The notes under the pieces were generated by a model. It was not told the DNA's origin. It searched no databases and saw only the letters and a program-made list of their open reading frames with translations. Made by a program: the position numbers and the translations under genes. 64,000 bases of DNA from a virus: the IMG/VR virus record IMGVR_UViG_3300047476_000639, positions 1-64,000 of that record, one strand, 5' to 3'. How positions within the stretch are numbered: the first letter of the stretch is position 1; the number at the start of each line of letters is the position of its first letter. This document shows positions 1 through 64,000 of the stretch, piece after piece.

Positions 1-70
1 GTTCTGAAGAGCGCCGCAAGGCTGCTATTGCTGCTGTTCTTCAAGCTCGTAGAGAGAAGAAGTAATAGCT

Positions 71-493
71 ATGAACAAAAAGCAACTTGCCGAAATGATC
101 AAAGAAATTCGCAAGCAGAAACTTGCCGAGATCATTGGCAAACCAGGTCCTTTTGATCCTGCACATCGCAAAGGTACTCATGGTGAAGATCCGCAAAGCT
201 CTAATCAGTTCTATCATATAAAAGAAAAAAAACAAATTGATGAAGTTCTTGGCGGAACATATCACAAGAGAAAAAGAAACGTCTTCTTTCAAAAGAAAAT
301 ACCAAGTGAAAGAAGCTGGCAAAAAGCTGGACAACAAAAAATGAAAGGTCGCTACGATGAAGAGATGGATATTGTTCATCGTGGTGGTAAGACAGAAACA
401 GGTAAATTATCTGATACGGTAGAAGTATCTCCAAGAGACAAAAATTCTGTCAACAAAGAAATTAGTATTACTAAAGAAAACAAGGAGAAATAA
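71..493 (+). CDS. hypothetical small lysine-rich protein
   Basis: ORF with ATG start; K/E-rich; no recognisable domain. Confidence 0.4.
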   Translation: MNKKQLAEMIKEIRKQKLAEIIGKPGPFDPAHRKGTHGEDPQSSNQFYHIKEKKQIDEVLGGTYHKRKRNVFFQKKIPSERSWQKAGQQKMKGRYDEEMDIVHRGGKTETGKLSDTVEVSPRDKNSVNKEISITKENKEK

Positions 494-496
494 CCA

Positions 497-1084
497 ATGC
501 TTTGGGGAAATAAAGACTACGCAACAGGTAACAACAAGCCTGTATATGCAAACACTACTTACTTAGTGTCTAACTCAACAATCAATGGAAGCAAGGCCAA
601 TACCTCAAAGTACTACGGTGCTGTGTGGGGCGTTTCTTCTACAGAAGCCGCAAATACTCTCGTTGATGGTAAAAAAGTTGCACATGCTGGTTGGGTATCA
701 CAAAAGATCGGTACAGGACCAATTGCTTCTATTGCTATCACGAACGGTGGTTCTGGTTACAATGCAGCCGGTTTCTTGAGAGTATCAGGCGGCGGTGATG
801 GTACGGTCAACGTAAGTTATGCAATTGCTAACTCACAAAATACTTTACAGTCATACTCTAGCAATGCCGCATGGAACACAATTTCATCTATCACTATTGT
901 AAATCCAGGCGCAGGTTTCAACGTTGCTCCTACCGTGATTGCACCGGGTTCTAACATCTCAGCAGCATCATTTGCTATTACACTCGGCGGTCGTGCCGGT
1001 CGTGTAAACTATGAAACACTTATCGCAATGGGTTCAATGACTGAAGACAACTCTGCTGACGATAAGTATTTCCCAGGCACCTAA
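497..1084 (+). CDS. hypothetical protein with GSGY / NPGAGF beta-repeat motifs also seen in the baseplate and fibre proteins
   Basis: Motifs ITNGGSGYNAAGF and IVNPGAGFNVAPTVIAPGS resemble repeats in the 50158, 52234 and 54580 proteins; tightly packed after the upstream gene. Confidence 0.45.
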   Translation: MLWGNKDYATGNNKPVYANTTYLVSNSTINGSKANTSKYYGAVWGVSSTEAANTLVDGKKVAHAGWVSQKIGTGPIASIAITNGGSGYNAAGFLRVSGGGDGTVNVSYAIANSQNTLQSYSSNAAWNTISSITIVNPGAGFNVAPTVIAPGSNISAASFAITLGGRAGRVNYETLIAMGSMTEDNSADDKYFPGT

Positions 1085-1101
1085 TATAAAGGCACAATAA
1101 C

Positions 1102-1965
1102 ATGAAAAAGTTCCGAGAATATATCACTGAAGAAATGATGCCTTATGCTCAAACCGAAAAAGGGTTTGTAGGTGTCGATAATGGTCCTGTTAGAGATAAC
1201 ATCAATATTCATTTAACTTCTATCACTGCTCGACCATACGCAACACCTTATCATGCTCTAGAAATGGTGCGTAAAGTTCTTGCACCATTTCATATCGGTC
1301 TGCCAGCAACAAACTTCTTGGCTGGTGATTCCGGCCATGAAGTTTTTGAGATCAATCAATTTGGTGAACGCATCGGCATGAAAAACAATGGTGATGTTGT
1401 CACCACAACAGGATCATCTTACTTTGTCTACTTTGAGTACTCAATGAATGATAAAGGTTCTTTTGATATATTCTCGGAAATTGTTAATAAAGAAGAGCTT
1501 GATGAACTTCTTGCCGATGTAGAAGATGAAATGGAAGAGGGTGACGAAGAGTATTACGACGATGATGTAGATGCTTCTGATTCTTACGATTCTTACAAAT
1601 CAGATAATAAAATAAATGAAGCAAAAGATTTTAAGAATGACTATGATCGTAACTGGAAGTATGTGAAGATGCATAATGCTGCTGCCAAGAAAGCAGGTGA
1701 GTACATAGATGATAAAAAGTTTGATAAAGCAAAGCTTAAAGTCAAGATGATGAAGCGTATCTCTAATAAGATTAGAGATCCTGATTCTGTTGATGAAGAC
1801 TATGATCTTGATTGGGCAAAAGAAACAAAACATACCAAAAACATTTTGTCTGGTGCAAGAAGAAAAGATGATAAGAAAAAGTGGAAAAGTTTTGTCAAAG
1901 ATGCTAACAAGAGAGCAGTAACAGGTATGTCTGGTAAAGCAGAGGGTGAAAAGCGCGAAAAGTAA
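1102..1965 (+). CDS. putative capsid-targeted internal protein with acidic central region
   Basis: N-terminus MKKFREYITEE resembles the T4 IPIII capsid targeting sequence; D/E-rich stretch; K-rich C-terminus. Confidence 0.5.
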   Translation: MKKFREYITEEMMPYAQTEKGFVGVDNGPVRDNINIHLTSITARPYATPYHALEMVRKVLAPFHIGLPATNFLAGDSGHEVFEINQFGERIGMKNNGDVVTTTGSSYFVYFEYSMNDKGSFDIFSEIVNKEELDELLADVEDEMEEGDEEYYDDDVDASDSYDSYKSDNKINEAKDFKNDYDRNWKYVKMHNAAAKKAGEYIDDKKFDKAKLKVKMMKRISNKIRDPDSVDEDYDLDWAKETKHTKNILSGARRKDDKKKWKSFVKDANKRAVTGMSGKAEGEKREK

Positions 1966-1967
1966 TA

Positions 1968-2354
1968 ATGATCAATAATCTAAGTGATGATAACTTTATA
2001 CTCTATGCGATGAAGTCTTACGATAAACCCAACTGCATTATGAGTGAATTTGAAGAAGACTTCAAAAGACTAAAGTATGTCAAGCGTCTCATTAAGAGAT
2101 ACAAGGTTACAGGTGAATTGAAAGAGCGGTTGATACTTAATCATATCATCATTCTTACAAATGTATTCGGTGTAGAACCTGCGGTGAGAATGTTGTTCTA
2201 TAAGATAGACGAAACGGACTATCATGTGCTGAAGACGTTCTTACTATTTTTGAACTTCATGCCTCAGCACATAAACGGAATAAAAGGAAAGTACCTGAAC
2301 TCATCAGATATAGGAGTAGATATCTTGGTAGGTAAGAGGTTACAGGATCTTTAA
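1968..2354 (+). CDS. hypothetical protein
   Basis: ORF immediately following the previous stop (TAATAATG). Confidence 0.45.
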   Translation: MINNLSDDNFILYAMKSYDKPNCIMSEFEEDFKRLKYVKRLIKRYKVTGELKERLILNHIIILTNVFGVEPAVRMLFYKIDETDYHVLKTFLLFLNFMPQHINGIKGKYLNSSDIGVDILVGKRLQDL

Positions 2355-2396
2355 TAAAGGTATTCATTTCATGGTGGACATAGCCATTATGAGGTC

Positions 2397-3161
2397 GTGT
2401 CAAGAGGTTGTCAAGAGAAGAAGATGAAGAAGCTCATTAGAAAAAAAATTCAAGAAGGCGAAAGCACATGGGACAGTATCTCTGCTTTCGGAAGACAGGC
2501 TGCTGATACCGCTACATTTGGTGGTTACAAATATGCTAGAGCCGGTGCAGACTATGCAGCAAAGAATATCGCAAGCATGGCAGGTTACGGCAAAGGTACA
2601 ACATACGATAAAGAGTTAGATCAGGAAAAAGAAAAGCTTGCACATGATGATGCAGAACACCAACAAGCATCATCAGCAGGAAGACTAGCAGGCGCAACAG
2701 CGGTGGTTGCTGCACCAGAAATTCCTGTTGTAGGCGCTACAATCGGTTCTGCAATCAGTGCTGGTGATAAAGCCAGCAAGATTCCGTATTATCTAGGTCT
2801 AGCAAAGAAAGCCATTGGTCTTGAAGAAGAGATGACTGCTGGCTCAGGTCAAATCGCAGGAATTGGTATTGGTCCACAAGGTGAACCGGGAAGACCTGCA
2901 CAAATGATGCCAATGGTTAAGAGAGCCAAGCGTGGTAAGTTAGGACAATGGGACACTTTTCAAGTTTCGTCCGATAGATTTCATAAGATCAAAGAAGAGA
3001 AGCGCAAGGGTGCTCAGTGGCGCAAGTATCTAGAAGAAGATGACTACTATCACGACATTCGTGAATATGCCAATCATCCAAAGAATAGAAAGAAGCCGAT
3101 CATCATTCAAGATGAACGTACTGGTGCTATGACATTTGCGCGTTACGGTAAGGAAAGATAA
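2397..3161 (+). CDS. hypothetical Gly/Ala-rich protein
   Basis: ORF; start may be an internal ATG (MKKLIRKK); G/A-rich central segment. Confidence 0.45.
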   Translation: MSRGCQEKKMKKLIRKKIQEGESTWDSISAFGRQAADTATFGGYKYARAGADYAAKNIASMAGYGKGTTYDKELDQEKEKLAHDDAEHQQASSAGRLAGATAVVAAPEIPVVGATIGSAISAGDKASKIPYYLGLAKKAIGLEEEMTAGSGQIAGIGIGPQGEPGRPAQMMPMVKRAKRGKLGQWDTFQVSSDRFHKIKEEKRKGAQWRKYLEEDDYYHDIREYANHPKNRKKPIIIQDERTGAMTFARYGKER

Positions 3162-3163
3162 TA

Positions 3164-3952
3164 ATGATCACTAGAGAAATGCTTAAGAAGATTGCACCAA
3201 ACTCAAAAGAAGAAATCATTGGTCCTTTGGTTGGCTATCTCAACATGTACATGCCAAAATATGAAGTGAACAATTATCTACGTGTCTGTCATTTCATTGC
3301 ACAGGCGGCACATGAAGCGGCTTCGTTTAGAACACTAGAAGAATATGCATCAGGTGCGGCTTATGAAGGACGCAAAGATTTGGGTAACACACAACCCGGT
3401 GATGGCATTCGCTACAAGGGCCGTGGTATATTCCAGCTAACAGGTCGCGCCAACTATCGCACAATAGGTGCTAAGATAGGAAAAGATTTGGAGAATAATC
3501 CAAAACTTGCAGAAACACCAGAGATATCAGTATTGACCGCTCTTGAGTATTGGAAATCACGCAAGCTTAATCCTCTTGCAGATAAAGATGATGTGCTTGC
3601 TATTACGAAGAAGATCAATGGCGGCACTAATGGATTTGAAGATCGTAAGAAGTATCTCGCTAAAGCTAAGACTGTTATACCTAAAGATTTTTCATTCAAA
3701 GAATCAGAACCTGAAAGTCCTCCACCTCCTGTAGATCCTTTAGTGCCTTCAATCGTCGTGGCAAAACGCGGTGATGTGTCACCTTACATTGCTGATTTAC
3801 AGAACATGTTGATCAGAAAGGGTGCAAGACTTGCTAAAGACGGAAACTTTGGGCCAGCAACTGAAGCTGCTGTGAAAGAATTCCAGACAAAAAGCAAATT
3901 GCCTGTCACAGGTCAGATCGACACTGACACACTTAATCTGTTGATGGTGTAA
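3164..3952 (+). CDS. endolysin: GH19 chitinase-like lysozyme domain plus C-terminal peptidoglycan-binding domain
   Basis: GH19 signature GRGIFQLTGRANY and AAHEAASF; C-terminal PG_binding_1-like DGNFGPATEAAVKEFQ...LPVTGQID. Confidence 0.8.
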   Translation: MITREMLKKIAPNSKEEIIGPLVGYLNMYMPKYEVNNYLRVCHFIAQAAHEAASFRTLEEYASGAAYEGRKDLGNTQPGDGIRYKGRGIFQLTGRANYRTIGAKIGKDLENNPKLAETPEISVLTALEYWKSRKLNPLADKDDVLAITKKINGGTNGFEDRKKYLAKAKTVIPKDFSFKESEPESPPPPVDPLVPSIVVAKRGDVSPYIADLQNMLIRKGARLAKDGNFGPATEAAVKEFQTKSKLPVTGQIDTDTLNLLMV

Positions 3953-3953
3953 G

Positions 3954-4418
3954 ATGAAGACGCTCAAATCATTTCTTGAAGAAGCCATGACAACACCATA
4001 TGAAAATTTCTATGCAGGTGTAGAAAAAGGAAAATATGGTGATACTCATCGATATCATTTCTATGATCATAAGAATAGACCTTTTGCCGTTCAGATTTAC
4101 AACCGTACTGAAGGTATGACAAAAGGAAAAGCGGAAGTGTCGTTCGAAGATGAACACGGTTCAATAGGAACAACAGGCCAGTCCGGTAAACATGCTATGA
4201 GAATATTTTCAACAGTGAAAGATATCATGAAGAAACATGCAGATACCCATAAAGACATAGATCATTATGTCTTTTCTGCATTCAAGAATGAAAAAGATCC
4301 TGAAAACAAAGTAGATTCAAAAGCAAAACTATATTCAACTATCGCAAAGGCTCACGGCGGAGCTAAAACAGCAGAGACTGATTTTTTTCACAACTATAAA
4401 GTACCAATCAAGAGGTAA
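3954..4418 (+). CDS. putative capsid-targeted internal protein
   Basis: N-terminus MKTLKSFLEEA matches the T4 CTS pattern MKTYQEFIAE; TAAGATG overlap with the endolysin stop. Confidence 0.5.
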   Translation: MKTLKSFLEEAMTTPYENFYAGVEKGKYGDTHRYHFYDHKNRPFAVQIYNRTEGMTKGKAEVSFEDEHGSIGTTGQSGKHAMRIFSTVKDIMKKHADTHKDIDHYVFSAFKNEKDPENKVDSKAKLYSTIAKAHGGAKTAETDFFHNYKVPIKR

Positions 4419-4423
4419 AAATA

Positions 4424-4708
4424 ATGGAATCATGGATCAAGCAATATTGGAGACCTGCAATTGCATGGCAATATCTTGCTGTGTGTTTATTTGACTTTAT
4501 AATTTTTCCTGCTGCATTCATGTATCTCACAAAACAACCATGGGATCCAATCACTCTCAAAGAGGGTGGGTTCTATCATCTTGCTATGGCAGCGATTATC
4601 GGTGTTGCAGCATGGACAAGAGGACAAGAAAAGATACAGCGTATTACATTGGGTGACGAACTCTTGGAACGTACAACAACAACTCAGACACCTACAGGAA
4701 CAAAATGA
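4424..4708 (+). CDS. small membrane protein (possible holin)
   Basis: Two predicted hydrophobic helices; sits near the endolysin. Confidence 0.4.
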   Translation: MESWIKQYWRPAIAWQYLAVCLFDFIIFPAAFMYLTKQPWDPITLKEGGFYHLAMAAIIGVAAWTRGQEKIQRITLGDELLERTTTTQTPTGTK

Positions 4709-5463
4709 AAACATTCTTAGAATACCTAAAAGAAGAAGGTGTGCTTGATAGCATCGGCACAGGATTCAATCAGGTGCTTAATCCTATTCGTAGACAGTTA
4801 GGTGTAAAAACCGGTGAACTTCCTGCTGGCACCAAAGAAGTTGATTACTCTGCTATTGGCAATAAAGCTCTTAGTACATTTGACACTGCAATGTCTGCAT
4901 TTGGTGGTGCCGATCCCGGTAAGAAGAATATCGATAAACCTAAAAATGTTTCATCTAAAATTCAAGATAGAGTGCCTCAACAAATTCCAAGAAGTCCTCT
5001 AGATAAAGCACCAGAAAGACAAACATCTGTTGCATTCCAGAGACAATTATCACGCGATGTTGCTCCTCGTCCACAGTTTGGCCAGGATACCGCAATGAAG
5101 ATGTTGAAGTTTGAAAGAAAATTGAAAGCTGACATGAAGTCATTTGATGATGATATGAAGATGCGAAAAGCTGAGTTTGATATAAAGTTCAAAGCTGCAA
5201 TGGAAAAGAAGCAACCATCTAAAGCTTCTATTGGTGATACAGGAATCAAGAAGACTACAACAAGTCTTGTTAACAAGTCTCAGCTTGCACCGGTTGAAAA
5301 CCAGAAAGCATCTTCTGGTGGTTCATACAAGATCAAGGCAGGCGACAATCCAACAAAGATCGCTAAGGACTTAGGAATGACTTTGAAAGATTTAGAAGCG
5401 AAGAATCCAGGAATACTTAAGCGTTCTAAGAGATTGAAGATCGGCGGCACCGTTAATAGATAA
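4705..5463 (+). CDS. LysM-domain protein with CTS-like N-terminus
   Basis: N-terminus MKTFLEYLKEE; C-terminal LysM YKIKAGDNPTKIAKDLGMTLKDLEAKNP. Confidence 0.6.
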   Translation: MKTFLEYLKEEGVLDSIGTGFNQVLNPIRRQLGVKTGELPAGTKEVDYSAIGNKALSTFDTAMSAFGGADPGKKNIDKPKNVSSKIQDRVPQQIPRSPLDKAPERQTSVAFQRQLSRDVAPRPQFGQDTAMKMLKFERKLKADMKSFDDDMKMRKAEFDIKFKAAMEKKQPSKASIGDTGIKKTTTSLVNKSQLAPVENQKASSGGSYKIKAGDNPTKIAKDLGMTLKDLEAKNPGILKRSKRLKIGGTVNR

Positions 5464-5473
5464 GAGGTAAAAT

Positions 5474-5983
5474 ATGTTAGCATTATTATCGCCACTCTTT
5501 GGCATTCTAGGCAGTTTACTGCCTTCTATTGTGAGAATATTTGAGCGAAAGCAGGAGATTAAGTATGAGATCGAACTTACAAAAATCAAGTTGGATGCGG
5601 CAGAACGACAAGCCGATCTCACTTACAGTATTGAAATGGTCAAGAACGATGCTGTCTCACGACAATCTGCTCTTGATCATGATAAGTCTCTTGATGGTGG
5701 AGTCTTTATTAACGCACTACGCGCTTCTATTCGCCCTGTTATAACATATACATTCTTTTTCCTTTTCTGTGCAGTGAAGATCGCCGCTGCCTATGTCATG
5801 CTCTCAACAGGACAATCTGTACCTGAGATGTTGAAGGCTGTGTGGGATATTGAAACGATGTCACTATTCTCTACGATCATTGCTTTCTGGTTTGGTAGTA
5901 GAGTTATGGAAAAGCAAGAGAGAATTGCACAACCTAAACTCAATGTTACTGTGACAAAGACTGAACAGAAGAACACTAAATAA
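5474..5983 (+). CDS. membrane protein, candidate holin (about 3 TM helices)
   Basis: N-terminal TM LALLSPLFGILGSLLP, central amphipathic region, two C-terminal TM helices. Confidence 0.4.
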   Translation: MLALLSPLFGILGSLLPSIVRIFERKQEIKYEIELTKIKLDAAERQADLTYSIEMVKNDAVSRQSALDHDKSLDGGVFINALRASIRPVITYTFFFLFCAVKIAAAYVMLSTGQSVPEMLKAVWDIETMSLFSTIIAFWFGSRVMEKQERIAQPKLNVTVTKTEQKNTK

Positions 5984-6004
5984 TACAAAAAAGGGCGGCT
6001 GAAA

Positions 6005-6484
6005 GTGACAGAAGAGCTTGATACCAAGATAGAAATTGAATTACTTAAAAAAGATGTTGTAACCATGTCGGCGCTTCTGACGAAGTTTGATGCCGCGCTC
6101 GACAAGATGCAAGAGATCGCATCAAGTCTTTCAAGAATGGTATCTTTGCAAGAGCAGAGACTTGAAGTCCAAGAAACCTCAACCAAAGAATTGCAAAGCG
6201 TACTGGAAATGCGTAGAATAGAACATAACTCAGAAATCAAAGAATTGCACTCACGAATAACAACCGTAAACCGCGAACTCTCAGATAAAATTGATGATAC
6301 TGAAAAGAAGATACTTGATGAAATTCAATCTCTCAAGATAGAGTTGAAGGGCGACAACAAAGGCATAGGTACTAGACTTTCACAGATCGAAGCATGGAAG
6401 TATGGCGTTGCCGCTGTAATCGCCGCTCTGTTATTCCTTGCAACAAAAAATGCAATCAACATCAGCAAACTGTTTGGTATTTAA
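6005..6484 (+). CDS. coiled-coil protein with C-terminal transmembrane anchor
   Basis: Heptad-like E/K/L-rich sequence; C-terminal AAVIAALLFLA; the track's first codon is GTG, so the start is uncertain. Confidence 0.4.
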   Translation: MTEELDTKIEIELLKKDVVTMSALLTKFDAALDKMQEIASSLSRMVSLQEQRLEVQETSTKELQSVLEMRRIEHNSEIKELHSRITTVNRELSDKIDDTEKKILDEIQSLKIELKGDNKGIGTRLSQIEAWKYGVAAVIAALLFLATKNAINISKLFGI

Positions 6485-6495
6485 GCTTCACACTA

Positions 6496-6548
6496 GATTT
6501 CCTATCACATTCTGATATAATGCCACCTGTTTAACTGTAGGTGGCATT
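6496..6548 (+). promoter_or_regulatory. sigma70-like promoter (TTCACA ... GATATAAT) followed by a 7-bp hairpin GCCACCT/AGGTGGC overlapping the primase RBS
   Basis: Sequence ttcacactagatttcctatcacattctgatataatGCCACCTgtttaactgtAGGTGGCattATG. Confidence 0.4.
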
Positions 6549-7553
6549 ATGTCTTTGTATATTGACAAGAAGTTCGTTTCGCTCGTTTCAACAAAGCTAG
6601 AGAGATTTAAGCAGAAATCGGAATTCCTTTGGAACTTCCGTTGTCCTATCTGTGGAGATTCCAGCAAGAACAAGCTGAAGGCGCGAGGATATTTCTTTCG
6701 CAGAAAGTCTGATCTATTCTTTCAGTGTCACAACTGTGGCACTTGCATGTCTATGGGAAACTTCTTGAAGACCATGGACAAATCTCTTTATCGTGAGTAT
6801 CAGCTTGAACGCTACAAGGAAGAAAGCAATGGTAATGTTGCTAAGCCTGACTTCTCATATGTAGCTGTGAAACCAGTCTTCAACATTCAGAAAAAGATCA
6901 ATCTTCCTACAATCAAGTCTCTCTCAGAAGAGCATATTGCAAAACAGTATGTTCGCAGTCGTAAGATTCCTATCGACACTGAACTATATTACGCACACGA
7001 CTTCAAGTCATTTGTGTTAGAGATGCTGCCTGATTATGAGAAGACGCTATACACGGAATCTCGTATCATCATTCCTTTTTATGACAAAGATAAGAAGCTC
7101 CTTGGTTTTCAAGGTCGCGCTGTTGGTGAATCCAAAGTGAAGTATATCACAGTGAAGCTTGATGATGATTTTCAGAAAGTTTATGGTCTTGATCGTGTTG
7201 ATCTGAGCAAGCGCATATACGTAGTAGAAGGTCCAATCGACAGTCTGTTTTTACAGAACTCTCTTGCGACCATGGACGCATCGCTATATAATATTACTCT
7301 TTTGCTCGGCAATCATGACTATGTGTTCATTCATGACAATGAGCCGCGCAACTCTGCTATCGTAAAGCAGATGGCGAAGACAATAAGTCACAATAAAAAT
7401 ATTTTTATTTGGCCTCAAGATATAGTGTCCAAAGACATAAACGACTGGATATTGACTGGAGCGACAACTTCAGAAATTCTCAGTATTATAGATAGAAATA
7501 CGTTTGAAGGTTTAAGAGCAAAGTTGGAGTTTGAGAGATGGCGAAAGGCGTGA
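6549..7553 (+). CDS. DNA primase (zinc ribbon plus TOPRIM), T4 gp61-like
   Basis: N-terminal CPICGDS...CHNCGTC zinc ribbon; TOPRIM motif YVVEGPIDSLFL; acidic DNEPRN. Confidence 0.7.
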   Translation: MSLYIDKKFVSLVSTKLERFKQKSEFLWNFRCPICGDSSKNKLKARGYFFRRKSDLFFQCHNCGTCMSMGNFLKTMDKSLYREYQLERYKEESNGNVAKPDFSYVAVKPVFNIQKKINLPTIKSLSEEHIAKQYVRSRKIPIDTELYYAHDFKSFVLEMLPDYEKTLYTESRIIIPFYDKDKKLLGFQGRAVGESKVKYITVKLDDDFQKVYGLDRVDLSKRIYVVEGPIDSLFLQNSLATMDASLYNITLLLGNHDYVFIHDNEPRNSAIVKQMAKTISHNKNIFIWPQDIVSKDINDWILTGATTSEILSIIDRNTFEGLRAKLEFERWRKA

Positions 7554-7801
7554 GATATTTTCGTAAAAGGCCTGTGACTATAGAAGCAATGCAGCTAACA
7601 GATGCGGCATCAGTTTTAGATATTGAAGAATGGATAAACAGTCCTACAACTGGTTATCAAACTAATCCACCGACAATCTGGATTGATACATTAGAAGGTC
7701 GCATGACCGCAAATGCAGGCGACTGGATCATCAAGGGTGTGAACGATGAGTTCTATCCTTGCAAGAATGAAATCTTTATTAAGACATATCAGGAAGTATA
7801 A
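7538..7801 (+). CDS. hypothetical protein
   Basis: ORF overlapping the primase end by 16 nt. Confidence 0.4.
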   Translation: MAKGVRYFRKRPVTIEAMQLTDAASVLDIEEWINSPTTGYQTNPPTIWIDTLEGRMTANAGDWIIKGVNDEFYPCKNEIFIKTYQEV

Positions 7802-7802
7802 T

Positions 7803-8507
7803 ATGCAGAATGTGAGACTGATCGGCGTTACACAGCCGAATATCAATATGAATGGTGATGATGTTGGCATTGATCGCGGCAAGATGACACCAATGACCGC
7901 AGAGCAGTTGATTGCATACTGTGCCCGCGTGTCTAATCCTGCTAATCAGGACAATCCAGATAGTGAGAAGTTGCTCAAGTATCTTGTGAAGAACAAGCAC
8001 TGGTCGCCATTTGAGATGGTGCATGTAGTTATGGAAATCAATACGACACGCGACATTGCACGGCAGATCCTTCGTCATCGTTCATTTTCATTTCAAGAGT
8101 TTAGTCAGCGTTATGCTGAAGTTGGTAATCCTCTTCAGGCCATGCAGGGCCGAGAACCAAGACTTCAAGATATCAAGAACCGACAAAACAGCATTGAAGG
8201 TGTTGATGCTAAGATATCTGAAGAGTGGTATGAAAAGCTTACAGAGGTCATGGACGTTTCTTATGCAAACTACAAGTGGGCCATCGACAATGGTATCGCC
8301 AAGGAGCAGGCCAGAGTGTTTCTTCCTGAAGGCTTGACTAAGAGCCGCATGTATATGTCTGGTTCACTTCGTTCATGGATTCACTACTGCGAACTACGCA
8401 TGGGTAACGGTACCCAGAAAGAACACCGTGAAATCGCTACACAATGCTGGAACATCATCACTGAAAAGTTCCCATCACTTAAGAACGTCTTAGAAAATAA
8501 TCAATAA
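7803..8507 (+). CDS. thyX: flavin-dependent thymidylate synthase ThyX
   Basis: ThyX signature RHRSFSFQEFSQRY; start taken at the ATG (MQNVRL) just after the upstream stop. Confidence 0.85.
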   Translation: MQNVRLIGVTQPNINMNGDDVGIDRGKMTPMTAEQLIAYCARVSNPANQDNPDSEKLLKYLVKNKHWSPFEMVHVVMEINTTRDIARQILRHRSFSFQEFSQRYAEVGNPLQAMQGREPRLQDIKNRQNSIEGVDAKISEEWYEKLTEVMDVSYANYKWAIDNGIAKEQARVFLPEGLTKSRMYMSGSLRSWIHYCELRMGNGTQKEHREIATQCWNIITEKFPSLKNVLENNQ

Positions 8508-8527
8508 AAAAATTTAGGAGTATTTGT

Positions 8528-10453
8528 ATGTCAGGCAGTAACATGTTACCGACCCTCTATCAGGAGTTCATTCATAAGTCACGCTATGCCCGATGGCTAT
8601 GGGAAGAAAATCGTAGAGAGAATTGGGACGAAACCGTTGCACGTTATTTCAATTTCTTTGATGAGCATATCAAAGAAGTTACAGGTTATAATGTAACTAA
8701 AGAAGAGCGTAAGCAGCTAGAAGAAGCTGTACTCAATCTTGAAATCATGCCATCTATGCGTTGCTTGATGACTGCTGGTGAAGCACTCAAGCGTGAGAAT
8801 GTTGCTGGCTATAACTGTTCGTATGTTGCTGTTGATAGCCCTCGTTCGTTTGATGAAATTCTTTATATCTTGATGAATGGTACTGGTGTAGGTTTCTCAG
8901 TAGAATCCAAGTATGTGGATCAACTGCCTGTGGTCCCCGATGCTTTCTTCGATACTGAAACTACAATTTCCGTTGCTGACTCCAAGTTGGGTTGGGCAAA
9001 GGCTCTCAAAGAACTTATTCATCTTCTTTATGCTGGCCAAGTACCTGCTTGGGATTTGAGCAAAGTTCGTCCTGCTGGTGCACCTCTTAAGACATTTGGT
9101 GGTCGAGCATCTGGTCCCGGTCCATTAGAAGAACTCTTCAAGTTTACTGTTGCAACATTTAAGAAGGCCGCAGGTCGTAGACTGAACACATTGGAGGCAC
9201 ATGACATTGTTTGTAAAATTGCTGAGATTGTCGTTGTCGGCGGTGTTAGACGCTCTGCGCTTATTTCTCTTTCTGACCTTAGTGATGATAGAATGCGCGT
9301 TGCAAAGTCTGGTGACTGGTGGAAAGAGAATGTACAACGCGCTCTTGCTAACAACTCTTTCGTTGCAAAAGAGAAGCCTGATGTGGGCCTCTTCATGCGT
9401 GAGTGGCTTTCCCTCTATGAGTCGCGCTCTGGCGAACGCGGCATTTTTAGTCGAACTGCGTCTAAGAAGCAGGCTGAGAAGTTCGGACGCCGTGATCCTG
9501 AACACGATTTCGGCACCAACCCATGTTCTGAAATCATTCTCCGTTCACGCGAGTTCTGTAATCTTACAGAGGTTGTCGTCAGAGGAGATGATACGCCCGA
9601 ATCACTCAAGCGCAAGGTCAAACTCGCAACTATACTTGGTACATTCCAATCCACACTTACCAACTTCAAATACTTGAGCAAGAAGTGGGCTGAGAACTGT
9701 GCTGAAGAGCGGCTGCTTGGTGTGTCATTGACTGGCATCATGGACAATCAGTTTACGAATGGTGGTGTTGCAGGTGTTGAACATCTTGGACCAATGTTGG
9801 AGGGACTACGTGAAGAAGCTGTCAAAACTAACAAGACTTGGGCTGCAAAGCTTGGTATACCTGTCTCTGCTGCTATTACTTGCGTCAAGCCTTCTGGCAC
9901 TGTATCTCAGTTGGTTGACTCCGCATCTGGTATTCACGCCCGTCATAGTCCTTACTACATTCGTACTGTTCGTGCAGATAAGAAAGATCCTCTCGCAGTT
10001 ATGATGAAGGACATGGGTTTCCCATGTGAAGATGATGTGATGAAACCTGACCACACCTATGTGTTTTCGTTCCCGCAGAAGTCACCTGATCATGCCGTGT
10101 TCCGTACTGACATGACTGCTATTCAACAGCTTGAACTGTGGCTTGTTTATCAGCGCCATTGGTGTGAGCATAAACCTTCTGTTACTATCTCTGTAAAAGA
10201 AGAAGAGTGGCCAGAAGTTGGCGCATGGGTCTATAATCACTTTGATGAAATGTCAGGTGTTTCTTTCTTACCATTCTCTGATCATGTCTATAAGCAAGCG
10301 CCTTATCAAGACTGCACGAAAGAAGAATATGAAGCTCTTCTTCAGAAGATGCCAAAGAATGTCATTTGGACCGATTTGGCTAAGTACGAAAAGAGAGACA
10401 GTACAACCGGCTCACAAGAACTTGCTTGCGTGGCCGGAGGCTGTGAAATTTAA
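8528..10453 (+). CDS. ribonucleotide reductase, class II-like (probably adenosylcobalamin-dependent)
   Basis: Catalytic motif TNPCSEIIL; N-terminal YQEFIHKSRYARW; C-terminal Cys pair CVAGGCEI; single large subunit with no visible NrdB partner. Confidence 0.7.
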   Translation: MSGSNMLPTLYQEFIHKSRYARWLWEENRRENWDETVARYFNFFDEHIKEVTGYNVTKEERKQLEEAVLNLEIMPSMRCLMTAGEALKRENVAGYNCSYVAVDSPRSFDEILYILMNGTGVGFSVESKYVDQLPVVPDAFFDTETTISVADSKLGWAKALKELIHLLYAGQVPAWDLSKVRPAGAPLKTFGGRASGPGPLEELFKFTVATFKKAAGRRLNTLEAHDIVCKIAEIVVVGGVRRSALISLSDLSDDRMRVAKSGDWWKENVQRALANNSFVAKEKPDVGLFMREWLSLYESRSGERGIFSRTASKKQAEKFGRRDPEHDFGTNPCSEIILRSREFCNLTEVVVRGDDTPESLKRKVKLATILGTFQSTLTNFKYLSKKWAENCAEERLLGVSLTGIMDNQFTNGGVAGVEHLGPMLEGLREEAVKTNKTWAAKLGIPVSAAITCVKPSGTVSQLVDSASGIHARHSPYYIRTVRADKKDPLAVMMKDMGFPCEDDVMKPDHTYVFSFPQKSPDHAVFRTDMTAIQQLELWLVYQRHWCEHKPSVTISVKEEEWPEVGAWVYNHFDEMSGVSFLPFSDHVYKQAPYQDCTKEEYEALLQKMPKNVIWTDLAKYEKRDSTTGSQELACVAGGCEI

Positions 10454-10463
10454 GGAACGATTA

Positions 10464-10625
10464 CATGTCAAAAGAAGTAGAAAAGGTAAAATGTGATTAT
10501 TGCGAATCCTCATATAAAATTCTTTATGACTATGAAGAGACGCAAGGCCAACCTCGGTTCTGCTCCTTCTGTGGCGAAGAGTGCTTTGATGAAGAAGAAG
10601 TAGATTTGGAGAGTGATGATGAATA
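10464..10625 (+). CDS. small zinc-ribbon protein (53 aa, not in the ORF track)
   Basis: MSKEVEKVKCDYCESS...RFCSFCGEEC then an acidic tail; RBS-like aagga upstream. Confidence 0.3.
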
Positions 10626-10775
10626 AGTTATTCAGACTGATATTCAAAAAATATGAAGAAGATGATGTATCGCTGTATGTTCATAGTGGTGTTGGATACT
10701 CAGGTATAGACTTTGACTTATGGTATGCACAACCGGCAAGATTGAAACATTGTGGTGTTGGTTTTGGAGGTACGT

Positions 10776-11123
10776 ATGACTGATTATGCAAAGGGCTTCA
10801 AGGACGGTTTTGCTGCTGGGCTTGAAGAAGGTAAGAAGATTGCACCAAAAGAACAAACGTATAATCCATGGATTGATACTGGTCCATATGTTGGTAAGGT
10901 AAAAGAAAGCTGCCCCAAGTGTGGTATCAAGATTAGCGGTGTGATGGGATATGTTTGTTCTAGTCCAAACTGCCCAACATTTCCACAAGTGACATGTGGT
11001 ACCCCAATGACAGGTGCTGTTGGTCCTATGCCGACACAGAGTTGGAATCCTTTTTATAATGATTTACCAGGTCCCATGGATTATAATGATTTCAAAGAGA
11101 CATACCCTTCTGGGTACAGGTAA
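10776..11123 (+). CDS. Cys-rich hypothetical protein
   Basis: CPKCGIKISG...CSSPNCP; start moved to the ATG with ttggagg RBS. Confidence 0.4.
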   Translation: MTDYAKGFKDGFAAGLEEGKKIAPKEQTYNPWIDTGPYVGKVKESCPKCGIKISGVMGYVCSSPNCPTFPQVTCGTPMTGAVGPMPTQSWNPFYNDLPGPMDYNDFKETYPSGYR

Positions 11124-11143
11124 CATACATACCCTAAAAGGGT

Positions 11144-11551
11144 ATGCTCATGTGGTACTACAACGACAAAGAAATTGGTGATGATGATATCGAAGGCTAT
11201 GTGTCCTTTGTGTATCGCATCACCAATCTAGAAAATGGAAAACAATACATTGGTAAAAAGAACTTCACGAAAGTCCGAAGCAAAAAAGTCAAAGGCAAAA
11301 CGCGAAGAAAAAGAGTCAAAAGTGAAAGCGACTGGCGAGAATACTTTGGTTCAAACCTCACACTTCTTGGAGACGTTGAGAAACTGGGACGAGACGGATT
11401 CAAAAGAGAAATCTTGAAGCTCTGCAAGTCTAAAGGCACAGCGAACTACTGGGAAGCTTGGTATCAAATGAATGAGAAAGTTTTAGAATCCGATACGTAT
11501 TACAATGATTGGATAATGGTCAAAGTTCACAGGTCGCATATCAAAGAATAA
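11144..11551 (+). CDS. GIY-YIG-like nuclease domain protein
   Basis: GYVSFVYRITNLENGKQYIGKK fits the GIY-x(10)-YIG module. Confidence 0.5.
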   Translation: MLMWYYNDKEIGDDDIEGYVSFVYRITNLENGKQYIGKKNFTKVRSKKVKGKTRRKRVKSESDWREYFGSNLTLLGDVEKLGRDGFKREILKLCKSKGTANYWEAWYQMNEKVLESDTYYNDWIMVKVHRSHIKE

Positions 11552-11613
11552 CGCGACACTCTGTCATGCTGCATTGCACAATGCAAAATACTATATATTA
11601 GTGACAATCAGAC

Positions 11614-11811
11614 ATGACAGAAAGGAGTCCTACCATGATCGCATGGGGAAGAGCATTACAGAATATGATGTGTTTTAGAGATACGGAGAGCGGCCTAGTT
11701 CGTATGTTCAGAACTGAATACTCTAAGGAATATCAGCATCTGCGAAAGCAGGGCACAGATATTGATGATAGCTTTGTGAGAACATTCTTGGAATTGAAAA
11801 AGCAGTCCTAA
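11614..11811 (+). CDS. hypothetical small protein
   Basis: ORF with aaggag-like RBS (gaaaggagtcc). Confidence 0.35.
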   Translation: MTERSPTMIAWGRALQNMMCFRDTESGLVRMFRTEYSKEYQHLRKQGTDIDDSFVRTFLELKKQS

Positions 11812-11840
11812 CCAATACTAGAAGTTGTATTCTATGGTAA

Positions 11841-11875
11841 ATGGCAGAAATTCAGTTTTCTGCCATTTTTTGTTT
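11841..11875 (+). terminator. rho-independent terminator
   Basis: 10-bp stem ATGGCAGAAA / TTTCTGCCAT, loop ttcagt, then TTTTTGTTT. Confidence 0.6.
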
Positions 11876-11903
11876 GACATTCATTTCCGTATCCTTTATA
11901 AAT
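11874..11903 (+). promoter_or_regulatory. sigma70-like promoter, TTGACA - 17 nt - TATAAAT
   Basis: Consensus -35 and -10 elements just downstream of the terminator and upstream of the GC-rich gene. Confidence 0.5.
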
Positions 11904-11932
11904 GTCTTTGTAACAACGAAAGAGGTTCTCGA

Positions 11933-12202
11933 ATGTCTTACGTGATCTACAACACCGAAACGACCCGTCTCGCCGGTGGCTCCTTCAACTACAAAGTTTA
12001 CCCGACTGAGCGTGGAGCTAAGATTGCTCTCGCCCGTCTTGAAAACAAGTCTGACTTTGCTATCGCTGAGATCAACCACTTCTACGCAAACATTGAGAAG
12101 AAAGAGACGAAGCGCAACATGATGAGTGGAAAAGAGTTCACTCAGGGTGTGAACACTCCTCTGTGCTGTGATCCGTCTTCTGAAACTTACTGGAGCATGT
12201 GA
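11933..12202 (+). CDS. hypothetical protein in a GC-rich island with host-like codon usage
   Basis: ATG with aaagagg RBS; strong third-position C/G bias unlike neighbouring genes. Confidence 0.5.
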   Translation: MSYVIYNTETTRLAGGSFNYKVYPTERGAKIALARLENKSDFAIAEINHFYANIEKKETKRNMMSGKEFTQGVNTPLCCDPSSETYWSM

Positions 12203-12308
12203 GAATGAAAAAGCGAAACTTTGTCGCGAAATCTTTGTGGTCGCCAAAGTTTCGCAAACAAGTTATAAAGTCTAAGAAGGTTTATTCTCGCAAGGAGAAA
12301 CATAGAAG

Positions 12309-12494
12309 ATGGGCTTAAAGACTTACACATATTACAACGAGATTCCGAAGCTATTGCAGGATTATGTTCTGGTGGTTTCTGGTGCGCGAAACATTCTTGA
12401 GATTGATCTTGATGATATCAATCTGTTTCTCTCTGAGATGGATCAGTTTTGTCGCAAAGAACCTGAACATGAACAGGATGGTTGGGCAGTTTAG
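12309..12494 (+). CDS. hypothetical small protein
   Basis: ORF with aaggaga RBS. Confidence 0.35.
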   Translation: MGLKTYTYYNEIPKLLQDYVLVVSGARNILEIDLDDINLFLSEMDQFCRKEPEHEQDGWAV

Positions 12495-12859
12495 TGGCTA
12501 TTATCTACACACATAATCGATCAGCTAAGAAAAAGCCGTCAAAGAAGACGTTGCGTCTTAGAGAAGAGCGTTCTGCATATTTTGCATCTATAAAGAATAC
12601 TGTAGATGCACCTGATCGTTCGATGTATTTACCGGCACCACTGGTTAAGAAGTCGCTTCCGCCTTTATCTAATTCTGTTGGAAATGGCTTCAAGCGGTCT
12701 GTTGAAGACTATAAATGGAAGCGTGACCGAGAAGAATCCGTTGCCACTGCTAAAGCGATTGAAGAAAAGAAGAAGCGCCTGGCTCCGTCATTCAACAAGG
12801 GTCCTGTTCAGTACATCACTGATGGTGCTGACGTTGAAACACTAGGGAGAAAAATGTGA
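12482..12859 (+). CDS. hypothetical basic protein
   Basis: ORF overlapping the upstream gene. Confidence 0.4.
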   Translation: MGSLVAIIYTHNRSAKKKPSKKTLRLREERSAYFASIKNTVDAPDRSMYLPAPLVKKSLPPLSNSVGNGFKRSVEDYKWKRDREESVATAKAIEEKKKRLAPSFNKGPVQYITDGADVETLGRKM

Positions 12860-13053
12860 TGATTAGAGAAGAGCATAAAGCATATCATTCTGATGTTCAG
12901 AAGATCATTGACAGACTGCAAAAAATTCAAGATATTTTTGCTTCTGAGCATATTGAAGATGCAATGAGAATGTTGGTTATCCAATCGTGGGAAATCAAAG
13001 CGCACCGCGACCCCGTGAGCCGCGACACTTGGGAAAAATTTGAAGGAAAGTAA
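12856..13053 (+). CDS. hypothetical small protein
   Basis: ATGA overlap with the upstream stop. Confidence 0.35.
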   Translation: MMIREEHKAYHSDVQKIIDRLQKIQDIFASEHIEDAMRMLVIQSWEIKAHRDPVSRDTWEKFEGK

Positions 13054-13054
13054 A

Positions 13055-13495
13055 ATGAACAAGGTTATCGTTTTTGACATTGATGGCACTCTTGCGAACA
13101 TTGAGCATCGCAGAGCTTTTGTCGCAACGAAGCCAAAGAACTGGAAAGCATTCACTGCGGGTATCCCAAATGATACTCCGCATGAAGAGATTGTGTGGCT
13201 TACTCGCGCACTATTCACTCACAATACCACTGTCGTTCTTTGCTCTGGTCGTGGTGAGGAACAACGTGAAGTGACCGAAAAGCAGATGAAGGACTTTGGT
13301 GTGACTTTCGACAAGCTATTCATGAGGCCCGCAAAGGATCATCGGCCTGATGATATCATCAAGGTTGAACTGCTTCAGCAGATCCGTAAGGAGTTTGGTG
13401 AGCCGTTTCTGTGGTTTGATGACCGTACGCGGGTAGTTAATGCAATCCGTGCCGAAGGCGTTCGTGTCCTTCAGGTGGCACCAGGAGATTTCTGA
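13055..13495 (+). CDS. pnk: polynucleotide 3'-phosphatase (HAD family), homologous to the C-terminal half of T4 Pnk
   Basis: HAD motif I VFDIDGTLA; C-terminal WFDDRTRVVNAIRAEGVRVLQVAPGDF closely matches T4 Pnk [26 protein letters not shown]; ATG with gaaggaaag RBS (the track start is TTG). Confidence 0.75.
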   Translation: MNKVIVFDIDGTLANIEHRRAFVATKPKNWKAFTAGIPNDTPHEEIVWLTRALFTHNTTVVLCSGRGEEQREVTEKQMKDFGVTFDKLFMRPAKDHRPDDIIKVELLQQIRKEFGEPFLWFDDRTRVVNAIRAEGVRVLQVAPGDF

Positions 13496-13577
13496 TGGAA
13501 TTTTTAGTGATCATCGTCATTTTTCTCCTGTGTGCTGTTTTAGATAAGTTGAATAACTTAGAAAAGTTGGTAAAGAA

Positions 13578-13796
13578 ATGATCACGAAAGAAAACTTCGG
13601 CGGTATTGCTGTTGCCGATTTGCTTGTGATGACAGGCCTTGCAAAAAGCAAATCTGAAGCAAGACGCGGTATACAACAAGGCGCCGTTCGTATGAATGAT
13701 AGAAAGATTACTGATCCAACTATGCGTGTCGGTTGGTTGAAGAAAGATGATGGCACGTTTGAAGTTTGGTCATTGGAGGAAAGTAATGAAGTATGA
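13578..13796 (+). CDS. stand-alone S4-fold RNA-binding protein resembling the TyrRS C-terminal tRNA-binding domain
   Basis: LAKSKSEARRGIQQGAVRMNDRKITDP matches the TyrRS C-terminal / S4 consensus (SxxEARRlIqqGgVrvNgekvtDp). Confidence 0.55.
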   Translation: MITKENFGGIAVADLLVMTGLAKSKSEARRGIQQGAVRMNDRKITDPTMRVGWLKKDDGTFEVWSLEESNEV

Positions 13797-14976
13797 ATTT
13801 CCTAACATATTACACATAGATGATGTGTTACCGCACATTAAGGACTCTCCTGAGTTCATCCATGCTGTGAAGGATGGCTATACCGTAATCAACTACGTTG
13901 TGGCTGGTCACGATACTTTTCCTGATGTTGAACAGTCGCCTGAACTTGAATTTGATATTCTTGCCCAGCGCAATGCTCTTCGTCGTGAGTGTCGCGGTCT
14001 TGTGTTTGACTCTGAAACTGGTGAACTGATCAATCGTCGGTATCACAAGTTCTTCAATGTGAACGAGCGTGATGAGACTTTGCTGGACAAGATTGACTGG
14101 TCTAAGCCTCACATTATTCTTGAGAAGCTTGACGGCTCAATGGTATCTCCTTGCCGAGTGCGTAACCACATTCGTTGGATGACCAAGATGGGCGTTACTG
14201 ACACTTCCATGGAAGCAGAAGCATTTGTGGCTAAGAACCCAAAGTATGCTCTTGTTGCTCGGATGGCATATGATCGTGATCTGACTTTGATCTTTGAATG
14301 GTGTTCTAACAAGAACCGTATCGTACTGGACTATCCTGATGATCGTCTTGTGCTTACTGCTGTTCGGTTCAACGATAATGGTAAGTACATGCCATATGAT
14401 GAACTGAAGCAACTCGCGGCTGGGTTTGATATCCCTCTTGTTCAGGCGTGGGACTCTCGTATCACACATGATGTTCTTACCAAGATTGTTCGTCAATCTG
14501 AGAACATTGAAGGTGTGGTTGTTCGGTTTGATGACGGCCACATGGTCAAGATCAAGTCGGACTGGTATGTCCGTATTCACAAGGTCAAGTCTATGCTTGG
14601 TCAGGAACGTGATGTTGTAGAACTGATACTGAAGAACGAATTGGATGATATGCTTCCTGTCCTTCCAAAAGAAGACGTTGAGCGAGTGGAAAAGTTCCGT
14701 GTGAAGATGGAAGAGAGACTTCGCGCCGATGCTTACGTTCTGGATCAGACTATTCGTTACACCCGTTCTGGAATGGATCGGAAGTCTTTTGCATTAGAAG
14801 CAGCACCTAACATCTCTCCTGTGATTCGTGGTATGATCTTCCAGTTTTGGGACAAGGAATGTAACGAACACTTGACTTATCAGGCCATTGTTGCTACAAT
14901 ACTCAAGAACTGTGGCAATAACGGTTCCTACGCAAAGGTCAAGGAAGCGTTTCTAAAGGATGTTAACTATGTCTAG
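13786..14976 (+). CDS. rnlA: RNA ligase 1 (T4 RnlA-like)
   Basis: Nucleotidyltransferase motif [12 protein letters not shown] (T4 ILTKEDGSLVS); [23 protein letters not shown] versus T4 [23 protein letters not shown]. Confidence 0.85.
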   Translation: [396 protein letters not shown]

Positions 14977-15457
14977 GCCGAAATTGTGGATGCTTGTCGG
15001 AGTCCCTGGCTCCGGCAAGTCTACTTGGATAAACAGTGGTATTGTCGGATCTGGTGTCTATGTGGCATCTACCGATAATATCATTGAAGGTCTTGCTCAG
15101 ATTGCCGGAAAGACCTATGATGAAATGTTTAAGTCTTCTATCAAGTATGCTGAAAAGACAATGTATGTGAATGTCATGGATGCTGTGAAGCGAGATATGA
15201 CTATTATCTGGGATCAAACCAATCTTACTTTTAAGTCTCGCGCTAAAAAGTTGATTATGATTCCTGATCATTATATGAAAATTGCCGTTTTATTTCCTAC
15301 TCCTCAAGAAAAAGAGTTGCAAAGGCGACTTAGTTCTCGGTCGGGCAAGACTATTCCTGAGCATGTGATTGCTTCGATGACTGACACGATGGAAGTTCCT
15401 ATGCTTGCAGAAGGTTTCGATGAGGTGCGTGTCGCAGATTTTATGGAGAATGTATAA
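14960..15457 (+). CDS. pnk: polynucleotide 5'-kinase (P-loop), homologous to the N-terminal half of T4 Pnk
   Basis: Walker A MLVGVPGSGKSTW versus T4 LTIGCPGSGKSTW; WDQTNL resembles T4 SDTNL. Confidence 0.65.
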   Translation: MLTMSRPKLWMLVGVPGSGKSTWINSGIVGSGVYVASTDNIIEGLAQIAGKTYDEMFKSSIKYAEKTMYVNVMDAVKRDMTIIWDQTNLTFKSRAKKLIMIPDHYMKIAVLFPTPQEKELQRRLSSRSGKTIPEHVIASMTDTMEVPMLAEGFDEVRVADFMENV

Positions 15458-15690
15458 TGAGTAATCCCTTTGATGCTCTTCACGCTGCTCTTGCTTCTGC
15501 GGAGCACCGTGACATGCCTGATGTTGAATATGAAACCCGAGATTGGTCTGCGTTCAACAATCTTTCAAGTGAAGAAAAGAAAGAGTTTAGTAAAAACGTT
15601 CCTGACTTTCTAAAGATCAAGAAGATTCGTCGCCCTTATGTTGGGGATCAACTGCTCTTGGATATCCTGGTATCGGCGGTTCTGCAATGA
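15457..15690 (+). CDS. hypothetical small protein
   Basis: ATGA overlap with the upstream stop. Confidence 0.35.
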   Translation: MSNPFDALHAALASAEHRDMPDVEYETRDWSAFNNLSSEEKKEFSKNVPDFLKIKKIRRPYVGDQLLLDILVSAVLQ

Positions 15691-15875
15691 CTGACGCATA
15701 TACTGTTGTTGTGTCTTATGGTGGCCGTCAGTTTTGTGTCTATTTTGGCTGTGGTGTTCTCGCATATAAGGTTGACTTGAACAAGATGGCACCCACTGGT
15801 CGTGCTGCATTCATGAGTGATCTTCGTGATCATTGTTTGGTTGATGTGCAAAAGGCTGCTACTCGTTATGTCTAA
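15687..15875 (+). CDS. hypothetical small protein
   Basis: ATGA overlap with the upstream stop. Confidence 0.35.
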   Translation: MTDAYTVVVSYGGRQFCVYFGCGVLAYKVDLNKMAPTGRAAFMSDLRDHCLVDVQKAATRYV

Positions 15876-16158
15876 TTGGGGTAGTGATGTTGAGGTTGAA
15901 CGGCGCAACCGCATCCGCTTGACCTTGGCTGCCTTTGCGTATGAGTTTGATGATAATCCTATCATGTCAGATGCAGAGTTTGATGAACTATCACAAAAGA
16001 TTAGACCTGATATTAAAACAGGTATGAAGAAACATGATGAGTTCTTTCGAGAGCATTTCGATCCAAACACAGGCATGTGGATTCGTCAGCATCCGTTTCT
16101 TCGCAAGGTAGAACATACATATCGTTGGTTCCTAAGTAAAGGATATTACAACAAATGA
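15868..16158 (+). CDS. small protein resembling NAD-dependent DNA ligase domain Ia
   Basis: TLAAFAYEFDDNPIMSDAEFDELSQKI resembles the LigA Ia motif AAxAYYvlDxPxiSDAEYDxL; ATGTCTAA overlap with the upstream stop. Confidence 0.4.
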   Translation: MSNWGSDVEVERRNRIRLTLAAFAYEFDDNPIMSDAEFDELSQKIRPDIKTGMKKHDEFFREHFDPNTGMWIRQHPFLRKVEHTYRWFLSKGYYNK

Positions 16159-16364
16159 ACGAACAACTGTATCAAGATACCGATGTGAGGGTGATAGATC
16201 AGCGTATTGGTATGGGTATCGGTGGTCTCAATACAGTCATTCGGCTGTATCATAAGCCAACTGGTATTCTTATTGAGATGCCAAGGTTGAATAGAAGTCA
16301 ATATTACGATAAAGTGTTGGCGTTTGAGATGTTAGAATATGCATTGTTGGGAGTGAAGGAATGA
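16155..16364 (+). CDS. hypothetical small protein
   Basis: Overlapping start and stop. Confidence 0.35.
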   Translation: MNEQLYQDTDVRVIDQRIGMGIGGLNTVIRLYHKPTGILIEMPRLNRSQYYDKVLAFEMLEYALLGVKE

Positions 16365-16506
16365 AAAAGTTTACAGTACACTACACAATCGGCGCATATC
16401 ATTATGAGTCGACCGTCAATACTTCAAGTTCTGGAGCAGCATTGTTCTGGATTGAAGCTATCGGCGGATATAACGGCTATGTCGTAAAAGAAGAGGAACT
16501 AGAATG
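16361..16506 (+). CDS. hypothetical 48-aa protein (not in the ORF track)
   Basis: ATG after gaagga RBS; ATGA overlaps on both sides fill the gap between tracked ORFs. Confidence 0.3.
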
Positions 16507-16710
16507 ATGTCTTTTGTATTTGATCATGAGATGATACATAAAGCATTACTCGCCAACGGTTGGTACAATCATTGGCATCCAGATAACTGGGTCCATCAAA
16601 TGGATAGTAATCCTGATTGGAGTGGAGTTAACATGAAGACGGCATTTGAAAGACTGCTTAAATCTAAGAACCTAATTCCTGCAAACGTCAATGATTGTTG
16701 GCAATCATGA
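16504..16710 (+). CDS. hypothetical small protein
   Basis: ORF with overlap. Confidence 0.35.
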   Translation: MMSFVFDHEMIHKALLANGWYNHWHPDNWVHQMDSNPDWSGVNMKTAFERLLKSKNLIPANVNDCWQS

Positions 16711-16907
16711 AAACACTGAGTGAATATAATGCTGAGTGGTCTGAGAAGAATAAGAAACTTGGTCGTCATGAAAAGTGGATTGCTCTCGCATGTGATCATT
16801 GTGGACATGAACTTGCAGGTGAAAACATTTTGCTAATGTCTAGTCCGCCGCAGCAAAACATTTATTGTCCGGGTTGTGGTTGGCAGGGTAGGAGATTTGT
16901 ATACTAA
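16695..16907 (+). CDS. small zinc-ribbon protein
   Basis: CDHCGHEL ... CPGCGWQ. Confidence 0.4.
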   Translation: MLAIMKTLSEYNAEWSEKNKKLGRHEKWIALACDHCGHELAGENILLMSSPPQQNIYCPGCGWQGRRFVY

Positions 16908-17155
16908 TGAACAACAGACATAAGTGGAAGAATGAGCAGTTTCGAGCATTGCTTTGGAAAGCCAGCATCGGTTACAATGATAGTTGGTCACAGGTTGATC
17001 CTGAAGTCCTTGAAAAGTTTGCTGAGTTGATTGTCGTAGATTGTTTGATTGAGATTGAACGTCTTGGCATTCGTAATGGTGATACGGAACATAACAGAGC
17101 ATTAGGTGCTGCATGGAAAGCAATCTCTGAAAAATTTGGTGTAACAGAAACATGA
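16907..17155 (+). CDS. hypothetical small protein
   Basis: TAATGA overlap. Confidence 0.35.
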   Translation: MNNRHKWKNEQFRALLWKASIGYNDSWSQVDPEVLEKFAELIVVDCLIEIERLGIRNGDTEHNRALGAAWKAISEKFGVTET

Positions 17156-17829
17156 AGTTCGGAATCTTTTCAGACCTGCACATGGAGTTTCAACCGTGGT
17201 TCTTTGAGCCTGATCCTGATGTGTTCTATTTGAATGCTGGTGATACTCATCCGCAGAAATTGACGCGCGATTACTTCTATTCGCTATTCAAAGATAAACT
17301 TTTTTCAGTGCCAGGTAATCACGACTACTACGGTAACTCGTTTGCCAATGCCGATATGGACTTTCCAGATCCAGTTTTCTTAGCAAAACCTGATGGCAGC
17401 ACCATCACTATCGCCGGCGCCACTCTTTGGACTGACATCTCTCCCGTTCGTTGGTGGGATTTCAAAGAGTATATGATGGACTATCGCAACATCAAAGGTA
17501 TGAACTATGATCGTTACATGAATGCACACAAGACGCATCATGACTATCTGTTCAATGCAGGTGCCGATATTTGGGTTATACATCATCTACCATCTTATCA
17601 GTCGGTGCATGAAGAGTATCGTCACTCTAACGGTAATGATTTCTTTGCTACTGAACTTGCGCCGAAGATCCTTGAAATGAAGAAGCCGCCAAAGCTGATC
17701 GTTCACGGACACACACATAAGCAGTGTGACTATATGATTGGCGAGACTAGGGTGATTTGTCATCCGCGCGGGTATCCGGGTGAGAATGATTGGTATCAGA
17801 ACTATCAGCCGTTGATTGTAGAGGTGTAA
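17152..17829 (+). CDS. calcineurin-like metallophosphoesterase
   Basis: Metal-ligand motifs GDTHP, GNHDYYG, HGHTH. Confidence 0.65.
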   Translation: MKFGIFSDLHMEFQPWFFEPDPDVFYLNAGDTHPQKLTRDYFYSLFKDKLFSVPGNHDYYGNSFANADMDFPDPVFLAKPDGSTITIAGATLWTDISPVRWWDFKEYMMDYRNIKGMNYDRYMNAHKTHHDYLFNAGADIWVIHHLPSYQSVHEEYRHSNGNDFFATELAPKILEMKKPPKLIVHGHTHKQCDYMIGETRVICHPRGYPGENDWYQNYQPLIVEV

Positions 17830-18071
17830 TGATGTTAGAAATAGACTGGGAAGACATCGCAAGATTTCTGTTTGATCTGCTAGATGATATTGACACCGCA
17901 TCGGATATTGCAAAGTCTGATGATAAGTTATATCGTGAGTACGTGGAGAAGTTACATCGTCGTAGATTTGAAGTTGCCGACACAGATGGTTATGAGGTAA
18001 TATTCAAGGATAGAGTAAATGAACAGGAATCAATTCTAAACACAACCAAGACAATTTTTTTTCGAGGTTGA
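17829..18071 (+). CDS. hypothetical acidic protein
   Basis: TAATG overlap with the upstream stop. Confidence 0.35.
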   Translation: MMLEIDWEDIARFLFDLLDDIDTASDIAKSDDKLYREYVEKLHRRRFEVADTDGYEVIFKDRVNEQESILNTTKTIFFRG

Positions 18072-18095
18072 CAACAAATCGCTTCCGTGTATACT
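18068..18095 (+). promoter_or_regulatory. sigma70-like promoter, TTGACA - 16 nt - TATACT, followed by conserved ATATACACATACT
   Basis: Near-consensus hexamers; the same downstream 13-mer recurs at the 20246 promoter. Confidence 0.5.
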
Positions 18096-18486
18096 ATATA
18101 CACATACTCGATTAAGGATAGTTTACAGCAATGATCTATGGATCAGTTGGTTCGATTCCAACATTTGTCGCAATGCGGCGAATACAAATACTATCCTGTT
18201 GAATTCCTGAAAAGGAGACACTATAATATACTAACGTGCTTTGGGATCAGTTCCGCAAACAATCTTTGCTCCATGAATGCAAAAAAGATGATCCCGCTGA
18301 CTTTTAGAATGTGTACAGCAACAACTTAAAAAGCTGAAAGACCTTCGGGTCACAGTGAGTTTCGATTTCTCACCAAAATCAAAAAGTAGGAACACATTCT
18401 GTTGATTTTAGATTCAGTTCCGCAAACTAAAAAAATCAAACTTTGAATTTGACAAAAAGATGAATCTGTAGAAAAGGAAAAGTGAA

Positions 18487-19923
18487 ATGAACTCTTTTGT
18501 AAATGCTATCGCTAACCAAGAAGCTCGTACTGAAAACGGTATGAAGGCTCTTGCATCTACCACAAGCAAGAACGTTGATCTGTTCTTCAAGATCGGTGCT
18601 TCGCGTGGTAAAGATATTACTGCCGACTTTACCAGCGCATATGTTGAAGATCGTGACACTGCGCTTCGTATTGCACAGTGGGCCCGCGATATCCGTGGTG
18701 GTGCTGGTGAACGTAAGCTATTTCATGACATTATCAACAATCTCATCAACTCTGATGAAGCTGCTGCAATAGCACTGCTTCGCAAGGCTCCTGATCTTGG
18801 TCGTTGGGATGATGTTTTGGTGGCCATCGGCGCGCAGGGTGCAGTTGGTGATGCCGCTGTATCGATGATCAAGTCTTCACTCGACAAGGGTGATGGTCTG
18901 TGTGCGAAGTGGATGCCACGTAAGGGCGCTCTTGCAGCAACTCTTCGTGAGAAGCTTGGATGGACTCCGAAGTATTATCGTAAGCGTCTTGTAGAACTGA
19001 CAAAGGTTGTTGAAACACAGATGTGTGCTAATGATTGGGACAACATCAATTTCAACCACGTTCCTTCTGTTGCTTCTGCTCGTTACAAGAAGGCGTTCAA
19101 GCGTCACACTGCAAAGTATGCTGAGTGGACTACAAAGCTCGTTTCTACTGATCCTTCTGTTCGTGCAGAAGTAAAGGTAAATGCTGGTGCTGTGTATCCT
19201 TATGATGTAATCAAGGGTTTGTCTGCTTATGGCATCAACTATGATAAGTCTAACCTTGATCATATCGTTGCACAGTGGGAAGCTTTGCCTAACTTCGTTG
19301 GTGATGCATCTATTCTACCAATCGTAGACGTTTCTGGTTCAATGGCCTGCAAGGCCGGCGGGTATCAGTCTAAGAGCATGACTACTTGCTTGGATGTCTC
19401 TGTGTCGCTTGGTCTTTACCTTGCAGATAAGAACAAGGGTGTATTTAAGGATACATTCTTGACCTTCTCTACTAAGCCACAGCTTGTTACTCTCAAGGGC
19501 AACATCGTTCAGAAGATCGAACAGATGATCCGCGTTGACTGGGAGATGGACACCAATCTACATGCTGCAATCAAGAAGATCCTTGATGTGGCTATTAAGG
19601 GTAAAGTTCCTCAGTCTGATATGCCAAAGATGCTGCTGATCCTCTCAGACATGCAGTTCAATGGTTGCGTTGAGTATGATGACAGCGCGATTGAAATGAT
19701 CCGCCGTAAGTATACTGATGCCGGCTATGAAATGCCGAAGGTCGTGTTCTGGAACCTGAACGCACATGAAAATGTGCCTGTTAAGGAGAACGAGAACGGA
19801 GTTGCTCTGGTATCTGGCTTCTCGCCATCTATCGTGAAGAGCGTTCTCGCTGCCGATCTATCCGGTTTCACTCCAGAAGCCATCATGCGTAAGACCATCA
19901 TGGTCGAGCGTTACGACTACTAA
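18487..19923 (+). CDS. vWA-like (possibly DUF2828-type) domain protein
   Basis: MIDAS-like VDVSGSM; about 480 aa; long 5' leader upstream. Confidence 0.45.
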   Translation: MNSFVNAIANQEARTENGMKALASTTSKNVDLFFKIGASRGKDITADFTSAYVEDRDTALRIAQWARDIRGGAGERKLFHDIINNLINSDEAAAIALLRKAPDLGRWDDVLVAIGAQGAVGDAAVSMIKSSLDKGDGLCAKWMPRKGALAATLREKLGWTPKYYRKRLVELTKVVETQMCANDWDNINFNHVPSVASARYKKAFKRHTAKYAEWTTKLVSTDPSVRAEVKVNAGAVYPYDVIKGLSAYGINYDKSNLDHIVAQWEALPNFVGDASILPIVDVSGSMACKAGGYQSKSMTTCLDVSVSLGLYLADKNKGVFKDTFLTFSTKPQLVTLKGNIVQKIEQMIRVDWEMDTNLHAAIKKILDVAIKGKVPQSDMPKMLLILSDMQFNGCVEYDDSAIEMIRRKYTDAGYEMPKVVFWNLNAHENVPVKENENGVALVSGFSPSIVKSVLAADLSGFTPEAIMRKTIMVERYDY

Positions 19924-19926
19924 TAA

Positions 19927-19950
19927 AGGGAGCTTCGGCTCCCTTTTCCC
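19927..19950 (+). terminator. rho-independent terminator with UUCG tetraloop
   Basis: AGGGAGC-TTCG-GCTCCCT followed by TTT. Confidence 0.5.
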
Positions 19951-19974
19951 TCCCTCACATAAGGAAATCATGAC

Positions 19975-20256
19975 ATGAATGAACTACAGTGGAAGGCAGC
20001 TAAGAAGGCAGCCTTGGCAGTGCTTATCGCAATTTGTGTGATTACCATCATGGCCCTTTCTGCAAAAATTGGAATTCTCATATTGGTTCTTGGTGCTGTT
20101 GCTGCCGCAGCATATTGCATTTCTATGGAAATGGAACAGGACAAGATCCGTGCAAAGGAACATGAAGAAACTCGGCGAAAGATCGATGAACATTACGCTG
20201 AGATTTATAATCGCATGAAACAGAACCAAGAGGGTCCTGTGAAAGTTGACAAGTGA
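19975..20256 (+). CDS. small membrane protein
   Basis: Two hydrophobic helices (AALAVLIAICVITIMAL and ILILVLGAVAAAAYCI). Confidence 0.45.
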   Translation: MNELQWKAAKKAALAVLIAICVITIMALSAKIGILILVLGAVAAAAYCISMEMEQDKIRAKEHEETRRKIDEHYAEIYNRMKQNQEGPVKVDK

Positions 20257-20274
20257 TCTAGTGAACACTACCAT
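20246..20274 (+). promoter_or_regulatory. sigma70-like promoter, TTGACA - 17 nt - TACCAT, followed by ATATACACATACT
   Basis: Shares the downstream 13-mer with the 18068 promoter. Confidence 0.45.
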
Positions 20275-20308
20275 ATACACATACTGATAGCACGAAAGGA
20301 AATAATCA

Positions 20309-21235
20309 GTGTCATATTATGAAGAGCAGCGCCGCAAGGCATTTGAACAGGAACAACAGGAGAAGAAAGCAATGATTAAGCGGGTCGCAACGTTTGCGGG
20401 ACTTGGTGTGGTGTCTTTCGTGGCACTTGGTATTTTCTTTGGATCGTGGTATACGGTCGATGAAGGTGAACGTGCAGTCATTCTGACAAACGGATCTTTT
20501 ACCGAAATTGCTCAGCCGGGTCTGAACTTCAAGATGCCTTTTATACAGGCCGCAAGGTTCTTCACGATCCGTAATCAGGTTGCTGAGTTTGATCAAATGG
20601 CAGCATATTCATTTGATCAGCAGATTGCTGAAATGAAAGTGTCTGTCAACTATCAGATTGCTCCAGAACTTGTAGAGCGTATCTATAAGGAATATGGATC
20701 GATGGAAGGTGCAGTAACTCGCGTCATCAATCCAAAGGCTCTAGAGACTGTAAAGACCATTTTTGGTCAGTATAGCGCACAGCGAGCCATTCAGGAACGC
20801 GGTAAGCTCAATACTGATATTACTCTTGCACTTCAGAATGCGGTAAAGTCTTCTGGTATTCAGATTACTTCTGTTCAGGTCGAGAACATCGATTTCTCTG
20901 ATGCATATGAAGGTGCTGTTGAAGCCGCTGCAAAGGCAAAGGCAGACATTGAGCGTTCTAAGTCAGAACTACTTCGTGTCGAACAGGAAGCACAGCAGAA
21001 GGTAAAGCAGGCACAGGCTGAAGCAGAAGCTAAGAAGCTTCAGGCAGATGCTGATGCCTATGCCACTTCCGCAGCAGGTAAGGCAACCGCTGAAGCAATC
21101 CGCGAACGTGGTGCTGCACTGAGAGATAATCCTCAGCTTGTTGATCTTGTTGCCGCAGAACGTTGGAATGGTCAGCTTCCTACCAGCATGGTACCAGGAT
21201 CGTCTGTACCCTTTATCAATGTTCAGCCTAAGTAA
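20309..21235 (+). CDS. SPFH / band-7 (prohibitin, HflK/C-like) domain membrane protein
   Basis: N-terminal TM followed by SPFH-like YTVDEGERAVIL...; coiled-coil AQAEAEAKK; start could instead be the internal MIKR. Confidence 0.65.
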   Translation: MSYYEEQRRKAFEQEQQEKKAMIKRVATFAGLGVVSFVALGIFFGSWYTVDEGERAVILTNGSFTEIAQPGLNFKMPFIQAARFFTIRNQVAEFDQMAAYSFDQQIAEMKVSVNYQIAPELVERIYKEYGSMEGAVTRVINPKALETVKTIFGQYSAQRAIQERGKLNTDITLALQNAVKSSGIQITSVQVENIDFSDAYEGAVEAAAKAKADIERSKSELLRVEQEAQQKVKQAQAEAEAKKLQADADAYATSAAGKATAEAIRERGAALRDNPQLVDLVAAERWNGQLPTSMVPGSSVPFINVQPK

Positions 21236-21251
21236 TGACACTCTACGCGAA

Positions 21252-21283
21252 GAGGCGCCCCTGTGAAGAGGGGCGCCTTTGTT
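21252..21283 (+). terminator. rho-independent terminator
   Basis: GGCGCCCC-tgtgaaga-GGGGCGCC followed by TTTGTT. Confidence 0.6.
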
Positions 21284-21306
21284 ACGTTCAATGTGAGGAA
21301 TGTAAA

Positions 21307-21573
21307 ATGAAAATTGTAATCTATACAAAACCCAATTGTAATTGGTGTGTCAAAGCTAAAGAACTAATGAACAAGTTACATCTCAAGTATGATGAGAAGA
21401 AGCTTGATGAAGACTATACGCGAGACTATCTCAGAGCATTGATCTATGGTGATAGTCCTGCATCTTTGAATCCTCCTCTTACCGTTCCTCAGATTTTTGT
21501 TAATGGCCATCGTATTGGTGGATATGAAGACTTTGCAGAATATTGTGACAATCACGGACTTACAGGAGAATAA
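21307..21573 (+). CDS. nrdC: glutaredoxin (T4 NrdC-like)
   Basis: CNWC active site after beta1; PQIFVNGHRIGGYEDFAEY versus T4 NrdC PQVFAPDGSHIGGFDQLREY. Confidence 0.75.
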   Translation: MKIVIYTKPNCNWCVKAKELMNKLHLKYDEKKLDEDYTRDYLRALIYGDSPASLNPPLTVPQIFVNGHRIGGYEDFAEYCDNHGLTGE

Positions 21574-21574
21574 A

Positions 21575-21847
21575 ATGATTAAGTTGAAGCGCACCAGAGA
21601 AATTGAGATTGATATTGAAGAAGCACAAAATCTTGTGGCACAAGTTTTGAAGGAAGACTTTGATTTCTTATCTAAAGAAATTCATGAGATGAAGTATAAG
21701 ATGACAACCTTAAGTCAGGTTGAAATCCAAGATTGGAATAACAACGTCGAAGTTCGTGATGCAATGAAGCGTCTTATGCAGTATTACATGACGCGAAATG
21801 ATTACAATGAGTTTATGGAACTTCAGAGAGTATATGGAAATGTCTGA
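21575..21847 (+). CDS. hypothetical protein
   Basis: ATG overlapping the nrdC stop (TAAAATG). Confidence 0.4.
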   Translation: MIKLKRTREIEIDIEEAQNLVAQVLKEDFDFLSKEIHEMKYKMTTLSQVEIQDWNNNVEVRDAMKRLMQYYMTRNDYNEFMELQRVYGNV

Positions 21848-22121
21848 CTATACTGTTGATCCTCTTTTTATTGATCGTGCAGAACTGAGTCGAATTCTCA
21901 AAGAGAATGTGATGATTGTTGATTTCAGAAAAGCAGATGGTACGCCTAGGATCATGAGGTGTACCTTGAAGAGTAGCTATCTTCCTTCTATTTCTGCACC
22001 GGTTAAGAAGGCTCGACTTCATAGCAATGAAAGCATTTCAGTATGGGACGTTGACCTATCTGCTTGGCGGTCATTTCGCATAGACTCCATCAGCAGTATC
22101 AAGCATTCAGAGTTGGTATAA
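21834..22121 (+). CDS. hypothetical protein
   Basis: ORF; start is ambiguous between two nearby ATGs. Confidence 0.35.
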   Translation: MEMSDYTVDPLFIDRAELSRILKENVMIVDFRKADGTPRIMRCTLKSSYLPSISAPVKKARLHSNESISVWDVDLSAWRSFRIDSISSIKHSELV

Positions 22122-22232
22122 AGAAAGGAAATAAATATAATGCCGCATCCTCATAAGAATAGGCCGAGAACTGGTCGTCGTAAGGTTGGTTCAAAGAAGA
22201 GAAAGAACGCACGTAAGAATAGGAAGTAATGC

Positions 22233-22466
22233 ATGAGCAAAAGCAGGGCTGAACGTAGACACCACCATCGTAGAATGTTGAACAAAGTCAAGAAGTTTAG
22301 TTTATATGAAAACTACTTCTGGAACGAAGAAGACAAACTTCAGCATCAACGAAAGATGGCTGAGACACGAAAGCCCTGCTCTTGCTATATGTGTGGTAAT
22401 CCACGCAAACATTGGAAAGATAAGACAATGCAAGAGAAGCGATTTGATGAGTATGAGAAAGAATAA
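22233..22466 (+). CDS. small basic Cys-containing protein
   Basis: His/Arg-rich N-terminus; CSCYMCGNP. Confidence 0.4.
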   Translation: MSKSRAERRHHHRRMLNKVKKFSLYENYFWNEEDKLQHQRKMAETRKPCSCYMCGNPRKHWKDKTMQEKRFDEYEKE

Positions 22467-22798
22467 TGTCAGCAGACAATGGTGTGTACATTCTGTGTAC
22501 CAAAGGACCTGAGTTTAGAGTAGCATACGCTCAGAATATTGATGAAATCTACGGCGAATTCTCCGATGAGAGTTACAAGTGGCAAGGAGACCCGCACTCT
22601 ATGTTGAGTGTTTTTGGTCAAGCCACTGTTTTTATTGACGAATTTGAAGCTATTGACAATGCAGAGCAAATTGCGCTATCCTATGACTATCTTGAAGACG
22701 GCATCTGTCTTATTCGAGACTTCGATGACTGGGATTTCAACAGGTTAAAGGAAACACATGGCCAAGAAACCGAAAGCAATTCGCGGGAAGTTCGCTGA
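22466..22798 (+). CDS. hypothetical acidic protein
   Basis: ATGTCAGC overlap. Confidence 0.4.
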   Translation: MSADNGVYILCTKGPEFRVAYAQNIDEIYGEFSDESYKWQGDPHSMLSVFGQATVFIDEFEAIDNAEQIALSYDYLEDGICLIRDFDDWDFNRLKETHGQETESNSREVR

Positions 22799-23882
22799 CG
22801 AAAAGTATATGGGTCCAGAACCCGATCTTCGTGGTGAACCGACTAACGCGCAGATCATCGGCGCTTATAACTGGTACAATTATTTTTATGATGGTGATCA
22901 GGCAAAGTCTTGGATCATAGAGTATGTGAATGAGTTTCACAAAACAGAAAAGGAACTAATCAAAAATGTCAACAGAATTGATACTAATCATTGTCGTACT
23001 AGCGGTTGGAATTGCCGTATACTTTCGATGGGCGGCAATCTCCCGCAAGATGTCAAAGACAGAAACATCAAGCGAATCCGTGAGCTTGCCGGTAGCACCA
23101 GAAGCGCCGGTCGAGCAGCCGAAGCCGAAGAAGTCAAGGGCACGCAAGTCAGCCAAGTAATTTCTATTCAAGAACGAGTGGCCAATCGCGCAAATGACTT
23201 GATCTCCGATATTGAAGTCCACTTGGACAATTATTATCGTGATGAAACGGCGTTCAAGCCTAGCGATTGGCTCTCACAACATGACGTTAAGCCTGCAATC
23301 GCACAGAAGATTGCAGATTACTATAAGCCTCTGTACTCTGAAGTGTTTGATGCATTGCAGGGCAAAGATGCTCAGTTGAAGGAAGCCTATTCATCTTGGA
23401 CGAAGCTGAAGCTTCGTGCCTATGTTGAATTCATTAAGTCAATCATCTCTGCCGCTGAAACGCGCGCCACTGTTGTCAAGGCGGCACGTAAGCCTCGCAA
23501 GAAGAAAGAGAAGCCGGCATCGGCACTTGTCTCTAAGCTTAAGTTCAAAGAAAAGGATGATACGTACAATGTCACTTCAGTCGATCCAAAACAGGTTATT
23601 GGCTGCAATCAGCTTTGGGTGTTCAATACCAAATATCGATCTCTTACTGTTTACAATGCTATGGGCCCTGCTGGCCTTAGCATCAAGGGTTGCACAGTAA
23701 TTGGGTATGATGAGAAGACTTCTATCGTGAAGAAGCTTCGCAAGCCTGAACAGCAACTCAAGGCACTGCTTGATGGTGGTAAAGTTGTCCTCCGCAAGTT
23801 CATGGACAACATCAAGTGCAAGTCGAAAGAAGCATCTGGTCGCATAAATAATGAGACTGTTCTTCTAAGGATTATTAAATGA
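22758..23882 (+). CDS. hypothetical protein (374 aa)
   Basis: Long ORF with no recognised motifs. Confidence 0.45.
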   Translation: MAKKPKAIRGKFADEKYMGPEPDLRGEPTNAQIIGAYNWYNYFYDGDQAKSWIIEYVNEFHKTEKELIKNVNRIDTNHCRTSGWNCRILSMGGNLPQDVKDRNIKRIRELAGSTRSAGRAAEAEEVKGTQVSQVISIQERVANRANDLISDIEVHLDNYYRDETAFKPSDWLSQHDVKPAIAQKIADYYKPLYSEVFDALQGKDAQLKEAYSSWTKLKLRAYVEFIKSIISAAETRATVVKAARKPRKKKEKPASALVSKLKFKEKDDTYNVTSVDPKQVIGCNQLWVFNTKYRSLTVYNAMGPAGLSIKGCTVIGYDEKTSIVKKLRKPEQQLKALLDGGKVVLRKFMDNIKCKSKEASGRINNETVLLRIIK

Positions 23883-24280
23883 CAGATAACGTATTCCAAT
23901 TCCCCAAAGACAAGATCGTTCGTGAAGTTCCCCCAAACATAGATGAAATTGAAAAGCACCGAGAGCGTGGCAGACAGAACTATGCAGAAGATATCGTAGG
24001 TGATATTATTGAGAATATGATGCTGCTTCTGGACTCTTATGGTATTGATCAAGATGGCAAACACTTTCAGCGTGACTTCACATTTGCAATTGATGCAATG
24101 CGTTCTACAATCTATCGCGCCATGGCCGTAGAACACACACTACAGGCTTTCGTTGACACTCATGTATCGATCATGAAGAAAGATGAAACTGGTAATGTGG
24201 TGATCGATGCGCCGCCAGAAATGGAAGAGATCATACTTCAAGAGCTTGAAGAAAAAGAAGATGAAGACACGATAGCGTAA
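23879..24280 (+). CDS. hypothetical acidic protein
   Basis: ATGA overlap. Confidence 0.4.
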   Translation: MTDNVFQFPKDKIVREVPPNIDEIEKHRERGRQNYAEDIVGDIIENMMLLLDSYGIDQDGKHFQRDFTFAIDAMRSTIYRAMAVEHTLQAFVDTHVSIMKKDETGNVVIDAPPEMEEIILQELEEKEDEDTIA

Positions 24281-24316
24281 AGACTATATAATCGTATAGT
24301 TAAAAAGGAAAATGTT

Positions 24317-25171
24317 ATGGCTATTCTGATTGATCTAAATCAGGTGTTGATCTCTAATCTCATGCAACAGATCAACTCCAATCCTAAAATCAAGCTTGAT
24401 GAAAATCTTATTCGACATATGGTTTTGAACAGCTTGCGCTCCTACATTAGTCAGTTCAAAGAGAAATATGGTGAAATCATCATCGCATGTGATAACAAGC
24501 GGTTCTGGCGGCGCGATGTATTTCCTCTATACAAGGCTAATCGTAAGAAAGCCAGAGAAGAATCCGGTTTTGATTGGGGGTTGATCTTCGAAACTCTCAA
24601 TAAGATCCGTGAAGAACTCAAAGAAAACTTCCCATACAAAGTGATTGATGTAGACGGTGCAGAAGCAGATGATGTGATCGCCGTGATTGCTGCACGTAAA
24701 GCGCCGCATGAGGAGGTGCTTATTCTTTCTTCAGATAAGGACTTTGTTCAGCTTCAGAAGTATCCAAATGTGAAGCAGTATAGTCCGATACTCAAGCGAT
24801 ATGTTGAGACTGACGATCCCAAAAAGTATATCAAAGAACATATTATTCGTGGTGATCGCGGTGATGGTATTCCAAACTTTCTGTCCGCTGATAATGTCTT
24901 TGCTATCGGTGAACGACAGAAGGTCATAAATACCAAGAAGCTTAATGAATGGCTTAGTAAAGCTCCAGAAGAGTTTTGCACTACCGAGATCATGCTGAGG
25001 AACTACAAGCGAAACCAGATGCTGGTTGATCTTGATTACATTCCTGAGACGATCAAGGCTCAGATCATTGACAGTTATGATAATGTGAAAGTGGCTAGCA
25101 GGACGAACTTGTTTAACTACTTCGTTGATAAAGGTCTGAGAAATCTATTTGATGTTATACAGGAGTTTTAA
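24317..25171 (+). CDS. rnh: RNase H / 5'-3' flap exonuclease (T4 rnh homologue)
   Basis: Several blocks near-identical to T4 RNase H: FWRRDVFPLYKANRKKAREES, DKDFVQLQKYPNVKQYSP, LVDLDYIPE, YFVDKGLRNLFDVIQEF. Confidence 0.85.
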   Translation: MAILIDLNQVLISNLMQQINSNPKIKLDENLIRHMVLNSLRSYISQFKEKYGEIIIACDNKRFWRRDVFPLYKANRKKAREESGFDWGLIFETLNKIREELKENFPYKVIDVDGAEADDVIAVIAARKAPHEEVLILSSDKDFVQLQKYPNVKQYSPILKRYVETDDPKKYIKEHIIRGDRGDGIPNFLSADNVFAIGERQKVINTKKLNEWLSKAPEEFCTTEIMLRNYKRNQMLVDLDYIPETIKAQIIDSYDNVKVASRTNLFNYFVDKGLRNLFDVIQEF

Positions 25172-25608
25172 TGAGTAATAAAAATATCTATGAGGTGTTT
25201 GATGATTTCATCAATGCACCCACACGCGAAGAGAAGATCGCAGTGCTACACCGCAATAAGGGTAATGCACTAGACGCCGTTCTGCGAGGCACGTTTCATC
25301 CATATATCAAATATGTTTTTGATGAGATTCCGCCGTATCAGAAGTCCGATGCCCCAGTTGGATTAGGCTACACATCACTACATCAGGAACTCAGTCGAGT
25401 TTACCTGTTCGAAGAAAATAATCCACGGGTCTCCACCAATCTCACACTAGACAGAAAGAAGTATCTGCTGGTACAGATGTTAGAGGCTCTTGAAGCAAGA
25501 GAGGCAGAAGTGCTGGCCAATATGTTGATGAAGCGACAATCGGTCAAAGGTCTGACATACAAGTTGGTACAAGAAGCTTTTCCTGGAATGTTACCTGATG
25601 ATTATTGA
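25171..25608 (+). CDS. hypothetical protein
   Basis: TAATG overlap. Confidence 0.4.
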   Translation: MSNKNIYEVFDDFINAPTREEKIAVLHRNKGNALDAVLRGTFHPYIKYVFDEIPPYQKSDAPVGLGYTSLHQELSRVYLFEENNPRVSTNLTLDRKKYLLVQMLEALEAREAEVLANMLMKRQSVKGLTYKLVQEAFPGMLPDDY

Positions 25609-25643
25609 TTGCTCTTCGTTATGCTGTTTCACAAGGATGAGAA

Positions 25644-26045
25644 ATGGCAAAGAGGCACTACAGGTCAAAACTAGAAAAGGTTATGCAAGAGAAGTGTGAA
25701 CTAAATTACGAAACAACGATTGAGGATTGTCAGAAATGGTTTAACATCCTCAATCGTGAACTCTTTGAGAACTCGCTGCCCAAAGTGAGTGAGATAGATA
25801 TAAGATGGCGCAGAGGCGCACATGCGTGGTATGATTATGATGAGACCCTTCCCGGCAACGGTACTGCAAGATTGCTCATGAACAGACGATACAAATCCAA
25901 AAAGTTTTTTATTGAAGTGTTAGCCCATGAAATGGTGCATCACTATCAATATACCAATAACGAAGCGGTGGGTCACGGCTCTTCGTTCTTAAAATGGCGT
26001 GACAAGTTTAATCAGAAAGGCTTGAACCTCGTAAAGGCTTATTAG
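25644..26045 (+). CDS. SprT-like zinc metallopeptidase domain protein
   Basis: HExxH motif VLAHEMVHHYQY in a SprT-like context. Confidence 0.5.
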   Translation: MAKRHYRSKLEKVMQEKCELNYETTIEDCQKWFNILNRELFENSLPKVSEIDIRWRRGAHAWYDYDETLPGNGTARLLMNRRYKSKKFFIEVLAHEMVHHYQYTNNEAVGHGSSFLKWRDKFNQKGLNLVKAY

Positions 26046-26046
26046 C

Positions 26047-26214
26047 ATGAAGTACAAAAAGAACCACTATGGAACTCATGAAGATTATGATGATGCAGAA
26101 TATGCGGATCTCAGAAAAGGTCAAAAGAGACGACCTATTCGCAACTGGACAAAAGCTTGGGTGGAACACGAAACCGAAGCAGATGCCGTAGACGATTTTT
26201 ACGTTCGGCGCTAA
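26047..26214 (+). CDS. hypothetical 55-aa protein (not in the ORF track)
   Basis: ATG two nt after the upstream stop; acidic and basic mix. Confidence 0.25.
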   Translation: MKYKKNHYGTHEDYDDAEYADLRKGQKRRPIRNWTKAWVEHETEADAVDDFYVRR

Positions 26215-26223
26215 ACCATTGAT

Positions 26224-26282
26224 TTGCAATAAGGAACTTTTTTGAAGAACCCTATTGCAATCTATTCCGGGTGTGCTATATT
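26224..26282 (+). promoter_or_regulatory. sigma70-like promoter (TTGCAA - 16 nt - TATATT) with an 8-bp inverted repeat TTGCAATA / TATTGCAA overlapping the -35
   Basis: Read directly from the sequence upstream of the GC-rich gene; the right repeat arm coincides with the -35 hexamer. Confidence 0.45.
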
Positions 26283-26314
26283 CTTCTCATCAACGAGACA
26301 GAGGAGACTACCGA

Positions 26315-26974
26315 ATGGCTATCACCCACATGGTTTCTGAGAAGTACGAAATGGTCGACGGCAAGTACACGAAGGTCGCCGAGGCCTACTCTGAGACGAT
26401 TGCTCATGGTTGTGTGCTTGAAACTGGCACCCGTTCGTGCCGTATCATGTCCGATGTCTGGGGTTCTGAGAAGTACGCGCTGTACTGGGACGCTGTTGAG
26501 AAGAAGCCTGTCATGGACATTCTCGACACTTGCGACTACAACTGGTACTGGGGCGACAAGGTTTCTGCCACTGTTGATGCTACTCCTGAAGTCAAGGAAG
26601 CGTATCGCCACTATCGCGTGAGCCGTCAGTTTGAGCGTATGCTTGAAGAGTCGCAGCATACTGCGAAGCAGATTGAGAAGGGTTGCGTTGCAAAGGTTAC
26701 TCGCGGCAAGACTGCTGTTGGTACTCAGGGCAAGGTAATCGCAGTGATCAAGGCCAGCTACGGCATGGGCTATCGCGCTTCTGTTGAGAACAAGCTTGGC
26801 ATTGCAACTTCTGATGTCACGTACAAGAAGGCACTTCCGAACGGCAAAGTGGTTGATGCACACAAGGACGTTGTGTGGGTTTGGGCCCGCAACTGTGTTC
26901 GTGTTGATATTGCTGAAGTCAACGAACATGAAGTGTGGCTTCAGGCTGAAAAGCATTTCCCCCGGGCTGCTTGA
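26315..26974 (+). CDS. hypothetical protein in the second GC-rich island
   Basis: ATG with gaggagac RBS; third-position G/C bias; the + strand is chosen over a 290-aa antisense ORF. Confidence 0.5.
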   Translation: MAITHMVSEKYEMVDGKYTKVAEAYSETIAHGCVLETGTRSCRIMSDVWGSEKYALYWDAVEKKPVMDILDTCDYNWYWGDKVSATVDATPEVKEAYRHYRVSRQFERMLEESQHTAKQIEKGCVAKVTRGKTAVGTQGKVIAVIKASYGMGYRASVENKLGIATSDVTYKKALPNGKVVDAHKDVVWVWARNCVRVDIAEVNEHEVWLQAEKHFPRAA

Positions 26975-27029
26975 CAGCAGCCCTAACTTCCTGTATAACA
27001 CTCTCATAGTCAACACGGAGACACACACA

Positions 27030-27266
27030 ATGACTGTTCGTTCTTTCAAGTCTAGCACCAGCTTCGACAAGTCTCTTGAACTTCTCATCACCGAAACTGA
27101 TGATGGTCGTAAGACGACCTCTGCATACAGCGGTTTCCGCACTCTCAAGGAAGCAGAAGACTTTGTTGAGTGGTGGGAAGACTTGTATAGCTGGGGTTAC
27201 ATGGGTTCTGCTAGTGTCTCTTCTGATTTGGTTGTTCACACTTCTCGTTATAACTCTTGCGATTAA
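27030..27266 (+). CDS. hypothetical protein
   Basis: ATG inside the GC-rich island; Trp-rich C-terminus. Confidence 0.4.
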   Translation: MTVRSFKSSTSFDKSLELLITETDDGRKTTSAYSGFRTLKEAEDFVEWWEDLYSWGYMGSASVSSDLVVHTSRYNSCD

Positions 27267-27276
27267 GGAGATTTGT

Positions 27277-27444
27277 ATGACCGTTGACAAGATCCGAGTT
27301 TTTGATTATCTTGAAGCTCTACGGCAATCAGGCATTACTAACATGTTTGGTGCTGCGCCCTATATCGAACGGGTATTTGATGTCCCGCGCAAGGAAGCTG
27401 TATCTCTTTTGGTCGAATGGATGGAGATTAAGTCAAATGGGTAA
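27277..27444 (+). CDS. hypothetical small protein
   Basis: ATG with aaggag RBS. Confidence 0.45.
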   Translation: MTVDKIRVFDYLEALRQSGITNMFGAAPYIERVFDVPRKEAVSLLVEWMEIKSNG

Positions 27445-27655
27445 GGTCAAGGACTGGTTGATGGAAATGGAATCGCATGTGTGGACTGCCATGGAAATTG
27501 GTATGCCCCGTGCAAATGTTTACCCGTATGTCTGTACTCAGATGCACGGTGCTTCTGAGCGTGATGTAGATAGCATCATCGATCAGATACAGAAACACTA
27601 TTATGGCTACACGTTTAACGAGAATGGAGAGATGAAGTATGTCACGAACGAGTAA
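27437..27655 (+). CDS. hypothetical small protein
   Basis: ATGGGTAA overlap with the upstream stop. Confidence 0.4.
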   Translation: MGKVKDWLMEMESHVWTAMEIGMPRANVYPYVCTQMHGASERDVDSIIDQIQKHYYGYTFNENGEMKYVTNE

Positions 27656-28106
27656 GCACGGTAAGAGGCCTGAATTCGTCGCACTTGAGCTTTTTGAGCG
27701 ACAGATCACCGTGACGCCAGCAGATGTAGATCATTATGTTGGAACAACAGGTTACGCATCGAAATATGTGTGCTTTCTGAAGCGTGACGGATACCAGTTT
27801 GAAACCAACAAGGACGGTCGGACAGTCGTGTCCTATGTCTATAAGGGAATGACTAAGACTGGTGTTAAGAAAGCTGCCACGGCTGCTCCTAAAGCGTCCA
27901 AGAAGGCTCCGGAGAAGAAGCCAAAGGTCGCAAAGGTCATTGCTAAGAAGGCTGCTCCGGTCAAGAAGCCCAAGTTTTCGGCTGAAGAAAAGATGCTCCG
28001 TGAACTGGACATGCTCCCTGAGAAGGACTTTAGCTCCAGTTCGTTCTCTATCGATTCCGAGTGGGACTCCGCTGATGGACTCGACGTTGCAACTCTGCTG
28101 GGTTAA
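27639..28106 (+). CDS. DNA-binding protein with histone H1-like lysine/alanine-rich tail
   Basis: AAPKASKKAPEKKPKVAKVIAKKAAPVKKPK repeats. Confidence 0.5.
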   Translation: MSRTSKHGKRPEFVALELFERQITVTPADVDHYVGTTGYASKYVCFLKRDGYQFETNKDGRTVVSYVYKGMTKTGVKKAATAAPKASKKAPEKKPKVAKVIAKKAAPVKKPKFSAEEKMLRELDMLPEKDFSSSSFSIDSEWDSADGLDVATLLG

Positions 28107-28140
28107 GCAGGCTACATAGTTACTTTAGAAAGAGGTAAAA

Positions 28141-28359
28141 ATGAACAAGCGTAGTATCATGGCAGGCCTTTTGGCTCTACCTTTCATATCCGTTGCTGCA
28201 AGCGCGGCATCTCAGCGTAACACTGCCACATGGAAGGTTCCGCCTGGTGTAAAAAAGATCCGTGTAAGATCATGGAATCCTGATGGTTCAATTGACATGG
28301 ATCGTACATTGAATGTTTCACCTAATCAGACTTTTCGTATCGATGCTATTGAGGACTAA
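28141..28359 (+). CDS. small secreted protein
   Basis: Signal-peptide-like MNKRSIMAGLLALPFISVAASAAS. Confidence 0.45.
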   Translation: MNKRSIMAGLLALPFISVAASAASQRNTATWKVPPGVKKIRVRSWNPDGSIDMDRTLNVSPNQTFRIDAIED

Positions 28360-28587
28360 CAGAGCACAACTTGGTTATATCTCGAAAACGATATTGATGT
28401 TTCTGGATTTAACATTGATAAAGATTTTGAATATATTGGAGATTTTGTTAACCCGATGAATCTTCAGCCGTGTGTGATGTATTCAAGGACTGCTCAAACT
28501 ACTGTATCTGGTCTAATTGAAGGTCTAACTCTTGTTATTCCTATGAGACTTGGTGTATACCCAAAACAAACATATAACAGGTAAAGT

Positions 28588-28677
28588 GATGACTGAGAGT
28601 GATTTCACCGTAATCATAATGATGATTGGTAGCTTCTTTCTTGGCTATGCCGTACATGGCTATATGTTCGGAGTATA
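28588..28677 (+). CDS. 29-aa hydrophobic peptide (not in the ORF track)
   Basis: MTESDFTVIIMMIGSFFLGYAVHGYMFGV; ATG after aggtaaagtg. Confidence 0.25.
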
Positions 28678-28678
28678 A

Positions 28679-28909
28679 GTGATGGCAGATATCATCAAAA
28701 TGGCAGAAGCTTACAATGAATTTGTTGTATTAGAAGACGGCTTCTGCTATTATTGGCCTAGTCAGCACGGCGCAATCTCTTCACATGAACTGCGCCAGCT
28801 TGCAGATGAACTTGATAAACGTAATAAAAAGTGGAGCGAAGAAATAGATGAATATTTTCGCAATCAGCAACGATCCGAAGCAAGCAGCGAAGTGGATGGT
28901 CGACAATGA
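28679..28909 (+). CDS. hypothetical small protein
   Basis: ORF. Confidence 0.35.
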   Translation: MMADIIKMAEAYNEFVVLEDGFCYYWPSQHGAISSHELRQLADELDKRNKKWSEEIDEYFRNQQRSEASSEVDGRQ

Positions 28910-29100
28910 TTAAGGCAGAAAACATTCCAGATGAAGTATATGATGCTGTCGGTATTCCAAAGTGGCAGGCTCAAGCTTATCTTTTGGCTATGTTGAATGC
29001 ATGGCCAGGAGCGACTGTAAACACACATTGCGATAACATGGGCGAATACAATGCTGCTCACCTTCCTCTGTCGCAAGAAAATCGTAAAGATGATCTGTAA
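28906..29100 (+). CDS. hypothetical small protein
   Basis: ATGA overlap. Confidence 0.35.
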   Translation: MIKAENIPDEVYDAVGIPKWQAQAYLLAMLNAWPGATVNTHCDNMGEYNAAHLPLSQENRKDDL

Positions 29101-29151
29101 AGATGATATAATGATTCTACAAAACGCAATAAGGTATTTGGAAAACAATCA

Positions 29152-29685
29152 ATGAACATCTTTGCCGTAGATCAAAATCCCTATCAGGCCGCAGAATGGC
29201 TTGTTGATCGTCATGTAGTTAAAATGGTTTTAGAAAGTTGTCAGCTATTGTCGACCGCACACCGGATCCTTGACGGCACTGAGTATGTTGGCAAATCCAA
29301 GACTGGCCGCAATGTCAAGCGTTGGATGCTTCCAGACATTGATATGGATCTAAATCTGTATGATGCCACACATGTCAATCATCCATCAGCCGTGTGGTGT
29401 CGTACAACAATCTACAACTACAATTGGCTATATCAGCATTTTGTTGCTCTGATGAATGAGTATACATATCGTTATGGCAAAGTTCATAAGTGTGAATCAA
29501 TGTCACAGTGGCTTGTTTATCCGCCAAAGAACATCAAGATTGCAGAACTAACGCCAGTGTCGCCTGCAATGCCTGATGAATACAAAGTGCCTAATGATCA
29601 CGTAGAATCCTATCGCAACTATTATCGTATCGCAAAAGAGAGAATGCATTCATGGAAAAATCGAAACCCACCGCCCTGGATATAG
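29152..29685 (+). CDS. conserved hypothetical protein
   Basis: N-terminal MNIFAVDQNPYQAAEWLVDRHVVKMVLESCQLL; a very weak resemblance to the T4 DenV N-terminus (LADQHLMAEYRELPRVF) is noted but not asserted. Confidence 0.45.
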   Translation: MNIFAVDQNPYQAAEWLVDRHVVKMVLESCQLLSTAHRILDGTEYVGKSKTGRNVKRWMLPDIDMDLNLYDATHVNHPSAVWCRTTIYNYNWLYQHFVALMNEYTYRYGKVHKCESMSQWLVYPPKNIKIAELTPVSPAMPDEYKVPNDHVESYRNYYRIAKERMHSWKNRNPPPWI

Positions 29686-29996
29686 TAGATCAATTGCGCC
29701 TGGAAGATTCTAACGAAAGACAGTCTGAGCGTGAAGCACGGATTGTTCTTTCTGCGCTTTTGAATGATGCCGCAAATGAACTTGAAGCACAACTGGCCCT
29801 GCTAGAAAAGCAGCAGGTCATTATTCGTCGTATCTATGCAGAGAAGCTGCCTGACACTTGGTTCGTGTGTGGTGAAAGTGGTAACAAGGATCAGAACGGA
29901 CTGCCTGATCGCATCGAAATCTGTCCTGCTTATGGTGTAGACTGGTCGCAGATTTATGAGCGAACTGATCGTACAATTGGTGGTATGGGATCATGA
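29652..29996 (+). CDS. hypothetical protein
   Basis: ORF overlapping the upstream gene end. Confidence 0.4.
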   Translation: MEKSKPTALDIVDQLRLEDSNERQSEREARIVLSALLNDAANELEAQLALLEKQQVIIRRIYAEKLPDTWFVCGESGNKDQNGLPDRIEICPAYGVDWSQIYERTDRTIGGMGS

Positions 29997-30181
29997 ATGA
30001 ATTAGATCAGGCCGCCGAACGAGCAATAGATAAGCATGAGAGGCTTCTTCATCTGAAAACGATGGAGTTGCTTCTTGGTTCTATGGTCGCAAGACAAGGC
30101 GTCAAAGAAACACGCAAGCTACTGTTGCAGTACGCAAGACAACTAAGAGAGTTTCACACATAGGAGATACTAAATACTAGC

Positions 30182-30439
30182 ATGATTTATTCATTTATAG
30201 ATACCGAAACTGAAGAAGAGTTCGAACTAGAAATGACCTATGATCAACTCAAGGCATTTCTAGAATCCAATCCAAGATTTAATCAAACGTTTAAGATGAA
30301 CGTAGTCGATCCTGTTGGCATCGGCGTAACAAAGCCACCTTCTGATTTCCAGAAGTATGTGCTTGGTAAAGTTGCTGCGGCACCTGGTGCCGATAAGTCT
30401 GCTATCAATCGCAGATGGAGTCACAAACGAGAGTGGTAA
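30182..30439 (+). CDS. hypothetical small protein
   Basis: ORF. Confidence 0.4.
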   Translation: MIYSFIDTETEEEFELEMTYDQLKAFLESNPRFNQTFKMNVVDPVGIGVTKPPSDFQKYVLGKVAAAPGADKSAINRRWSHKREW

Positions 30440-30517
30440 AACACCAAAGAAGACGAGTTTCAAAAGAGAGCGGTCGTGGAAGCGATGCGCTCTCTTTTGC
30501 TTTACAAGGAGTACACA

Positions 30518-31230
30518 TGTCTAAGAAGCCTAAGAACAAAGCGCAAGCAAACAATAACAACGAAAAGAAGGCTGCACATTTCGAGTTGAGACATATTAAA
30601 CCTCTCACTCCAAATCAAGAAAAAGTCTTTACAGCATATCGTCAAGGTTATCACTTGATGCTTCACGGATTTGCCGGTACAGGCAAAACATTCTGCGCTC
30701 TTTACTTAGCATTAAATGAGTTATTGTCTAATGAGTCCATATACAACAAGATCGTTATCATTAGATCGGTTGTACCATCTAGAGATATGGGCTTTTTGCC
30801 CGGTTCAATGAAAGAAAAGATACAGGTCTATGAAGAGCCGTATCGTGAAATCTGTGATAGCTTATTTGGTCGTGGTGACGGGTATGACATACTGAAGATG
30901 AAGGGTATTGTACATTTCACTACAACTTCTTATCTCCGTGGTCTGACATTCAACAATGCTATTGTTATACTAGATGAAAGCCAGAACTTGTCGTTCCAAG
31001 AGTGTGACACAGTTCTGACAAGAATGGGTGATGAGAGCCGATTGATTGTTTGTGGTGATTTCAGACAGACAGACTTAAACAAGCCTCATGAGAAAGAGGG
31101 TGTTACTCAATTGATGCGAATTACCAATCGTATAAATACCTTTCAGCATATTGAGTTTGAGAAAGAAGATATCGTTCGCTCAGGCTTGGTCAAATCTTAC
31201 ATCATCCAAAAACACGAATTAGGACTATAA
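30518..31230 (+). CDS. phoH: PhoH-like ATPase
   Basis: Walker A LHGFAGTGKTF; PhoH block IVILDESQNLSFQECDTVLTRMGDESRLIVCGD; start at the ATG with caaggag RBS. Confidence 0.8.
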
Positions 31231-31232
31231 CA

Positions 31233-32567
31233 ATGACAAACAAGTACCTCATAGAGAGAGTATCAGATTATCTCGACAAGATGGGCAAGTACACTCTCAA
31301 TGAGGACTTGCTAATGGAAGAAGACATGCCGGATCAAAGTGAAGAACAGAGGGCCGAATGGATGCCTCCTGTTCTTCATGATTTCATGTTTCATTTGAGC
31401 GGTCCTAGTGACCCTCACGGAAACAAGAAAAAGGTTCTCATGGAAGAAGTTCTTGATGAGGTGACATTGATTGATACGACAAAAGGTATCGTTCCAATGG
31501 CACACAAGAACATGAACCTACCAAAGACCAGTGCTATCATCAATAAGACTGAAGAAGAGCGCGGCGGTAGAGAAGAAAATCTCCACAAGAAGATCAATGC
31601 AGGATTCAAGAAAGCTGATGCTGAAATGAGTTCTGAAGATAGAAAGACAAGAAGAGCTAAACTAAGAGAAGCAAGACAGACATTTGCTTCATTCGCGCAG
31701 GCGCGAGGCTTCAAGAGTAGAACCGCACCAAAGCTTATGGGCGGAAATATGAAGACTGAAAAATCTTCAGGTGAAGGCGTTCTTACAACAGGACTCAATC
31801 TTGCGCCACATGCTACAGCAGGACTTCATGGCTTCGATACTTGTCCAAAAGCATCAAAAGATTGTAGAAAAAATTGCCTAGGTACAGAAGCAGGCGGTAA
31901 TCGCCAGTATCCAGATGCCGCTTTGGCAGCTAAGACTTTAAGAACACACTTTGTAGCCCATCATCCTGAACATGCTGCAAGAATTATGGATGCTGAGATT
32001 GAAGCACATAAGAAAGCAGCAAAGAAAAAGGGTATGATTCCTGGTGTTCGTCTTAATGTTACATCTGACATTTCTTGGGAACATCATGCACCAAAGATGT
32101 TTGAGCGTCACAAGGATGTCCAGTTTTATGACTACACCAAGATGCCAAACAGAGTTATGAGACAGTATGAGCCAAAGGTGGAAGGCAGTCATTTCAATAA
32201 GGCGGGTCATCCTGCCAACTATCACCTAACACTTTCTCATACAGGCACAGGACACGCGGAATCAAATGATGCTGATGTGGTAAAGGTGCTTGAAAAGGGT
32301 GGTGTCGTTGCGTCTGTATATCAGCGCGGCAAGAAGAACAAGAAGCCAACTGCATATGAAGATGTGAAGACAGGTAAGAGATATCCTGTTGCAAACGGCG
32401 ACGATGACGACAACACGTTTGATCGTCACAACACTCTCGGCAAAACAGAAGGTTCACCTAGCCATGGTGTCGTTTCTGGTTTACAATTGAAGGGTGTTAA
32501 GAATGAAGACGCCGGAGTATTTGCTAATAAAGTAGATGATGACGGAATCGTTCGCATCAATAAGTGA
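31233..32567 (+). CDS. hypothetical protein (444 aa)
   Basis: Long ORF, charged, with a Cys cluster CPKASKDCRKNC. Confidence 0.45.
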   Translation: MTNKYLIERVSDYLDKMGKYTLNEDLLMEEDMPDQSEEQRAEWMPPVLHDFMFHLSGPSDPHGNKKKVLMEEVLDEVTLIDTTKGIVPMAHKNMNLPKTSAIINKTEEERGGREENLHKKINAGFKKADAEMSSEDRKTRRAKLREARQTFASFAQARGFKSRTAPKLMGGNMKTEKSSGEGVLTTGLNLAPHATAGLHGFDTCPKASKDCRKNCLGTEAGGNRQYPDAALAAKTLRTHFVAHHPEHAARIMDAEIEAHKKAAKKKGMIPGVRLNVTSDISWEHHAPKMFERHKDVQFYDYTKMPNRVMRQYEPKVEGSHFNKAGHPANYHLTLSHTGTGHAESNDADVVKVLEKGGVVASVYQRGKKNKKPTAYEDVKTGKRYPVANGDDDDNTFDRHNTLGKTEGSPSHGVVSGLQLKGVKNEDAGVFANKVDDDGIVRINK

Positions 32568-32573
32568 GTTGAT

Positions 32574-33005
32574 ATGCCAAGATTAGTATTGATTACAGGC
32601 GGCTTTGATCCTGTACATTCAGGTCATATAGAGTATATCAATGCCGCCAAGTCTCTCGGAGACTATCTGTTTATTGGGTTAAACAGTGATGATTGGCTTG
32701 CTCAGAAAAAGGGCAAGCCGTTCATGCCTTGGCATGAGAGACATATGATACTTGCAAACTTAAGGAGTGTTGATGATGTATTTGCTTTCAATGATAACGA
32801 TGGTACTGCTATCGATGCTATTAGGACTATTCGTGAAGCGAACCCTGATTGCACGATCATCTTTGCAAACGGTGGCGATAGAACGAAAGAAAACATACCA
32901 GAGATGAACTGTGGTGTTGATGATATAGAATTTGTGTTTGGTGTTGGTGGTTCAGATAAGAAAAACAGTTCTAGTTGGATACTCAATAAATGGAATGAAA
33001 AATGA
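32574..33005 (+). CDS. cytidylyltransferase-like nucleotidyltransferase
   Basis: Rossmann-like VLITGGFDPVHSGH (HxGH motif). Confidence 0.55.
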   Translation: MPRLVLITGGFDPVHSGHIEYINAAKSLGDYLFIGLNSDDWLAQKKGKPFMPWHERHMILANLRSVDDVFAFNDNDGTAIDAIRTIREANPDCTIIFANGGDRTKENIPEMNCGVDDIEFVFGVGGSDKKNSSSWILNKWNEK

Positions 33006-33535
33006 AGACACTAAAACAATTCCTTAAAGAAGCGTTTGATGCTGAAGCAATCAAGATTGCCAATTCTACATCACGAACATCAGGCGCAGTTGGTGCCAAA
33101 GCTATTACACCTCGTTATGTTGAATCCATTGCAAACGCGAAGCAAACCGTTTTAGACTTCGGTTCTGGTAAAGATGCTGCACATGCAAAACGTTTGCGTG
33201 AAAAAGGACTGAATGTCACTGCACATGAGTTTGGTGATAATCAAAACGAGAACCATGATCCTGACGCATTATCTAGACAATATGATCATGTTTATGCATC
33301 TAATGTTTTGAATGTACAGTCTAGCAAGCCGATGATGCATGAGACACTTAATCAGATACACCGAGCCGTCAAGAAAGGCGGAAGCTTTACCGGTAATTTC
33401 CCAATGTCACCACGCAAAGCAGATGATATTGATGCTGATCATGTACATCAGGAATTAGAGAAGAGATTTGAAACAGTGAAGCGTGTTGGTGGATCAAAGA
33501 AGGCGCCGCTGTTCCATGCGACGAATCCAAAATGA
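33002..33535 (+). CDS. SAM-dependent methyltransferase-like protein with CTS-like N-terminus
   Basis: N-terminus MKTLKQFLKEA; motif I VLDFGSGKD; YDHVYASNVLNV. Confidence 0.5.
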   Translation: MKTLKQFLKEAFDAEAIKIANSTSRTSGAVGAKAITPRYVESIANAKQTVLDFGSGKDAAHAKRLREKGLNVTAHEFGDNQNENHDPDALSRQYDHVYASNVLNVQSSKPMMHETLNQIHRAVKKGGSFTGNFPMSPRKADDIDADHVHQELEKRFETVKRVGGSKKAPLFHATNPK

Positions 33536-33729
33536 AGCACTTCATTAAGTATCTTGATGATAAGAATGCTGAGAAAGAAAAAGACATAGAGATGAAGATG
33601 AATGCGGCTATCACAGAGAACGATAAGACTATGTATGCCGCACATGATTATTATGGTAGTCCAAAAAAGTTGGTGTTCAAGCGCAAGTCACCAAGCTCTT
33701 CAGGTGGTAGCGCAGATGGTGGTGAATAA
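33532..33729 (+). CDS. hypothetical small protein
   Basis: ATGA overlap. Confidence 0.35.
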   Translation: MKHFIKYLDDKNAEKEKDIEMKMNAAITENDKTMYAAHDYYGSPKKLVFKRKSPSSSGGSADGGE

Positions 33730-33944
33730 TGTATCTTGATCCATGGATGATAGTTGTACTCATTCTAGCTTTCGGTATTTGCTCCTTGATCAGTAGAAGA
33801 CAAGGTGTTTATTTCGGAGTTGTTAACACTCTTCGAGGATTACACGAACAGAAAATTATCAAGATCGATACGAATGGTATAGTAAGTCCTTACAAGACAC
33901 TCGAAACGGTAAAAAAGAGAAAAAGAAAAGATGCTAAGTTTTAA
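33729..33944 (+). CDS. small membrane protein
   Basis: Hydrophobic helix IVVLILAFGICSLI. Confidence 0.4.
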   Translation: MYLDPWMIVVLILAFGICSLISRRQGVYFGVVNTLRGLHEQKIIKIDTNGIVSPYKTLETVKKRKRKDAKF

Positions 33945-34782
33945 GACATACTTGACTGAAGAGAAGAAGAAGAAAAAGAAGCAGCGTGAAGAATCCAAGC
34001 ACTATAATAAAGTCTTCATGGGTAAATCAGACATTGAAGCTGATGAGACTAAGAAGAACTATAACAAAGTCTTCATGGGCAAAAAGAAGATTGATGAAGA
34101 TATTCTTCCTGAACCTCACATTGGCCGTCCTTCAGGTGCGATTGAAACTCTACACAAGAAACTGTCAAGACATTACAAGTTTGGTAAAAAGCTTAAGCTG
34201 AGAGAAGAGCCTAAGCTTGATGATCCGCACGGCGATGAAAAGGTTGGCATTAGACGTTACACCGGTATTGCGTATAAACACATAAACAAAGCACTATATA
34301 AAGGTGATACCAGTCTTCTTTTACCAGAACATCAAGATGCAATGCAGCAAGTGATGGGCGCACAGAGACGCCATAAGACTCCTGTAGCCATGACTGTTCA
34401 CACAGGTATCAAGCGTGATCCAAGACAGATGGAAAAACACGAAGGTCAAATCAAAATGGAGATGCCGGCATTCACCAGCACTTCATTAGATGTGGATCAA
34501 GCTAAAGAGTTTGCACGACCATCAAACGAAGGAACTGGCAATCCCAACACATATGAAAATCATGTCGTACACATTGATGTACCAAAAGGTTCTCATGGTG
34601 TGTATGTTGCTCACCATAGTCAAATGCCAGATGAAAAAGAATTCATTCTTCATCCGGGCGCACGGGTGCATTTACATCCTGAACCAACTCATGTTGAAGA
34701 AAAAGATGATGGGTGGGGTGATACAACGAGAACATATCACTGGCGAGGTAAACTTGTACACGATGGTGTTAAAGACGTTTGA
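33931..34782 (+). CDS. ADP-ribosyltransferase (R-S-E class, Alt/Mod or exoenzyme-like) with CTS-like N-terminus
   Basis: YTGIAYKHINKALY (R-region), FTSTSLD (STS motif), EKEFILHPGA (ExE motif); N-terminus MLSFKTYLTEE; tandem NYNKVFMGK repeats. Confidence 0.65.
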   Translation: MLSFKTYLTEEKKKKKKQREESKHYNKVFMGKSDIEADETKKNYNKVFMGKKKIDEDILPEPHIGRPSGAIETLHKKLSRHYKFGKKLKLREEPKLDDPHGDEKVGIRRYTGIAYKHINKALYKGDTSLLLPEHQDAMQQVMGAQRRHKTPVAMTVHTGIKRDPRQMEKHEGQIKMEMPAFTSTSLDVDQAKEFARPSNEGTGNPNTYENHVVHIDVPKGSHGVYVAHHSQMPDEKEFILHPGARVHLHPEPTHVEEKDDGWGDTTRTYHWRGKLVHDGVKDV

Positions 34783-34836
34783 CACAAACTATTCCGTAAC
34801 ATATAATTATGGTCAAACTGAAATAACGGAAACATT

Positions 34837-35466
34837 ATGAAAAGATATGTGATTGGTGATGTGCATGGTTGCTATGATGAACTGTGCGAACTGTTTGAGA
34901 AGATTGAGAAGCACCACGGCGGTTATGACTACAAGCTGATTTTTGTTGGTGACTATGTTGATCGTGGACCAAAATCAAAAGATGTTGTAGACTTCATTAT
35001 GAAGATGCAGAAGCGCGGCCATGTAGCTCTCATGGGCAATCATGAAGATATGCTTATCGCTGGTGAATACATGTATGCTGCTGAAACAATTGTCAGCTTT
35101 GGTGGTTTTCGCGGCCATTATATACCCGATTGGGCAATGAATTGGATGAAGGCACTGCCAAAGTATTATGAAGATGATACAATCATTGTGGCTCATGCTG
35201 GTGCTAATCCTGCATTTCCAATGAATGAACAAACAGATACTATGCTCTTGTGGTTACGATATCAGCCGCACCATAATGCACACATGGGTAAGCATTTCTA
35301 TCACGGACATACTCCACACATAGGTAAGATTGAGCAAGCAGAGGATCGCACAAATGTAGATACTGGTTGTGTGTATGGCGGACATTTGACGGCCGCTATT
35401 GTAGGAGATGATGGCAAACCTGAAGGTTTCATTCAGGTGCCACACAAGAACAGTGCGTATGCATAA
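34837..35466 (+). CDS. Ser/Thr protein phosphatase, PPP family (lambda PPase-like)
   Basis: GDVHGC, GDYVDRG, GNHE motifs. Confidence 0.75.
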   Translation: MKRYVIGDVHGCYDELCELFEKIEKHHGGYDYKLIFVGDYVDRGPKSKDVVDFIMKMQKRGHVALMGNHEDMLIAGEYMYAAETIVSFGGFRGHYIPDWAMNWMKALPKYYEDDTIIVAHAGANPAFPMNEQTDTMLLWLRYQPHHNAHMGKHFYHGHTPHIGKIEQAEDRTNVDTGCVYGGHLTAAIVGDDGKPEGFIQVPHKNSAYA

Positions 35467-35482
35467 AGCATATATACTGTAG

Positions 35483-35800
35483 TTATCGTTGAAGGAAAAC
35501 GAAAAACACTGAGGACTGGGGGGCGGTACCCCACGCCTCCACCACGAACACACTGAGAGTCTGACCAGCAGATCATGGTGAACTATGCAATGGGAATGTT
35601 CACTTGCTTGGTGTGTTCTTGATGGGGGCGAACTAGGATCGACTGAGTGTAGAATAGTTGACTGGAGATAACCGTAGGCGACTACGTACAAGCGCAAAAC
35701 TCTAAATGCAAACGATAACGTTCCTGCATATAAGGCTTACGCTCTAGCAGCGTGATACCTGTGGGTATGGCTCCACCTAGAAACAGAACGGGCCACTTTA
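35483..35800 (+). ncRNA. ssrA: permuted two-piece tmRNA (ssrA): acceptor piece ending ...CGCCUCCACCA, then intervening hairpin, then coding piece starting GGGGGCGAACUAGGAUCGAC with tag ORF (A)NDNVPAYKAYALAA-stop
   Basis: The 5' end matches the universal tmRNA start GGGGnnGAuucuGGAUUCGAC. Upstream, T-arm TGGGG-GGCGGTA-CCCCA is followed by CGCCTCC-ACCA, complementary to GGGGGCG with a G3-U70 wobble. cucuaaauGCAAACGAU... parallels the E. coli resume region; the tag ends ALAA. Confidence 0.6.
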
Positions 35801-35824
35801 ACACACATGACACAGGAGTATATC

Positions 35825-36082
35825 ATGTCAAAGACACCTTATGAACTACGTTATGAACTTCTTATGCTTGCTCAAAACATCCTCACAGAACAAATTATGA
35901 ATGAACGCATTCGTCTTGAGAATGATTGGAGTCTCGCAAGAGAGAAGGCCTCCATTCAGCTTTCTAATGGTGACACAAAGATTGATCTTCCACCTTTCCC
36001 CGAGGTACCTAAGATCAGTGAAGAGGCTATTATCAAGATGGCAGAAAAGCTTAATACATTTGTGTCTAAGAATGCCGAATAA
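35825..36082 (+). CDS. hypothetical protein
   Basis: ATG with caggag RBS. Confidence 0.4.
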   Translation: MSKTPYELRYELLMLAQNILTEQIMNERIRLENDWSLAREKASIQLSNGDTKIDLPPFPEVPKISEEAIIKMAEKLNTFVSKNAE

Positions 36083-36299
36083 AGATGAGATCGCAAACTT
36101 CTCTCTAGCCATTGAGACTTTGGTTAGAGAGAAGTCCATCCCTTACATGGATGCCGTGCTGTTATATTGTGAGAACACTGGACTTGAAGTAGAGCTTGCA
36201 GCTAAACTCATTTCTAGTGTTCTCAAATCCAAACTGAAGATTGAAGCAGAAGAGCTTCACTTTCTTCCCAAATCAAACACAGCAAAACTTCCCTTCTAA
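36072..36299 (+). CDS. late-transcription accessory protein, T4 gp33-like (C-terminal region)
   Basis: YMDAVLLYCENTGLEVELAAKLISSVLKSKLKIEAEELHFL versus T4 gp33 YLEATTAFLEENSIPETQFAKFIPSGIIEKIQSEAIDENLL; position 5' of the 59-32 pair as in T4; ATGCCGAATAA overlap. Confidence 0.45.
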   Translation: MPNKDEIANFSLAIETLVREKSIPYMDAVLLYCENTGLEVELAAKLISSVLKSKLKIEAEELHFLPKSNTAKLPF

Positions 36300-36314
36300 C
36301 AAAAGGACACACAC

Positions 36315-36869
36315 ATGACAAACACGTTAACCGATAACGACACTTTTGCGGTATCGACGCTGAAAGACAAACTCAAGTCTAATCTGAAAGAAGTTCTTGG
36401 TGACATAAAGTTTTCTTCATACTTCAACCCAGAACAGCTTGTTATTGCAGGTGGTTGCTTCACATCTCTGTTTCATAGCGATACTGTTAAAGACTATGAT
36501 TTCTTCATTCTGAACAGCACACATGAACAAGACAAGCTTTTTGAGAAGACCATATTGAAGCATGGAGATATGTCTTATATCAAGAACAAGAACATCAAGG
36601 CAACTCACACGAACACATCAAATGCTGTGCAGTGGATTCTTACCTCTTATAAGAACAGGAAAGAACTCATCGATAGCTTTGATATGCTTCACTGCACGAT
36701 CTCTTATGTGCCGCATGAAGATGCCTTGTATGTGAGTCCTCTTACTCTTCATTGCATCAAGAATAAGATCATGCGGCCAAACCTGAAAAGGAAGCCTGAA
36801 GAGATTGAATATTGGCGTATTGAAAAGTTTAGGGTAAGGGGCTGGAAGAATGAGATTGTCGGCGTATGA
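36315..36869 (+). CDS. hypothetical protein
   Basis: ORF; overlaps the next gene by 20 nt. Confidence 0.4.
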   Translation: MTNTLTDNDTFAVSTLKDKLKSNLKEVLGDIKFSSYFNPEQLVIAGGCFTSLFHSDTVKDYDFFILNSTHEQDKLFEKTILKHGDMSYIKNKNIKATHTNTSNAVQWILTSYKNRKELIDSFDMLHCTISYVPHEDALYVSPLTLHCIKNKIMRPNLKRKPEEIEYWRIEKFRVRGWKNEIVGV

Positions 36870-37461
36870 TACATTCTGTCTTTATCTGGCACTGAAAAAT
36901 CACTTTTCAAGAGACAGTTACGATTTCTTCAAGTACAATGGTAAGACGCATGTGAATAAAGAAACATTCCTCAATCGCAGAGACCGACTACAGTTTCAGC
37001 GGCTCTCAAAGAGGTATGATGCTGATCAGATGCGGGATTTCTTTATTGCAAACTTTCTACACGACGAAAGCATTTGGGTTGGTAATCTTCTTGATGACAA
37101 TTCTGATGAACGCTATAATGAGTATATGAAGAGGAAGCAGTCCCTTTCATATGTGTTCAAGAACGAGCTTGATAAAATTTTAGATGATGTAAATGGTGAT
37201 ATCAAAGCTCTGTTCAAACCACATGATGGAACTCTTCCTCTTCTAACTGCTCACTACCAACATGAGGCATCGCTAGAAACACTGGCGATACTCGACTACT
37301 TCGTAGACTACTTCAACAGATATGATGATCGATACAAAGATGATTATATGTGGAGTAAGACACGAAAGAGGTGCAAGAAGCTTTTCCCTTTCATTGAGTT
37401 TGATAAAAATAAAATGAAAGAATTGCTTAAAGAGAAGTTGAATGCGCCTATATACTCTTGA
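36850..37461 (+). CDS. helicase loader, T4 gp59-like
   Basis: FCLYLALKNHF...YDFFKYN and RRDRLQFQRLSKRY...IWVGNL parallel T4 gp59 YKLYLMIKQHM...YDVIKYN and RRDKYFFQKLSEKY...AWIGDI. Confidence 0.7.
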   Translation: MRLSAYDTFCLYLALKNHFSRDSYDFFKYNGKTHVNKETFLNRRDRLQFQRLSKRYDADQMRDFFIANFLHDESIWVGNLLDDNSDERYNEYMKRKQSLSYVFKNELDKILDDVNGDIKALFKPHDGTLPLLTAHYQHEASLETLAILDYFVDYFNRYDDRYKDDYMWSKTRKRCKKLFPFIEFDKNKMKELLKEKLNAPIYS

Positions 37462-37520
37462 CGGAACGAGATTGTTCTGTCAACATACAACGATATACAA
37501 CGAACATACGGAGAAAATAC

Positions 37521-38444
37521 ATGACTAACTTTGCATCCCTTAAGAAGACTTCTTCTGACATTTCCCGCCTCACTAAAGAAATCGAAAAGATCAATAACCC
37601 AGAGTCCAGCACTGAGTATGAAGAAGACACGCGCTTCTGGAAGCTCACTCGCGGTAAGGACGGAAACGGTTCTGCTGTCATTCGCTTTCTTCCCGGTCCT
37701 GCGGTTGATGGTGATGATGCTCTTCCTTGGGTACGTTACTTTGACCACTGGTTCAAGGGTCCCACTGGTAAGTGGTACGTAGAGAATTCTCTGACGACCT
37801 TCGGTAAGAAGGATCCCGTCTCTGAGTTCAACAGCACCCTTTGGGGTGATTCCTCAATCAAGGACGAATCCTTCCGTCCTCTTGAGCGCAAGCAGGCGCG
37901 TGAACAGAAGCGCAGGCTTCATTATGTTTCTAACATCTATGTTGTCTCTGATCCTGCCAATCGTGAAAACGAAGGCAAGGTGTTCCTGTTCAAGTATGGT
38001 AAGAAGATTTTTGATAAGATCACTCTTGCTATGAAGCCTGAGTATGAAGGTGATCAGGCCATTGTTCCCTTCGATTTGTGGAAGGGTGCAAACTTCAAGC
38101 TTCGCTGCCGCACCGTAGCTGGTTATCCTAACTATGATCAGTCTGTCTTCGATGGTGTCTCTGCACTCCATGATGACGATGCTGTGCTTGAGAAGATTTG
38201 GAAGTCTGAGTTCTCTTTGAAGGAGTTCATCGATCCTAAGAACTACAAGTCTTACGATGAACTGAAGAAGCGCCTGAACGAGGTGCTTGCTTTGAATGAT
38301 CAGATTACGGACTCTGTGACTTCTTCAAGGCCCGTTGATCCGGTTACTTCGTCAAAGCCGACCTTCGACGGACCAAAGACAAAGAAGTATGATGATCCTG
38401 CGCTTGATGATGATGAAGATTACTTCAAGAACCTGATTGACTAA
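37521..38444 (+). CDS. single-stranded DNA-binding protein, T4 gp32-like
   Basis: GNGSAVIRFLPGP versus T4 GNGQAVIRFLPSK; ENEGKVFLFKYGKKIFDKI versus ENEGKVFKYRFGKKIWDKI; acidic C-terminal tail. Confidence 0.85.
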   Translation: MTNFASLKKTSSDISRLTKEIEKINNPESSTEYEEDTRFWKLTRGKDGNGSAVIRFLPGPAVDGDDALPWVRYFDHWFKGPTGKWYVENSLTTFGKKDPVSEFNSTLWGDSSIKDESFRPLERKQAREQKRRLHYVSNIYVVSDPANRENEGKVFLFKYGKKIFDKITLAMKPEYEGDQAIVPFDLWKGANFKLRCRTVAGYPNYDQSVFDGVSALHDDDAVLEKIWKSEFSLKEFIDPKNYKSYDELKKRLNEVLALNDQITDSVTSSRPVDPVTSSKPTFDGPKTKKYDDPALDDDEDYFKNLID

Positions 38445-38474
38445 TAAATAAGAATAGCAGGCGAGCGCGAGAAG

Positions 38475-38506
38475 GGGAGAGTTTCGGCTCTCCCTTTTTT
38501 ATTTTT
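38475..38506 (+). terminator. rho-independent terminator between convergent + and - genes
   Basis: GGGAGAG-tttcgg-CTCTCCC followed by TTTTTTATTTTT. Confidence 0.6.
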
Positions 38507-41459
38507 GTGCGTAGATTGTTCTTGGCGCAGAGTGATAACCATGATTGTCGAAATATTTGTCTCGCGCATATGCCCTCAGTGCTGATGGTGCATAATCAAT
38601 TGCACCAAGAGAAGAAGGTGTCGTGGATTGATTTGACGGCGAATAACCGCCAGTAGACATTGAAGCTACATTCTTTGGTGTTTCAGTTGATTTGCTACTC
38701 AATACATCTTCGTCCATGGCCACATCAGAAGCTCTCTGATCTGTACCATCAAGAGATACAACATCTTGAGCTTGCCGTCTTTCTTTCGGAGGAATGATCA
38801 CAGCGGTTTCATCTGAAGCAACTTCAATGCCTGTTGGTGATCCATCTTTGCGAACAACCTTCAAATTATCTTTTGCTTTAATCGTGCCGCCTTCTGCCAA
38901 CTTCACTGAAGAGTTTGCATCTTCACCTGTTGTTGTGATAAGAGGTTCAGAGGTAGATTGACTTTGCTTTTCTGAGGTCTCTTTAGATCCATCAGCCATC
39001 ACAGCATCTTGGGCAGCTCCGTTTTCTCTTCTACCAATAGCAGTTTCAATTTCACTCTTCTTTGCTAAAGCCTCAGCACTATCATCTTTTATGTTTTGTA
39101 TCTCAGCAGTAAGCTCTTCAACGCTTTTAGCAGCATACTTTCTATCATTCTCTCTATACTTTAATTCGTTTTGTATGTCTTTGATTTCAAAGGCCGTGTC
39201 TTCATTTTGATCGGCAGATTTTTGCAGATACTCAAGTCTGTTCTGTAAAGACTTAGCTGATTTTGTAGTATAATCGTTATCATATTGTTCTTTTGTTTGC
39301 TCTTCTGCTGATGTTTCTGGTTGAACTTCAGCTTTAACTTTTTCTTCTTTTTGTTGCTCATAGAACTCCGCATATTTGTCTCTACTTAACTCATAACCAT
39401 TTTTTGTTTCCGTCCATAGACCATGCTTGACCATAGTATCTGCAAAGCGTTTGCCTTCGTCCCCAAAATATTCAGGATTAGTAAATAGTATTTGCCTTAC
39501 TTGATCATAAGTTTCGGCCGTAACATTTCTACTAGGAGCAAAATGCACATGGTTTGGATGTCCGTGTCCTTTAGGTGATAATCTCCAACCTGATGAAGAT
39601 GCTAATCTTCTACCTTGATTGATTAGTTCTGTAGGTTTTAATAAGCTGACCATTTTCTCATTAAACATCAAATCACCTAAAGCTTGATTGATCTCAAGAG
39701 AAGCTGCTTGAGATCCTACCTGCTTAACCCATTTTGGTCTTACTCCTTCACCACTCGAAATGTCAGCAGCCAAGGCGGCATGAGCACCTCTGTGATGTCC
39801 TTTTGGAGAATGTCCAGTGATAGTTTCGGTGCCCTCAGGATTAAAAACACCTTGTCTAACATATGGATTTTCACCAATGGCTTTACCAAGACCTAGACCA
39901 CCAATAAAGTTCATAGCAGGCATAAAGTTTTCTTCTGCATATTTTGATGTGGCGTTGCCTTTACCCGGTAACGAATAATCTTCAGAAGGATCGTAACCTC
40001 TAATGAAACTTCCTGCTGGTGCCGCTGTCAACTTTTCAGCAGTAGCACCACTCTCTGTTAATCCTTTCTTATGCATGATCTCAGCTAAGTTTGCTTCAGC
40101 CTCATTAAACTCTTCTGGAGTTTGAAGCTTTTCTGCAAAATCTACAATGTTTACACCAGCACCCATACCTCCGGGCCCGGTCTCTATGATACCACCAAGC
40201 TTCTTAAGTGTTTCATCATCCATTGACTTTACAACTTGAACAAATTTTGGCATATCTTCTGCTGAAACTTTTTCATCAAGAGTGGCTGTATCAATGCCCA
40301 TTTTCTTCGCTAATACAATTCTATCAGCAGCATTTACTATTTTTGGCTTTTCAAAGTCTCGCACAAATGCTGTGGTTGTTTCTTCAAAGTTGTTTGACGT
40401 TTTTAGAATTTCATTTAGTCCAGCATAGTTCTTATTATTTTGAAATAGATCAAAAGATTCATCAATCGAATCTTTCATCGACGCAATATACTCATCAACA
40501 TCTTTTACGTTGCTTTTGTTAACATGGTACTTTCTAACATCTACTCCGGCCTCGGCGCCTGCACCTCTAACATTCAAGTGAAACACACCGCCGGAATCAC
40601 CATGATCTCCATATGGTAATAGTCCTAAATGACTTTCAGCCATTGCATTCGCAACCATACCTTTGATGGCGGCATCTGTATATCCAGCCTCTTTACCTTT
40701 TTTAGCAATGTAATTGGCTAGTTCTGTTTGAATTTTAGCATTGTCTTCTTTATTACCCATACCGGCACCATATGTTGCGTAGTATTTGCCAGTTAGTTTG
40801 TTATCTCTAAATGTGGTAATAGGATTTTTGAATTTGAAACCTGTAACTTCACTTTCAGATTTAAACTCACTAAGAACTTTTTTCTTAGCCGCTTCGACCG
40901 ACATCGTGTCTTTGACATAGATGTTTCTTGTACTTTGAGGATGTACCGCCTGTTGTGATCTCTTTATGCCTATAGACTTTAGTTCTGCATCAGAAAGACC
41001 TGAAAAAGGGTCATCTGTTGATGAGAATGATTGTGTTTTCTTGTTTCTAACGACTTCATCAAAGGCCTTTCTCACATTTGCTGGTAGAGATTTTCTTAAT
41101 TTCTCTTTATTAACTTCACCAGTTAGATCGGAATCTTTACCAATTTGTTTTTTTGTCTTTGTGCCTTTTGGACTAACATATGAACTTGGCGCTTCGCTGG
41201 TAATCGGTGCAGAAGGTAAACCTTGTCCAAACTTACCAGAAGCTATCTGTGATGTGGCCAATTGAAATCCACCAATGTCAGGCAGTCTTTCTCTATAGTA
41301 CCTAGGGAAGAGATTGGCCAATTGTGATGGTGTCAGAGCCTGTATCAACTGAGAATAAAACGTGTTATCGGCTTGAGCCATATCAAAGCGTTGCCTTGCT
41401 GAAGTACTCTTCAGCAGCTTATCATAACTGATTGTATACTCATTTGGATTGATGGCCAT
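38499..41459 (-). CDS. large (986 aa) virion-associated protein with peptidoglycan-hydrolase-like motifs (M15 peptidase-like; possible SLT-like)
   Basis: GHSPKGHHRGAHAALAADIS plus PNHVHFAP resembles the M15/VanY H..G.A.D...H.H signature; AESHLG...GDSGGVFHLN is vaguely SLT-like; A/E/K-rich coiled regions. Confidence 0.45.
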   Translation of the reverse strand: MAINPNEYTISYDKLLKSTSARQRFDMAQADNTFYSQLIQALTPSQLANLFPRYYRERLPDIGGFQLATSQIASGKFGQGLPSAPITSEAPSSYVSPKGTKTKKQIGKDSDLTGEVNKEKLRKSLPANVRKAFDEVVRNKKTQSFSSTDDPFSGLSDAELKSIGIKRSQQAVHPQSTRNIYVKDTMSVEAAKKKVLSEFKSESEVTGFKFKNPITTFRDNKLTGKYYATYGAGMGNKEDNAKIQTELANYIAKKGKEAGYTDAAIKGMVANAMAESHLGLLPYGDHGDSGGVFHLNVRGAGAEAGVDVRKYHVNKSNVKDVDEYIASMKDSIDESFDLFQNNKNYAGLNEILKTSNNFEETTTAFVRDFEKPKIVNAADRIVLAKKMGIDTATLDEKVSAEDMPKFVQVVKSMDDETLKKLGGIIETGPGGMGAGVNIVDFAEKLQTPEEFNEAEANLAEIMHKKGLTESGATAEKLTAAPAGSFIRGYDPSEDYSLPGKGNATSKYAEENFMPAMNFIGGLGLGKAIGENPYVRQGVFNPEGTETITGHSPKGHHRGAHAALAADISSGEGVRPKWVKQVGSQAASLEINQALGDLMFNEKMVSLLKPTELINQGRRLASSSGWRLSPKGHGHPNHVHFAPSRNVTAETYDQVRQILFTNPEYFGDEGKRFADTMVKHGLWTETKNGYELSRDKYAEFYEQQKEEKVKAEVQPETSAEEQTKEQYDNDYTTKSAKSLQNRLEYLQKSADQNEDTAFEIKDIQNELKYRENDRKYAAKSVEELTAEIQNIKDDSAEALAKKSEIETAIGRRENGAAQDAVMADGSKETSEKQSQSTSEPLITTTGEDANSSVKLAEGGTIKAKDNLKVVRKDGSPTGIEVASDETAVIIPPKERRQAQDVVSLDGTDQRASDVAMDEDVLSSKSTETPKNVASMSTGGYSPSNQSTTPSSLGAIDYAPSALRAYARDKYFDNHGYHSAPRTIYAQK

Positions 41460-41462
41460 CTC

Positions 41463-41663
41463 TTATCTCTTAGCTCTCTTTTGCAGCAAGGCTCTATCGC
41501 GTCTTGCCTCTTCTTGTTGCTTCACATGATCTTTCAGCATGTCAAGGTATAACCCTTTCTCCCAAGGTATCATATTATCAAGCTCGGTCAGGCTATACTT
41601 GTGCATGTGCATCAAAGCAAAATTGGTTCTGAAGAAATTCTTCAGCGTATCATGACCGAGCAT
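41463..41663 (-). CDS. hypothetical small protein
   Basis: ORF adjacent to the large virion protein. Confidence 0.35.
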   Translation of the reverse strand: MLGHDTLKNFFRTNFALMHMHKYSLTELDNMIPWEKGLYLDMLKDHVKQQEEARRDRALLQKRAKR

Positions 41664-42385
41664 TACTGAAAAAAACTTTCAAAATCCTGTATCTTGATCT
41701 TGTGCTTGAACCCACACTTACCACAGTTGGCATCTGCCACAAACTGGAAGAACGGTAAATCATTGATAAACACATCTAGCTTTCTAAACTGTTGCTCTGT
41801 CAGGTTCTCAATAAATGCACGAAGATCCTCTTTAGTAAAATCTTTGGCGGTCAACACAGTATCTTTCTCATAGATGATAGCAATACAATTCACCAATAGA
41901 TCAATCTTCTTATCAAATGGGTTCGTAGCACTGTTCACACTCTTCATTGCACTGTAAGTCGGATACTTCATCTTGAGCTTGATACCACCACCAAGGTCGA
42001 TATCAAGATTTTCTTTATCAGCACCATATACTTCATAATCGGTGATATTTAATTGGACATCAAAAACGTGCAAGCATGGCTTACCTTCTACTTCATTACG
42101 GCACTTATATCTGAGATCGATGACTTCACCGATAGACTTTGCACGTAATGCAATAAAGAGATAATCGATATCAAAGAATGCAAGCTTATCTACATTGATA
42201 TCACCAGACACCAAGCAGTTATTGATGACCTGTTTTGTTGTCTTGATGATTTCATCGGAATCATTGCTCTCAGAAGCCATTAGCAACAGCTTCTCTTCTT
42301 TCACCACAAATGGTCGAAATGTACCTTCTTCACCTGTTGAAGGCACTTTCAGCGTAAATGTTGGCAGATCAATCTTAGGTAACAT
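41663..42385 (-). CDS. hypothetical protein (240 aa)
   Basis: ORF in the minus-strand block; C-terminal CGKCG. Confidence 0.4.
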   Translation of the reverse strand: MLPKIDLPTFTLKVPSTGEEGTFRPFVVKEEKLLLMASESNDSDEIIKTTKQVINNCLVSGDINVDKLAFFDIDYLFIALRAKSIGEVIDLRYKCRNEVEGKPCLHVFDVQLNITDYEVYGADKENLDIDLGGGIKLKMKYPTYSAMKSVNSATNPFDKKIDLLVNCIAIIYEKDTVLTAKDFTKEDLRAFIENLTEQQFRKLDVFINDLPFFQFVADANCGKCGFKHKIKIQDFESFFQ

Positions 42386-42401
42386 AATATCTCCTCATAT
42401 T

Positions 42402-43043
42402 TTAAGTGTTAGCAGTATTTTCACCAAAGTTATAGTCAATTAAGTTTCTACCCCACTTGGTATATGTGAACGTGACAGCAAGTCTCTGAAAGTTATCGTC
42501 TGCCCATGTAACTGGTTGAGGACTGATCTGAATAGGATATGCTTCTAGCAAAGTGATGACATACTTGGCGTCATGTCTCTCACCTAGCTGAAAGATATCA
42601 ATCTCTGTGGCATAGTCTTTCTTGTAGTTGAAATCAAAAGTGCTGATTGGATTGATCTGCTCCTGCCATGTATCAAACAACTCTCTTTCTTTAGAGTTGA
42701 TGCGGCACAGAAACGTGAAGTTCACATCTTCATATACTGTTTGAAATGGAAACTTGACACTTGGCCCGTAATAACGGATATCTGAGTTCATGAAGGTGCG
42801 ACCTGGAAACTCAGCAACTTCACACAAGTAAATCAAATCACCAAATGTAGATGTGACACCGCGAATACTATTCTGTCTTCTAGAGTCCAGTCTACCAACA
42901 CCACCGTTGAAAATTGCAGGGCACGGCTTGATGTTGACCACGAACCTTGCAGAACGAGCGGGCCCCATGCCCTCATTCATCTTGCCTAAGATTTTGTTCA
43001 TCTCAAGATTGGCTGGTACTTCTTTACCGTTGAAATTTGCCAT
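42402..43043 (-). CDS. hypothetical structural protein (213 aa)
   Basis: ORF in the minus-strand block. Confidence 0.4.
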   Translation of the reverse strand: MANFNGKEVPANLEMNKILGKMNEGMGPARSARFVVNIKPCPAIFNGGVGRLDSRRQNSIRGVTSTFGDLIYLCEVAEFPGRTFMNSDIRYYGPSVKFPFQTVYEDVNFTFLCRINSKERELFDTWQEQINPISTFDFNYKKDYATEIDIFQLGERHDAKYVITLLEAYPIQISPQPVTWADDNFQRLAVTFTYTKWGRNLIDYNFGENTANT

Positions 43044-43054
43044 TTATTCCTCTT

Positions 43055-43615
43055 TTACTTCTTTACTACGAAGAGTTCGACTGGTAGCTCAATGGCTCTA
43101 TCCCACTCGGTTCCCGGCACTTCAATGAAAGGACTTCTGACTTGTGAGAATAGATATCTCTTGATGCAGGGACGCATTTGAGTATTGATCCTCTTGGTAC
43201 TAGCCAATAGATCATATGAGAGCTTGAGCTTGGTCTTCTCTGTGAGATTAGGACTTGTCTTGAACTTTAGCAACCTACCAAGCAAATCTGCACGTTCACT
43301 CTGGCTGAGATAGTGCAAGTTAAGACCTAGAAAACCATCTGAGTATCTCTCAATTGGAAACACCAAAGGAAATCTGTCATAGATCGGCAGCGTCTTCTTG
43401 TGCTTAGGGTCATACCAGAAGAAGTACATCTTACCAATGACCGTAACGCTTCTGCTACGATCTACTGATGAAATGATCTTTCTACGGTATCCAATAGCGG
43501 TCGTAACCTTACCAGAAAACCAGTCGCTTAATTCTTTTTTGTTGTATTTGTTGTTGGCCATGGACCTATTTATTTGATTCCAAGATGATCTTCGGTCATT
43601 ATCTTGAACTCCCAA
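43055..43615 (-). CDS. hypothetical protein (186 aa)
   Basis: ORF; overlaps the next gene by 45 nt. Confidence 0.4.
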   Translation of the reverse strand: MGVQDNDRRSSWNQINRSMANNKYNKKELSDWFSGKVTTAIGYRRKIISSVDRSRSVTVIGKMYFFWYDPKHKKTLPIYDRFPLVFPIERYSDGFLGLNLHYLSQSERADLLGRLLKFKTSPNLTEKTKLKLSYDLLASTKRINTQMRPCIKRYLFSQVRSPFIEVPGTEWDRAIELPVELFVVKK

Positions 43616-44010
43616 CCACGATCAGCACAATATTCTTCAGCGGCAGCCCACTTGGCTTGGTTCTTACCCCATGTTGTAACCTCTGTGATATATTGCTTAG
43701 TGATACGTTTCTTCTTGGCAGGTTCTTTTGTCTCTTTCTTGGGTTTTATCTCAATCAACATCTCTTTGATGTTACCCTTTGTATCTCTGGCCTTCATGTA
43801 GAAATCAGGAAAATACCTATGGTAGCGATTATCTAGAGGTGACTTGTAAGGTATGATGACCTCTTCGCTCGACCACTCTAGAACCGCTATATTCTCATCT
43901 AAGTATTTCATGAATTTACGCTCCCATAACGAACGATAGATAATGTTCGTGGGATCACCCTTGTACTTCTTTGGGTTTTTAGGAGTAAATTTGCCTTTGT
44001 AGGTTTTCAT
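43570..44010 (-). CDS. PD-(D/E)XK nuclease, T7 endonuclease I-like fold
   Basis: YRSLWERKF...LEWSSEEVIIPY...YFPDFYM...IEIKP parallels T7 endonuclease I FRSGLEDKV...FEYEEWKVPY...YTPDFLL...VETKG. Confidence 0.5.
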   Translation of the reverse strand: MKTYKGKFTPKNPKKYKGDPTNIIYRSLWERKFMKYLDENIAVLEWSSEEVIIPYKSPLDNRYHRYFPDFYMKARDTKGNIKEMLIEIKPKKETKEPAKKKRITKQYITEVTTWGKNQAKWAAAEEYCADRGWEFKIMTEDHLGIK

Positions 44011-44017
44011 ATAAATA
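44010..44017 (+). promoter_or_regulatory. T4-type late promoter TATAAATA
   Basis: Exact TATAAATA about 30 nt upstream of the first + strand structural gene. Confidence 0.45.
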
Positions 44018-44048
44018 TATATAACTCAATGAGGATTCACAGAGAACC

Positions 44049-45035
44049 ATGGCAACATCAGCACTACCGGGTGTAGACAGCAAATACAATTTCAGTTATT
44101 TCAAGTTTCCTAGCGACCTCACTCAGTCGCATAACAACCACTACATGGTTATTCAAATCAACGTACCGGTTAATCCTCTTACTGGTAATGCTAAAGGTAA
44201 TTACGGTCTTCAATCAAACGGTGATTACTCTAAAGTAGATGAATTGAACGTTGTTAGTGATGCAAGATTTGTTAACCCAACACCAATTGGTCGTATTGGT
44301 GGTCTTCCTGGGGCCCGCGAAACAAACCAAGTCGATATTGGTAGCTATGATCCTACAAAATACTTCTATACCAGAGGCACACGAAGAATATCCGATGCCA
44401 TTGCTCTATTCATGCCTACACCTATTATCTACAATACCATCAACGACTATGAAGAAATCAAGCTGACACAGTTATTTGGTCAAGGCATCGCCGCTCTAGC
44501 TGGCTCCATGGCAGGCAGAAGAACAGCAGCGCAAGCAAATGCTTCTGTTGATGATGCGCGGCAGGCAGCCGAGGGAGCATCTGGCGCTGTTTCTTCAGCA
44601 GGTCAGGTTATTGGCCGAGCAAGCCAGATGTTTGGCTACCCAATCAATCCAAAAGTAGAAGTGCTGTTCTCTAACACAAAGCTCCGCCAGTATGTCTTTG
44701 AGTTTCTAATGGCACCAACTTCTGAAGAAGAATCCAAGAATATCGCAAATATTATTCGCACACTTAGATTTCATGCTGCTCCTGAGTTGGAGTCATATGG
44801 TACATTCTTTATTCCGCCATCTGAGCTAGATATTACTTTCTATCATAATGGTAAAGAAAATACTGTGCTGCCGCGCGTAAATACATGTGTCATTGACCGT
44901 ATCGAAGTTGACTATACCCCACAACAGGGTATGTACACGACTTTCAGCAATGGTTATCCAGTAACAACCAGACTGAGCCTTGGTCTTCGCGAAGTTGAAG
45001 TTATCCACAAAGCAAGAGTATACGAAGGGTTCTAA
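44049..45035 (+). CDS. baseplate / tail-tube-associated structural protein (candidate gp48/gp54-like)
   Basis: First gene of the + strand structural module behind a late promoter; assignment is by position only. Confidence 0.4.
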   Translation: MATSALPGVDSKYNFSYFKFPSDLTQSHNNHYMVIQINVPVNPLTGNAKGNYGLQSNGDYSKVDELNVVSDARFVNPTPIGRIGGLPGARETNQVDIGSYDPTKYFYTRGTRRISDAIALFMPTPIIYNTINDYEEIKLTQLFGQGIAALAGSMAGRRTAAQANASVDDARQAAEGASGAVSSAGQVIGRASQMFGYPINPKVEVLFSNTKLRQYVFEFLMAPTSEEESKNIANIIRTLRFHAAPELESYGTFFIPPSELDITFYHNGKENTVLPRVNTCVIDRIEVDYTPQQGMYTTFSNGYPVTTRLSLGLREVEVIHKARVYEGF

Positions 45036-45038
45036 GAT

Positions 45039-45794
45039 ATGCCTACATTTTTCTCTAAATTCCCTGTCGTTCAGTATGACATGGAAAATAAAAGGTACAT
45101 TTACCAGAATTCACAGGTTGTCACCAACATACTGTTCAGAGTGGCAATGATCCGTGAAGTACTAGAGAATTCTGCTTCGTATTTTCAGTATACCATTACA
45201 GACAATGACAAACCAGAAACACTGGCAGACAAGTTCTATGATGATCCAGAAGCACACTGGGTTATTCTCTATGCAAACAACATTTTTGATCCTCAGTATG
45301 ATTGGCCTCTGGACTCAAAGTCTTTCTACAAATATATGGTTGATAAGTACAGACCACAAGCAGAAGCTGATTTAGGCGCAGGCATTCCTGATTACAGAGT
45401 ATATGACTGGACACAAGACACCACCAATCCTAACTCTGTGCATCATTATGAGAAGATTGTTACCAGAGAAAATGAAGCCGCTCAAATTATTTCCGAAAAG
45501 AGAGTTGAGATTAATAAAGAAAAAGAATGGGTAATTTCTTATATTACGGTGCCATTTGATGTATTTGATGAGCTACCAGAACAGTCTGTAGAGTTCTTCA
45601 ATAAACCAAATGAACTGAGTACAACGATTACACAGACAACAACCAAAACATCTGTGACATACCATGACTATGAAGACAATGAGAATGAAAAGAAGAGAAA
45701 CATCAAGGTGATCAAGAAAGCTTATTATAGACAGATCGTATCTGAATTCAATGATCTGACAGGCACCGATACGTATACTAGAAGGCTTATATAA
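45039..45794 (+). CDS. baseplate wedge protein with LysM-like (P2 gpX-like) domain, candidate gp53-like
   Basis: YTITDNDKPETLADKFYDDPEAHWVILYANNIFDP resembles the gpX/LysM-like fold that T4 gp53 also carries. Confidence 0.4.
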   Translation: MPTFFSKFPVVQYDMENKRYIYQNSQVVTNILFRVAMIREVLENSASYFQYTITDNDKPETLADKFYDDPEAHWVILYANNIFDPQYDWPLDSKSFYKYMVDKYRPQAEADLGAGIPDYRVYDWTQDTTNPNSVHHYEKIVTRENEAAQIISEKRVEINKEKEWVISYITVPFDVFDELPEQSVEFFNKPNELSTTITQTTTKTSVTYHDYEDNENEKKRNIKVIKKAYYRQIVSEFNDLTGTDTYTRRLI

Positions 45795-47026
45795 TGACAG
45801 AACCACGTTCAGACTTTCAAAAGACGCTGATTTCTGCACTAGCATCTTTTGAAGTATCTATACCTTCAGATTTCAAAGAAAGACTAGATGTTACACCAGT
45901 AGAGGTCAATCTGGTTGAAAGTCTTTTAACACCCGGTCTACAGACCTCGGTGACATTTCACAGCTATATGAATAATTCAGGTGAAGGTATCAAGAATTTC
46001 AATAATTTCAAAGGTAAAGACCTAGAAATTACCATAGAACGACCAATTCTTGCTGAGTTCGGTACACAGTATTATTTACCAATCAAACAAGTGGCTTATC
46101 GTTTAAGCAACCGCAAATTACTCAACATGAATACCGAGATGTTCACTGTACATGGTTGTGATCCGTCTCTACTCAATGATGCTAACGCACTGGTCAACCA
46201 AGCATGGAAATGCGTAACACCCTCTTCAGTAGTATCTGAAGTGCTATCTGCTTGCGCTGGTGTCAGCACCATGGATATTGAATCCTCAGGACCCGCCAGA
46301 GATTATATTGCAAAGAATATTCACCCATTCAAGGTCGTAGCAGAACAAGCAGAGGTGGCCTTGGCATCTGGTGATGATCCATCATTTATTCACTATATGA
46401 CCTATCAAAACTATGGCACTCACCACTTCAGGTCACTCAAATCGCTGGCGAGCCAGCCATCTATGACCACATTTTCATTCTCAGAAACAGGTATAAACAA
46501 GGGTTACGGTGACCCATTTACGATCATCGATTATTCATTTCCTTGTGACTTTGATTTATTGTCCGATATTCTCAATGGCACTGGATTAAATGGTAGGCCA
46601 ATCAATAGTGCTATCGTATTTAATCCAGCATTGTTCTCAATGGGCCTATTTGGTACTCAGCAAGTAGGATGTGGTATTGGTGCAGGTGATACTATGGTGA
46701 CATTCTCTAACCTTGGTGCTGAAGGTCAGCTAGACACATGTAATCTTGATATCGAAAAGTATTTACCGCGTAGACAGGCCAGAATGGGACTGCTTGAGCA
46801 AGACAAGATTGCTCTACGTATGACGGTGCCATGGAATCCATCACTTAATGCTGGTAAAGTCATCACCGCCGAGTTCTATGACAAGGCATCACCCGGTGCA
46901 TCTTCGTATACATATGGTTCAGGAACTTATTTGATTTCGAGTTTGGTACACAACATAAAGCAGGGTGGTTTTGCAACAACTACATTGGATTGTGTATCGA
47001 CAACAGTTGGTATTGGAGTAGTATAA
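45794..47026 (+). CDS. baseplate hub-like structural protein (candidate gp27-like)
   Basis: Position upstream of the spike-like protein; about 410 aa; weak. Confidence 0.3.
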   Translation: MTEPRSDFQKTLISALASFEVSIPSDFKERLDVTPVEVNLVESLLTPGLQTSVTFHSYMNNSGEGIKNFNNFKGKDLEITIERPILAEFGTQYYLPIKQVAYRLSNRKLLNMNTEMFTVHGCDPSLLNDANALVNQAWKCVTPSSVVSEVLSACAGVSTMDIESSGPARDYIAKNIHPFKVVAEQAEVALASGDDPSFIHYMTYQNYGTHHFRSLKSLASQPSMTTFSFSETGINKGYGDPFTIIDYSFPCDFDLLSDILNGTGLNGRPINSAIVFNPALFSMGLFGTQQVGCGIGAGDTMVTFSNLGAEGQLDTCNLDIEKYLPRRQARMGLLEQDKIALRMTVPWNPSLNAGKVITAEFYDKASPGASSYTYGSGTYLISSLVHNIKQGGFATTTLDCVSTTVGIGVV

Positions 47027-47027
47027 C

Positions 47028-48287
47028 ATGGCATTGAAATATGCAATCGTACTTGATAGACATCCAGAATATGGTGTGAAAGTATTACCTATTGATTTGA
47101 ATCCGGCGACAGTGCCAAAAGAAAAGCTTGCATGGTCGCATGTCTTCTCAGGTCCTAATGAGCGCGGCCGTAATTATGTACCAGAAATTGGTCAGCCAGT
47201 TCTCATTGAAGATAATCACTTTGTAGCAGGGCCTTCTGGTTCTAATTTTCACCCTGTTGTAGCCACTTTGAATCCTTCAATTAATCAACAAGGTGGTCTG
47301 CCAGGTAATATGAACCTCATGCAGGCATTTCAAGAGTTTCTATCTAGCACAAAGAATAATCTGCTTGTGCCACCAAATGTCAAAGAAGAAGGTGACCCAG
47401 TAGTACGTAAGAGACAAGATCGTGGTGACTATAACTTTGGTCAAACAAAGGGTATGCCGTCACACACATCTATTGCTCAGACATTTGGTATGGTTCTACC
47501 TCAAGTCAAGAATATCTCTACAGCCATTGACCAGTTCAACGGCGTACTAAATGCTGGTATGCTAGGATCATTTCCAGGTTCTTCGCTTGGTAATATTGTA
47601 GGTATGATCTCAAGTAATCCTGTATTTCAGCAGGCCCTTGGTCAGTTATCACCAGATGTACAGCAAGCATTTTCAGCCATCTCTACATTCTCTCGCACAG
47701 TTCAAGGTGGTGCTGGTGGTTATGGTTATTCTCTTGGTAGCACTGTCAATGAACAGTCAATAAATGAAAATGCAGTCAAGCTAATCACAGAGGTCAAAGA
47801 CGTTGCTGACCTGGCCAGAGTGCTGCAAGAACTTCAGTCAAACACAATGCTTCATGGCTGCGAAACACTGAGCAATGAAATCATCTACGTAAATGATGCA
47901 GTTACAGCTAATGCCAATGCTACAGTAAACGTTGGTAATGTCATTATAGCCAATGCAAATACGGTAAACACCAATACTTCCGCAATTATCATTACTTCAT
48001 GCGGTAAGGTTGAAACAAAAGACAGTTCAGATGTGCTTGATATATTGAATTTCATCATGTCTCTGTTGAATTCATTCCAGAATATACCATCATCTCAGTC
48101 AGGTACTGGTATCGGTGGTTCAAATGAAGTCTATAAGAAATGGGCTGAAGCTCAGAGAAGACTACCACCTCAAATCGAACAAGCAAGACAGAAACTCATT
48201 AGAGATGTATCGACTGCCGGAGGTAAAGACTCCAATTTTGCTATTATTCAGCAAATACAGAACTTAGCTTACATACTGACGAAATAA
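47028..48287 (+). CDS. structural protein (419 aa)
   Basis: ATG right after the upstream stop; Asn/Val-rich beta-like repeats. Confidence 0.4.
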   Translation: MALKYAIVLDRHPEYGVKVLPIDLNPATVPKEKLAWSHVFSGPNERGRNYVPEIGQPVLIEDNHFVAGPSGSNFHPVVATLNPSINQQGGLPGNMNLMQAFQEFLSSTKNNLLVPPNVKEEGDPVVRKRQDRGDYNFGQTKGMPSHTSIAQTFGMVLPQVKNISTAIDQFNGVLNAGMLGSFPGSSLGNIVGMISSNPVFQQALGQLSPDVQQAFSAISTFSRTVQGGAGGYGYSLGSTVNEQSINENAVKLITEVKDVADLARVLQELQSNTMLHGCETLSNEIIYVNDAVTANANATVNVGNVIIANANTVNTNTSAIIITSCGKVETKDSSDVLDILNFIMSLLNSFQNIPSSQSGTGIGGSNEVYKKWAEAQRRLPPQIEQARQKLIRDVSTAGGKDSNFAIIQQIQNLAYILTK

Positions 48288-48299
48288 TAGGAGAATATT

Positions 48300-49094
48300 A
48301 TGGCACAGCAAGACAGTGGACAAACAGAACCAAGAAAGAAATCAGTACCTAAATTCGATCAGTTCAAGACACCTCATGATATTCCTCAAGCATTTGAAAA
48401 AATGGAGAATGTCACTGCGCTTCACCACGGTAGATCAGGTAATCTGATTGCCGCTGGTGACAATAAAGACGGTGAATTCTTGATGTTTCAGCACGTATCT
48501 GGTTCAGCATTTTATATCAATCCAGATGGAGCAGTTCAGTTTGTCTCTCACAACGGTCAGAACAGCTTGGTATTTGGTGAGAACAGAGTAATGGTCACGG
48601 GCGCACATGATATTGTGGTGCATGGTGGTGGTTCAATGAAAGTTGATGGTGACTACAACACAACCATCATGGGTGACTGCATTCAAACAATACAGGGTGA
48701 TATGATTACTTCATGTAAGAACCGTTTTGAAACAGTAGACGGTATGAACAGTCAGATTGCTCAGAACCATGCGGTCATGGCCAAAGAGAGCGTAGCAGTA
48801 TCATCTAAAGAACATATGTCGATCTCAGCAGGCAAAGGCCTTGGCATTTCATCACAGTCTGATGGTATTAAGATTGAAGGTAAAGGTGATGTGAGCATTG
48901 AGTCCACAGGTGGATCAATGAACTTTGTATCTAGAGGTATGTTTAATGTCTTTGCTGGTGCCAATTTTAATCTAGATGCGTCACCAAATATCTATTTCAA
49001 TTCAAATAAAGCTACTGCGGCAGATGCAAGAAAAGGTAAATTTATAGCGGCTCAGACTGCTACACCAGAACCTAACAGTTATATGGTAACATAA
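48300..49094 (+). CDS. baseplate central spike, gpV/gp5-like
   Basis: Beta-rich Gly-spaced repeats (VHGGGSMKVDGDYNTTIMGD...) typical of spike beta-helix; sits immediately upstream of the gp25-like gene. Confidence 0.45.
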   Translation: MAQQDSGQTEPRKKSVPKFDQFKTPHDIPQAFEKMENVTALHHGRSGNLIAAGDNKDGEFLMFQHVSGSAFYINPDGAVQFVSHNGQNSLVFGENRVMVTGAHDIVVHGGGSMKVDGDYNTTIMGDCIQTIQGDMITSCKNRFETVDGMNSQIAQNHAVMAKESVAVSSKEHMSISAGKGLGISSQSDGIKIEGKGDVSIESTGGSMNFVSRGMFNVFAGANFNLDASPNIYFNSNKATAADARKGKFIAAQTATPEPNSYMVT

Positions 49095-49112
49095 TGAGAC
49101 ATAAATAATACC

Positions 49113-49520
49113 ATGCTAAGACAATCAATATCCAGACTAAATGACTACTCAGACCTAGACCTCGATTTCTTAAGAAATCCGACAACCAATGATGTTGTTC
49201 TCAAAAGAGGCCAAGATGCCATCAAGAGATCAATACGTAACTTGATACTGACCAATTACTATGATCGACCATTCAGACCATCAGTTGGTTCTAATGTGCA
49301 AAGGCTTTTGTTCGATGAGATTGCTGATCCACTGGTCAAGAACCTGTTAGAAGCGGCTATCTCAGAGACTATCTTCAAGTTTGAACCTAGAGTTCGTCTA
49401 CAGTTCGTTGAGGTCAATCCTGATCTAGATGCCAATGGTATCAATGTGCGTCTTCAGTATACTATTTTGAACACAGAAGAACCAGTATTAACGACACTAT
49501 TTCTAGAAAGAATCCGTTGA
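49113..49520 (+). CDS. baseplate wedge protein, gp25 / gpW-like
   Basis: About 135 aa; DLDFLRNP...GQDAIKRSIRNLILTNYYDRPFRPSVGSNV fits the GPW_gp25 family pattern. Confidence 0.65.
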   Translation: MLRQSISRLNDYSDLDLDFLRNPTTNDVVLKRGQDAIKRSIRNLILTNYYDRPFRPSVGSNVQRLLFDEIADPLVKNLLEAAISETIFKFEPRVRLQFVEVNPDLDANGINVRLQYTILNTEEPVLTTLFLERIR

Positions 49521-49559
49521 AATGTATAGAATACTATATACTCCGAAAAGGAGTGTTAA

Positions 49560-50156
49560 ATGGAACAATACGGATTTGTCTATCTTTGGTATGACAAGAA
49601 GCACAAAAGGTATTACATAGGTTGCCGGTGGGGATCAGAAAATGATGGTTATATTTGCAGTTCAACATGGATGAAACAAGGTTATAAGCATAGACCAGGT
49701 GACTTCAGAAGAAAGATTTTAAGTAAGGTGTACACCAATAGAAAAGACTTGCTTGAAGAAGAATGCCGATGGTTGTCAATGATCAAAGAAGATGAATTAG
49801 GTAAGAGATACTATAATCTACACAACCATCACTTTGGTCATTGGTCCTCAGATTTATATAAGAAAGAGAAGACCATCAAGAAGATGATAGGAAACAAAAA
49901 CAGATTGGGTGATACAAAGACACCTGAAGAGAGACAGAAAATCAGCAAGTCTCTGACTGGAAGAAAAAGAAGTGCCGATAGCATTGAGAAGCAAAGACGT
50001 TCTCTATTAGGCAAAAAGCAAACACCAGAGAGTGTTGCTAAAAGAGTTGCGGCCAATAAAGGTAAAAAGAGACAAGGCCAGGCCTTGTTAAATATGCAAG
50101 AAGCAGCAAGAAAAATGCGTGTTGTGAGACAAAACAACATCGCACTAAGAGGTTAA
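49560..50156 (+). CDS. free-standing GIY-YIG homing endonuclease with NUMOD-like C-terminal DNA-binding repeats
   Basis: GFVYLWYDKKHKRYYIGCR GIY-YIG module; repeated TPEERQKISKSLTGRKRS and TPESVAKRVAANKGKKRQ; inserted between the gp25-like and gp6-like genes. Confidence 0.7.
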   Translation: MEQYGFVYLWYDKKHKRYYIGCRWGSENDGYICSSTWMKQGYKHRPGDFRRKILSKVYTNRKDLLEEECRWLSMIKEDELGKRYYNLHNHHFGHWSSDLYKKEKTIKKMIGNKNRLGDTKTPEERQKISKSLTGRKRSADSIEKQRRSLLGKKQTPESVAKRVAANKGKKRQGQALLNMQEAARKMRVVRQNNIALRG

Positions 50157-50157
50157 A

Positions 50158-52230
50158 ATGTCATCTGCAAATACAGCACTAAGAGTTACGGAATTAGATT
50201 TCGTTTCAATCAAAGAAAACATCAAGAATTATTTGAGAGGCCAATCGGAATTTCAAGACTTTGATTTCGAAGGCTCTGCCATGTCCGTCTTGCTGGACAT
50301 TCTTGCATATAACACTCACTATATGGGCTACTATGTCAATATGGTGGGTAACGAGATGTTTCTTGATACTGCACAGATCAGACAGTCGGTCATATCACAT
50401 GCAAAGATGATCAATTATTTCCCTAAGAGTCCAAGGGCATCAGAAGTCAAAGTAAATATTCGTGTCACACCAAGTATCAATGAAGATCAATCGGTGACCA
50501 CCCTTACACTTGACAAGTACACCAGATTTTTAGGTAGAGATATTGACGGTGTAAACTATCAGTTCGTCACAAATGACACATACAATACAAGCAAATCAAA
50601 CGGTTCTTTCCAGTTCGCAAACGTAACACTCAAGCAGGGTGAAGTTGTCACCAGACAGTTCGTTATGGACTCTCTCAATATAAAGAGACGCTTTGATATT
50701 CCTTCTGCCAATATCGACACCGATACGGTATCTATCATTGTGCAGGAATCTGCTATCAATACTTACACAGAGGTCTACACTGCATATCAAGATGTGCTTG
50801 ATATCAACGCAAACACCAAGGCATATTTCATTGAAGAAAATGAAAAGGGCCAGTACTCAGTTTATTTTGGTGATAATGTCGTAGGCAAAAGACCAAAAGA
50901 TGGTAATATCATCACCATTACCTATCTTGATGTAATGGGTTCAATGACCAACAAGATAAACAATTTTGCAATTGTTCAAACTGCTGGTGGATATTTCAAT
51001 GATAACGTATCTGTAACCACTATCTCAGCATCTTATTCAGGTGCAGAAAGAGAAACAATTGCAGATGTTCGCTATAGAGCACCATACCACTATGCAACTC
51101 AAAACCGTGCTGTAACTGTAGGTGACTATGAGACTTTAATTCTCAGAGATTACAGCAATATTGATGCAGTCAAGACATGGGGTGGTGAAGACAACGATCC
51201 ACCTATCTATGGTAAAGTGTTCTTGTCTCTCAAGACTAAAGAGAACTATTTCTTGTCAAATCAAGAAAAAGAAAATATCAAAGAGAGTTTAATCCGTAAC
51301 CGCAATGTTCTCACTGTTATCCCTGAGATTGTAGATCCAGACTATTCATATATCATTGTCAGAGGTGATGTGTATTACGATCCAACACTGACAAGTTTGT
51401 CTGCTGAACAGATCAAGAGTTATGCAAGAGCCGCTGTTATTGATTATAAGACAAGAGAATTGACAGGGTTTGATGCGACATTCAGATTAGAAGACCTTCA
51501 GAGCTTCGTGAAGACTTCTGAAAAGTCTATCAAGGGTTCTGACATGAAGGTGTTCTTGCAGAAGAGAATTCAGCTAACACCATCAGAGACAAAAAAATAT
51601 ACGATCAATGCCAATTTCCCTATCAAGAAGGGTGATTATAATCAGCAGATAGCTTCATATCCTACTGTAAAGGTTTATGACTCCTCTAACACACTTAGAG
51701 AGGTTAAGTTCGAAGAAGTACCAGAAGCATTTACTGGTGTGGATTCTATTGAGATCGTAAATCCTGGTATCAACTATACTTCAACACCTACGATCACTAT
51801 CACAGGTGACGGTTCAGGAGCAACAGCCGTTGCAAGAATAGCCGGCGGTAGAATTGTAGAAATTACAGTGACAAACAAGGGTGTTAACTATACCAGAGCG
51901 GTCGTATCGATCTCTGGTGTTGGTTCAGAAGCATCTGCTGTGGCCAAGCTACAGTCAAAGTTTGGTAAACTTCGCACATTCTACACAAAAGAAAATGGTG
52001 AGAAAGTTATTGTCAATGCCGAGGCTGGAACAATCAATTACGAAACAGGGTTTATTGACCTGACTTCAGTATTTACGCTTGGCACTACAACCAACGACTT
52101 CTATGATACAAACATCTTGACATTTGATTTACCAATAGAAAGACATAACATCTATCCTCTACGCAATCGTATTGTAGACATAGATGAAAATGATGCACGA
52201 TCAATTCAATTAACAGTTCTACCAGAGTAA
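50158..52230 (+). CDS. baseplate wedge protein, gp6 / gpJ-like
   Basis: 690 aa (T4 gp6 is 660 aa); position directly after gp25; C-terminal GSGY / GDGSGA repeat module. Confidence 0.5.
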   Translation: MSSANTALRVTELDFVSIKENIKNYLRGQSEFQDFDFEGSAMSVLLDILAYNTHYMGYYVNMVGNEMFLDTAQIRQSVISHAKMINYFPKSPRASEVKVNIRVTPSINEDQSVTTLTLDKYTRFLGRDIDGVNYQFVTNDTYNTSKSNGSFQFANVTLKQGEVVTRQFVMDSLNIKRRFDIPSANIDTDTVSIIVQESAINTYTEVYTAYQDVLDINANTKAYFIEENEKGQYSVYFGDNVVGKRPKDGNIITITYLDVMGSMTNKINNFAIVQTAGGYFNDNVSVTTISASYSGAERETIADVRYRAPYHYATQNRAVTVGDYETLILRDYSNIDAVKTWGGEDNDPPIYGKVFLSLKTKENYFLSNQEKENIKESLIRNRNVLTVIPEIVDPDYSYIIVRGDVYYDPTLTSLSAEQIKSYARAAVIDYKTRELTGFDATFRLEDLQSFVKTSEKSIKGSDMKVFLQKRIQLTPSETKKYTINANFPIKKGDYNQQIASYPTVKVYDSSNTLREVKFEEVPEAFTGVDSIEIVNPGINYTSTPTITITGDGSGATAVARIAGGRIVEITVTNKGVNYTRAVVSISGVGSEASAVAKLQSKFGKLRTFYTKENGEKVIVNAEAGTINYETGFIDLTSVFTLGTTTNDFYDTNILTFDLPIERHNIYPLRNRIVDIDENDARSIQLTVLPE

Positions 52231-52233
52231 TAA

Positions 52234-54549
52234 ATGGCAAACACCAATAGTAAAATCTCTAATCTGGTTGCGTCTCAGGTTCCTTTCTTTGTAAGAAATG
52301 ACCATGAGACTTTTGTGCGCTTTCTTGAAGCTTACTACGAATACACAGAGCAAAACGGTAAAGTAATTGAACGCGGCAAAAATTTACCAGCATATGCAGA
52401 TATCGATAGAACTGTTGATGAATTTGCTGAGTATTTTTATAGAACATTTATTAACCAGATACCAAGAGAGATCATTGCTGATAAGGCGCTGGTACTCAAG
52501 CATATCAAAGATTTCTATAAGGCCCGTGGTACAGAAAAATCAATTGAGTTCTTGCTTCGTATTTTGTTTGGTGAAGAGAACACAGAGTTCTATTACCCAA
52601 AGAGAGATGTTCTCAGGGCCTCTGATGGTAAGTGGTTTATTGAAAAGTCTGTCAAGATTGAAGATGTAAAAGTTGATGGTGTAGCAAATTCTTCTGTGAA
52701 TGTTTTACAAAACTTCAAGAGTAGAAAAATTACAGGTAATACAACTGGTGCATATGCCATCGTAGAACGTGCAGATGTATACTATGAGGCAGACGTTCTT
52801 ATCTATGAACTGAAGATTTCTAACCAGTACAAAACATTCAGAGCCGGTGAAACTATCTTCACTCTCTTTGATGATAACGGTACAACACGCAGCCTGACTG
52901 CAAACTTATTCAAAGGGTTCATCAATACTGTTGATGTGACTACACCCGGTGCTGGTTATACAGTTGGTACCGAAGTGCCTATAGAAAGCCTCACAGGCAC
53001 AGGCGGAAATGTCATCATTTCTTCTGTTACTTCAGGCAACATTGTGTCTCTTGGTGTTATCAAAGGCGGTGCTGGATTTCAAGTTTCTGATCAAATGATC
53101 ATCGCCGGCGGCGGCGGTGTTGGTGCCGGTGGTTTTGTGGCTACAGTATTGAAAGATAACTCAGTTCACCCAAACACATATTCTGTGCCTATCTCTACAA
53201 TTGCACTTGAAGCAAACACAACAATTGGTAATACTTTATATTCTAATTTAAGTTCGTCAAATGTAAATACAGCTATCGCCAATGCCACTTCATATTTTAC
53301 ATATGGTAATACTGGACCTATCTTAGCGGCGACCGTGTCTTTCCAAGGTAGCGGTTACTCATCGCTACCTTCTATCTCTGCGGTATCTAATACTGTTGTT
53401 CGTAGCTTAGGTGTTCTAGGTCGTATGGAAATTGTCGATGGTGGATTAGGTTACGCCAACGGTGATGCCATCACTTTCACCAATACAATAGGTGGTTATG
53501 GAGTCGGCGCTTTAGCAAACGTAAAATCTGTAGATGCCAACGGTAAGATTGTATCAGTTCAATTTGTACCTGTGCCTGGTCAAATAACTGGTGGTTCTGG
53601 ATATTCTCAGGCCAAATTACCAAGCGCAAATGTGTCTAGCGGAACAGGTAACGGTGCTCAAATTTTAGTTACAGCAATTCTTGGAGATGGTGAAGACATT
53701 CAAGCTGGTACCAGCACTCTTGGTGGTATCATCAAGCTGACCATCGTGAACAGAGGTACAAACTATGATGTAGACACAAAGCTGAACTTGACCAGTATTG
53801 GTGACGGTACAGCCAAAGCAAACGTATCTATCGTTACAGGTTCATTTACATATCCTGGTAGATATCTCAATGATGACGGACATCTGTCTGGTTACAACTT
53901 CTTGGAAGATAGAGATTACTATCAAAACTATTCATACGTTGTGAAGGCTAGACAGTCTATTGAGAAGTATAGAAAAGCTCTCAAAGACCTAATTCACCCA
54001 GCAGGCATGAAGTTGTTTGGTGAATACTTGTTTGTTGATCCTCTGGTCAACCTATCATTCAATAGCACAACAGGTCAATATTCAAATACAACTCAGATCG
54101 GCACATATATCTCTACATCTAATGCCAATGGTACTCTGGTTCTGGTGTACAGTCCTAATGAAGATGTGTCTAGTTTTGCTAATGTCTATATCGAAATTGA
54201 AAGTGGTGACACTAGCAACTTAAGCAATGGTATATTCAAGACAAACGCTGTAAACTCAGCAGCATTTACGATCTACTATGCCAATACAGTATCTGGTACA
54301 GTATCTGCAAACTCAGGACTTGGAAATACAAGAGTTCTTACAGGTTCTGGTACAGCATTCAATACGCTGAACCTTGGTGATGCAATTCGAATTTCAGGAT
54401 ACTCAAATACCTTCTATGTTGGTTCTGTACACAACAGCACATCTATGTCTGTCACAACAGTGTTGCCTAAGAATTTGACAGGAAATACTTTCTACAGAGT
54501 TCAAACTAGAGCGAACAGCAGCGGCAACCTTTTGTTTATTAGCGTATAA
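52234..54549 (+). CDS. baseplate / tail-fibre structural protein with repeated GSGY-GxGxGA modules
   Basis: 771 aa; several TPGAGYTVG...TGTGGN and GSGYS... repeats. Confidence 0.45.
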   Translation: MANTNSKISNLVASQVPFFVRNDHETFVRFLEAYYEYTEQNGKVIERGKNLPAYADIDRTVDEFAEYFYRTFINQIPREIIADKALVLKHIKDFYKARGTEKSIEFLLRILFGEENTEFYYPKRDVLRASDGKWFIEKSVKIEDVKVDGVANSSVNVLQNFKSRKITGNTTGAYAIVERADVYYEADVLIYELKISNQYKTFRAGETIFTLFDDNGTTRSLTANLFKGFINTVDVTTPGAGYTVGTEVPIESLTGTGGNVIISSVTSGNIVSLGVIKGGAGFQVSDQMIIAGGGGVGAGGFVATVLKDNSVHPNTYSVPISTIALEANTTIGNTLYSNLSSSNVNTAIANATSYFTYGNTGPILAATVSFQGSGYSSLPSISAVSNTVVRSLGVLGRMEIVDGGLGYANGDAITFTNTIGGYGVGALANVKSVDANGKIVSVQFVPVPGQITGGSGYSQAKLPSANVSSGTGNGAQILVTAILGDGEDIQAGTSTLGGIIKLTIVNRGTNYDVDTKLNLTSIGDGTAKANVSIVTGSFTYPGRYLNDDGHLSGYNFLEDRDYYQNYSYVVKARQSIEKYRKALKDLIHPAGMKLFGEYLFVDPLVNLSFNSTTGQYSNTTQIGTYISTSNANGTLVLVYSPNEDVSSFANVYIEIESGDTSNLSNGIFKTNAVNSAAFTIYYANTVSGTVSANSGLGNTRVLTGSGTAFNTLNLGDAIRISGYSNTFYVGSVHNSTSMSVTTVLPKNLTGNTFYRVQTRANSSGNLLFISV

Positions 54550-54552
54550 ATA
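54545..54552 (+). promoter_or_regulatory. T4-type late promoter TATAAATA
   Basis: Exact TATAAATA 28 nt upstream of the 54580 start. Confidence 0.4.
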
Positions 54553-54579
54553 CCACAATAGAACTGGAACAGTACAATA

Positions 54580-55905
54580 ATGGCTTCAATTTTTTCTGAA
54601 AACCTTAAGATTTACAATGCGGAACAATTCAAAAAGTCTGTATCTGATCAAGGTCCAACAAATATCTACCTGACAATTGGAAAAGTAAGAGCTTGGTCAA
54701 ACGATGCGGCACCACCTCAGGCCAACTCTTCTGTTGGTGCATTTAATGATGTATGGCAGAATATGATTGCAGCTAAACTCATTAGTGGTGGTGATGTTCG
54801 TCACGGTATCAGAAGAATTGATTGGTCGGCCAACACAGAATACAATCAATATCATCATTGCACCTGTTCTCTACTTTATGATAGCACAGATTTCTATGTA
54901 CTGACTACAGATTGGAATATCTATAAGTGTTTGTCTAATGCAATTGGGTCACTATCGACAGTGATGCCAACTCAGACAATTACAGATGCTTCTGTTGAAG
55001 AACAAGACGGATATATCTGGAAGTATATGTACACGCTGACAGCCGAAGAGCGCATTAGATTTTTGACAAATGACCATATGCCAGTCAAAACACTCTTGGT
55101 TGATAACAACACTCTACAATGGCAGGTTCAAGACGATGCAAAAGTTGGCTCTATCGATATCATCAGAGTTGATAATGTAGGATCAGGTTATACAAATGCC
55201 AACAGCATCACAGTAACTATTACTGGTGATGGTACCGGTGCATCAGCAAGAGCAAAGGTCAATACAATATCAAATACGATCTCTGCTATTATCATGGTCA
55301 ATCATGGACTAAACTATACAACAGCCAATGTTTCTATCTCAGACACAGGCAGCGGCGTTGGTGCTGAAGCTTCTGTGGTGTTTCCGCCTCCCGGCGGCCA
55401 TGGTTCAGATGCGATGCGTGAACTTGGCGGTTCATATTTGATACTTAATCCAAGACTAAAATCATCAGAAGACGGTAAAATATCCATAAATAACGAGTAT
55501 AGACAGATTGCGATTATTCAAGATCCGATAGTTGCAGGTACAGGTAATGTTGCTTCAAATACAACATACTCTCAAGTGCTTAGACTAACAATGAGCCCCG
55601 GTTCAATTGATTTCTTAGAAGATGAGTATGTATATCAAGGCGGTTCTTTAGCTACTGCAACGTTCAAAGGTTTGGTTGTTGATTTTGACACTAGCAACAA
55701 CATACTGCAATTGACAGATACTTTTGGTGATGTGACTTCTTCTCTGCTTCAAGGCGCCAATAGCGGCGCGGCCCGATTTGTTGAGTCCATCACAGAAAAA
55801 GAATTAAGACCATACAGCGGCAACTTGCTGTATATTGATCAGATATCACCTATTGAAAGAGCGGCTGATCAAACAGAAGATTATAAGATAGTGTTGAAGT
55901 TTTAA
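54580..55905 (+). CDS. baseplate / tail-fibre structural protein
   Basis: 441 aa; DNVGSGYTNANSITVTITGDGTGASA repeat module. Confidence 0.45.
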   Translation: MASIFSENLKIYNAEQFKKSVSDQGPTNIYLTIGKVRAWSNDAAPPQANSSVGAFNDVWQNMIAAKLISGGDVRHGIRRIDWSANTEYNQYHHCTCSLLYDSTDFYVLTTDWNIYKCLSNAIGSLSTVMPTQTITDASVEEQDGYIWKYMYTLTAEERIRFLTNDHMPVKTLLVDNNTLQWQVQDDAKVGSIDIIRVDNVGSGYTNANSITVTITGDGTGASARAKVNTISNTISAIIMVNHGLNYTTANVSISDTGSGVGAEASVVFPPPGGHGSDAMRELGGSYLILNPRLKSSEDGKISINNEYRQIAIIQDPIVAGTGNVASNTTYSQVLRLTMSPGSIDFLEDEYVYQGGSLATATFKGLVVDFDTSNNILQLTDTFGDVTSSLLQGANSGAARFVESITEKELRPYSGNLLYIDQISPIERAADQTEDYKIVLKF

Positions 55906-55920
55906 GAGGAAGAATAAAAA

Positions 55921-58900
55921 ATGGCAAATACAGCCAATGGCAAGTTGACTACAGATTTCAATGTATATCCTTATTACGATGACTACGATGAAGGTAAGAA
56001 ATTCTATCGCATTCTCTATAAGCCAGGCTTTGCAGTTCAGGCTAGAGAGCTTACTCAAATGCAGACAATGCTGCAAAAGCAGATCGATAGATTTGGTAAG
56101 CATATCTTCAGAGAAGGATCTATCGTTCTTCCCGGTAAGTTCAACATTGAAAAAGATGTGCCTTATGTAAAGGTACGTGACGTTGATGATTCCAATGTTG
56201 CCATCTCTATTTCAGATTATAAGAAGTATGTTGTAACAAATGATGCTAACGGACTTGAAGCATTTATTGAAGATGTTGTAGATGGTACAGAAACAACCGC
56301 CAATACCAAGACGATCTTCGTCACATACAATAACTCTGCAACGTCTAACTCTGATATCGTAACATTCCAGACCGGTGATACACTTACAACCAATATTGGT
56401 AAACTTATTGTTGTATCATCTGTTCCAGCAGGTGCAAACAATGCTACTGGTAAAGGCACTCGCTTTGTTATTGAACAAGGCGTTCTATTCGCTAAAGAAC
56501 ATTTCATTTACTTCCCAACATCATCTATCGTTCTTTCTCCATATTCACAGACATTCTCTGGTATTGTAGGCTTTACCATTACAGAAAAGATTATCACTGC
56601 GGCACAGGACTCAAGCCTTCTTGATCCAGCATTGGAGTCTTCAAACTACTCCGCGCCGGGCGCAGATAGACTACAGCTAGATATTTCTCTGCAATCATAT
56701 AGTCTTGATGAAGTCATTGATAACCCAGATTTTATTCAGTTGTTCTCTATCCGTGATGGTATTGTTACAGAAATCTATGATAGACCTATGTACAATATTC
56801 TTCGTGATGAAATGGCAAAGCAGAGATTTGATGAGTCCGGTGACTATTACGTACATGGTCTAGGCGTTCGTCTACGTGAGAATTTGAACATAGCAAATAA
56901 TGGCGGTCTTCTTGCTACAGGCAACAACGAATTGTTGTCAGTAGGTGTTGAGCCTGGTATTGGTTATGTTAAAGGTTATGAAGTCAATAAACTTGTAACT
57001 GAATATGTTTCTATTGAAAAAGGACTATCAAACACAACAGTCAATACGCAAATCTCAAGCGCATCAATGGGCAGCTATGTTACATTGAATGAGTTTATCG
57101 GATCTCTTGACCACGACAAAGGCCAACAAGTTGTCCTATATGATAAAGCAGACAAGAGACTGACAAACAAACTATACACCGGTGCACCAACAGGTAACTC
57201 TATCGGTACAGCCAGAATGATGGCTTATGAATATAATTCAGGTGTGTTAGGTACTCCTTCTGGTACAGTTGATTTCTATGTTACAGACCTAAGAATGAAC
57301 GGCACGAATGCTTTTGCAAATGTAAAAAGTTTTTATGCGCCAACAACAGGATTAGGTGGTGACATTGTACTAAATGTCAATGAAACAGAAACTATTTTAA
57401 GAGATTCAACAACATCCGCTCTATTATACCCTGTTGGTTCTTATGCGGTAAAAGACTTGAAGGATTCTTCTGGTAATCCAAGAACAACATTCAACTTCAA
57501 GAGAACATCTGCGGTATCACCTATTACTACATCAGGCACAGTTACTCTTACTCTTGGTACATCTGGTATTGGTGAAACTCTTCCATATGGTACAGACTCC
57601 GATCTTTCTGACAGTGACAAGAGAGAGATCATATTCACACTTGACAGCAATGTGAACATTGCAGGACCAGGTACAGTAAACATATCATCTGGTTCAGATA
57701 TTCTTACAGGTACAAGTACAGAATTCTTAAAGTATAATAGTGGCGACAAGATTGAAATTCAAGGTATTGCCAACACATATTACATTGCTGCAATCGAAAC
57801 TGATCTAAGACTTAGACTTACAGAAAATGTCATGTCTTCTGGTGTGACAGGAAATACATACAACAAAGTCTACAAAGCAGGTGATGTAATTGACCTTACA
57901 ACAAAAGGTAACACTGGATTAAAGAGAATTGTTTCTACAACATCAACTCAGTTATCATTCGATCTGAAAGAAATATATCCAACAAGCATTACAGGTAAAG
58001 TAACATATCAAGTTGTCCGTCCTAATAGTGCCGAAGTTACAAAAAATCTATCACAAGAAAGATATGTGAAGATTAATTGTTCTACAGCAGGTACAGTCGG
58101 ACCATTCAATCTTGGTTTTGCTGATGTGTATCGCATAAGAAAGATCATCAAGAAATCTGGTAGCTACCCAACAAGTCTTTCAGATGGTACAGATGTGACA
58201 TCACTATTCACGTTTGATAATGGTCAGCGTGATATGTACTATGAACACGGTAGCATCAAGCCTAACTTTGCATTGGGCACAAATGATAGATTGCTCGTTC
58301 AGCTTGACTATTTCATTCCTACATCATCACCAGGATTTGGATACTTCTCTGTTGAATCATATCCAGTAGATGATGATAGCTCACCTGCTGTAAGAACAAT
58401 AAGAACTGAGAACATACCGATCTATAGGTCTCCAATAACTGGTGCATCATATGATCTAAGAAATTATATTGATTTTAGACAGGTAAAAGCAAGTACTGCA
58501 TATGATCCTGGCGCAGCAACTACAATGGTAATTGCAGATGCAACTGAAAATCCTACTGTATCATCTACATTCATTGCTGATACGAATGGATTCAGATTGC
58601 CAGTTCCTTCTTCACAGCTAAGTTATGACTTCTCTTATTATCTTCCAAGAAGAGATGTTGTGGTCATTGACAAAAATGGCATCATATCTGTTGTCAAAGG
58701 TGTGCCTTCATCTTCACCTATTTCACCAGATATTCCTGCGAATTCAATGTCTCTGGCAAATCTATACATTGCACCATATCCTTCTCTTGCTCCAAATTAT
58801 GGACAAGCAATTCGTAGAAGAGACCTTGCATGTAATGCAATAAAGACATCTAACATTCGCTTTACTATGCGTGACATTAACGTATTGAAGGAAAGAATTG

Positions 58901-61900
58901 TCAACCTTGAATACTACACAAGTTTGAATCTTCTTGAAAAGACTGCCTCTGATCTCAAGATAAGAGATGAAAACGGACTTGAAAGATTTAAGAGTGGTAT
59001 TTTTGTAGATACATTCAGTGATCACAATAATGGTGATATAACAAATCCTGAGTATAAGATTGTAGTGGATCCAAAAGAACTTTCAATTCGTCCACAATAT
59101 ACAATGCACTCAATCGATTATGATCTGGTAGCAAACACCAATGTTGTAAAGACTGGTGATTTGATAACTCTACCATACACACATGTTACCTTGATTGACC
59201 AGCCAAGAGTTACAACATTCAGAAACATTGAGCTTTCAACATATCGCTTCATTGGTAATCTATATCTGTATCCAGATACCGATGTTTGGAGTGACACAGA
59301 TTACATTGCTGATGAAATCATATTTTCTGGACCAAATCCTAATTCTGTTCAGCAAGGAACAACTACAACATGGAATGCATGGCAGACAACTATTGTTGGT
59401 CAAACTTATCAAGATGCACTTTATGGCGGCGGCGGTTCTGGTACAGGTAATCCAAATGATCCTAAGATTTGGGGTAAACCAACAGCATTCACAGGTTCAC
59501 CTACAAAATTTGTAGACAGGGCTGCTACAGGTAATGGTATCGTGGCATCACTCACAACAGTAAGTGATAATGACTACAAGATCACCGAACTTTCAAAGAA
59601 GACGAGAACTGGTGTTGAAACAACAACATCGCTATCAGAAAAGTCTGAAACAATAGGTTCTAAGCTTCTTGACGTTTCGTTAAAGCCATATATCCGTGCA
59701 AGAACAATTCAAGTAAATGGTAAAGGTCTAAAGGCCAATACCAAATACTTCGTGTTCTTTGATGGTGAAAACATGTCAAACACAGGTATCACATCTTTTG
59801 TGAGACCTCTGTCAAAGAATGAATTTACAGCCGAAGCGGCAAACGTAGAAAACACTACTCTAACAACATACACATATAATCTTGGCTCTGATCTGAAGTC
59901 AGATGCGAACGGTGAAATCTTCTTCAATATGACAATTCCGCCTGGTATTTTCAGAATGGGATCAAGAGAAGTCATTGTAACGGATAGTCCAACAAACGCT
60001 GTAGATGCTTCAAGTTATGCAAAGAAAGAATATGTTGCAGCAGGATTAAGCGAAACAAAACAGAACTCAATTCTGACAACTCGCTCTGTTTCTGTTACAA
60101 CAAAACCATTGACAGAAACAGTTGATCAGACAAAAGTATATTACGTAAACAACATTTCATGTTCTGGTTACTCATTTATTCCAAAAGCTCCAGAAGGTGA
60201 AGAAGGCGTCTTCTTGACTAAACTTGATATGTGGTTTGCAGCAAAGCATCCTACACTTGGTGTGTGGGTAGAAATTCGTGAAATGGATAATGCTGGTGGT
60301 GTTACACGTAACCAAGTACCATTCTCAGAAGTATGGTTGACACCAGCACAAATGAATGTTGCTTCTGCTTCAGATGTGAAGAATGGAACTAATGGAACAA
60401 CAATTACATTCCCTGCACCTGTGTTCTTGTATAACGACACACAGTATGCATTCATCATTCACACTGTAGGTTTGAATCCAGACACATATTTCTGGGTATC
60501 TAGAGTTGGTGAAACAGATGTCAGAACAGGTCAAAAAGTTAATGCAAGACCTCTGACAGGCACATTCTATACAACAAATAACAATCTGAACTGGGACATG
60601 GTTCCAGATATTGACTTGTTCATCAAGTTCTATAGAGCTTCTTTCAGCACAGGCGTAACAGGTCAAGTTGTTCTAGGTAATAAACCAATTGAAAGAGCAA
60701 TTCTTGGCAACTTGAGTTCTTCAATTGTGAAGAATGGTGAAAGATTTGTCGGCAACGATAGATTGACACTAACTGGCAACACAACAAACAGAGGTGATGG
60801 AAACGCTCTCATTGTAGGTGATAGACTTATCGGTCAAAACTCCGGCGCTAACGCTGCCATCTTGAGCATCTCTGGCTCAGTATATGCTGTAGCAAACAAT
60901 CTTTACATATCAGGTGAAAGATTGACGCTTGCAAATGCAAATGGTACAACATATGCAAACACTTCTGTGATCAGCTTGAAGAGAACAGGACAAGCAATTC
61001 TTTCAGATTACAAAGTGTTTGAAGGTCTAAACCGTGCTGAGTTTGAAAAATCAAGCGGTAACTTCTATGTTGGTGACACAATTCGTGGTGTAACATCAGG
61101 AATTACAGCAACAATCGATGCTATTGCAAATCAGAGATACTCTTTGATCGATGTTGAACCAAGCTATATCAAATTCAATAAGACTTCAGTTGGATTTGAA
61201 GTAAGAACAACAGCCAACAATACAGCGGCTCTTGATAGCTATATCTCAGTGAATGATGGTCAGAATTATGAGTTTGACAATGAAAAAGTTATTCTCTCAA
61301 GATCATACGAAAAAGATGGTCTAGGCGGTAGCAGATCAAGCAATCTTAGAATTAGCATGTCAACAACAACAAACTATCTGTCTCCTGTTATTGACCTTGC
61401 AAAGACACAATCTGTTATCGTTGATAATATCATCAATGCAAATACAAAGGCAGAGAGTGCTGTTAACAAATTGACTTTGACTTTGACAACAGCAGCTAAC
61501 GGAACAATCAATGTTTCTGACAGACTTGTTGGTTCAAATTCGGGTGCAAATCTGATTGTCGAAGCCGTTGACGGAAGCAATTACATAATGTCAGCAAACG
61601 GTTTCTTCAACAGTGAACTTGTTATTGCATATAACAGCGATATGTCTTCAAAGAATACAGGTAATACTGTAAGCGCAACAGTGACAAATCTGTTCAATGT
61701 AAGAAGCGTTGATAGTGGTAAGCTCTTCAACAAGTATATCTCTCAACCAATCACACTTGCTGAAGGTCAAGATGCTGAAGATATTCGTGTGATCATAACT
61801 GCATACAGACCACCTTCAACAGACATCAAGATTTGGTTTAAGCCACGTCACAATGAAGATCCAGACACACTTGATGTTCTGCCTTGGATTGAACTTGAGA

Positions 61901-62184
61901 AGTCTGACGATACTGTATACTCATCTCTTGTAAATAGAAATGACTTTAAGGAATTTAACTATGTGATTCCTGCAAGACACTTGACAGGTAATAACTATGC
62001 ACAGAGCGGAAGTTCTCTTGGTGTATTCCAATACAGAAACACAAACAATACACAGTTTACTGGTTACAGATCATATCAGATCAAGATCGGTCTGCTTGGT
62101 GGTCCAGAAAACACTACAGATCCTATAAACAGTGCGATAGTTCCAAGAGTTGCAGACCTTCGTGTCATTGCGTTGCAGATATAA
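55921..62184 (+). CDS. giant structural protein (2087 aa), probable fibre or baseplate-distal component
   Basis: Uninterrupted 6.3-kb ORF; Thr/Ser/Asn/Gly-rich and beta-rich. Confidence 0.55.
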   Translation: MANTANGKLTTDFNVYPYYDDYDEGKKFYRILYKPGFAVQARELTQMQTMLQKQIDRFGKHIFREGSIVLPGKFNIEKDVPYVKVRDVDDSNVAISISDYKKYVVTNDANGLEAFIEDVVDGTETTANTKTIFVTYNNSATSNSDIVTFQTGDTLTTNIGKLIVVSSVPAGANNATGKGTRFVIEQGVLFAKEHFIYFPTSSIVLSPYSQTFSGIVGFTITEKIITAAQDSSLLDPALESSNYSAPGADRLQLDISLQSYSLDEVIDNPDFIQLFSIRDGIVTEIYDRPMYNILRDEMAKQRFDESGDYYVHGLGVRLRENLNIANNGGLLATGNNELLSVGVEPGIGYVKGYEVNKLVTEYVSIEKGLSNTTVNTQISSASMGSYVTLNEFIGSLDHDKGQQVVLYDKADKRLTNKLYTGAPTGNSIGTARMMAYEYNSGVLGTPSGTVDFYVTDLRMNGTNAFANVKSFYAPTTGLGGDIVLNVNETETILRDSTTSALLYPVGSYAVKDLKDSSGNPRTTFNFKRTSAVSPITTSGTVTLTLGTSGIGETLPYGTDSDLSDSDKREIIFTLDSNVNIAGPGTVNISSGSDILTGTSTEFLKYNSGDKIEIQGIANTYYIAAIETDLRLRLTENVMSSGVTGNTYNKVYKAGDVIDLTTKGNTGLKRIVSTTSTQLSFDLKEIYPTSITGKVTYQVVRPNSAEVTKNLSQERYVKINCSTAGTVGPFNLGFADVYRIRKIIKKSGSYPTSLSDGTDVTSLFTFDNGQRDMYYEHGSIKPNFALGTNDRLLVQLDYFIPTSSPGFGYFSVESYPVDDDSSPAVRTIRTENIPIYRSPITGASYDLRNYIDFRQVKASTAYDPGAATTMVIADATENPTVSSTFIADTNGFRLPVPSSQLSYDFSYYLPRRDVVVIDKNGIISVVKGVPSSSPISPDIPANSMSLANLYIAPYPSLAPNYGQAIRRRDLACNAIKTSNIRFTMRDINVLKERIVNLEYYTSLNLLEKTASDLKIRDENGLERFKSGIFVDTFSDHNNGDITNPEYKIVVDPKELSIRPQYTMHSIDYDLVANTNVVKTGDLITLPYTHVTLIDQPRVTTFRNIELSTYRFIGNLYLYPDTDVWSDTDYIADEIIFSGPNPNSVQQGTTTTWNAWQTTIVGQTYQDALYGGGGSGTGNPNDPKIWGKPTAFTGSPTKFVDRAATGNGIVASLTTVSDNDYKITELSKKTRTGVETTTSLSEKSETIGSKLLDVSLKPYIRARTIQVNGKGLKANTKYFVFFDGENMSNTGITSFVRPLSKNEFTAEAANVENTTLTTYTYNLGSDLKSDANGEIFFNMTIPPGIFRMGSREVIVTDSPTNAVDASSYAKKEYVAAGLSETKQNSILTTRSVSVTTKPLTETVDQTKVYYVNNISCSGYSFIPKAPEGEEGVFLTKLDMWFAAKHPTLGVWVEIREMDNAGGVTRNQVPFSEVWLTPAQMNVASASDVKNGTNGTTITFPAPVFLYNDTQYAFIIHTVGLNPDTYFWVSRVGETDVRTGQKVNARPLTGTFYTTNNNLNWDMVPDIDLFIKFYRASFSTGVTGQVVLGNKPIERAILGNLSSSIVKNGERFVGNDRLTLTGNTTNRGDGNALIVGDRLIGQNSGANAAILSISGSVYAVANNLYISGERLTLANANGTTYANTSVISLKRTGQAILSDYKVFEGLNRAEFEKSSGNFYVGDTIRGVTSGITATIDAIANQRYSLIDVEPSYIKFNKTSVGFEVRTTANNTAALDSYISVNDGQNYEFDNEKVILSRSYEKDGLGGSRSSNLRISMSTTTNYLSPVIDLAKTQSVIVDNIINANTKAESAVNKLTLTLTTAANGTINVSDRLVGSNSGANLIVEAVDGSNYIMSANGFFNSELVIAYNSDMSSKNTGNTVSATVTNLFNVRSVDSGKLFNKYISQPITLAEGQDAEDIRVIITAYRPPSTDIKIWFKPRHNEDPDTLDVLPWIELEKSDDTVYSSLVNRNDFKEFNYVIPARHLTGNNYAQSGSSLGVFQYRNTNNTQFTGYRSYQIKIGLLGGPENTTDPINSAIVPRVADLRVIALQI

Positions 62185-62187
62185 GAG

Positions 62188-62397
62188 GTGATGATGTCGG
62201 ACATAAAAACAGATGTACATGGTATATACAGAACGGAACAGGGTTATCTTATAAATAAAGATAACGAAAGTCTGCAAAACTACAGAACAACAAAAATGAG
62301 AATGTCTCAAATGAAGAGTGTTGTGAACGATGTTGAGCAACTAAAAAAAGATATGTCCGAAATAAAAGAATTACTAATAAAGGCGTTAAATAAATGA
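62188..62397 (+). CDS. small coiled-coil protein (possible fibre assembly factor)
   Basis: 69 aa between two fibre genes; ATGA overlap. Confidence 0.35.
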   Translation: MMMSDIKTDVHGIYRTEQGYLINKDNESLQNYRTTKMRMSQMKSVVNDVEQLKKDMSEIKELLIKALNK

Positions 62398-63905
62398 CTA
62401 TTGCTAACGTATCGTTATCGGATACATTTTACCAGTGGATGGTAACAACAAACCAATTGATTGTTCAATATGGTGAAACAAACCAGCTGGCTGTCAGTGC
62501 ATACAACACTACAAATGCAGCGTCATTTACTGCGGCCAATATCTCTGCCGCAATACTGATTGCAAACACTCAGTTCAACAATGTTATCATTGATGCTGTT
62601 GTCACATCAGGTAATCTTGCCAACAACGTAATTGCAAACACAACTGTATTAACTCAGTTCTATAATAACTCAAATACAAATGCAAATACTACTACAACAA
62701 ATATAGTCTACAACACTGGTTACGTGAGCAACGTAGCCAATCTGATGATAGATGACGGTAAAACAGCAAATGTTGTTGCTAATAACTCAGTCTTGGTTAA
62801 ACTACTGAGAGATTCCGCTAACGTATCATCTAATAGCGGCGCATACAATCTTATTGCTTCTGTCGGTTATACCAATAATGTTGCCAATGTACTCATAGAG
62901 TATGGTCAAGTTGCTAATACCGTAGCCAATAATAGTGTTCTCACCAAACTATTGAGAGATTCCGCTAATGTATCTGCCAATAGTGGTGCATATAATCTCG
63001 TTTCAACCGTAGACTATACCAATACATTAGTTGTTACACTAGAAAATAATGGTGTAGTGGCTAATACTGTAGCCAACAACACTGTTCTAGTAAAGTTGCT
63101 TAGAGATTCGGCCAATGCGGCAGCAATCAGTAACAGCTATGAACTACTCTCAACATCAGAGTATACTAATAACGTTGCAAATATCATCATTGATAATGGC
63201 CAAGTTGCAAACACCGTAGCCAACAACACTGTTCTAGTCAAAATACTAAAAGACACATCAAATGTCTCGGCAAATAGTGGTGCATACAATCTTATCGGTT
63301 CTGTTGCATACACCAACAATGTGGCAAATGTGATTGTCGCCGGCGGCACAGTTCCAAATGTCATAGCAAATAACGCAACAGTTCTAAATCAACTGTACAC
63401 TAATGCTAATACAAAAACCAATGAGATAATCTATAGTACAAGCTTCACAAACAATGTGGTGAATGCATTTATCGCTGCGGAATCTAGCAACATTTCAAAC
63501 GCTGTTCTTGCCAACACCGTAGTTCTTAATACGATTTACGACAATGCAAACGTCATAGCTAACGCTACAGCATCGAATGTTGTATTCAGTAATGCGTTCA
63601 TTGATTCCACGATCACATTGCTTATTGAACAAGGTCAGTTGGCAAATGCTGTTCTTCAAGATCCAAACGTTACAGCTACGATTTATAACACCGCTAACAT
63701 TCAAGTTGATAACTATCTTGCTAACACAAATATCAATGCTGCTTGGTCACAAGCTAACACTGCCAGAGTACATGCCAACAACGCATTTGCAAAAGCTAAT
63801 GCCGCTCTAGCCAACACAACAGCTTATACACTGACCATAACCGATTTGATCATTACAGGAAACGTAACGTTATCCGGTGCAACCTCTGTATTGAACTTAC
63901 TATAA
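62394..63905 (+). CDS. tail fibre protein with about 41-aa tandem repeats
   Basis: Repeats of VANTVANNTVLVKLLRDSANVSANSGAYNL...YTNNVANVI, seven to eight copies. Confidence 0.55.
   Translation: MTIANVSLSDTFYQWMVTTNQLIVQYGETNQLAVSAYNTTNAASFTAANISAAILIANTQFNNVIIDAVVTSGNLANNVIANTTVLTQFYNNSNTNANTTTTNIVYNTGYVSNVANLMIDDGKTANVVANNSVLVKLLRDSANVSSNSGAYNLIASVGYTNNVANVLIEYGQVANTVANNSVLTKLLRDSANVSANSGAYNLVSTVDYTNTLVVTLENNGVVANTVANNTVLVKLLRDSANAAAISNSYELLSTSEYTNNVANIIIDNGQVANTVANNTVLVKILKDTSNVSANSGAYNLIGSVAYTNNVANVIVAGGTVPNVIANNATVLNQLYTNANTKTNEIIYSTSFTNNVVNAFIAAESSNISNAVLANTVVLNTIYDNANVIANATASNVVFSNAFIDSTITLLIEQGQLANAVLQDPNVTATIYNTANIQVDNYLANTNINAAWSQANTARVHANNAFAKANAALANTTAYTLTITDLIITGNVTLSGATSVLNLL
62620..63600 (+). 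repeat. in-frame tandem repeat of about 123 bp (41 aa), seven to eight copies, within the fibre gene
   Basis: Recurring gttgctaata..gtagccaataa...ttgagagattccgctaatgtatc...agtggtgcatataatct units. Confidence 0.55.
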
Positions 63906-63915
63906 AGGAAATAAT

Positions 63916-64000
63916 ATGTCTGCATACGTAGAATTGTTCATGGATCAGGGTGCTTCGTTTAACAACGTCATCAACCTGTCTGATGATATTACCAATGCAA
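63916..64000 (+). CDS. hypothetical protein, 5' fragment truncated by the window end
   Basis: ATG after aaaggaaataat; MSAYVELFMDQGASF... Confidence 0.35.
   Translation, partial: MSAYVELFMDQGASFNNVINLSDDITNA

Follow-up and report, generated by a model that had tools for sequence, protein, structure and literature searches.

Among the T4 proteins delivered from the phage head are an anti-restriction protein (IPI*), a host-range factor (IPIII) and a modifier of RNA polymerase (Alt). Ejection proteins are also a feature of other phages, including gp14, gp15 and gp16 of T7, gp7, gp16 and gp20 of P22, and the E proteins of phiKZ-like and SPN3US jumbo phages; T7 gp16 has a peptidoglycan-active domain and offers a precedent for cargo of the LysM and DPBB types considered here. 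The capsid targeting sequence (CTS) of the T4 internal proteins was reportedly addressed by Mullaney and Black in 1996. T4 IPII and IPIII (NC_000866) both open with MKTYQEFIAE/A (the slash marking the cleavage site), and short N-terminal L/I-x-E propeptides are carried by the T4 core proteins as well. With respect to function, the CTS of IPI, IPII and IPIII has been reviewed (PMC9026906, PMC3012670), and mutagenesis of IPIII has assigned residues 4 and 7 to targeting and residues 8 and 10 to processing (PMC9026906). Replacement of Glu10 by Asp blocks processing and still allows targeting (PMC9026906). In jumbo phages, too, a protease related to gp21 cleaves the E proteins after Glu (PMC5694885).

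The window analyzed here, a stretch of 64,000 nucleotides from an uncultured phage (IMG/VR record IMGVR_UViG_3300047476_000639), contains five ORFs on the + strand (starts 1102, 3954, 4705, 33002 and 33931) that open with M-[KL]-x-[FL]-x-x-[FY]-[LI]-x-E-[EA] (Table 1). This tag spans residues 1-10 from the initiator Met and lies at the first start codon of the ORF in all five cases, and the positions given in the initial annotation were all borne out. That annotation had also likened the tag to the CTS of T4 IPIII and had proposed an alignment of the N-termini, which proved correct: all five align in register with IPII and IPIII, matching at positions 4, 7, 8 and 10. Specifically, position 4 is Phe or Leu, rather than the Tyr of IPII and IPIII, position 7 is Phe or Tyr, and L/I8 together with E10, which form the gp21 cleavage motif L/I-x-E, are present in 5/5 as claimed. 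The window shares with the T4 CTS a ten-residue MKT-aromatic-x-x-aromatic-L/I-x-E tag that is followed by Ala or Glu, and with the T4 internal proteins the placement of one tag before unrelated, mostly basic mature proteins (pI 9.2-10.0 in four of the five, versus 9.6 for IPII and IPIII). No similarity was found among the five proteins outside the tag.

Table 1. Features of the two tagged regions of the window (slash, predicted cleavage site)
Feature	Coordinates	Strand	N-terminus or context
p1102, 287 aa	1102..1965	+	MKKFREYITE/E (tag nt 1102-1131)
p2424, 245 aa, candidate further protease substrate	2424..3161	+	MKKLIRKKIQE/G
Endolysin (GH19 + PG_binding_1), untagged	3164..3952	+	
p3954, 154 aa	3954..4418	+	MKTLKSFLEE/A
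Holin-like membrane protein, untagged	4424..4708	+	Left border of variable slot, by synteny
p4705, 252 aa	4705..5463	+	MKTFLEYLKE/E; LysM at C-terminus, residues 208-247
p169, 169-aa membrane protein, untagged	5474..5983	+	Right border of slot; conserved in most related loci
T4-type late-promoter consensus, TATAAATA	31131..31138	+	~100 nt upstream of gene run 31233-34782
Tagged methyltransferase, 177 aa	33002..33535	+	MKTLKQFLKE/A
65-aa ORF	33532..33729	+	MKHFIKYLDD, Asp for Glu at 10; between two tagged enzymes
Tagged ADP-ribosyltransferase, 283 aa	33931..34782	+	MLSFKTYLTE/E

A pattern (M1, hydrophobic 4, aromatic 7, L/I 8, E10) that was fixed beforehand from the T4 determinants matched 5/88 called genes, versus an expectation of 0.02 derived from its frequency of 2.2e-4 at internal positions (binomial P ~ 2e-11), which excludes chance. 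A regex scan of all ATG-initiated ORFs of at least 50 aa on both strands returned only the five tagged ORFs and one spurious antisense ORF, and T4 segments scanned as a control returned only ipII and ipIII. When compared by BLASTP with IPII and IPIII, the mature portions showed no homology, the sole match being the tag itself (p4705 versus ipIII, starting at residue 1, E = 0.012). Two further ORFs, p2424 and the 65-aa ORF, are candidates that the initial annotation had overlooked; at least five unrelated proteins of the window phage, and probably six or seven, use the tag.

The pattern of conservation was clearest in the 1102 family, where the tag is retained in 112 homologues. Among 57 distinct N-termini, E10 is found in 57/57 (it is invariant in alignment A1), F4 in 51/51, L/I8 in 56/57 and F/Y7 in 48/57, with positions 3, 5, 6 and 9 variable; in distant members only M-x(1-3)-L-x-E-E is left. 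Codons nevertheless vary at the conserved residues (F4 is TTT in 21 and TTC in 17, and position 8 is written with seven codons), which indicates that the tag is constrained as amino acids and not as nucleotides. The p3954 orthologues P0136 and P0138 keep F7, L8, E10 and A11 invariant, family members in loci L007, L019 and L020 are all tagged, and homologues of the 33931 protein (P0114-P0122, P0130 and P0134) retain the tag as well.

Beyond the window, one restricted degenerate tag pattern gave at least 120 matches in IMG/VR. Among the matches listed, 74/82 (~90%) are ORF starts and 67/80 loci (84%) are T4-like. A control pattern with reversed codons and the same composition gave 25 matches, none of them (0/25) at an ORF start and 5/25 (20%) weakly T4-like. 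Moreover, some tagged genes of L168, L106 and L114 are located between the portal gene gp20 and the protease gene gp21, which is the place of the prohead-core genes gp67 and gp68 in T4; gp21 itself is encoded in L114 and L168, and in L164, for which no gp21 call was made, tagged genes lie just downstream of gp20. The tag also resembles the predicted maturation site of the major capsid protein gp23, whose propeptide boundary as placed by alignment reads SFLTE/A in T4, AFLGE/I in HTVC008M, SFLYE/S in L146 and EFLSE/T in L170, with the F-L-x-E of these four sequences corresponding to tag positions 7-10.

With respect to the first block, p1102 consists of a conserved alpha/beta domain (~25-145), an acidic tract and a tail that is basic and variable, and the mature protein is acidic (pI 5.2). 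The domain is modeled by AF2 at a pLDDT of ~90, and no PDB match to this model was found. A second post-cleavage motif, initially thought to be common to p1102 and p3954, was not significant once the tag was removed (E = 0.29). The neighboring p2424 is likewise a conserved member of the block; it has an unusual short propeptide and is a candidate protease substrate on weaker evidence than the five tagged proteins: N-termini of its family across loci end in [LIV]-x-E, followed by Asp, Glu or Gly, and one 808-aa member (L008:1479) bears the full tag MKDFFDYLTE/D. Downstream, p3954 starts 2 nt past the endolysin stop. It is a small basic protein (mature pI 9.2) with a possible GNAT fold, its AF2 model being of low confidence and its best PDB matches, none of them significant, all being GNAT acetyltransferases. 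The endolysin-proximal location is shared with T4, where ipIII and ipII flank the endolysin gene e.

The stretch between the holin-like gene (called from weak matches to GTA_holin_3TM and phrog_3427) and p169 is an exchange site, at which relatives hold 0-3 different tagged genes per contig; variable gene content at the locus is another trait in common with the T4 internal proteins. All of the slot genes in related loci (13/13), which were picked by position and not by motif, are tagged. In the window the slot is occupied by p4705 (mature pI 10.0). Its assignment as a LysM protein holds, as a family member (L020:14271) scores 25.1 bits, although the window copy at 20.2 falls just below the cut-off of 20.9. 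In contrast to the slot genes, p1102 and p2424 are conserved and syntenic in nearly all related loci. These relatives have at least 10 kb more genes upstream of the block, so its description as a left-end cluster reflected only the edge of the window.

The second cluster, at 31-35 kb, encodes two enzymes whose family matches uphold the cargo first proposed. The 33002 protein (mature pI 9.3) has a SAM-dependent methyltransferase domain from about residue 38, with Pfam Methyltransf_12 at 34.4 bits and Methyltransf_23 at 30.6 bits, both above cut-off. The 33931 protein matches ADPrib_exo_Tox at 45.2 bits (cut-off 23.4), and the ADP-ribosyltransferase motifs R108, S-T-S 183-185 and E-K-E 235-237 are readable in its translation; its linker contains a duplicated YNKVFMGK motif. 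It resembles T4 Alt, an ADP-ribosyltransferase annotated in T4 as packaged and injected, in being an Arg-type (R / S-T-S / E-x-E) enzyme with an N-terminal L/I-x-E propeptide in a T4-like phage, and a local match to Alt covers only 20 residues around the catalytic Arg (E = 0.004; versus phrog_802, E = 1.1e-3). It differs from Alt in length (283 versus 682 aa) and in bearing a tag of the IPIII type rather than Alt's MELITELFDE. The 65-aa ORF between the two enzymes was also called as a gene on an independent Logan contig.

The window phage is an uncultured myophage of the T4 superfamily, as indicated by genes for gp61 primase, NrdA, RnlA, gp32, RNase H, gp48, gp6 and gp7, and its closest likeness is Pelagibacter phage HTVC008M. 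Its gp6 matched 2461 T4-like records and is only 38% identical to the best of these (HTVC008M), making the phage a distant relative of T4. Neither the window nor the examined loci of its closest relatives contain the head module with gp21 and gp22; by the core-genome rule for T4-like phages, gp21 and gp22 are presumably encoded elsewhere in the genome. The canonical tag was not found in HTVC008M (0/194), the closest cultured relative, which implies that not every phage of this branch has the tag system.

Taken together, the register, the conservation, the position at ORF starts, the gp20-gp21 neighbors and the gp23 site support the view that the N-terminal M-K-T-F-x-x-[FY]-[LI]-x-E is a T4-type capsid-targeting sequence, and by analogy we consider it likely that its bearers are packaged, cleaved and injected. 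Since the tag is almost identical to the head-loading tag of T4, the tagged proteins probably travel inside the capsid and are delivered together with the DNA. If T4 is a guide, the tag would form a short amphipathic helix late in infection that docks the precursor on the scaffolding core of the prohead, with residues 4 and 7 as the main contacts. A gp21-family prohead protease would then cleave after Glu10, at the L/I-x-E of residues 8-10, the same protease being expected to trim the major capsid protein at F-L-x-E. The freed mature protein would remain in the head with the DNA and exit via the tail when the next host is infected, where a host-directed role may be envisaged. The predicted arrangement is like that of T4 gp67, gp68, gp24 and gp22 in its short N-terminal peptide with a gp21 site, and like that of the T7, P22 and jumbo-phage ejection proteins in predicted storage in the head and expulsion at infection. 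The latter, however, have long propeptides or none, with the different cleavage motifs A-x-E and S-x-E, and lack a portable ten-residue tag. The window system belongs to the already known T4 CTS kind, and its range of enzymatic cargo goes beyond the T4 internal proteins, which are small and non-enzymatic.

It is also conceivable, though unlikely, that the proteins are targeted to the prohead and cleaved there but that some or all are scaffold or core components that are later degraded or expelled rather than delivered. This would best suit p1102 and p2424, given their conservation and synteny, and draws support from the short L/I-x-E propeptides of T4 core proteins and from the tagged genes that occupy the gp67/gp68 slot elsewhere. 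For p1102 in particular, an acidic protein that is almost universally conserved in its lineage is a better fit to an assembly-core protein than to a variable effector, and it may be a component of the core. Its acidic tract resembles the acidic tails of T4 gp67, gp68 and gp22 in composition only (E = 0.008-0.03, tiny database); no homology to T4 core proteins beyond composition was found, and the tagged genes of the window, unlike gp67 and gp68, lie outside the head module. As a general account it is difficult to reconcile with the ADP-ribosyltransferase and methyltransferase of the window and the HicA, Zeta-toxin kinase, GNAT and HD_4 proteins of other contigs, which have no obvious assembly role, with the fast turnover of slot genes that is typical of host-interaction genes, or with the injection of the T4 internal proteins and Alt, which are counted as users of the same tag.

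Somewhat less probable still is an amphipathic helix with a job outside the capsid, such as docking to another phage or host machine, membrane association within the lysis cassette or the marking of proteins for timed degradation. Three tagged genes do lie within a lysis cassette (endolysin, holin-like, LysM), and HTVC008M has a gp21 gene yet no tag. Nonetheless, the endolysin gene is flanked by ipII and ipIII in T4 too, 33002 and 33931 are tagged yet far from the lysis genes, and such a helix leaves unexplained the residue-by-residue match to T4 including the invariant E10, the fact that the tag coincides with the predicted cleavage site of gp23, and the tagged genes beside gp20 and gp21. That the shared N-termini are a functionless by-product of chance, of translation-initiation preference or of a recombination scar at a common 5' sequence left by cassette swapping is highly improbable. 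Among expressed genes, MK- starts with an A-rich second codon are frequent, and cassette exchange is evident at the slot, but the conserved positions are 4, 7, 8 and 10, beyond positions 2-3, chance is excluded by the gene count, and the equal-composition control was rare and never at an ORF start. The conserved residues show free codon variation and the upstream DNA is unlike between tagged genes; identical tag DNA with upstream similarity across paralogues was not seen, and this explanation is close to refuted.

Returning to the capsid-targeting interpretation, a wider and more tentative proposal, to which we would give slightly less than even chances, is that the tag serves as a portable address label across environmental T4-like phages and not just in the T-evens, loading heads with toxin-type or host-modifying enzymes and turning the capsid into an effector-delivery device. 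The cargo clusters number 15 in related loci and at least 58 with the collection scan added. Represented among the cargo are ADP-ribosyltransferases, methyltransferases, GNATs, HicA RNases, Zeta-toxin-like kinases, the ppGpp-hydrolase-type domain HD_4 and peptidoglycan-binding or -cutting domains. If the proposal is correct, the lysis-adjacent site would be a hotspot of effector exchange. The 1102 family combines a conserved N-terminal domain with C-terminal extensions that vary strongly, and could then be a carrier with swappable tails. Certain tagged families outside the window (DUF6267, HAD-like, cytidylyltransferase) are ordinary-looking enzymes with no obvious need for packaging, which counts against the capsid-targeting interpretation. 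In uncultured T4-like phages, the tag would serve as a predictor, from sequence alone, of capsid-borne proteins that come into play during the first seconds of infection, a set much richer and more enzymatic than the T4 class, and the IMG/VR matches would amount to a catalog of candidate anti-defense and host-takeover proteins. Packaging by CTS fusion, as practiced with T4, might also be feasible in phages that infect marine and freshwater bacteria, or might have equivalents in nature there.

With respect to expression, the gene run at 31233-34782 that follows a late-promoter consensus contains the second tag cluster, and none of the four consensus sites in the window lies near the first. The count of four is not significant by itself, as 2.3 sites are expected. 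One of the others, at 62250, falls inside a small ORF (62191-62397), and those at 44010 and 54545 precede the tail genes gp48 and gp8 by 35-39 nt.

All five ORFs that the initial annotation credited with a tag, a ten-residue N-terminal sequence resembling the T4 capsid-targeting sequence (CTS), were found on the plus strand at the coordinates it reported. A regular-expression scan of all ATG-initiated ORFs of at least 50 aa on both strands returned these five together with one spurious antisense ORF. So that the test was not tailored to the tags of the window, its pattern was fixed from knowledge of T4: M1, a hydrophobic residue at position 4, an aromatic residue at 7, L/I at 8 and E10. This pattern matches 5 of the 88 called genes in the window versus 0.02 expected N-terminal matches (P ~2e-11), the expectation being based on the frequency of the pattern without Met at internal positions (2.2e-4). 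Past residue 11 the five proteins are mutually unrelated, and a second motif proposed to be common to the products of genes 1102 and 3954 did not reach significance (E = 0.29). The "left end" location assigned to the first block also proved to be only an effect of the window edge, as relatives carry at least 10 kb more genes upstream of the same block. With respect to charge, the mature pI is 9.2-10.0 in four of the five proteins, as in IPII and IPIII, and 5.2 in p1102 (the product of gene 1102).

Tagged ORFs, marker genes of the window, and DUF6267 proteins of cultured phages with tag-like N-termini (arrow, predicted cleavage site)
Feature	Record	Position	Strand	N-terminus or remark
Tagged ORF	window	1102-1965	+	MKKFREYITEE, tag at first possible start codon
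Tagged ORF	window	3954-4418	+	MKTLKSFLEEA, tag at first possible start codon
Tagged ORF	window	4705-5463	+	MKTFLEYLKEE, tag at first possible start codon
Tagged ORF	window	33002-33535	+	MKTLKQFLKEA, tag at first possible start codon
Tagged ORF	window	33931-34782	+	MLSFKTYLTEE, tag at first possible start codon
D10 tag variant, 65-aa ORF	window	33532-33729	+	MKHFIKYLDD; between tagged methyltransferase and ADP-ribosyltransferase
GH19 endolysin	window	start 3164
Holin-like protein	window	start 4424
gp61 primase	window	start 6549
ThyX	window	start 7746
NrdA	window	start 8528
RnlA	window	start 13747
RNase H	window	start 24317
PhoH	window	start 30415
gp32	window	start 37521
gp48	window	start 44049
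gp6	window	start 50158
gp7	window	start 52234
Melnitz DUF6267 protein	MZ577097.1	12203-14528		MLTLINFSKYITE↓D
DLP_6 DUF6267 protein	KU682439.2	52316-53551		MMKFTQFLAE↓S
C48C1 DUF6267 protein	OQ984149.1	61824-63047		MMLDFKNFITE↓Q

In T4 (NC_000866), MKTYQEFIAE↓A is the N-terminus of both IPII and IPIII and MAKINELLRE↓S that of gp24, and gp23 is cut at SFLTE↓A. All five window tags align in register with IPII/IPIII, with F/L at position 4, F/Y at 7, L/I at 8 and E at 10. Targeting information in IPIII lies mostly in residues 4 and 7 and processing information in 8 and 10, and Asp10 blocks cleavage while targeting is retained (PMC9026906). The gp23 proteins of tag-bearing contigs read SFLYE↓S and EFLSE↓T where they align with T4 SFLTE↓A and HTVC008M AFLGE↓I, and tag positions 7-10 would thus correspond to the four-residue motif where the group's protease is predicted to cleave its main substrate, gp23. 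Tagged genes also lie beside head genes. Specifically, in the IMG/VR loci L168 and L106 one directly follows the portal gene gp20, and in L168 it also directly precedes the protease gene gp21; L114 has the same gp20-gp21 placement, which is the site of the T4 prohead-core genes gp67 and gp68, while in L164 (gp21 uncalled) the tagged gene is downstream of gp20. In L146, L092, L170 and L149, tagged genes adjoin gp23 and gp3. T4 ipIII and ipII directly adjoin the endolysin gene e (NC_000866 65416-66997), and within 3164-4418 of the window the tagged gene starts two bases past the endolysin stop; that tagged genes flank endolysin/holin-like genes in the window and its relatives, as the T4 ip genes do, may reflect old synteny or coincidence.

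The tag is conserved in relatives. The p1102 family has 112 metagenome homologues, from which 57 distinct N-termini were collected by whole-protein homology rather than by motif. E10 is present in 57/57, F4 in 51/51, L/I8 in 56/57 and F/Y7 in 48/57, with positions 3, 5, 6 and 9 freely variable; E10 is likewise invariant across an alignment of 32 sequences with identity down to 35%. In the most remote members only M-x(1-3)-L-x-E-E is left. Orthologues of the tagged ADP-ribosyltransferase retain ML[ST]FK.YL.E, more distant ones having MKTFKQFLEE or MKSFRTFLSE (a second contig, which encodes the identical ADP-ribosyltransferase, is only 5.5 kb long). For p3954, an exact-sequence look-up found no record and a homologue search returned three proteins only; its orthologues keep F7, L8, E10 and A11 while positions 2-6 vary. 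In codon use, F4 is encoded by TTT in 21 cases and TTC in 17, and position 8 by seven codons, so the constraint acts on the peptide. Tagged genes show no similarity to one another in their upstream DNA, and on this ground, together with the codon diversity, paralogy or a recombination scar was rejected. A tag that is simply a non-functional scar fits these data poorly, as does a tag helix with a different function.

Beyond these families, ipII and ipIII are the sole matches to the pattern in 50 kb of T4 sequence, and none of the 194 genes of HTVC008M, the nearest cultured relative, fits it. Scanning IMG/VR with a degenerate tag DNA sequence, ATGAARACNTTYNNNNNNTWYHTNNNNGARG, gave at least 120 matches, among which 74 of the 82 read were ORF starts (an ORF of at least 50 aa without an upstream ATG) and T4-like core genes occurred in the short flanks of 67 of 80 loci. 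A control pattern, with the order of the tag codons reversed, matched 25 times across the entire collection, with 0/25 ORF starts and weak T4-like hits in 5/25 loci. Scan and control together indicate that the tag is specific to protein N-termini of T4-like phages. Among cultured T4-like phages, tag-like N-termini occur on the DUF6267 proteins listed in the table; in addition, Melnitz gene 15 begins MQGFKTFLSE↓A, and gp127 of HTVC008M has only MYNDLLVE↓D. Melnitz, Stenotrophomonas phage DLP_6 (gene 066) and phage C48C1 (gene 87) are possible experimental systems.

The genomic setting of cluster 1, the tagged genes of block 1102-5463, recurs in 31 related loci, which keep the order p195, p1102, DUF7207, p2424, endolysin (GH19 or M15) and holin-like gene, followed by 0-3 genes and then p169 (a 169-aa membrane protein, 5474-5983 in the window), a ~139-aa ORF and primase. 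In the slot between the holin-like gene and p169, all 13 non-redundant genes, chosen by position and not by motif, are tagged. The related loci overall have 56 tagged ORFs out of 703, amounting to 47 distinct proteins in 15 cargo clusters that include DUF6267, whose Pfam domain starts past the tag, and a HAD-like protein. With the collection scan (at least 120 matches) added, these numbers rise to 126 tagged proteins and 58 cargo clusters; Pfam-supported cargo in this wider set comprises HicA with DUF6321, cytidylyltransferase with Zeta-toxin-like kinase, HD_4, GNAT, DPBB lytic transglycosylase and DUF5661. As a side observation, locus L007 (14200-15330) holds two consecutive tagged genes, each after a near-identical ggttaYaagttaaaa(a)ttaaaATG, which suggests tandem duplication of a cassette including the end of the preceding gene.

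In terms of cargo in the window itself, the 33931 product is an ADP-ribosyltransferase with R / S-T-S / E-x-E motifs (45 bits), to which T4 Alt shows only a local match around the catalytic Arg. Its linker between tag and catalytic domain contains a duplicated YNKVFMGK (residues 25-32 and 44-51), and the homologues P0114-P0134 also contain repeats like Y-x-K-V-F-[IM]-G-K. The 33002 product is a SAM methyltransferase, and the 4705 product has a C-terminal LysM domain that is marginal in the window and confirmed in a family member. The small basic 3954 product yields a low-confidence model whose non-significant resemblance to GNAT acetyltransferases can serve as a hint only. For p1102, a confidently modelled alpha/beta domain is followed by an acidic tract and a variable tail; no PDB entry matched the model significantly, and the viral proteins that it did match are all uncharacterised. 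The N-terminal domain (residues ~12-135) is strongly conserved in the family, and the C-terminal extensions differ wholly in length (~160 to 570 aa overall) and sequence. The C-terminal module of the window protein (ETKHTKNILSGARRKDDKKKW...) recurs in the homologues P0007, P0008 and P0088 and is a separate protein in P0112, so that the family resembles a carrier with swappable tails. The p2424 family (2424-3161, plus strand; homologues L001-L032) is conserved with very variable N-termini. In almost every case these terminate in [LIV]-x-E, after which come D/E/G and a stretch of the form A-x-N-x-x-G-x-G-x-x-A-G-x-G. The 808-aa member L008:1479-3905 has a full tag, and p2424 is possibly a further protease substrate.

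Taken together, register, conservation, specificity to ORF starts of T4-like phages and adjacency to head genes favour the capsid-targeting reading of the initial annotation. The most economical interpretation, and in our view a probable one, is that the tags are T4-type capsid-targeting propeptides on proteins that are packaged, cut after Glu10 and expelled at infection. The propeptides would dock the precursors onto the scaffolding core, a gp21-family protease would remove them after Glu10, and the mature proteins would remain in the head until expulsion at infection. Weighing against this interpretation are the lack of canonical tags in HTVC008M, the absence of a late-promoter consensus near cluster 1, and the failure to recover gp21 and gp22 of the window phage. 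Support is stronger for the link from tag to prohead protease than for the idea of an "injected effector". The chief alternative concerns a subset only: p1102 and p2424 may be assembly-core components like gp67/gp68 and not delivered effectors, a role that their conservation and synteny in related loci and the acidity of p1102 may indicate. In T-even phages it is established that diverse internal proteins share a conserved CTS (PMC3012670; PMC9026906; bioRxiv 10.1101/2022.04.14.488369). In the literature searched, outside which most subscription journals lie, we found no description of CTS-type tags in the cyanophage-, pelagiphage- and Kyanoviridae-like branch, or of a CTS with enzymatic or toxin-type cargo. 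Under the propeptide interpretation, the tag would be of practical use for predicting, from sequence alone, which proteins of uncultured phages are delivered by the capsid.

The gene content of the window is that of a T4-superfamily myophage. The best match of gp6 is to Pelagibacter phage HTVC008M (38% identity), with cyanophages and the Methylophilales phage Melnitz next; the cultured-phage collection contained no nucleotide match to the block and no close protein match to p1102. A two-piece (permuted) tmRNA gene of alphaproteobacterial type (35437-35846, plus strand; Rfam tmRNA_permuted 118.8 bits, alpha_tmRNA 88.5 bits), with tag peptide ANDNVPAYKAYALAA by ARAGORN, suggests an alphaproteobacterial host; ssrA is also carried by Melnitz. 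The head module is absent from the window, tblastn with gp20-23 of T4 and HTVC008M found no match in the collected loci of close relatives, and gp21 and gp22 of the window phage were not recovered; a walk through IMG/VR contigs beyond the window end met only tail-fibre genes over ~20 kb. The late-promoter consensus TATAAATA occurs at 4 sites in the window versus 2.3 expected, none near cluster 1. A 986-aa ORF (38499-41459, minus strand), in which only a Phage_lysozyme2 domain (residues 248-386) is clearly recognisable, had no tblastn match among 50,697 phage records and is probably a tape-measure or hub protein, given its position beside hub genes. In three stretches (11.6-13.0, 15.4-17.2 and 26.2-27.6 kb) the ORFs of both strands are all short or overlap one another; these stretches have neither tRNA nor Rfam matches and may be non-coding or home to very small genes. 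Finally, the product of an ORF at 20372-21235 (plus strand) belongs to the SPFH / Band 7 family (105 bits) and has an N-terminal membrane segment.

Follow-up and report, generated by a model that had tools for sequence, protein, structure and literature searches.

In phage T4, tRNA repair by Pnkp (PseT) and Rnl1 (RnlA/gp63) counters the anticodon nuclease PrrC. T4 Pnkp is a fused, tetrameric enzyme, a single polypeptide with the kinase at its N-terminus, and T4 Rnl1 has a tRNA-specificity domain of its own. Such heal-and-seal enzymes are one of the two tools seen as phage answers to tRNA-cleaving defences, the other being spare tRNA genes. Kinase and phosphatase are also fused in the bacterial Pnkp1-Rnl-Hen1 system (Capnocytophaga gingivalis, 4XRP), which includes in addition the Hen1 methyltransferase. 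A split version, with a separate phosphatase gene and an Rnl1 that is directly followed by a kinase gene, is carried by cultured alphaproteobacterial phages: the Roseobacter phage DSS3P8, the Ruegeria phages V10 and RpAliso, the Rhodobacter phage RcXuper and the Caulobacter phage Cr30. Isolated RNA-binding domains of aminoacyl-tRNA synthetase origin form another point of comparison. The C-terminal domain of tyrosyl-tRNA synthetase (TyrRS) is a tRNA-binding module. Jumbo phages encode a solo protein made of the KTSC domain of LysRS, proposed to act in phage translation or ribosome rescue (PMC7824862).

Layout of the locus

The locus studied here belongs to a T4-like uncultured myovirus. It lies in a window of 64,000 nt (the whole stretch of DNA analysed, positions 1 to 64,000 of IMG/VR record IMGVR_UViG_3300047476_000639) and covers positions 13055-15457, where all ORFs are on the + strand, run in the same direction and overlap translationally:

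13055..13495, + strand: separate 3'-phosphatase of the HAD family, a homologue of the T4 Pnkp C-terminal domain
13495..13581, + strand: small hydrophobic ORF of 28 aa that overlaps both neighbours and has homologues in two related contigs
13578..13796, + strand: solo S4 (alpha-L) RNA-binding protein of 72 aa, most like the tRNA-binding C-domain of TyrRS from bacteria
13786..14976, + strand: Rnl1-type ATP-dependent RNA ligase (RNA_lig_T4_1, phrog_562, T4 Rnl1 structures)
14969..15457, + strand: separate P-loop kinase belonging to the polynucleotide-kinase clade (AAA_33, phrog_505); 165 aa if translation begins at 14960 instead

The preliminary description of this DNA had recognized a cassette of phosphatase, S4 protein, ligase and kinase. 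These four ORFs exist where it placed them on the + strand, and their domain assignments are upheld by Pfam and, for the three enzymes, by PHROGs; the cassette is less complete in that account, which overlooked the 28-aa ORF filling the gap between the phosphatase and S4 genes. The genes are linked by overlapping stop and start codons and by the GGAGG ribosome-binding site of the ligase, which lies in the 3'-terminal part of the S4 gene. The 28-aa ORF (product MEFLVIIVIFLLCAVLDKLNNLEKLVKK) starts across the phosphatase stop (TGATG) and stops across the S4 start (ATGA). A homologue is found 3' of the phosphatase both in locus L006, with 26 of 28 residues identical, and in L039, where 7 codons differ synonymously and 12 non-synonymously. 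The ORF is missing where phosphatase and ligase abut (L004).

A scan of positions 11500-18500 singled out only a terminator-like hairpin upstream of the block (11839-11868), promoter-like sites being no commoner than in shuffled sequence. DNA from 12800 to 15800 has no near-identical match in the cultured-phage collection. The window contains neither tRNA genes nor a homologue of cRec (best tblastn E 0.45). The tmRNA mentioned in the preliminary description is real and lies at about 35437-35846; a weak RF-1-like ORF is also present in this phage.

The locus shares with T4 its three catalytic modules, the HAD 3'-phosphatase, the P-loop fold of a 5'-kinase and the Rnl1 ligase. Unlike in T4 Pnkp, kinase and phosphatase are not fused: their ORFs are separated by 1.5 kb, and the ligase gene lies in this interval. 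The locus further differs from T4 by an identity of only 28-30%, by a kinase without an equivalent of Arg38 and by the additional solo S4 and 28-aa ORFs. It is related to the bacterial Pnkp1-Rnl-Hen1 system by Pnkp1, which is the best structure match of the phosphatase and is matched by the kinase as well, and differs from it by the separation of kinase and phosphatase and because no Hen1 methyltransferase was seen here.

The repair enzymes and their relatives

The phosphatase matches the Pfam HAD_PNKP profile (E 8e-30, 104 bits for a cut-off of 27.6), the PHROG polynucleotide kinase families phrog_415 and phrog_505 (3e-38 and 2e-36) and, among known structures, Pnkp1 (4xrp, 9e-11) and T4 Pnkp (1ltq, 4e-7). 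It had been described as very close to the T4 Pnk C-terminus. This is true of the C-terminal end, which is near-identical (QVAPGDF here, QVASGDF in T4), and does not hold overall (30% identity over 152 aa, E 3e-14). Residue positions were taken from the BLAST alignment to the verified T4 sequence. The protein retains the DxDxT motif (D8/D10), R19, R66 of the SGR motif, the DDR motif and, in RPDDIIK, the two aspartates and the lysine. All residues essential in the T4 phosphatase according to the T4 literature (D165, D167, R176, R213, D254, K258 and D277/D278) thus have an aligned and conserved equivalent.

The ligase is recognized by the Pfam RNA_lig_T4_1 profile (E 1.3e-31, 110.6 bits, cut-off 28.3), by phrog_562 (8e-77) and by comparison with the T4 Rnl1 structures 2c5u and 5tt6 (3e-27). 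Its motifs I, III, IV and V align to 2c5u as EKLDGS, FEW, EGVVV and KIKSDWYV, and it shares with the T4 Rnl1 structures the signatures KxDG, FEW/FEF, EG(V/Y)V and KIKSDWYV. The identification as Rnl1 made in the preliminary description therefore stands, with a correction to the block quoted there: FKIKSDWYV is the T4 version and the present protein reads VKIKSDWYV. The full-length identity between this ligase and the RNA ligases annotated in alphaproteobacterial phages is 37-41%. With NCBIfam TIGR02308, the T4 RnlA equivalog, the ligase reaches 151 bits, under the curated cut-off of 242, and it is classed as a member of the Rnl1 family and not as an equivalog by the NCBI criterion. The match to the T4_Rnl1_C tRNA-specificity domain is weak (21 bits, E 4e-4, cut-off 27).

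The kinase matches Pfam AAA_33 (E 4.4e-19) and, among known structures, the Clostridium thermocellum Pnkp kinase (7e-5), PSTK, Pnkp1 and the T4 Pnk kinase domain. Similarity extends well beyond the P-loop, over positions 2-143 of phrog_505, the T4-type Pnk family (E 2e-14), with 28% identity to residues 3-143 of T4 Pnk. GVPGSGKST, D39 and R123/R127 align with T4 K15/S16, D35 and R122/R126. T4 Arg38 aligns with Ile/Glu within the motif STDNIIE (STDNFIE in the homologue of L008) and, since no Arg38 equivalent exists, the substrate of the kinase is deduced from its gene context. The ORF had been drawn from 14960; it does encode a polynucleotide-kinase-like protein, for which the ATG at 14969, preceded by an AAGGA Shine-Dalgarno sequence 8 nt upstream, is the more likely start. 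Taken together, the three enzymes support the earlier reading of a T4-type heal-and-seal set.

The cassette had also been presented as an unusual rearrangement. This view is contradicted by annotated cultured phages, in which a split phosphatase and an Rnl1 followed by a kinase are found (DSS3P8, RpAliso and Bacillus phage pW2); comparison shows that among the relatives of this phage a split phosphatase / Rnl1 / kinase layout is the rule. The best cultured matches to all three enzymes come from the alphaproteobacterial phages named above, with 38-48% identity for DSS3P8, V10 and RpAliso and, in Cr30, 40% for Rnl1 and 46% for the kinase. In DSS3P8, gp099 is a phosphatase only, gp105 the RNA ligase and gp106 the kinase; five other genes separate the phosphatase, some 1.9 kb upstream, from the pair. 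Cr30 carries an Rnl1-kinase pair, and a search of the 4 kb around its Rnl1 detected no phosphatase. More generally, kinase homologues of cultured phages adjoin an RNA ligase, and a kinase is present within the flanks taken in 24 of 38 Rnl1-centred loci, mostly directly 3' of the ligase. Gene order varies among these relatives (Rnl1-kinase-phosphatase in L027). The split enzyme cassette is simply another example of its kind and nothing new.

The S4 gene is the interesting part of the locus. It is absent from the cassettes of the alphaproteobacterial phages and, in an HMM search of the other loci, the present window was the only one of the 38 Rnl1-centred loci to carry it. In the nearest metagenomic relatives (phosphatase 80%, Rnl1 64-67% identical) the three enzyme genes abut without S4. 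Phosphatase and Rnl1 are adjacent in L004-L007 and L018, although L006 is also listed with a 60-aa ORF in the slot between them; in L008 this slot contains SGNH-like and AAA ATPase genes. A 65-aa ORF upstream of the present phosphatase was considered as the counterpart of the L006 60-aa ORF and rejected (BLASTP E 2.3). Comparison of these loci identifies the S4 gene as an apparent lineage-specific addition in a variable phosphatase-ligase slot.

The solo S4 protein and its family

The 72-aa, soluble-looking S4 protein matches two Pfam profiles above their cut-offs, SYY_C-terminal (E 2.7e-10, 40.4 bits, cut-off 27) and S4 (E 3.7e-9, 36.6 bits, cut-off 22.8), so that an RNA-binding fold is indeed found by profile search. 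Its proximity to the TyrRS C-terminal domain, proposed earlier, is borne out by Pfam, NCBIfam, PDB and Foldseek searches. TyrRS C-domains are its best PDB matches. The best NCBIfam match is tyrS (33 bits for a cut-off of 114), and at E<=0.1 the only models found were tyrS, uS4, uS4e and TlyA, with Hsp15 and RqcP absent. The AF2 model (pLDDT 82.6) includes two helices (12-18 and 25-33) and four strands, and according to this model the protein has an alpha-L fold, in which a small beta-sheet supports two helices, like the C-domains of TyrRS from Thermus thermophilus (1H3E/9SFQ) and Geobacillus (1JH3). Foldseek ranks S4 domains highest, those of uS4/uS9, IMP3 and TyrRS (probabilities of 0.95-1.0 in the top 20). 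The alignment with T. thermophilus TyrRS covers about 50 positions at 33-38% identity, with an E value of only about 0.1 due to the very small size of the domain. No viral look-alike was found among BFVD folds, where probabilities did not exceed 0.3 except for one low-ranked match of 19 columns.

Unlike TyrRS, the protein is free-standing, phage-encoded and without the catalytic or anticodon-helical domain: the ORF shows no match to tRNA-synt_1b, the class I catalytic domain (HIGH/KMSKS). The name 'tyrosyl-tRNA synthetase' given to it in the source database is a mis-annotation in view of its 72 aa and the tyrS score below cut-off. It is a real gene, given a dN/dS of about 0.16 with an ortholog at 54% identity. 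Like the KTSC-domain protein of jumbo phages it is a stand-alone RNA-binding domain of synthetase origin, with a different fold and a different parent synthetase; the searched text of PMC7824862 makes no mention of an S4 or TyrRS-derived solo domain.

A word-indexed search with the single S4 sequence returned only itself, and relatives were reached by a full HMMER scan. The resulting family (alignment A1, which includes the S4 of this window) comprises 266 profile hits at E<1e-5, mostly of 55-90 aa; the contigs on which it was found are all metagenomic and either viral or phage-like. Scanning viral contigs with alignment A3 gave no confirmed relative. The family is unmatched in the cultured-phage collection and in BFVD structures, and has no PHROG of its own. 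With three members as tblastn queries, matches to cultured phages were confined to 'Bacteriophage sp.' fecal scaffolds; the one inspected has a complete bacterial tyrS gene beside alaS, which indicates contamination and excludes it as a solo S4 carrier. A literature search for the S4 domain with tRNA repair or phage gave nothing relevant, the main RNA-repair survey being outside its scope, and the family is apparently undescribed.

The neighbourhoods of the family are informative. In 8 of 17 clusters the S4 gene is at most 100 nt from a tRNA gene, inside a phage tRNA array, compared with 21 of 725 background ORFs (2.9%), an enrichment that is to be read as rough because the background consists of raw ORFs from differently chosen loci. 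These arrays hold 4-28 tRNAs. S4 is the only ORF inside a tight array of 13 tRNAs in L067, and tRNAs flank it at 3 and 2 nt in L045. Three more clusters, this window included, adjoin tRNA-repair genes (Pnkp phosphatase, cRec), in the order S4-cRec-phosphatase in L039 and cRec-S4 in L063. In L054, phosphatase and cRec are 6.3 kb from S4. An operon association of cRec with RNA ligases is reported (PMC7824862, section 3.4.9). Five of the 17 clusters show neither a tRNA within 2 kb nor repair genes (L059, L068 and the L087 group) or are on contigs too short to reveal their context (L043, L044). The connection of S4 to tRNA put forward in the preliminary description is thus reinforced: the strong enrichment in tRNA arrays and the vicinity of repair genes make a tRNA-related role well supported for this family, tRNA binding itself being predicted. 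In three distinct lineages, the immediate neighbour of S4 is tRNA-Tyr.

Possible roles of the S4 protein

We consider that the locus is probably a split T4-style heal-and-seal block to which S4 was added as an accessory tRNA-handling factor and not as an obligatory enzyme subunit. By homology to T4 Pnkp, the phosphatase would remove the 2',3'-cyclic phosphate or 3'-phosphate that results from cleavage by a host anticodon nuclease and the P-loop kinase would phosphorylate the 5'-OH; the ligase, as a homologue of T4 Rnl1, would reseal the anticodon loop. The S4 protein would bind tRNA through the conserved basic surface of its fold (KSKSEARR...G..R.ND) and may hold, protect or present it. In this phage, the gene would have been placed in one expression unit with the repair enzymes. 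A point against this reading is that small accessory genes are known to accumulate both in tRNA arrays and in early-gene slots.

The preliminary description went further and saw in S4 a dedicated targeting subunit, joining phosphatase, ligase and kinase, delivering broken tRNA to them and replacing the scaffolding provided by T4 Pnkp. The position of S4 amid the enzyme genes, with stop and start codons that overlap, an ortholog again one gene from a phosphatase in a related phage, a further family member abutting cRec and the tRNA-binding nature of the TyrRS C-domain (1h3e and 9sfq are among the structure matches) are all consistent with such a subunit. It is nevertheless unlikely, as the nearest relatives have the same three enzymes with no S4 within 4 kb and variable genes in its slot, and most family members reside in tRNA arrays where no homologue of the Pnkp phosphatase, Rnl1 or kinase was detected within 8 kb. 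Moreover, S4 is 3' of the phosphatase here, 5' in L039 and 6 kb away in L054, and the tRNA-specificity domain that T4 Rnl1 possesses is matched, weakly, in the present ligase.

Conversely, S4 might be unrelated to repair, an accessory gene in a hypervariable slot acting as an mRNA-binding regulator or as a ribosome factor of the Hsp15/RqcP type. S4-fold proteins bind many kinds of RNA: ribosomal protein S4 regulates its own operon by binding mRNA, and Hsp15 and RqcP grip peptidyl-tRNA on stalled 50S subunits. The unrelated genes in the slot of L006 and L008 agree with this proposal, as do the tmRNA and weak RF-1-like ORF of this phage and, in L063, a gene with an RF-1 domain at a distance of some 4 kb from S4. 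We regard it as quite improbable, because TyrRS C-domains are the nearest relatives in all sequence searches, the Hsp15 and RqcP models are not among the NCBIfam matches, and the repeated location of S4 in tRNA arrays or beside cRec and phosphatase in independent lineages is hard to ascribe to chance. A cassette not devoted to tRNA, with Rnl1 in other RNA repair or in the tail-fibre attachment ascribed to T4 gp63 (phrog_562 is annotated 'RNA ligase and tail fiber protein attachment catalyst') and phosphatase and kinase acting on nucleotide ends or on DNA ends, also a substrate of T4 Pnkp, would fit a kinase without Arg38 but is highly implausible in view of the ligase-kinase adjacency and nearby phosphatase conserved across many phages, the retention of all ligase nucleotidyl-transfer motifs and essential phosphatase residues, and an added binding protein whose type suggests tRNA.

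Returning to S4 as an accessory tRNA-handling factor, a tentative extension is that the solo S4 proteins form a new class of phage tRNA-binding factors engaged in the conflict over tRNA integrity and co-expressed either with tRNA arrays or with heal-and-seal enzymes. Members of this class might shield the anticodon-stem/variable-arm region from host anticodon nucleases or hand over nicked tRNA to the repair enzymes, and tRNA-Tyr, given its adjacency to S4 in three lineages, could be a preferred target. If true, a synthetase-derived tRNA-binding protein occurring in both settings would constitute a third component linking tRNA genes and repair enzymes. It would also correct a recurring mis-annotation, such ORFs being labelled 'tyrosyl-tRNA synthetase' or 'ribosomal protein S4' in source databases.

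The repair enzymes and their layout

The cassette comprises five closely packed ORFs, all on the + strand, at window positions 13055-15457:

13055-13495, +, HAD phosphatase, 146 aa (Pfam HAD_PNKP 8e-30; PHROG 'polynucleotide kinase' families 3e-38 and 2e-36)
13495-13581, +, 28-aa hydrophobic ORF; start overlaps phosphatase stop (TGATG), stop overlaps S4 start (ATGA)
13578-13796, +, S4 protein, 72 aa (Pfam SYY_C-terminal 40.4 bits, S4 36.6 bits, both above threshold)
13786-14976, +, Rnl1 ligase (RNA_lig_T4_1 1.3e-31; phrog_562 8e-77)
14969-15457 (alternative start 14960), +, P-loop kinase (AAA_33 4e-19; phrog_505, T4-type Pnk, positions 2-143, 2e-14)

Apart from minor corrections, including the number of ORFs, profile matches and motifs bear out the genes noticed in the preliminary description. 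The solved structures nearest to the phosphatase are Pnkp1 of the Capnocytophaga RNA-repair complex and the T4 Pnkp phosphatase domain. Aligned to T4 Pnkp (reference sequence 100% identical to 1LTQ; 30% identity over 152 residues), it retains all essential T4 phosphatase residues. The ligase motifs KxDG, FEW, EGVVV and KIKSDWYV align with those of T4 Rnl1, and its ribosome-binding site, GGAGG, lies within the 3' end of the S4 gene. Solved relatives of the kinase are the kinase domains of C. thermocellum Pnkp and T4 Pnk, PSTK and Pnkp1. The P-loop, catalytic Asp and lid arginines are retained, whereas Arg38 of T4 Pnk has no equivalent. Homology and the conserved catalytic residues make a T4-like mode of action the most likely one for the enzymes: phosphatase and kinase would heal the 2',3'-cyclic-phosphate and 5'-OH ends made by an anticodon nuclease, and Rnl1 would then seal the break. 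The kinase substrate is the least secure step of this scheme.

The separate genes and their inverted order were originally taken for a rearrangement. However, the same split occurs in cultured phages and in the closest of 35 viral contigs obtained via Rnl1, and is therefore the standard state in this lineage. In Roseobacter phage DSS3P8, gp099, annotated 'polynucleotide kinase', is a phosphatase only, and the RNA ligase gp105 is directly followed by the kinase gp106. Rnl1 also precedes the kinase in Cr30, and the kinase abuts an RNA ligase in RpAliso, RcXuper, RHph_I1_18 and several Bacillus phages. The closest five contigs have Rnl1 64-67% and phosphatase about 80% identical to those of the window; four of them (loci L004, L005, L007 and L018) carry an abutting phosphatase, Rnl1 and kinase block. 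The order in L027 is Rnl1-kinase-phosphatase. The cassette thus belongs to a known, already annotated arrangement; the congruent repair components that Iyer et al. (PMC7824862, section 3.4.9) describe in large phages include kinases, HAD phosphatases and Rnl1/Rnl2. In two further loci (L031 and L036, 4001-5793) Rnl1 is matched in two segments, residues 1-205 and 207-388, separated by about 640 nt; the gap points to an insertion, for instance of an intron, intein or homing endonuclease.

The S4 protein, a lineage-specific addition

The S4 fold proposed for the 72-aa ORF is confirmed at profile level by both Pfam matches. Its best NCBIfam model is tyrS and the closest solved sequences are C-domains of tyrosyl-tRNA synthetase (TyrRS). 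The AlphaFold model (18 homologues, mean pLDDT 82.6) adopts an alpha-L S4 fold. Foldseek retrieves with it S4 domains of uS4/uS9, IMP3 and T. thermophilus TyrRS (probabilities 0.95-1.0 in the top 20); the small size of the domain keeps the E-values near 0.1. A dN/dS of about 0.16 against a 54%-identical ortholog indicates a genuine gene. The protein is no synthetase, and the source-database label 'tyrosyl-tRNA synthetase' is wrong.

Of the 38 other Rnl1-centred loci, none gave a match to the S4 family HMM. Between phosphatase and ligase there is no gene in L004, L005, L007 and L018; in this slot L006 has the small ORF and an unrelated 60-aa ORF, and L008 an SGNH-like gene and an AAA ATPase. 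This absence and the variable slot argue that the S4 gene is a lineage-specific addition. The gene for a SegE-like GIY-YIG homing endonuclease (Pfam 2e-36) is located at 11144-11551, 1.5 kb upstream of the cassette, consistent with an insertion-prone region. Three related phages have an ORF of 28-32 aa 3' of the phosphatase gene (window 13495-13581; L006 2809-2907; L039 1449-1538). Its product, hydrophobic in the N-terminal half and ending in a charged tail (MEFLVIIVIFLLCAVLDKLNNLEKLVKK), looks like a conserved single-pass membrane micro-protein.

Genomic context of the solo S4 family

An exhaustive HMMER scan returned 179 relatives (E<=1e-3) and a profile search 266 (E<1e-5), mostly stand-alone proteins of 55-90 aa sharing the basic core (G/K)(F/L)AKSKSEARRxIxxG(A/G)(I/V)(R/K)(I/L)ND.K(V/I)TDP. 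None was found in the cultured-phage collection, no member has a PHROG of its own, and no structural counterpart of the window protein was found in BFVD. We fetched 63 loci with an S4-like match, some contigs being fetched more than once, and searched each locus for tRNA and repair genes. Clustered at 70% identity, the stand-alone proteins (<150 aa) and the window copy form 17 clusters; L062 and L080, outside them, are one full-length tyrS gene on a single 572-kb contig.

Context of the 17 solo S4 clusters
tRNA gene within 100 nt, in arrays of 4-28 tRNAs: 8
In an array, nearest tRNA at 381 nt (L065): 1
Adjoining repair genes (window, L039 group, L063 group): 3
Phosphatase-cRec pair at 6.3 kb (L054 group): 1
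2 kb without tRNA, repair genes not detected (L059, L068 group, L087 group): 3
Context not assessable on a short contig (L043): 1

The contrast with the background is large, 21 of 725 ORFs (2.9%) being equally close to a tRNA in the Rnl1-centred loci, a rough estimate. Flanking tRNAs vary by lineage (among them Thr/Trp-S4-Tyr, His-S4-Tyr, Tyr-S4-Met, Phe-S4-Arg, Lys-S4-Ile, Cys-S4-Gly, Cys/Gln-S4-Arg/Gly). In L067 the S4 gene is the sole ORF inside a 13-tRNA array, and in L045 its neighbours lie at 3 and 2 nt. tRNA-Tyr(GTA) immediately adjoins the S4 gene, at 3-10 nt, in three sequence-distinct lineages:

L048, 7971-8242
L078, 209-436, and the tRNA after it
L045, 400-582, and the tRNA before it
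L066, 8001-8287

For a TyrRS-derived domain this adjacency is suggestive (rough binomial p about 0.03), and might reflect specificity or capture along with the tRNA.

The repair-linked orders are phosphatase-peptide-S4-Rnl1-kinase in the window, S4-cRec-phosphatase-peptide in L039-L042 (phosphatase about 76% identical to the window's) and cRec-S4 in L063/L064. Genes for cRec (PF20274), a phosphoesterase whose operon linkage to RNA ligases is reported in the same section of Iyer et al. (PMC7824862, section 3.4.9), lie directly beside a Pnkp-type phosphatase or solo S4 in relatives (L039 678-1016; L054 14897-15280; L063 7627-7992); none was found in the window.

The favoured reading makes the S4 protein an accessory tRNA-binding factor. 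The family's usual partners are phage tRNA genes; in the tRNA-poor window phage, the S4 gene would have become part of the repair operon. The preliminary description had suggested a substrate-targeting subunit. A tRNA-related role is supported by the tRNA arrays and repair neighbours, but an obligate targeting subunit is unsupported because the nearest relatives keep the same enzymes without S4 and, within 8 kb of most family members, no homologue of the Pnkp phosphatase, Rnl1 or the kinase could be detected. The protein may hold nicked tRNA, shield intact tRNA, aid array-transcript processing or have another role. The literature searched, which did not include the key survey of Burroughs & Aravind (2016), appears to contain no description of the solo S4 family or of its link to tRNA arrays and repair genes.

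Probable host and neighbouring genes

The window derives from an uncultured T4-like myovirus: it encodes T4-type baseplate wedge proteins and T4 RNase H, together with ThyX, ribonucleotide reductase and the SegE-like endonuclease. It carries no tRNA genes, and no near-identical DNA was found in the cultured-phage collection. Among cultured phages, those of Roseobacter, Ruegeria, Rhodobacter, Caulobacter and rhizobia give the best matches to all three enzymes. At 35437-35846 the window encodes a permuted (two-piece) tmRNA of alphaproteobacterial type (Rfam tmRNA_permuted 119 bits, alpha_tmRNA 88 bits; tag peptide ANDNVPAYKAYALAA). The tmRNA type and the enzyme matches indicate that the host is probably alphaproteobacterial.

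The NAD+-binding Ia domain of NAD-dependent DNA ligase (Nlig-Ia; 15817-16158, Pfam 4e-12) is encoded on its own 360 nt downstream of the kinase; solo Nlig-Ia proteins, possibly acting as NAD+ sensors, have been reported from 81 phages (PMC9503650). A 69-aa ORF (16155-16364) weakly resembles the RF-1 (peptidyl-tRNA hydrolase) domain, at a score below threshold (E 0.002), with GGL in place of the catalytic GGQ; L063 has a clear RF-1 domain gene at about 4 kb from its S4 gene. Further on are a calcineurin-like metallophosphoesterase (17152-17829) and, about 650 nt later, a 478-aa DUF2828+DUF7788 protein (18487-19923), an RNA-binding protein according to PHROGs (5e-136). This pair, which may belong to a wider RNA-maintenance island, also occurs in L065, a 145-kb relative with a solo S4 in its tRNA array.

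Follow-up and report, generated by a model that had tools for sequence, protein, structure and literature searches.

The 64,000-nucleotide stretch of viral DNA that we analysed (positions 1 to 64,000 of IMG/VR record IMGVR_UViG_3300047476_000639; hereafter, the window) carries an ADP-ribosyltransferase (ART) gene between phoH and gp59/gp32, and upstream of it a gene for a methyltransferase-like protein, with two small open reading frames (33532-33729 and 33729-33944) lying between the two:

33002..33535, + strand: tagged gene for a class I SAM-methyltransferase-like protein, 177 aa, mature pI ~9.3 (ORF, Pfam, AlphaFold, Foldseek)
33532..33729, + strand: tagged small protein, 65 aa, N-terminus MKHFIKYLDD with Asp at tag position 10 (ORF, tag match)
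33729..33944, + strand: untagged protein, 71 aa, N-terminal segment hydrophobic, tail basic (ORF)
33931..34782, + strand: tagged ART gene of an arginine-less Alt/VIP2/C3 clade, 283 aa, mature pI ~9.3 (PF03496, AlphaFold, Foldseek, hhalign)

Both larger ORFs are real, and the strings that a preliminary description of this DNA had quoted from them (FTSTS, EKE, VLDFGSGKD, and YASNVLNV) were all found where it had placed them.

Comparison with related loci revealed that the content of this cassette varies. The 65-aa tagged protein is kept in two of them (L002 and L004), where homologues of the 71-aa protein occupy the equivalent place, and in L004 the place of the methyltransferase is taken by two other tagged proteins, one of them a second ART. 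Tagged methyltransferases occur without a neighbouring ART in L011 and L012, and ARTs without a methyltransferase in L003, L004, and L006, so that we rejected an obligatory pairing of the two enzymes. Other cargos bearing the tag are present in L004 and L011, and L006 has a family ART three genes upstream of a DUF7207 gene. A megablast search with positions 32500-35500 found no cultured relative among phage records, and tblastn against 50,697 phage records returned nothing for the methyltransferase or for three other tagged ORFs (see below) and, for the ART, one weak match to a MuF-type “minor capsid component.”

A ten-residue N-terminal tag on six proteins

The preliminary description had pointed to a shared N-terminus on the two enzymes that resembles a capsid targeting sequence. 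This likeness is real and far above chance: Six ORFs in the window fit the pattern M-x-x-[FLIY]-x-x-[FY]-[LI]-x-[ED], whereas shuffled sequence gave 0.08, and the rate at which the motif occurs internally in 94 window ORFs predicts 0.038 (Poisson P ~4e-12). Besides the 65-aa protein, they are as follows:

33002..33031, + strand: methyltransferase tag MKTLKQFLKE, predicted L-x-E cleavage before Ala11
33931..33960, + strand: ART tag MLSFKTYLTE, predicted L-x-E cleavage before Glu11; conserved in orthologues
1102..1965, + strand: tagged ORF MKKFREYITE, 287 aa, acidic; adjoins a DUF7207 gene
3954..4418, + strand: tagged ORF MKTLKSFLEE, 154 aa, pI 9.2, directly after the endolysin gene (3164-3952)
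4705..5463, + strand: tagged ORF MKTFLEYLKE, 252 aa, pI 10.0, with a weak LysM-like C-terminus

Apart from the tag, the six proteins are unrelated, and most are basic (pI 9.2-10). All carry F or L at position 4, Phe or Tyr at position 7, and Ile or Leu at position 8, followed by Glu (five proteins) or Asp (one) at position 10. Experiments in T4 showed that targeting depends on residues 4 and 7 and processing on residues 8 and 10 (PMC9026906; PMC8442874); the prohead protease gp21 cuts after L/I-x-E, and a tag with Asp10 allows targeting but blocks processing (PMC9026906). The corresponding N-termini are MKTYQEFIAE/A in T4 ipII and ipIII and MKTFKEF...ITE/A in ipI (the slash marks the cut). The T4 internal proteins thus have in common with the window's tagged proteins a ten-residue tag with equal key positions and an L/I-x-E cleavage motif, mature proteins that are basic and mutually unrelated, and hypervariable loci of which some copies adjoin an endolysin gene. 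The three tagged ORFs outside the cassette border on the endolysin gene or are close to it, much like T4 ipII and ipIII, which adjoin the lysozyme gene e. The T4 proteins differ, however, in being small and non-enzymatic, whereas the cargo here consists of two recognisable enzymes, for which the function of the tag is predicted.

The tag is modular. Untagged methyltransferase homologues, located in non-T4 phages, start exactly at the position of residues 11-12, and the methyltransferase family seems to have acquired the tag when it entered T4-like genomes. Within the ART family, a strict tag is present in 50 of the 128 single-domain members counted, many others being IPI-like (MKRFKEF...) and some near-identical to those of T4 (e.g., MKTYKDFIAES). 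Some relatives have weak tags, such as MKIIKKLMKN in P0012, a fusion of ART and methyltransferase with an internal tag-like linker, MRTLKDKLIE/S. Because the six tagged genes show no relatedness in the 60 nt that precede them, the conservation sits in the peptide, and we rejected common promoter or leader DNA as the source of the shared N-terminus. With its fit to the mapped T4 positions, its presence on six ORFs, its recurrence in the ART family, and its absence from the untagged homologues, the case for the tag is stronger than originally claimed.

Fold, family, and active sites of the two enzymes

Judged by its Pfam match, its predicted fold, and its profile alignment to T4 Alt, the 283-aa protein is an Alt/VIP2/C3-type ADP-ribosyltransferase, in line with the family proposed for it earlier. 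It scores 45.2 bits against PF03496 (gathering cut-off 23.4), and Foldseek matches its AlphaFold model (pLDDT 85.9) to Certhrax, Plx2A, C3bot, Vip2, CDTa, and iota Ia (best E 8e-11; probability 1.00 for C3, Vip2, CDTa, iota, and Certhrax) as well as to phage ARTs, Alt included. Profile matches in the PDB were CDTa, Vip2, Certhrax, Vis, and iota, with E values from 1e-11 to 1e-9. In hhalign, residues 411-592 of T4 Alt aligned to the ART profile with a probability of 94.4% (E 8.8e-8) and with STS and ExE in register, whereas ModA and ModB reached 1% each, in short local alignments only, for which reason orthology to ModA or ModB was rejected. PHROG matches to “head maturation protease” and “virion structural protein” families originate from MuF/portal-ART fusions; in these fusions and in polyvalent proteins (Iyer et al. 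2022, PMC9503650) the ART is joined to a structural domain, whereas here a short cleavable tag would load it. The family numbers at least 227 clusters (50% identity) with E <= 1e-30 against the family profile, and the motif counts below refer to 129 single-domain members of the clade:

34000..34083, + strand: two YNKVFMGK copies, 19 residues apart (family-wide motif Y-x-K-V-F-x-G-K or h-F-x-G)
34090..34098, + strand: I54-D-E56, a conserved [LIV]-x-E and possible second protease site (family column conservation)
34258..34299, + strand: helix motif YTGIAYKHINKALY, with near-invariant Y110 (127/129) and N119 (129/129) and no Arg inside (family alignment, hhalign)
34396..34407, + strand: beta-1 VHTG, with Thr158 at the canonical place of the catalytic Arg (alignments to Alt, ModA, ModB, Lmo0066, and CDTa)
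34471..34485, + strand: STS motif FTSTS, residues 181-185, Ser183 in 129/129
34633..34641, + strand: ExE motif EKE (E235-K-E237), Glu235 in 125/129 and Glu237 in 129/129; aligns to EME of Alt

The internal tandem repeat reported for this protein was confirmed, its copies HYNKVFMGK (34000-34026) and NYNKVFMGK (34057-34083) being identical at 24 of 27 bases; the first YNKVFMGK forms a strand in the AlphaFold model (10-residue block, mean pLDDT ~88). Of the 115 family sequences without a gap at I54-D-E56, 108 have [LIV] and 93 have Glu, and a second cleavage at this point, with removal of the repeats, may conceivably take place. In the short “WEHPFSG” subgroup the tag holds the sole L-x-E, so that the h-F-x-G motif would remain in the mature protein.

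The preliminary description had credited the ART with all three hallmarks of R-S-E enzymes, of which we find two: STS and ExE are in place, and the arginine is missing. The supposed R-region, YTGIAYKHINKALY, contains no arginine and aligns to the T4 Alt helix IREYVGSGYVDINNALL, away from the catalytic beta-1 Arg, which makes it only a conserved helix. The Arg of Alt (LYRS), ModB (LYRG), ModA (LWRG), and Lmo0066 (LYRG) instead aligns to Thr158, and the Arg pair of CDTa (VYRRSG) forms an insertion at the VHTG point. Across the clade, position 158 is Ser in 71 members, Thr in 53, and Ala in 3 (127/129) and never Arg, which yields the beta-1 signature [YHF]-[ST]-G. A protein of Stenotrophomonas phage DLP_6, matched by the divergent family member P0235, was rejected as a clade member, since with a canonical Arg (HVFRS) and without an IP-type tag it is an ordinary Alt-like ART. 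The toxins C3, Vip2, iota Ia, CDTa, and Certhrax, which are the best structural and profile matches and have STS and ExE (or QxE) in common with the clade, likewise all possess the beta-1 Arg (VYR...), whereas the clade adds a C-terminal W-x3-L-V-H-D-G-V strand, the N-terminal tag, and the repeat region.

R-S-E enzymes such as C3 and iota toxin are usually crippled in activity when the beta-1 Arg is lost. With this residue lacking throughout the clade, an activity like that of the arginine-specific toxins cannot be assumed, and because Ser or Thr takes its place, donor binding by the ART is probably modified. The protein might then carry out no ADP-ribose transfer at all and act as an NAD+ binder, an NAD-glycohydrolase, or a packaged defence inhibitor like T4 IPI*, which inhibits GmrSD. 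Such a role would fit the residue counts at position 158, where Alt, ModA, ModB, Lmo0066, and CDTa all have Arg, as well as the hypervariability of the cassette, as an arms race would predict. However, STS, ExE, Asn119, and Tyr110 are essentially invariant down to ~30% identity, which indicates a conserved active site; 95 of the 129 members have a basic residue (Lys, His, or Arg) at the site matching the second Arg with which CDTa binds NAD; and an NADase would need the same pocket anyway. We thus regard a non-transferring protein as unlikely, albeit with a real chance of being the right answer. A further reading, speculative and in our estimate improbable, takes the clade defined by [YHF]-[ST]-G, STS, and ExE as a distinct class of head-delivered ART, in which the loss of Arg would reflect another donor or another grip on the donor, and which would act with the co-injected, sometimes fused, methyltransferase as a two-enzyme kit for host modification. 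Possible donors would be NAD-capped RNA (as in RNAylation by ModB) or another dinucleotide; a replacement basic residue might come from the conserved N-terminal Y-x-K-V-F-x-G-K strand, or this strand could be a pro-segment, the cut by the prohead protease switching the ART on.

T4 Alt, a head-packaged ADP-ribosyltransferase of RNA polymerase, is the analogue that the preliminary description had chosen. The analogy stands as far as Alt-type homology and likeness to head-packaged T4 proteins are concerned: Both proteins come from T4-like myophages, and their catalytic domains are homologous, with the Y-x(8)-N helix, STS, and ExE all aligning. It does not extend to orthology, which we rejected, since the ART has 283 aa as against 682, aligns over the catalytic domain alone without the long N-terminal part of Alt, and is encoded at another locus, the Alt gene lying between genes 54 and 30. 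Alt moreover carries Arg (LYRS) where the ART has Thr, and its N-terminus is not of the IP type, whereas that of the ART is. In T4, Alt is a packaged protein that gp21 trims at both ends (PMC9026906).

The 177-aa protein has, by its Pfam matches and predicted structure, a class I SAM-methyltransferase fold, which agrees with the motifs first noticed in it:

33149..33175, + strand: motif I VLDFGSGKD, Gly54 and Gly56 invariant in the family
33293..33316, + strand: beta-4 motif YASNVLNV, S100-N-V-L-N104 invariant

It matches Methyltransf_12 with 34.4 bits (cut-off 30) and Methyltransf_23 with 30.6 bits (cut-off 27). Its AlphaFold model (pLDDT 85.4) is matched by Foldseek, with a probability of 1.00, to SAM- or SAH-bound methyltransferases, among them CysG, cg3271, UbiG, and TehB (E 2e-7 to 1e-5). 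With these small class I enzymes it has in common the Rossmann fold, motif I, and the beta-4 motif, whereas the sequence identity is 11-17% and the protein belongs to a tagged, phage-borne family of at least 154 homologues with invariant motifs of its own: A-N-x-T-S-R near the N-terminus and N-x-P-x-S-P-R-K, beside an L-D-F-G-x-G-K form of motif I and, after beta-2, [HYW]-[ED]-[FI]-G, in which the acidic residue is E76 here.

Phage methyltransferases are often anti-restriction enzymes, and this protein, being basic (pI 9.3), might methylate the phage's own injected DNA or RNA as protection rather than host components. We consider this very improbable. A search of the 177 residues by eye found no [DNS]PP[YFW], no C5/PC-type motif, and no target-recognition domain, for which the family alignment has no space; because these motifs are absent, we rejected a DNA N6, N4, or C5 methyltransferase. 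The nearest folds are instead small-molecule and natural-product methyltransferases, and neither this protein nor the ART had a match in NCBIfam or PADLOC.

Expression setting and proposed virion delivery

The window genes are part of a long co-directional cluster that includes early- and middle-type genes (phoH ... gp59, gp32). Two promoter-like sites lie near them:

31131..31138, + strand: TATAAATA (CGTATAAATAC), site resembling a T4-type late promoter; the first gene of the co-directional run 31233-34782 begins 95 nt downstream
34779..34807, + strand: perfect sigma-70 promoter TTGACA-17-TATAAT at the 3' end of the ART gene (sequence match)

The first is the only nearby TATAAATA; it precedes the methyltransferase gene by 1.9 kb and the ART gene by 2.8 kb, and its 11-mer is also found ahead of the structural gene at 54580. 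Because the site is part of the phoH reading frame, where it encodes N-R-I-N-T-F, its persistence in L002 and L004 could be due to the protein alone, and we did not accept it as proof of late transcription. The second marks the start of the next transcription unit, with the phosphatase gene at 34837-35466. In L001 and L003, a perfect TTGACA-17-TATAAT stands directly upstream of the ART, which fits early expression, and an ATAAATA precedes the ART start by 38-41 nt.

These data bear on the possibility that both enzymes are expressed early from the injected genome, like ModA and ModB, and stay cytoplasmic and unpackaged, their common N-terminus serving translation initiation, stability, or localisation. 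The gene neighbourhood, the genes' lack of a late promoter of their own, the sigma-70 promoters of the relatives, and the untagged methyltransferase homologues, which neighbour small early-type genes of other phages, are all consistent with it. The tag, however, agrees with the T4 capsid targeting sequence at all four mapped positions and closes with a gp21 motif, it forms a self-contained block of ten residues added in T4-like contexts, and it is conserved as a peptide on six genes without common upstream DNA. In addition, T4 ipI is packaged although it likewise has an early-type promoter, an ATAAATA stands close upstream of the ART in the two relatives, and the catalytic domain is Alt-like rather than ModA/B-like (94% versus 1%). 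On balance, early cytoplasmic action seems unlikely to us.

Both enzymes start with a T4-type head-loading tag and are thus probably injected, host-modifying enzymes, and we infer that virion delivery is the best reading of the locus. The explanation that we favor, and hold to be reasonably probable as a whole, is that the two genes are part of a variable “internal protein”-type cassette of an uncultured T4-like myophage, whose IP-type-tagged enzymes are loaded in the head, cut, and injected to modify the host. Expressed late, each tag would bind the scaffolding core of the assembling prohead, after which a gp21-type prohead protease, encoded outside the window, would cut behind Glu10 (L-K-E/A in the methyltransferase, L-T-E/E in the ART); the basic mature enzymes would remain in the head beside the DNA until infection brings them into the host. 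Inside the cell, host targets would receive ADP-ribose, taken from NAD+ or a related donor, through the Alt-like catalytic domain of the ART, and the substrate of the methyltransferase would be a host protein or small molecule. Surveys predict that head-packaged ARTs are common in myophages (PMC9503650).

In T4, the known carriers of the capsid targeting sequence are small internal proteins that are not enzymes, and the sequence has served to load foreign proteins into the head. The loci described here suggest that natural T4-like phages load real enzymes via the same ten-residue tag, and the occurrence of the tag across the whole ART clade and in the methyltransferase family supplies a simple rule by which injected proteins of uncultured T4-like phages can be predicted from sequence. 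The fusion of ART and methyltransferase in P0012 points to a functional link between the two activities. Finally, a clade that is strict in STS and ExE yet never has the “essential” Arg provides a natural test of the role of that residue.

Genomic setting of the cassette

The window comes from an uncultured T4-like myophage for which we found no close DNA-level relative among 50,697 deposited phage genomes, the nearest gp32 proteins being those of cyanomyoviruses at ~54% identity. The cassette of this finding consists of four plus-strand ORFs that are tightly packed and in part overlap, some beginning with a ten-residue N-terminal tag that resembles the T4 capsid targeting sequence. It lies among recognizable phage genes as follows:

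30415-31230, PhoH
33002-33535, plus strand, 177-aa protein (methyltransferase, tagged)
33532-33729, plus strand, 65-aa protein (tagged)
33729-33944, plus strand, 71-aa protein with a hydrophobic N-terminal segment
33931-34782, plus strand, 283-aa protein (ADP-ribosyltransferase-like, tagged; hereafter ART)
36850-37461, gp59
37521-38444, gp32
from 38.5 kb onwards, block of baseplate and tail genes

Further features surround the cassette. Upstream of it (31233-33005) are genes for a GP88-family protein (PF17338, 444 aa) and a 143-aa HIGH-motif nucleotidyltransferase that is RfaE domain II-, TagD- or NMNAT-like and falls under every equivalog cut-off. The same pair is found 5′ of the cassette in the related locus L004 (L numbers denote phage loci compared with the window); in L002 the nucleotidyltransferase is likewise 5′ of the cassette and the large protein there has no recorded Pfam family, and in L008, an unrelated phage locus, a GP88 gene lies near an untagged methyltransferase. 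The cassette is followed, as in L002 and L004, by an ApaH/PrpE/NinI-like metallophosphatase gene (34837-35466), after which an ORF-free gap holds a permuted (two-piece, alphaproteobacterial-type) tmRNA gene (35437-35797, plus strand; 118.8 bits against Rfam RF04321, gathering 47; 88.5 bits against RF01849, gathering 50) whose tag peptide is given by ARAGORN as ANDNVPAYKAYALAA. A tmRNA sits at the same place in four related loci (L001 9899-10246, L002 9605-10014, L003 2622-2975 and L004 9587-9946), and this conserved phage-borne gene hints at an alphaproteobacterial host. Elsewhere, a local rise in GC at 26000-28000 (0.476 vs ~0.41) coincides with a 270-aa minus-strand ORF (26276-27088) within an otherwise plus-strand block.

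The ADP-ribosyltransferase and its missing arginine

The ART scored 45.2 bits against Pfam PF03496 (ADPrib_exo_Tox; cut-off 23.4) and had 22 relatives among 5.8 billion proteins, all of them metagenomic. An AlphaFold model based on an alignment of these relatives (pLDDT 85.9, pTM 0.82) matched Certhrax, Plx2A, C3bot, Vip2, CDTa and iota Ia with a Foldseek probability of 1.00, and also resembled ARTs of phages, among them Alt from Aeromonas phage phiAS5. Upon comparison with T4 genes taken from NC_000866, the family profile matched residues 411-592 of T4 Alt (94.4% probability, E = 8.8e-8); ModA and ModB reached a probability of 1% only.

The preliminary description had credited this protein with all three R-S-E hallmarks of ADP-ribosyltransferases, namely an R-region, an STS motif and an ExE motif. 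The latter two were borne out, as Alt has its STS and EME motifs opposite FTSTS (181-185) and E235-K-E237 in the alignment. The proposed "R-region", YTGIAYKHINKALY, had to be abandoned: it contains no arginine and aligns to an Alt helix, IREYVGSGYVDINNALL. The β1 arginine of Alt (LYRS), ModB (LYRG), ModA (LWRG) and Lmo0066 (LYRG) aligns instead to Thr158 within V-H-T-G, where the alignment places the arginine pair of CDTa (VYRRSG) as an insertion.

Among 1.84 billion cluster representatives, 227 proteins matched the family profile at E <= 1e-30, and we quantified conservation in a single-domain alignment (n = 129) of the window protein, the matches from the 5.8-billion search and those of the best 150 profile matches that have one domain. 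Position 158 was Ser in 71, Thr in 53, Ala in 3 and Arg in none of the 129, while Ser183, Glu237 and Asn119 were each present in 129/129, Tyr110 in 127/129 and Glu235 in 125/129. Position 214, aligned to the second NAD-binding arginine of CDTa, was Lys, His or Arg in 95/129. The ART therefore belongs to the Alt/VIP2/C3 superfamily, within a clade marked by [YHF]-[ST]-G ... STS ... ExE. A C-terminal strand, W-x3-L-V-H-D-G-V, is specific to the clade, and the first copy of an N-terminal repeat, YNKVFMGK, falls in a block that AlphaFold modelled with good confidence as a strand.

In C3 and iota toxin, loss of the β1 arginine usually cripples activity. The missing arginine speaks for an ART-like protein that performs no transfer and acts as an NADase or a binder, a reading that is compatible with packaging and to which we give about one chance in four. 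The strict conservation of the other motifs, on the other hand, argues for a working active site in this clade; given the arginine loss, catalysis and any particular donor are putative.

Longer proteins were also seen: 32 of the 150 best profile matches measured at least 480 aa, many with 2-10 tandem ART domains of the arginine-less clade (for example P0144, 2377 aa, 9 ART domains). They include P0144-P0154, P0156-P0164, P0169, P0170, P0201, P0254, P0271 and others, and some begin with tag-like N-termini (MLVPSFTSYITE↓A, MKKTFKEFLQE; ↓, cleavage point, predicted outside T4).

A modular N-terminal tag

Six window ORFs start with M-x-x-[FLIY]-x-x-[FY]-[LI]-x-[ED], where 0.08 matches were expected from shuffled sequence and 0.038 N-terminal matches from the internal motif frequency of the 94 window ORFs (P ~4e-12).

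Tagged ORFs of the window (ORF start, tag, protein)
1102, MKKFREYITE
3954, MKTLKSFLEE
4705, MKTFLEYLKE
33002, MKTLKQFLKE, methyltransferase
33532, MKHFIKYLDD, 65-aa protein
33931, MLSFKTYLTE, ART

The corresponding T4 N-termini are MKTYQEFIAE↓A in ipII and ipIII and MKTFKEFTSTTTPVSTITE↓A in ipI. In T4 these ten residues are enough for foreign proteins to be packaged in the head, with targeting mainly via residues 4 and 7 and processing via residues 8 and 10; Asp10 blocks cleavage with targeting retained, and the prohead protease gp21 cleaves after L/I-x-E (PMC9026906, PMC8442874). The mapped positions 4, 7, 8 and 10 are satisfied by 6/6 window tags, that of the 65-aa protein being the Asp10 variant.

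The tagged 177-aa protein, METHYLTRANSFERASE, scored above the Pfam cut-offs for Methyltransf_12 and Methyltransf_23. Its model (pLDDT 85.4) resembles many SAM- or SAH-bound class I methyltransferases, including CysG, cg3271, UbiG, RPA2492 and TehB, at identities of only 11-17%, and a profile search against PDB sequences gave nothing significant. An alignment of 33 of its at least 154 homologues contains invariant L-D-x-G-x-G (motif I) and S-N-V-L-N (β4), together with the invariant, family-specific A-N-x-T-S-R and N-x-P-x-S-P-R-K. A nucleic-acid methyltransferase that protects the phage appears very unlikely: we found no DNA-methyltransferase catalytic motif in the sequence, and a target-recognition domain would not fit. 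Our best guess for the substrate is a host protein or small molecule.

Untagged homologues of this methyltransferase start precisely at the position matching residue 11-12 of the tagged form. The two that we looked up belong to non-T4 phages, of which the first carries an integrase and YorF and the second is a 363-kb jumbo phage. Among single-domain ART family members, 50/128 carry the strict tag pattern, most others are IPI-like (MKRFKEF..., MKSFKDFIKN) and a few come close to the T4 sequence itself (MKTYKDFIAES, MKTYKQFMAET). The DNA upstream of the six tagged genes is unrelated, so that the conservation lies in the peptide. Four of the six tagged products have a clearly basic pI (9.2-10). 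Of the three tagged ORFs outside the cassette, two lie by the endolysin gene (3164-3952) and one ~1.2 kb upstream of it, an arrangement much like that of T4, where ipII and ipIII are neighbours of gene e. Untagged homologues, family spread, unrelated upstream DNA, basic cargo and endolysin proximity together support a modular targeting peptide.

These three ORFs (1102-1965, 3954-4418 and 4705-5463), which lie around the endolysin gene and a holin-like gene (4424-4708), had no homologues in deposited phages. After its tag, ORF 3954 reads Y-E-N-F-Y-A-G, resembling the YNKVFMGK repeat of the ART.

Locus variation, expression and probable head delivery

L002, on a 165.8-kb contig, has the same order of genes: PhoH, large protein, nucleotidyltransferase, methyltransferase, small tagged protein, membrane protein, ART and phosphatase. 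L004 has, in place of the methyltransferase, another tagged protein of 143 aa (6428-6859; MKTFKQHLNE↓A), which has no Pfam match, plus a second tagged ART (MKTFKKFVID); by eye, the C-terminal half of the 143-aa protein (KQGNGTSALEHL...) faintly resembles the acetyl-CoA-binding motif of an acetyltransferase. L003 carries two ARTs in tandem. L006 has an ART three genes upstream of a DUF7207 gene, and the tagged ORF 1102-1965 of the window directly adjoins a DUF7207 gene. In L011 and L012 the tagged methyltransferase occurs elsewhere, with no neighbouring ART and other tagged ORFs nearby. Such variation is the behaviour of a hyperplastic internal-protein locus.

In L001, ART and methyltransferase are fused into a single ORF of 472 aa through ...VKDLKE-MRTLKDKLIE↓SAKGLKEVFDPEAVKIANSTSR, a junction that keeps a tag-like segment with an L-I-E site. 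Similar C-terminal extensions occur in the ART family members P0011 (KNKLLE↓K) and P0014 (KDKLLE↓A), and gp21 trims the C-terminus of T4 Alt as well (PMC9026906). The fusion probably links the two enzymes functionally, in a pairing that is not constant.

The likeliest reading, which we consider fairly probable, is that the tagged proteins are packaged in the head, cleaved and injected, and that ART and methyltransferase modify the host. They would bind the prohead scaffolding core, be cut after Glu10 by a gp21-type protease, remain in the head with the DNA and then be injected; the ART would act on host macromolecules, the methyltransferase on a host protein or metabolite. Residues 54-56 of the ART, a conserved [LIV]-x-E in which [LIV] is found in 108/115 and Glu in 93/115 non-gap sequences, could be a second cleavage site, removing a Lys-rich stretch and two YNKVFMGK repeats; against this, a short subgroup (MKTLKSIME↓RWEHPFSG...) would retain the h-F-x-G motif once cut.

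Expression timing is the weak point of head delivery. In the window no cassette gene has its own late promoter, and each overlaps or abuts its neighbours. There are four copies of TATAAATA in the window. Two precede baseplate or tail genes (44049 and 54580) by 28-32 nt, one is within a small ORF upstream of 62394, and the fourth, at 31131, stands 95 nt ahead of the gene that opens the run ending with the ART. The 11-mer at 31131, CGTATAAATAC, is identical to the site before 54580; its conservation in L002 and L004 proves little because it lies inside the phoH coding sequence. A perfect σ70 promoter (TTGACA-17-TATAAT, 34779-34807) starts the next unit, directly 5′ of the metallophosphatase gene. 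L001 (7860-8000) and L003 (150-295) share a conserved block 5′ of the ART, in which a perfect TTGACA-17-TATAAT comes first and ATAAATA then stands 38-41 nt from the start codon; this layout suggests transcription both early and late. On these signals the proteins might be ModA/ModB-like enzymes that act early in the cytoplasm and whose tag has another function, an explanation that we rate at roughly one in five; an early-type promoter is compatible with packaging because T4 ipI has one.

Head-packaged phage ARTs, exemplified by T4 Alt (PMC9503650), and the capsid targeting sequence are already established. New here are enzymes that naturally bear the tag, a large, uncultured and tag-bearing ART clade without the arginine, an ART-methyltransferase fusion, and the apparent gain of the tag by a methyltransferase family in T4-like phages.
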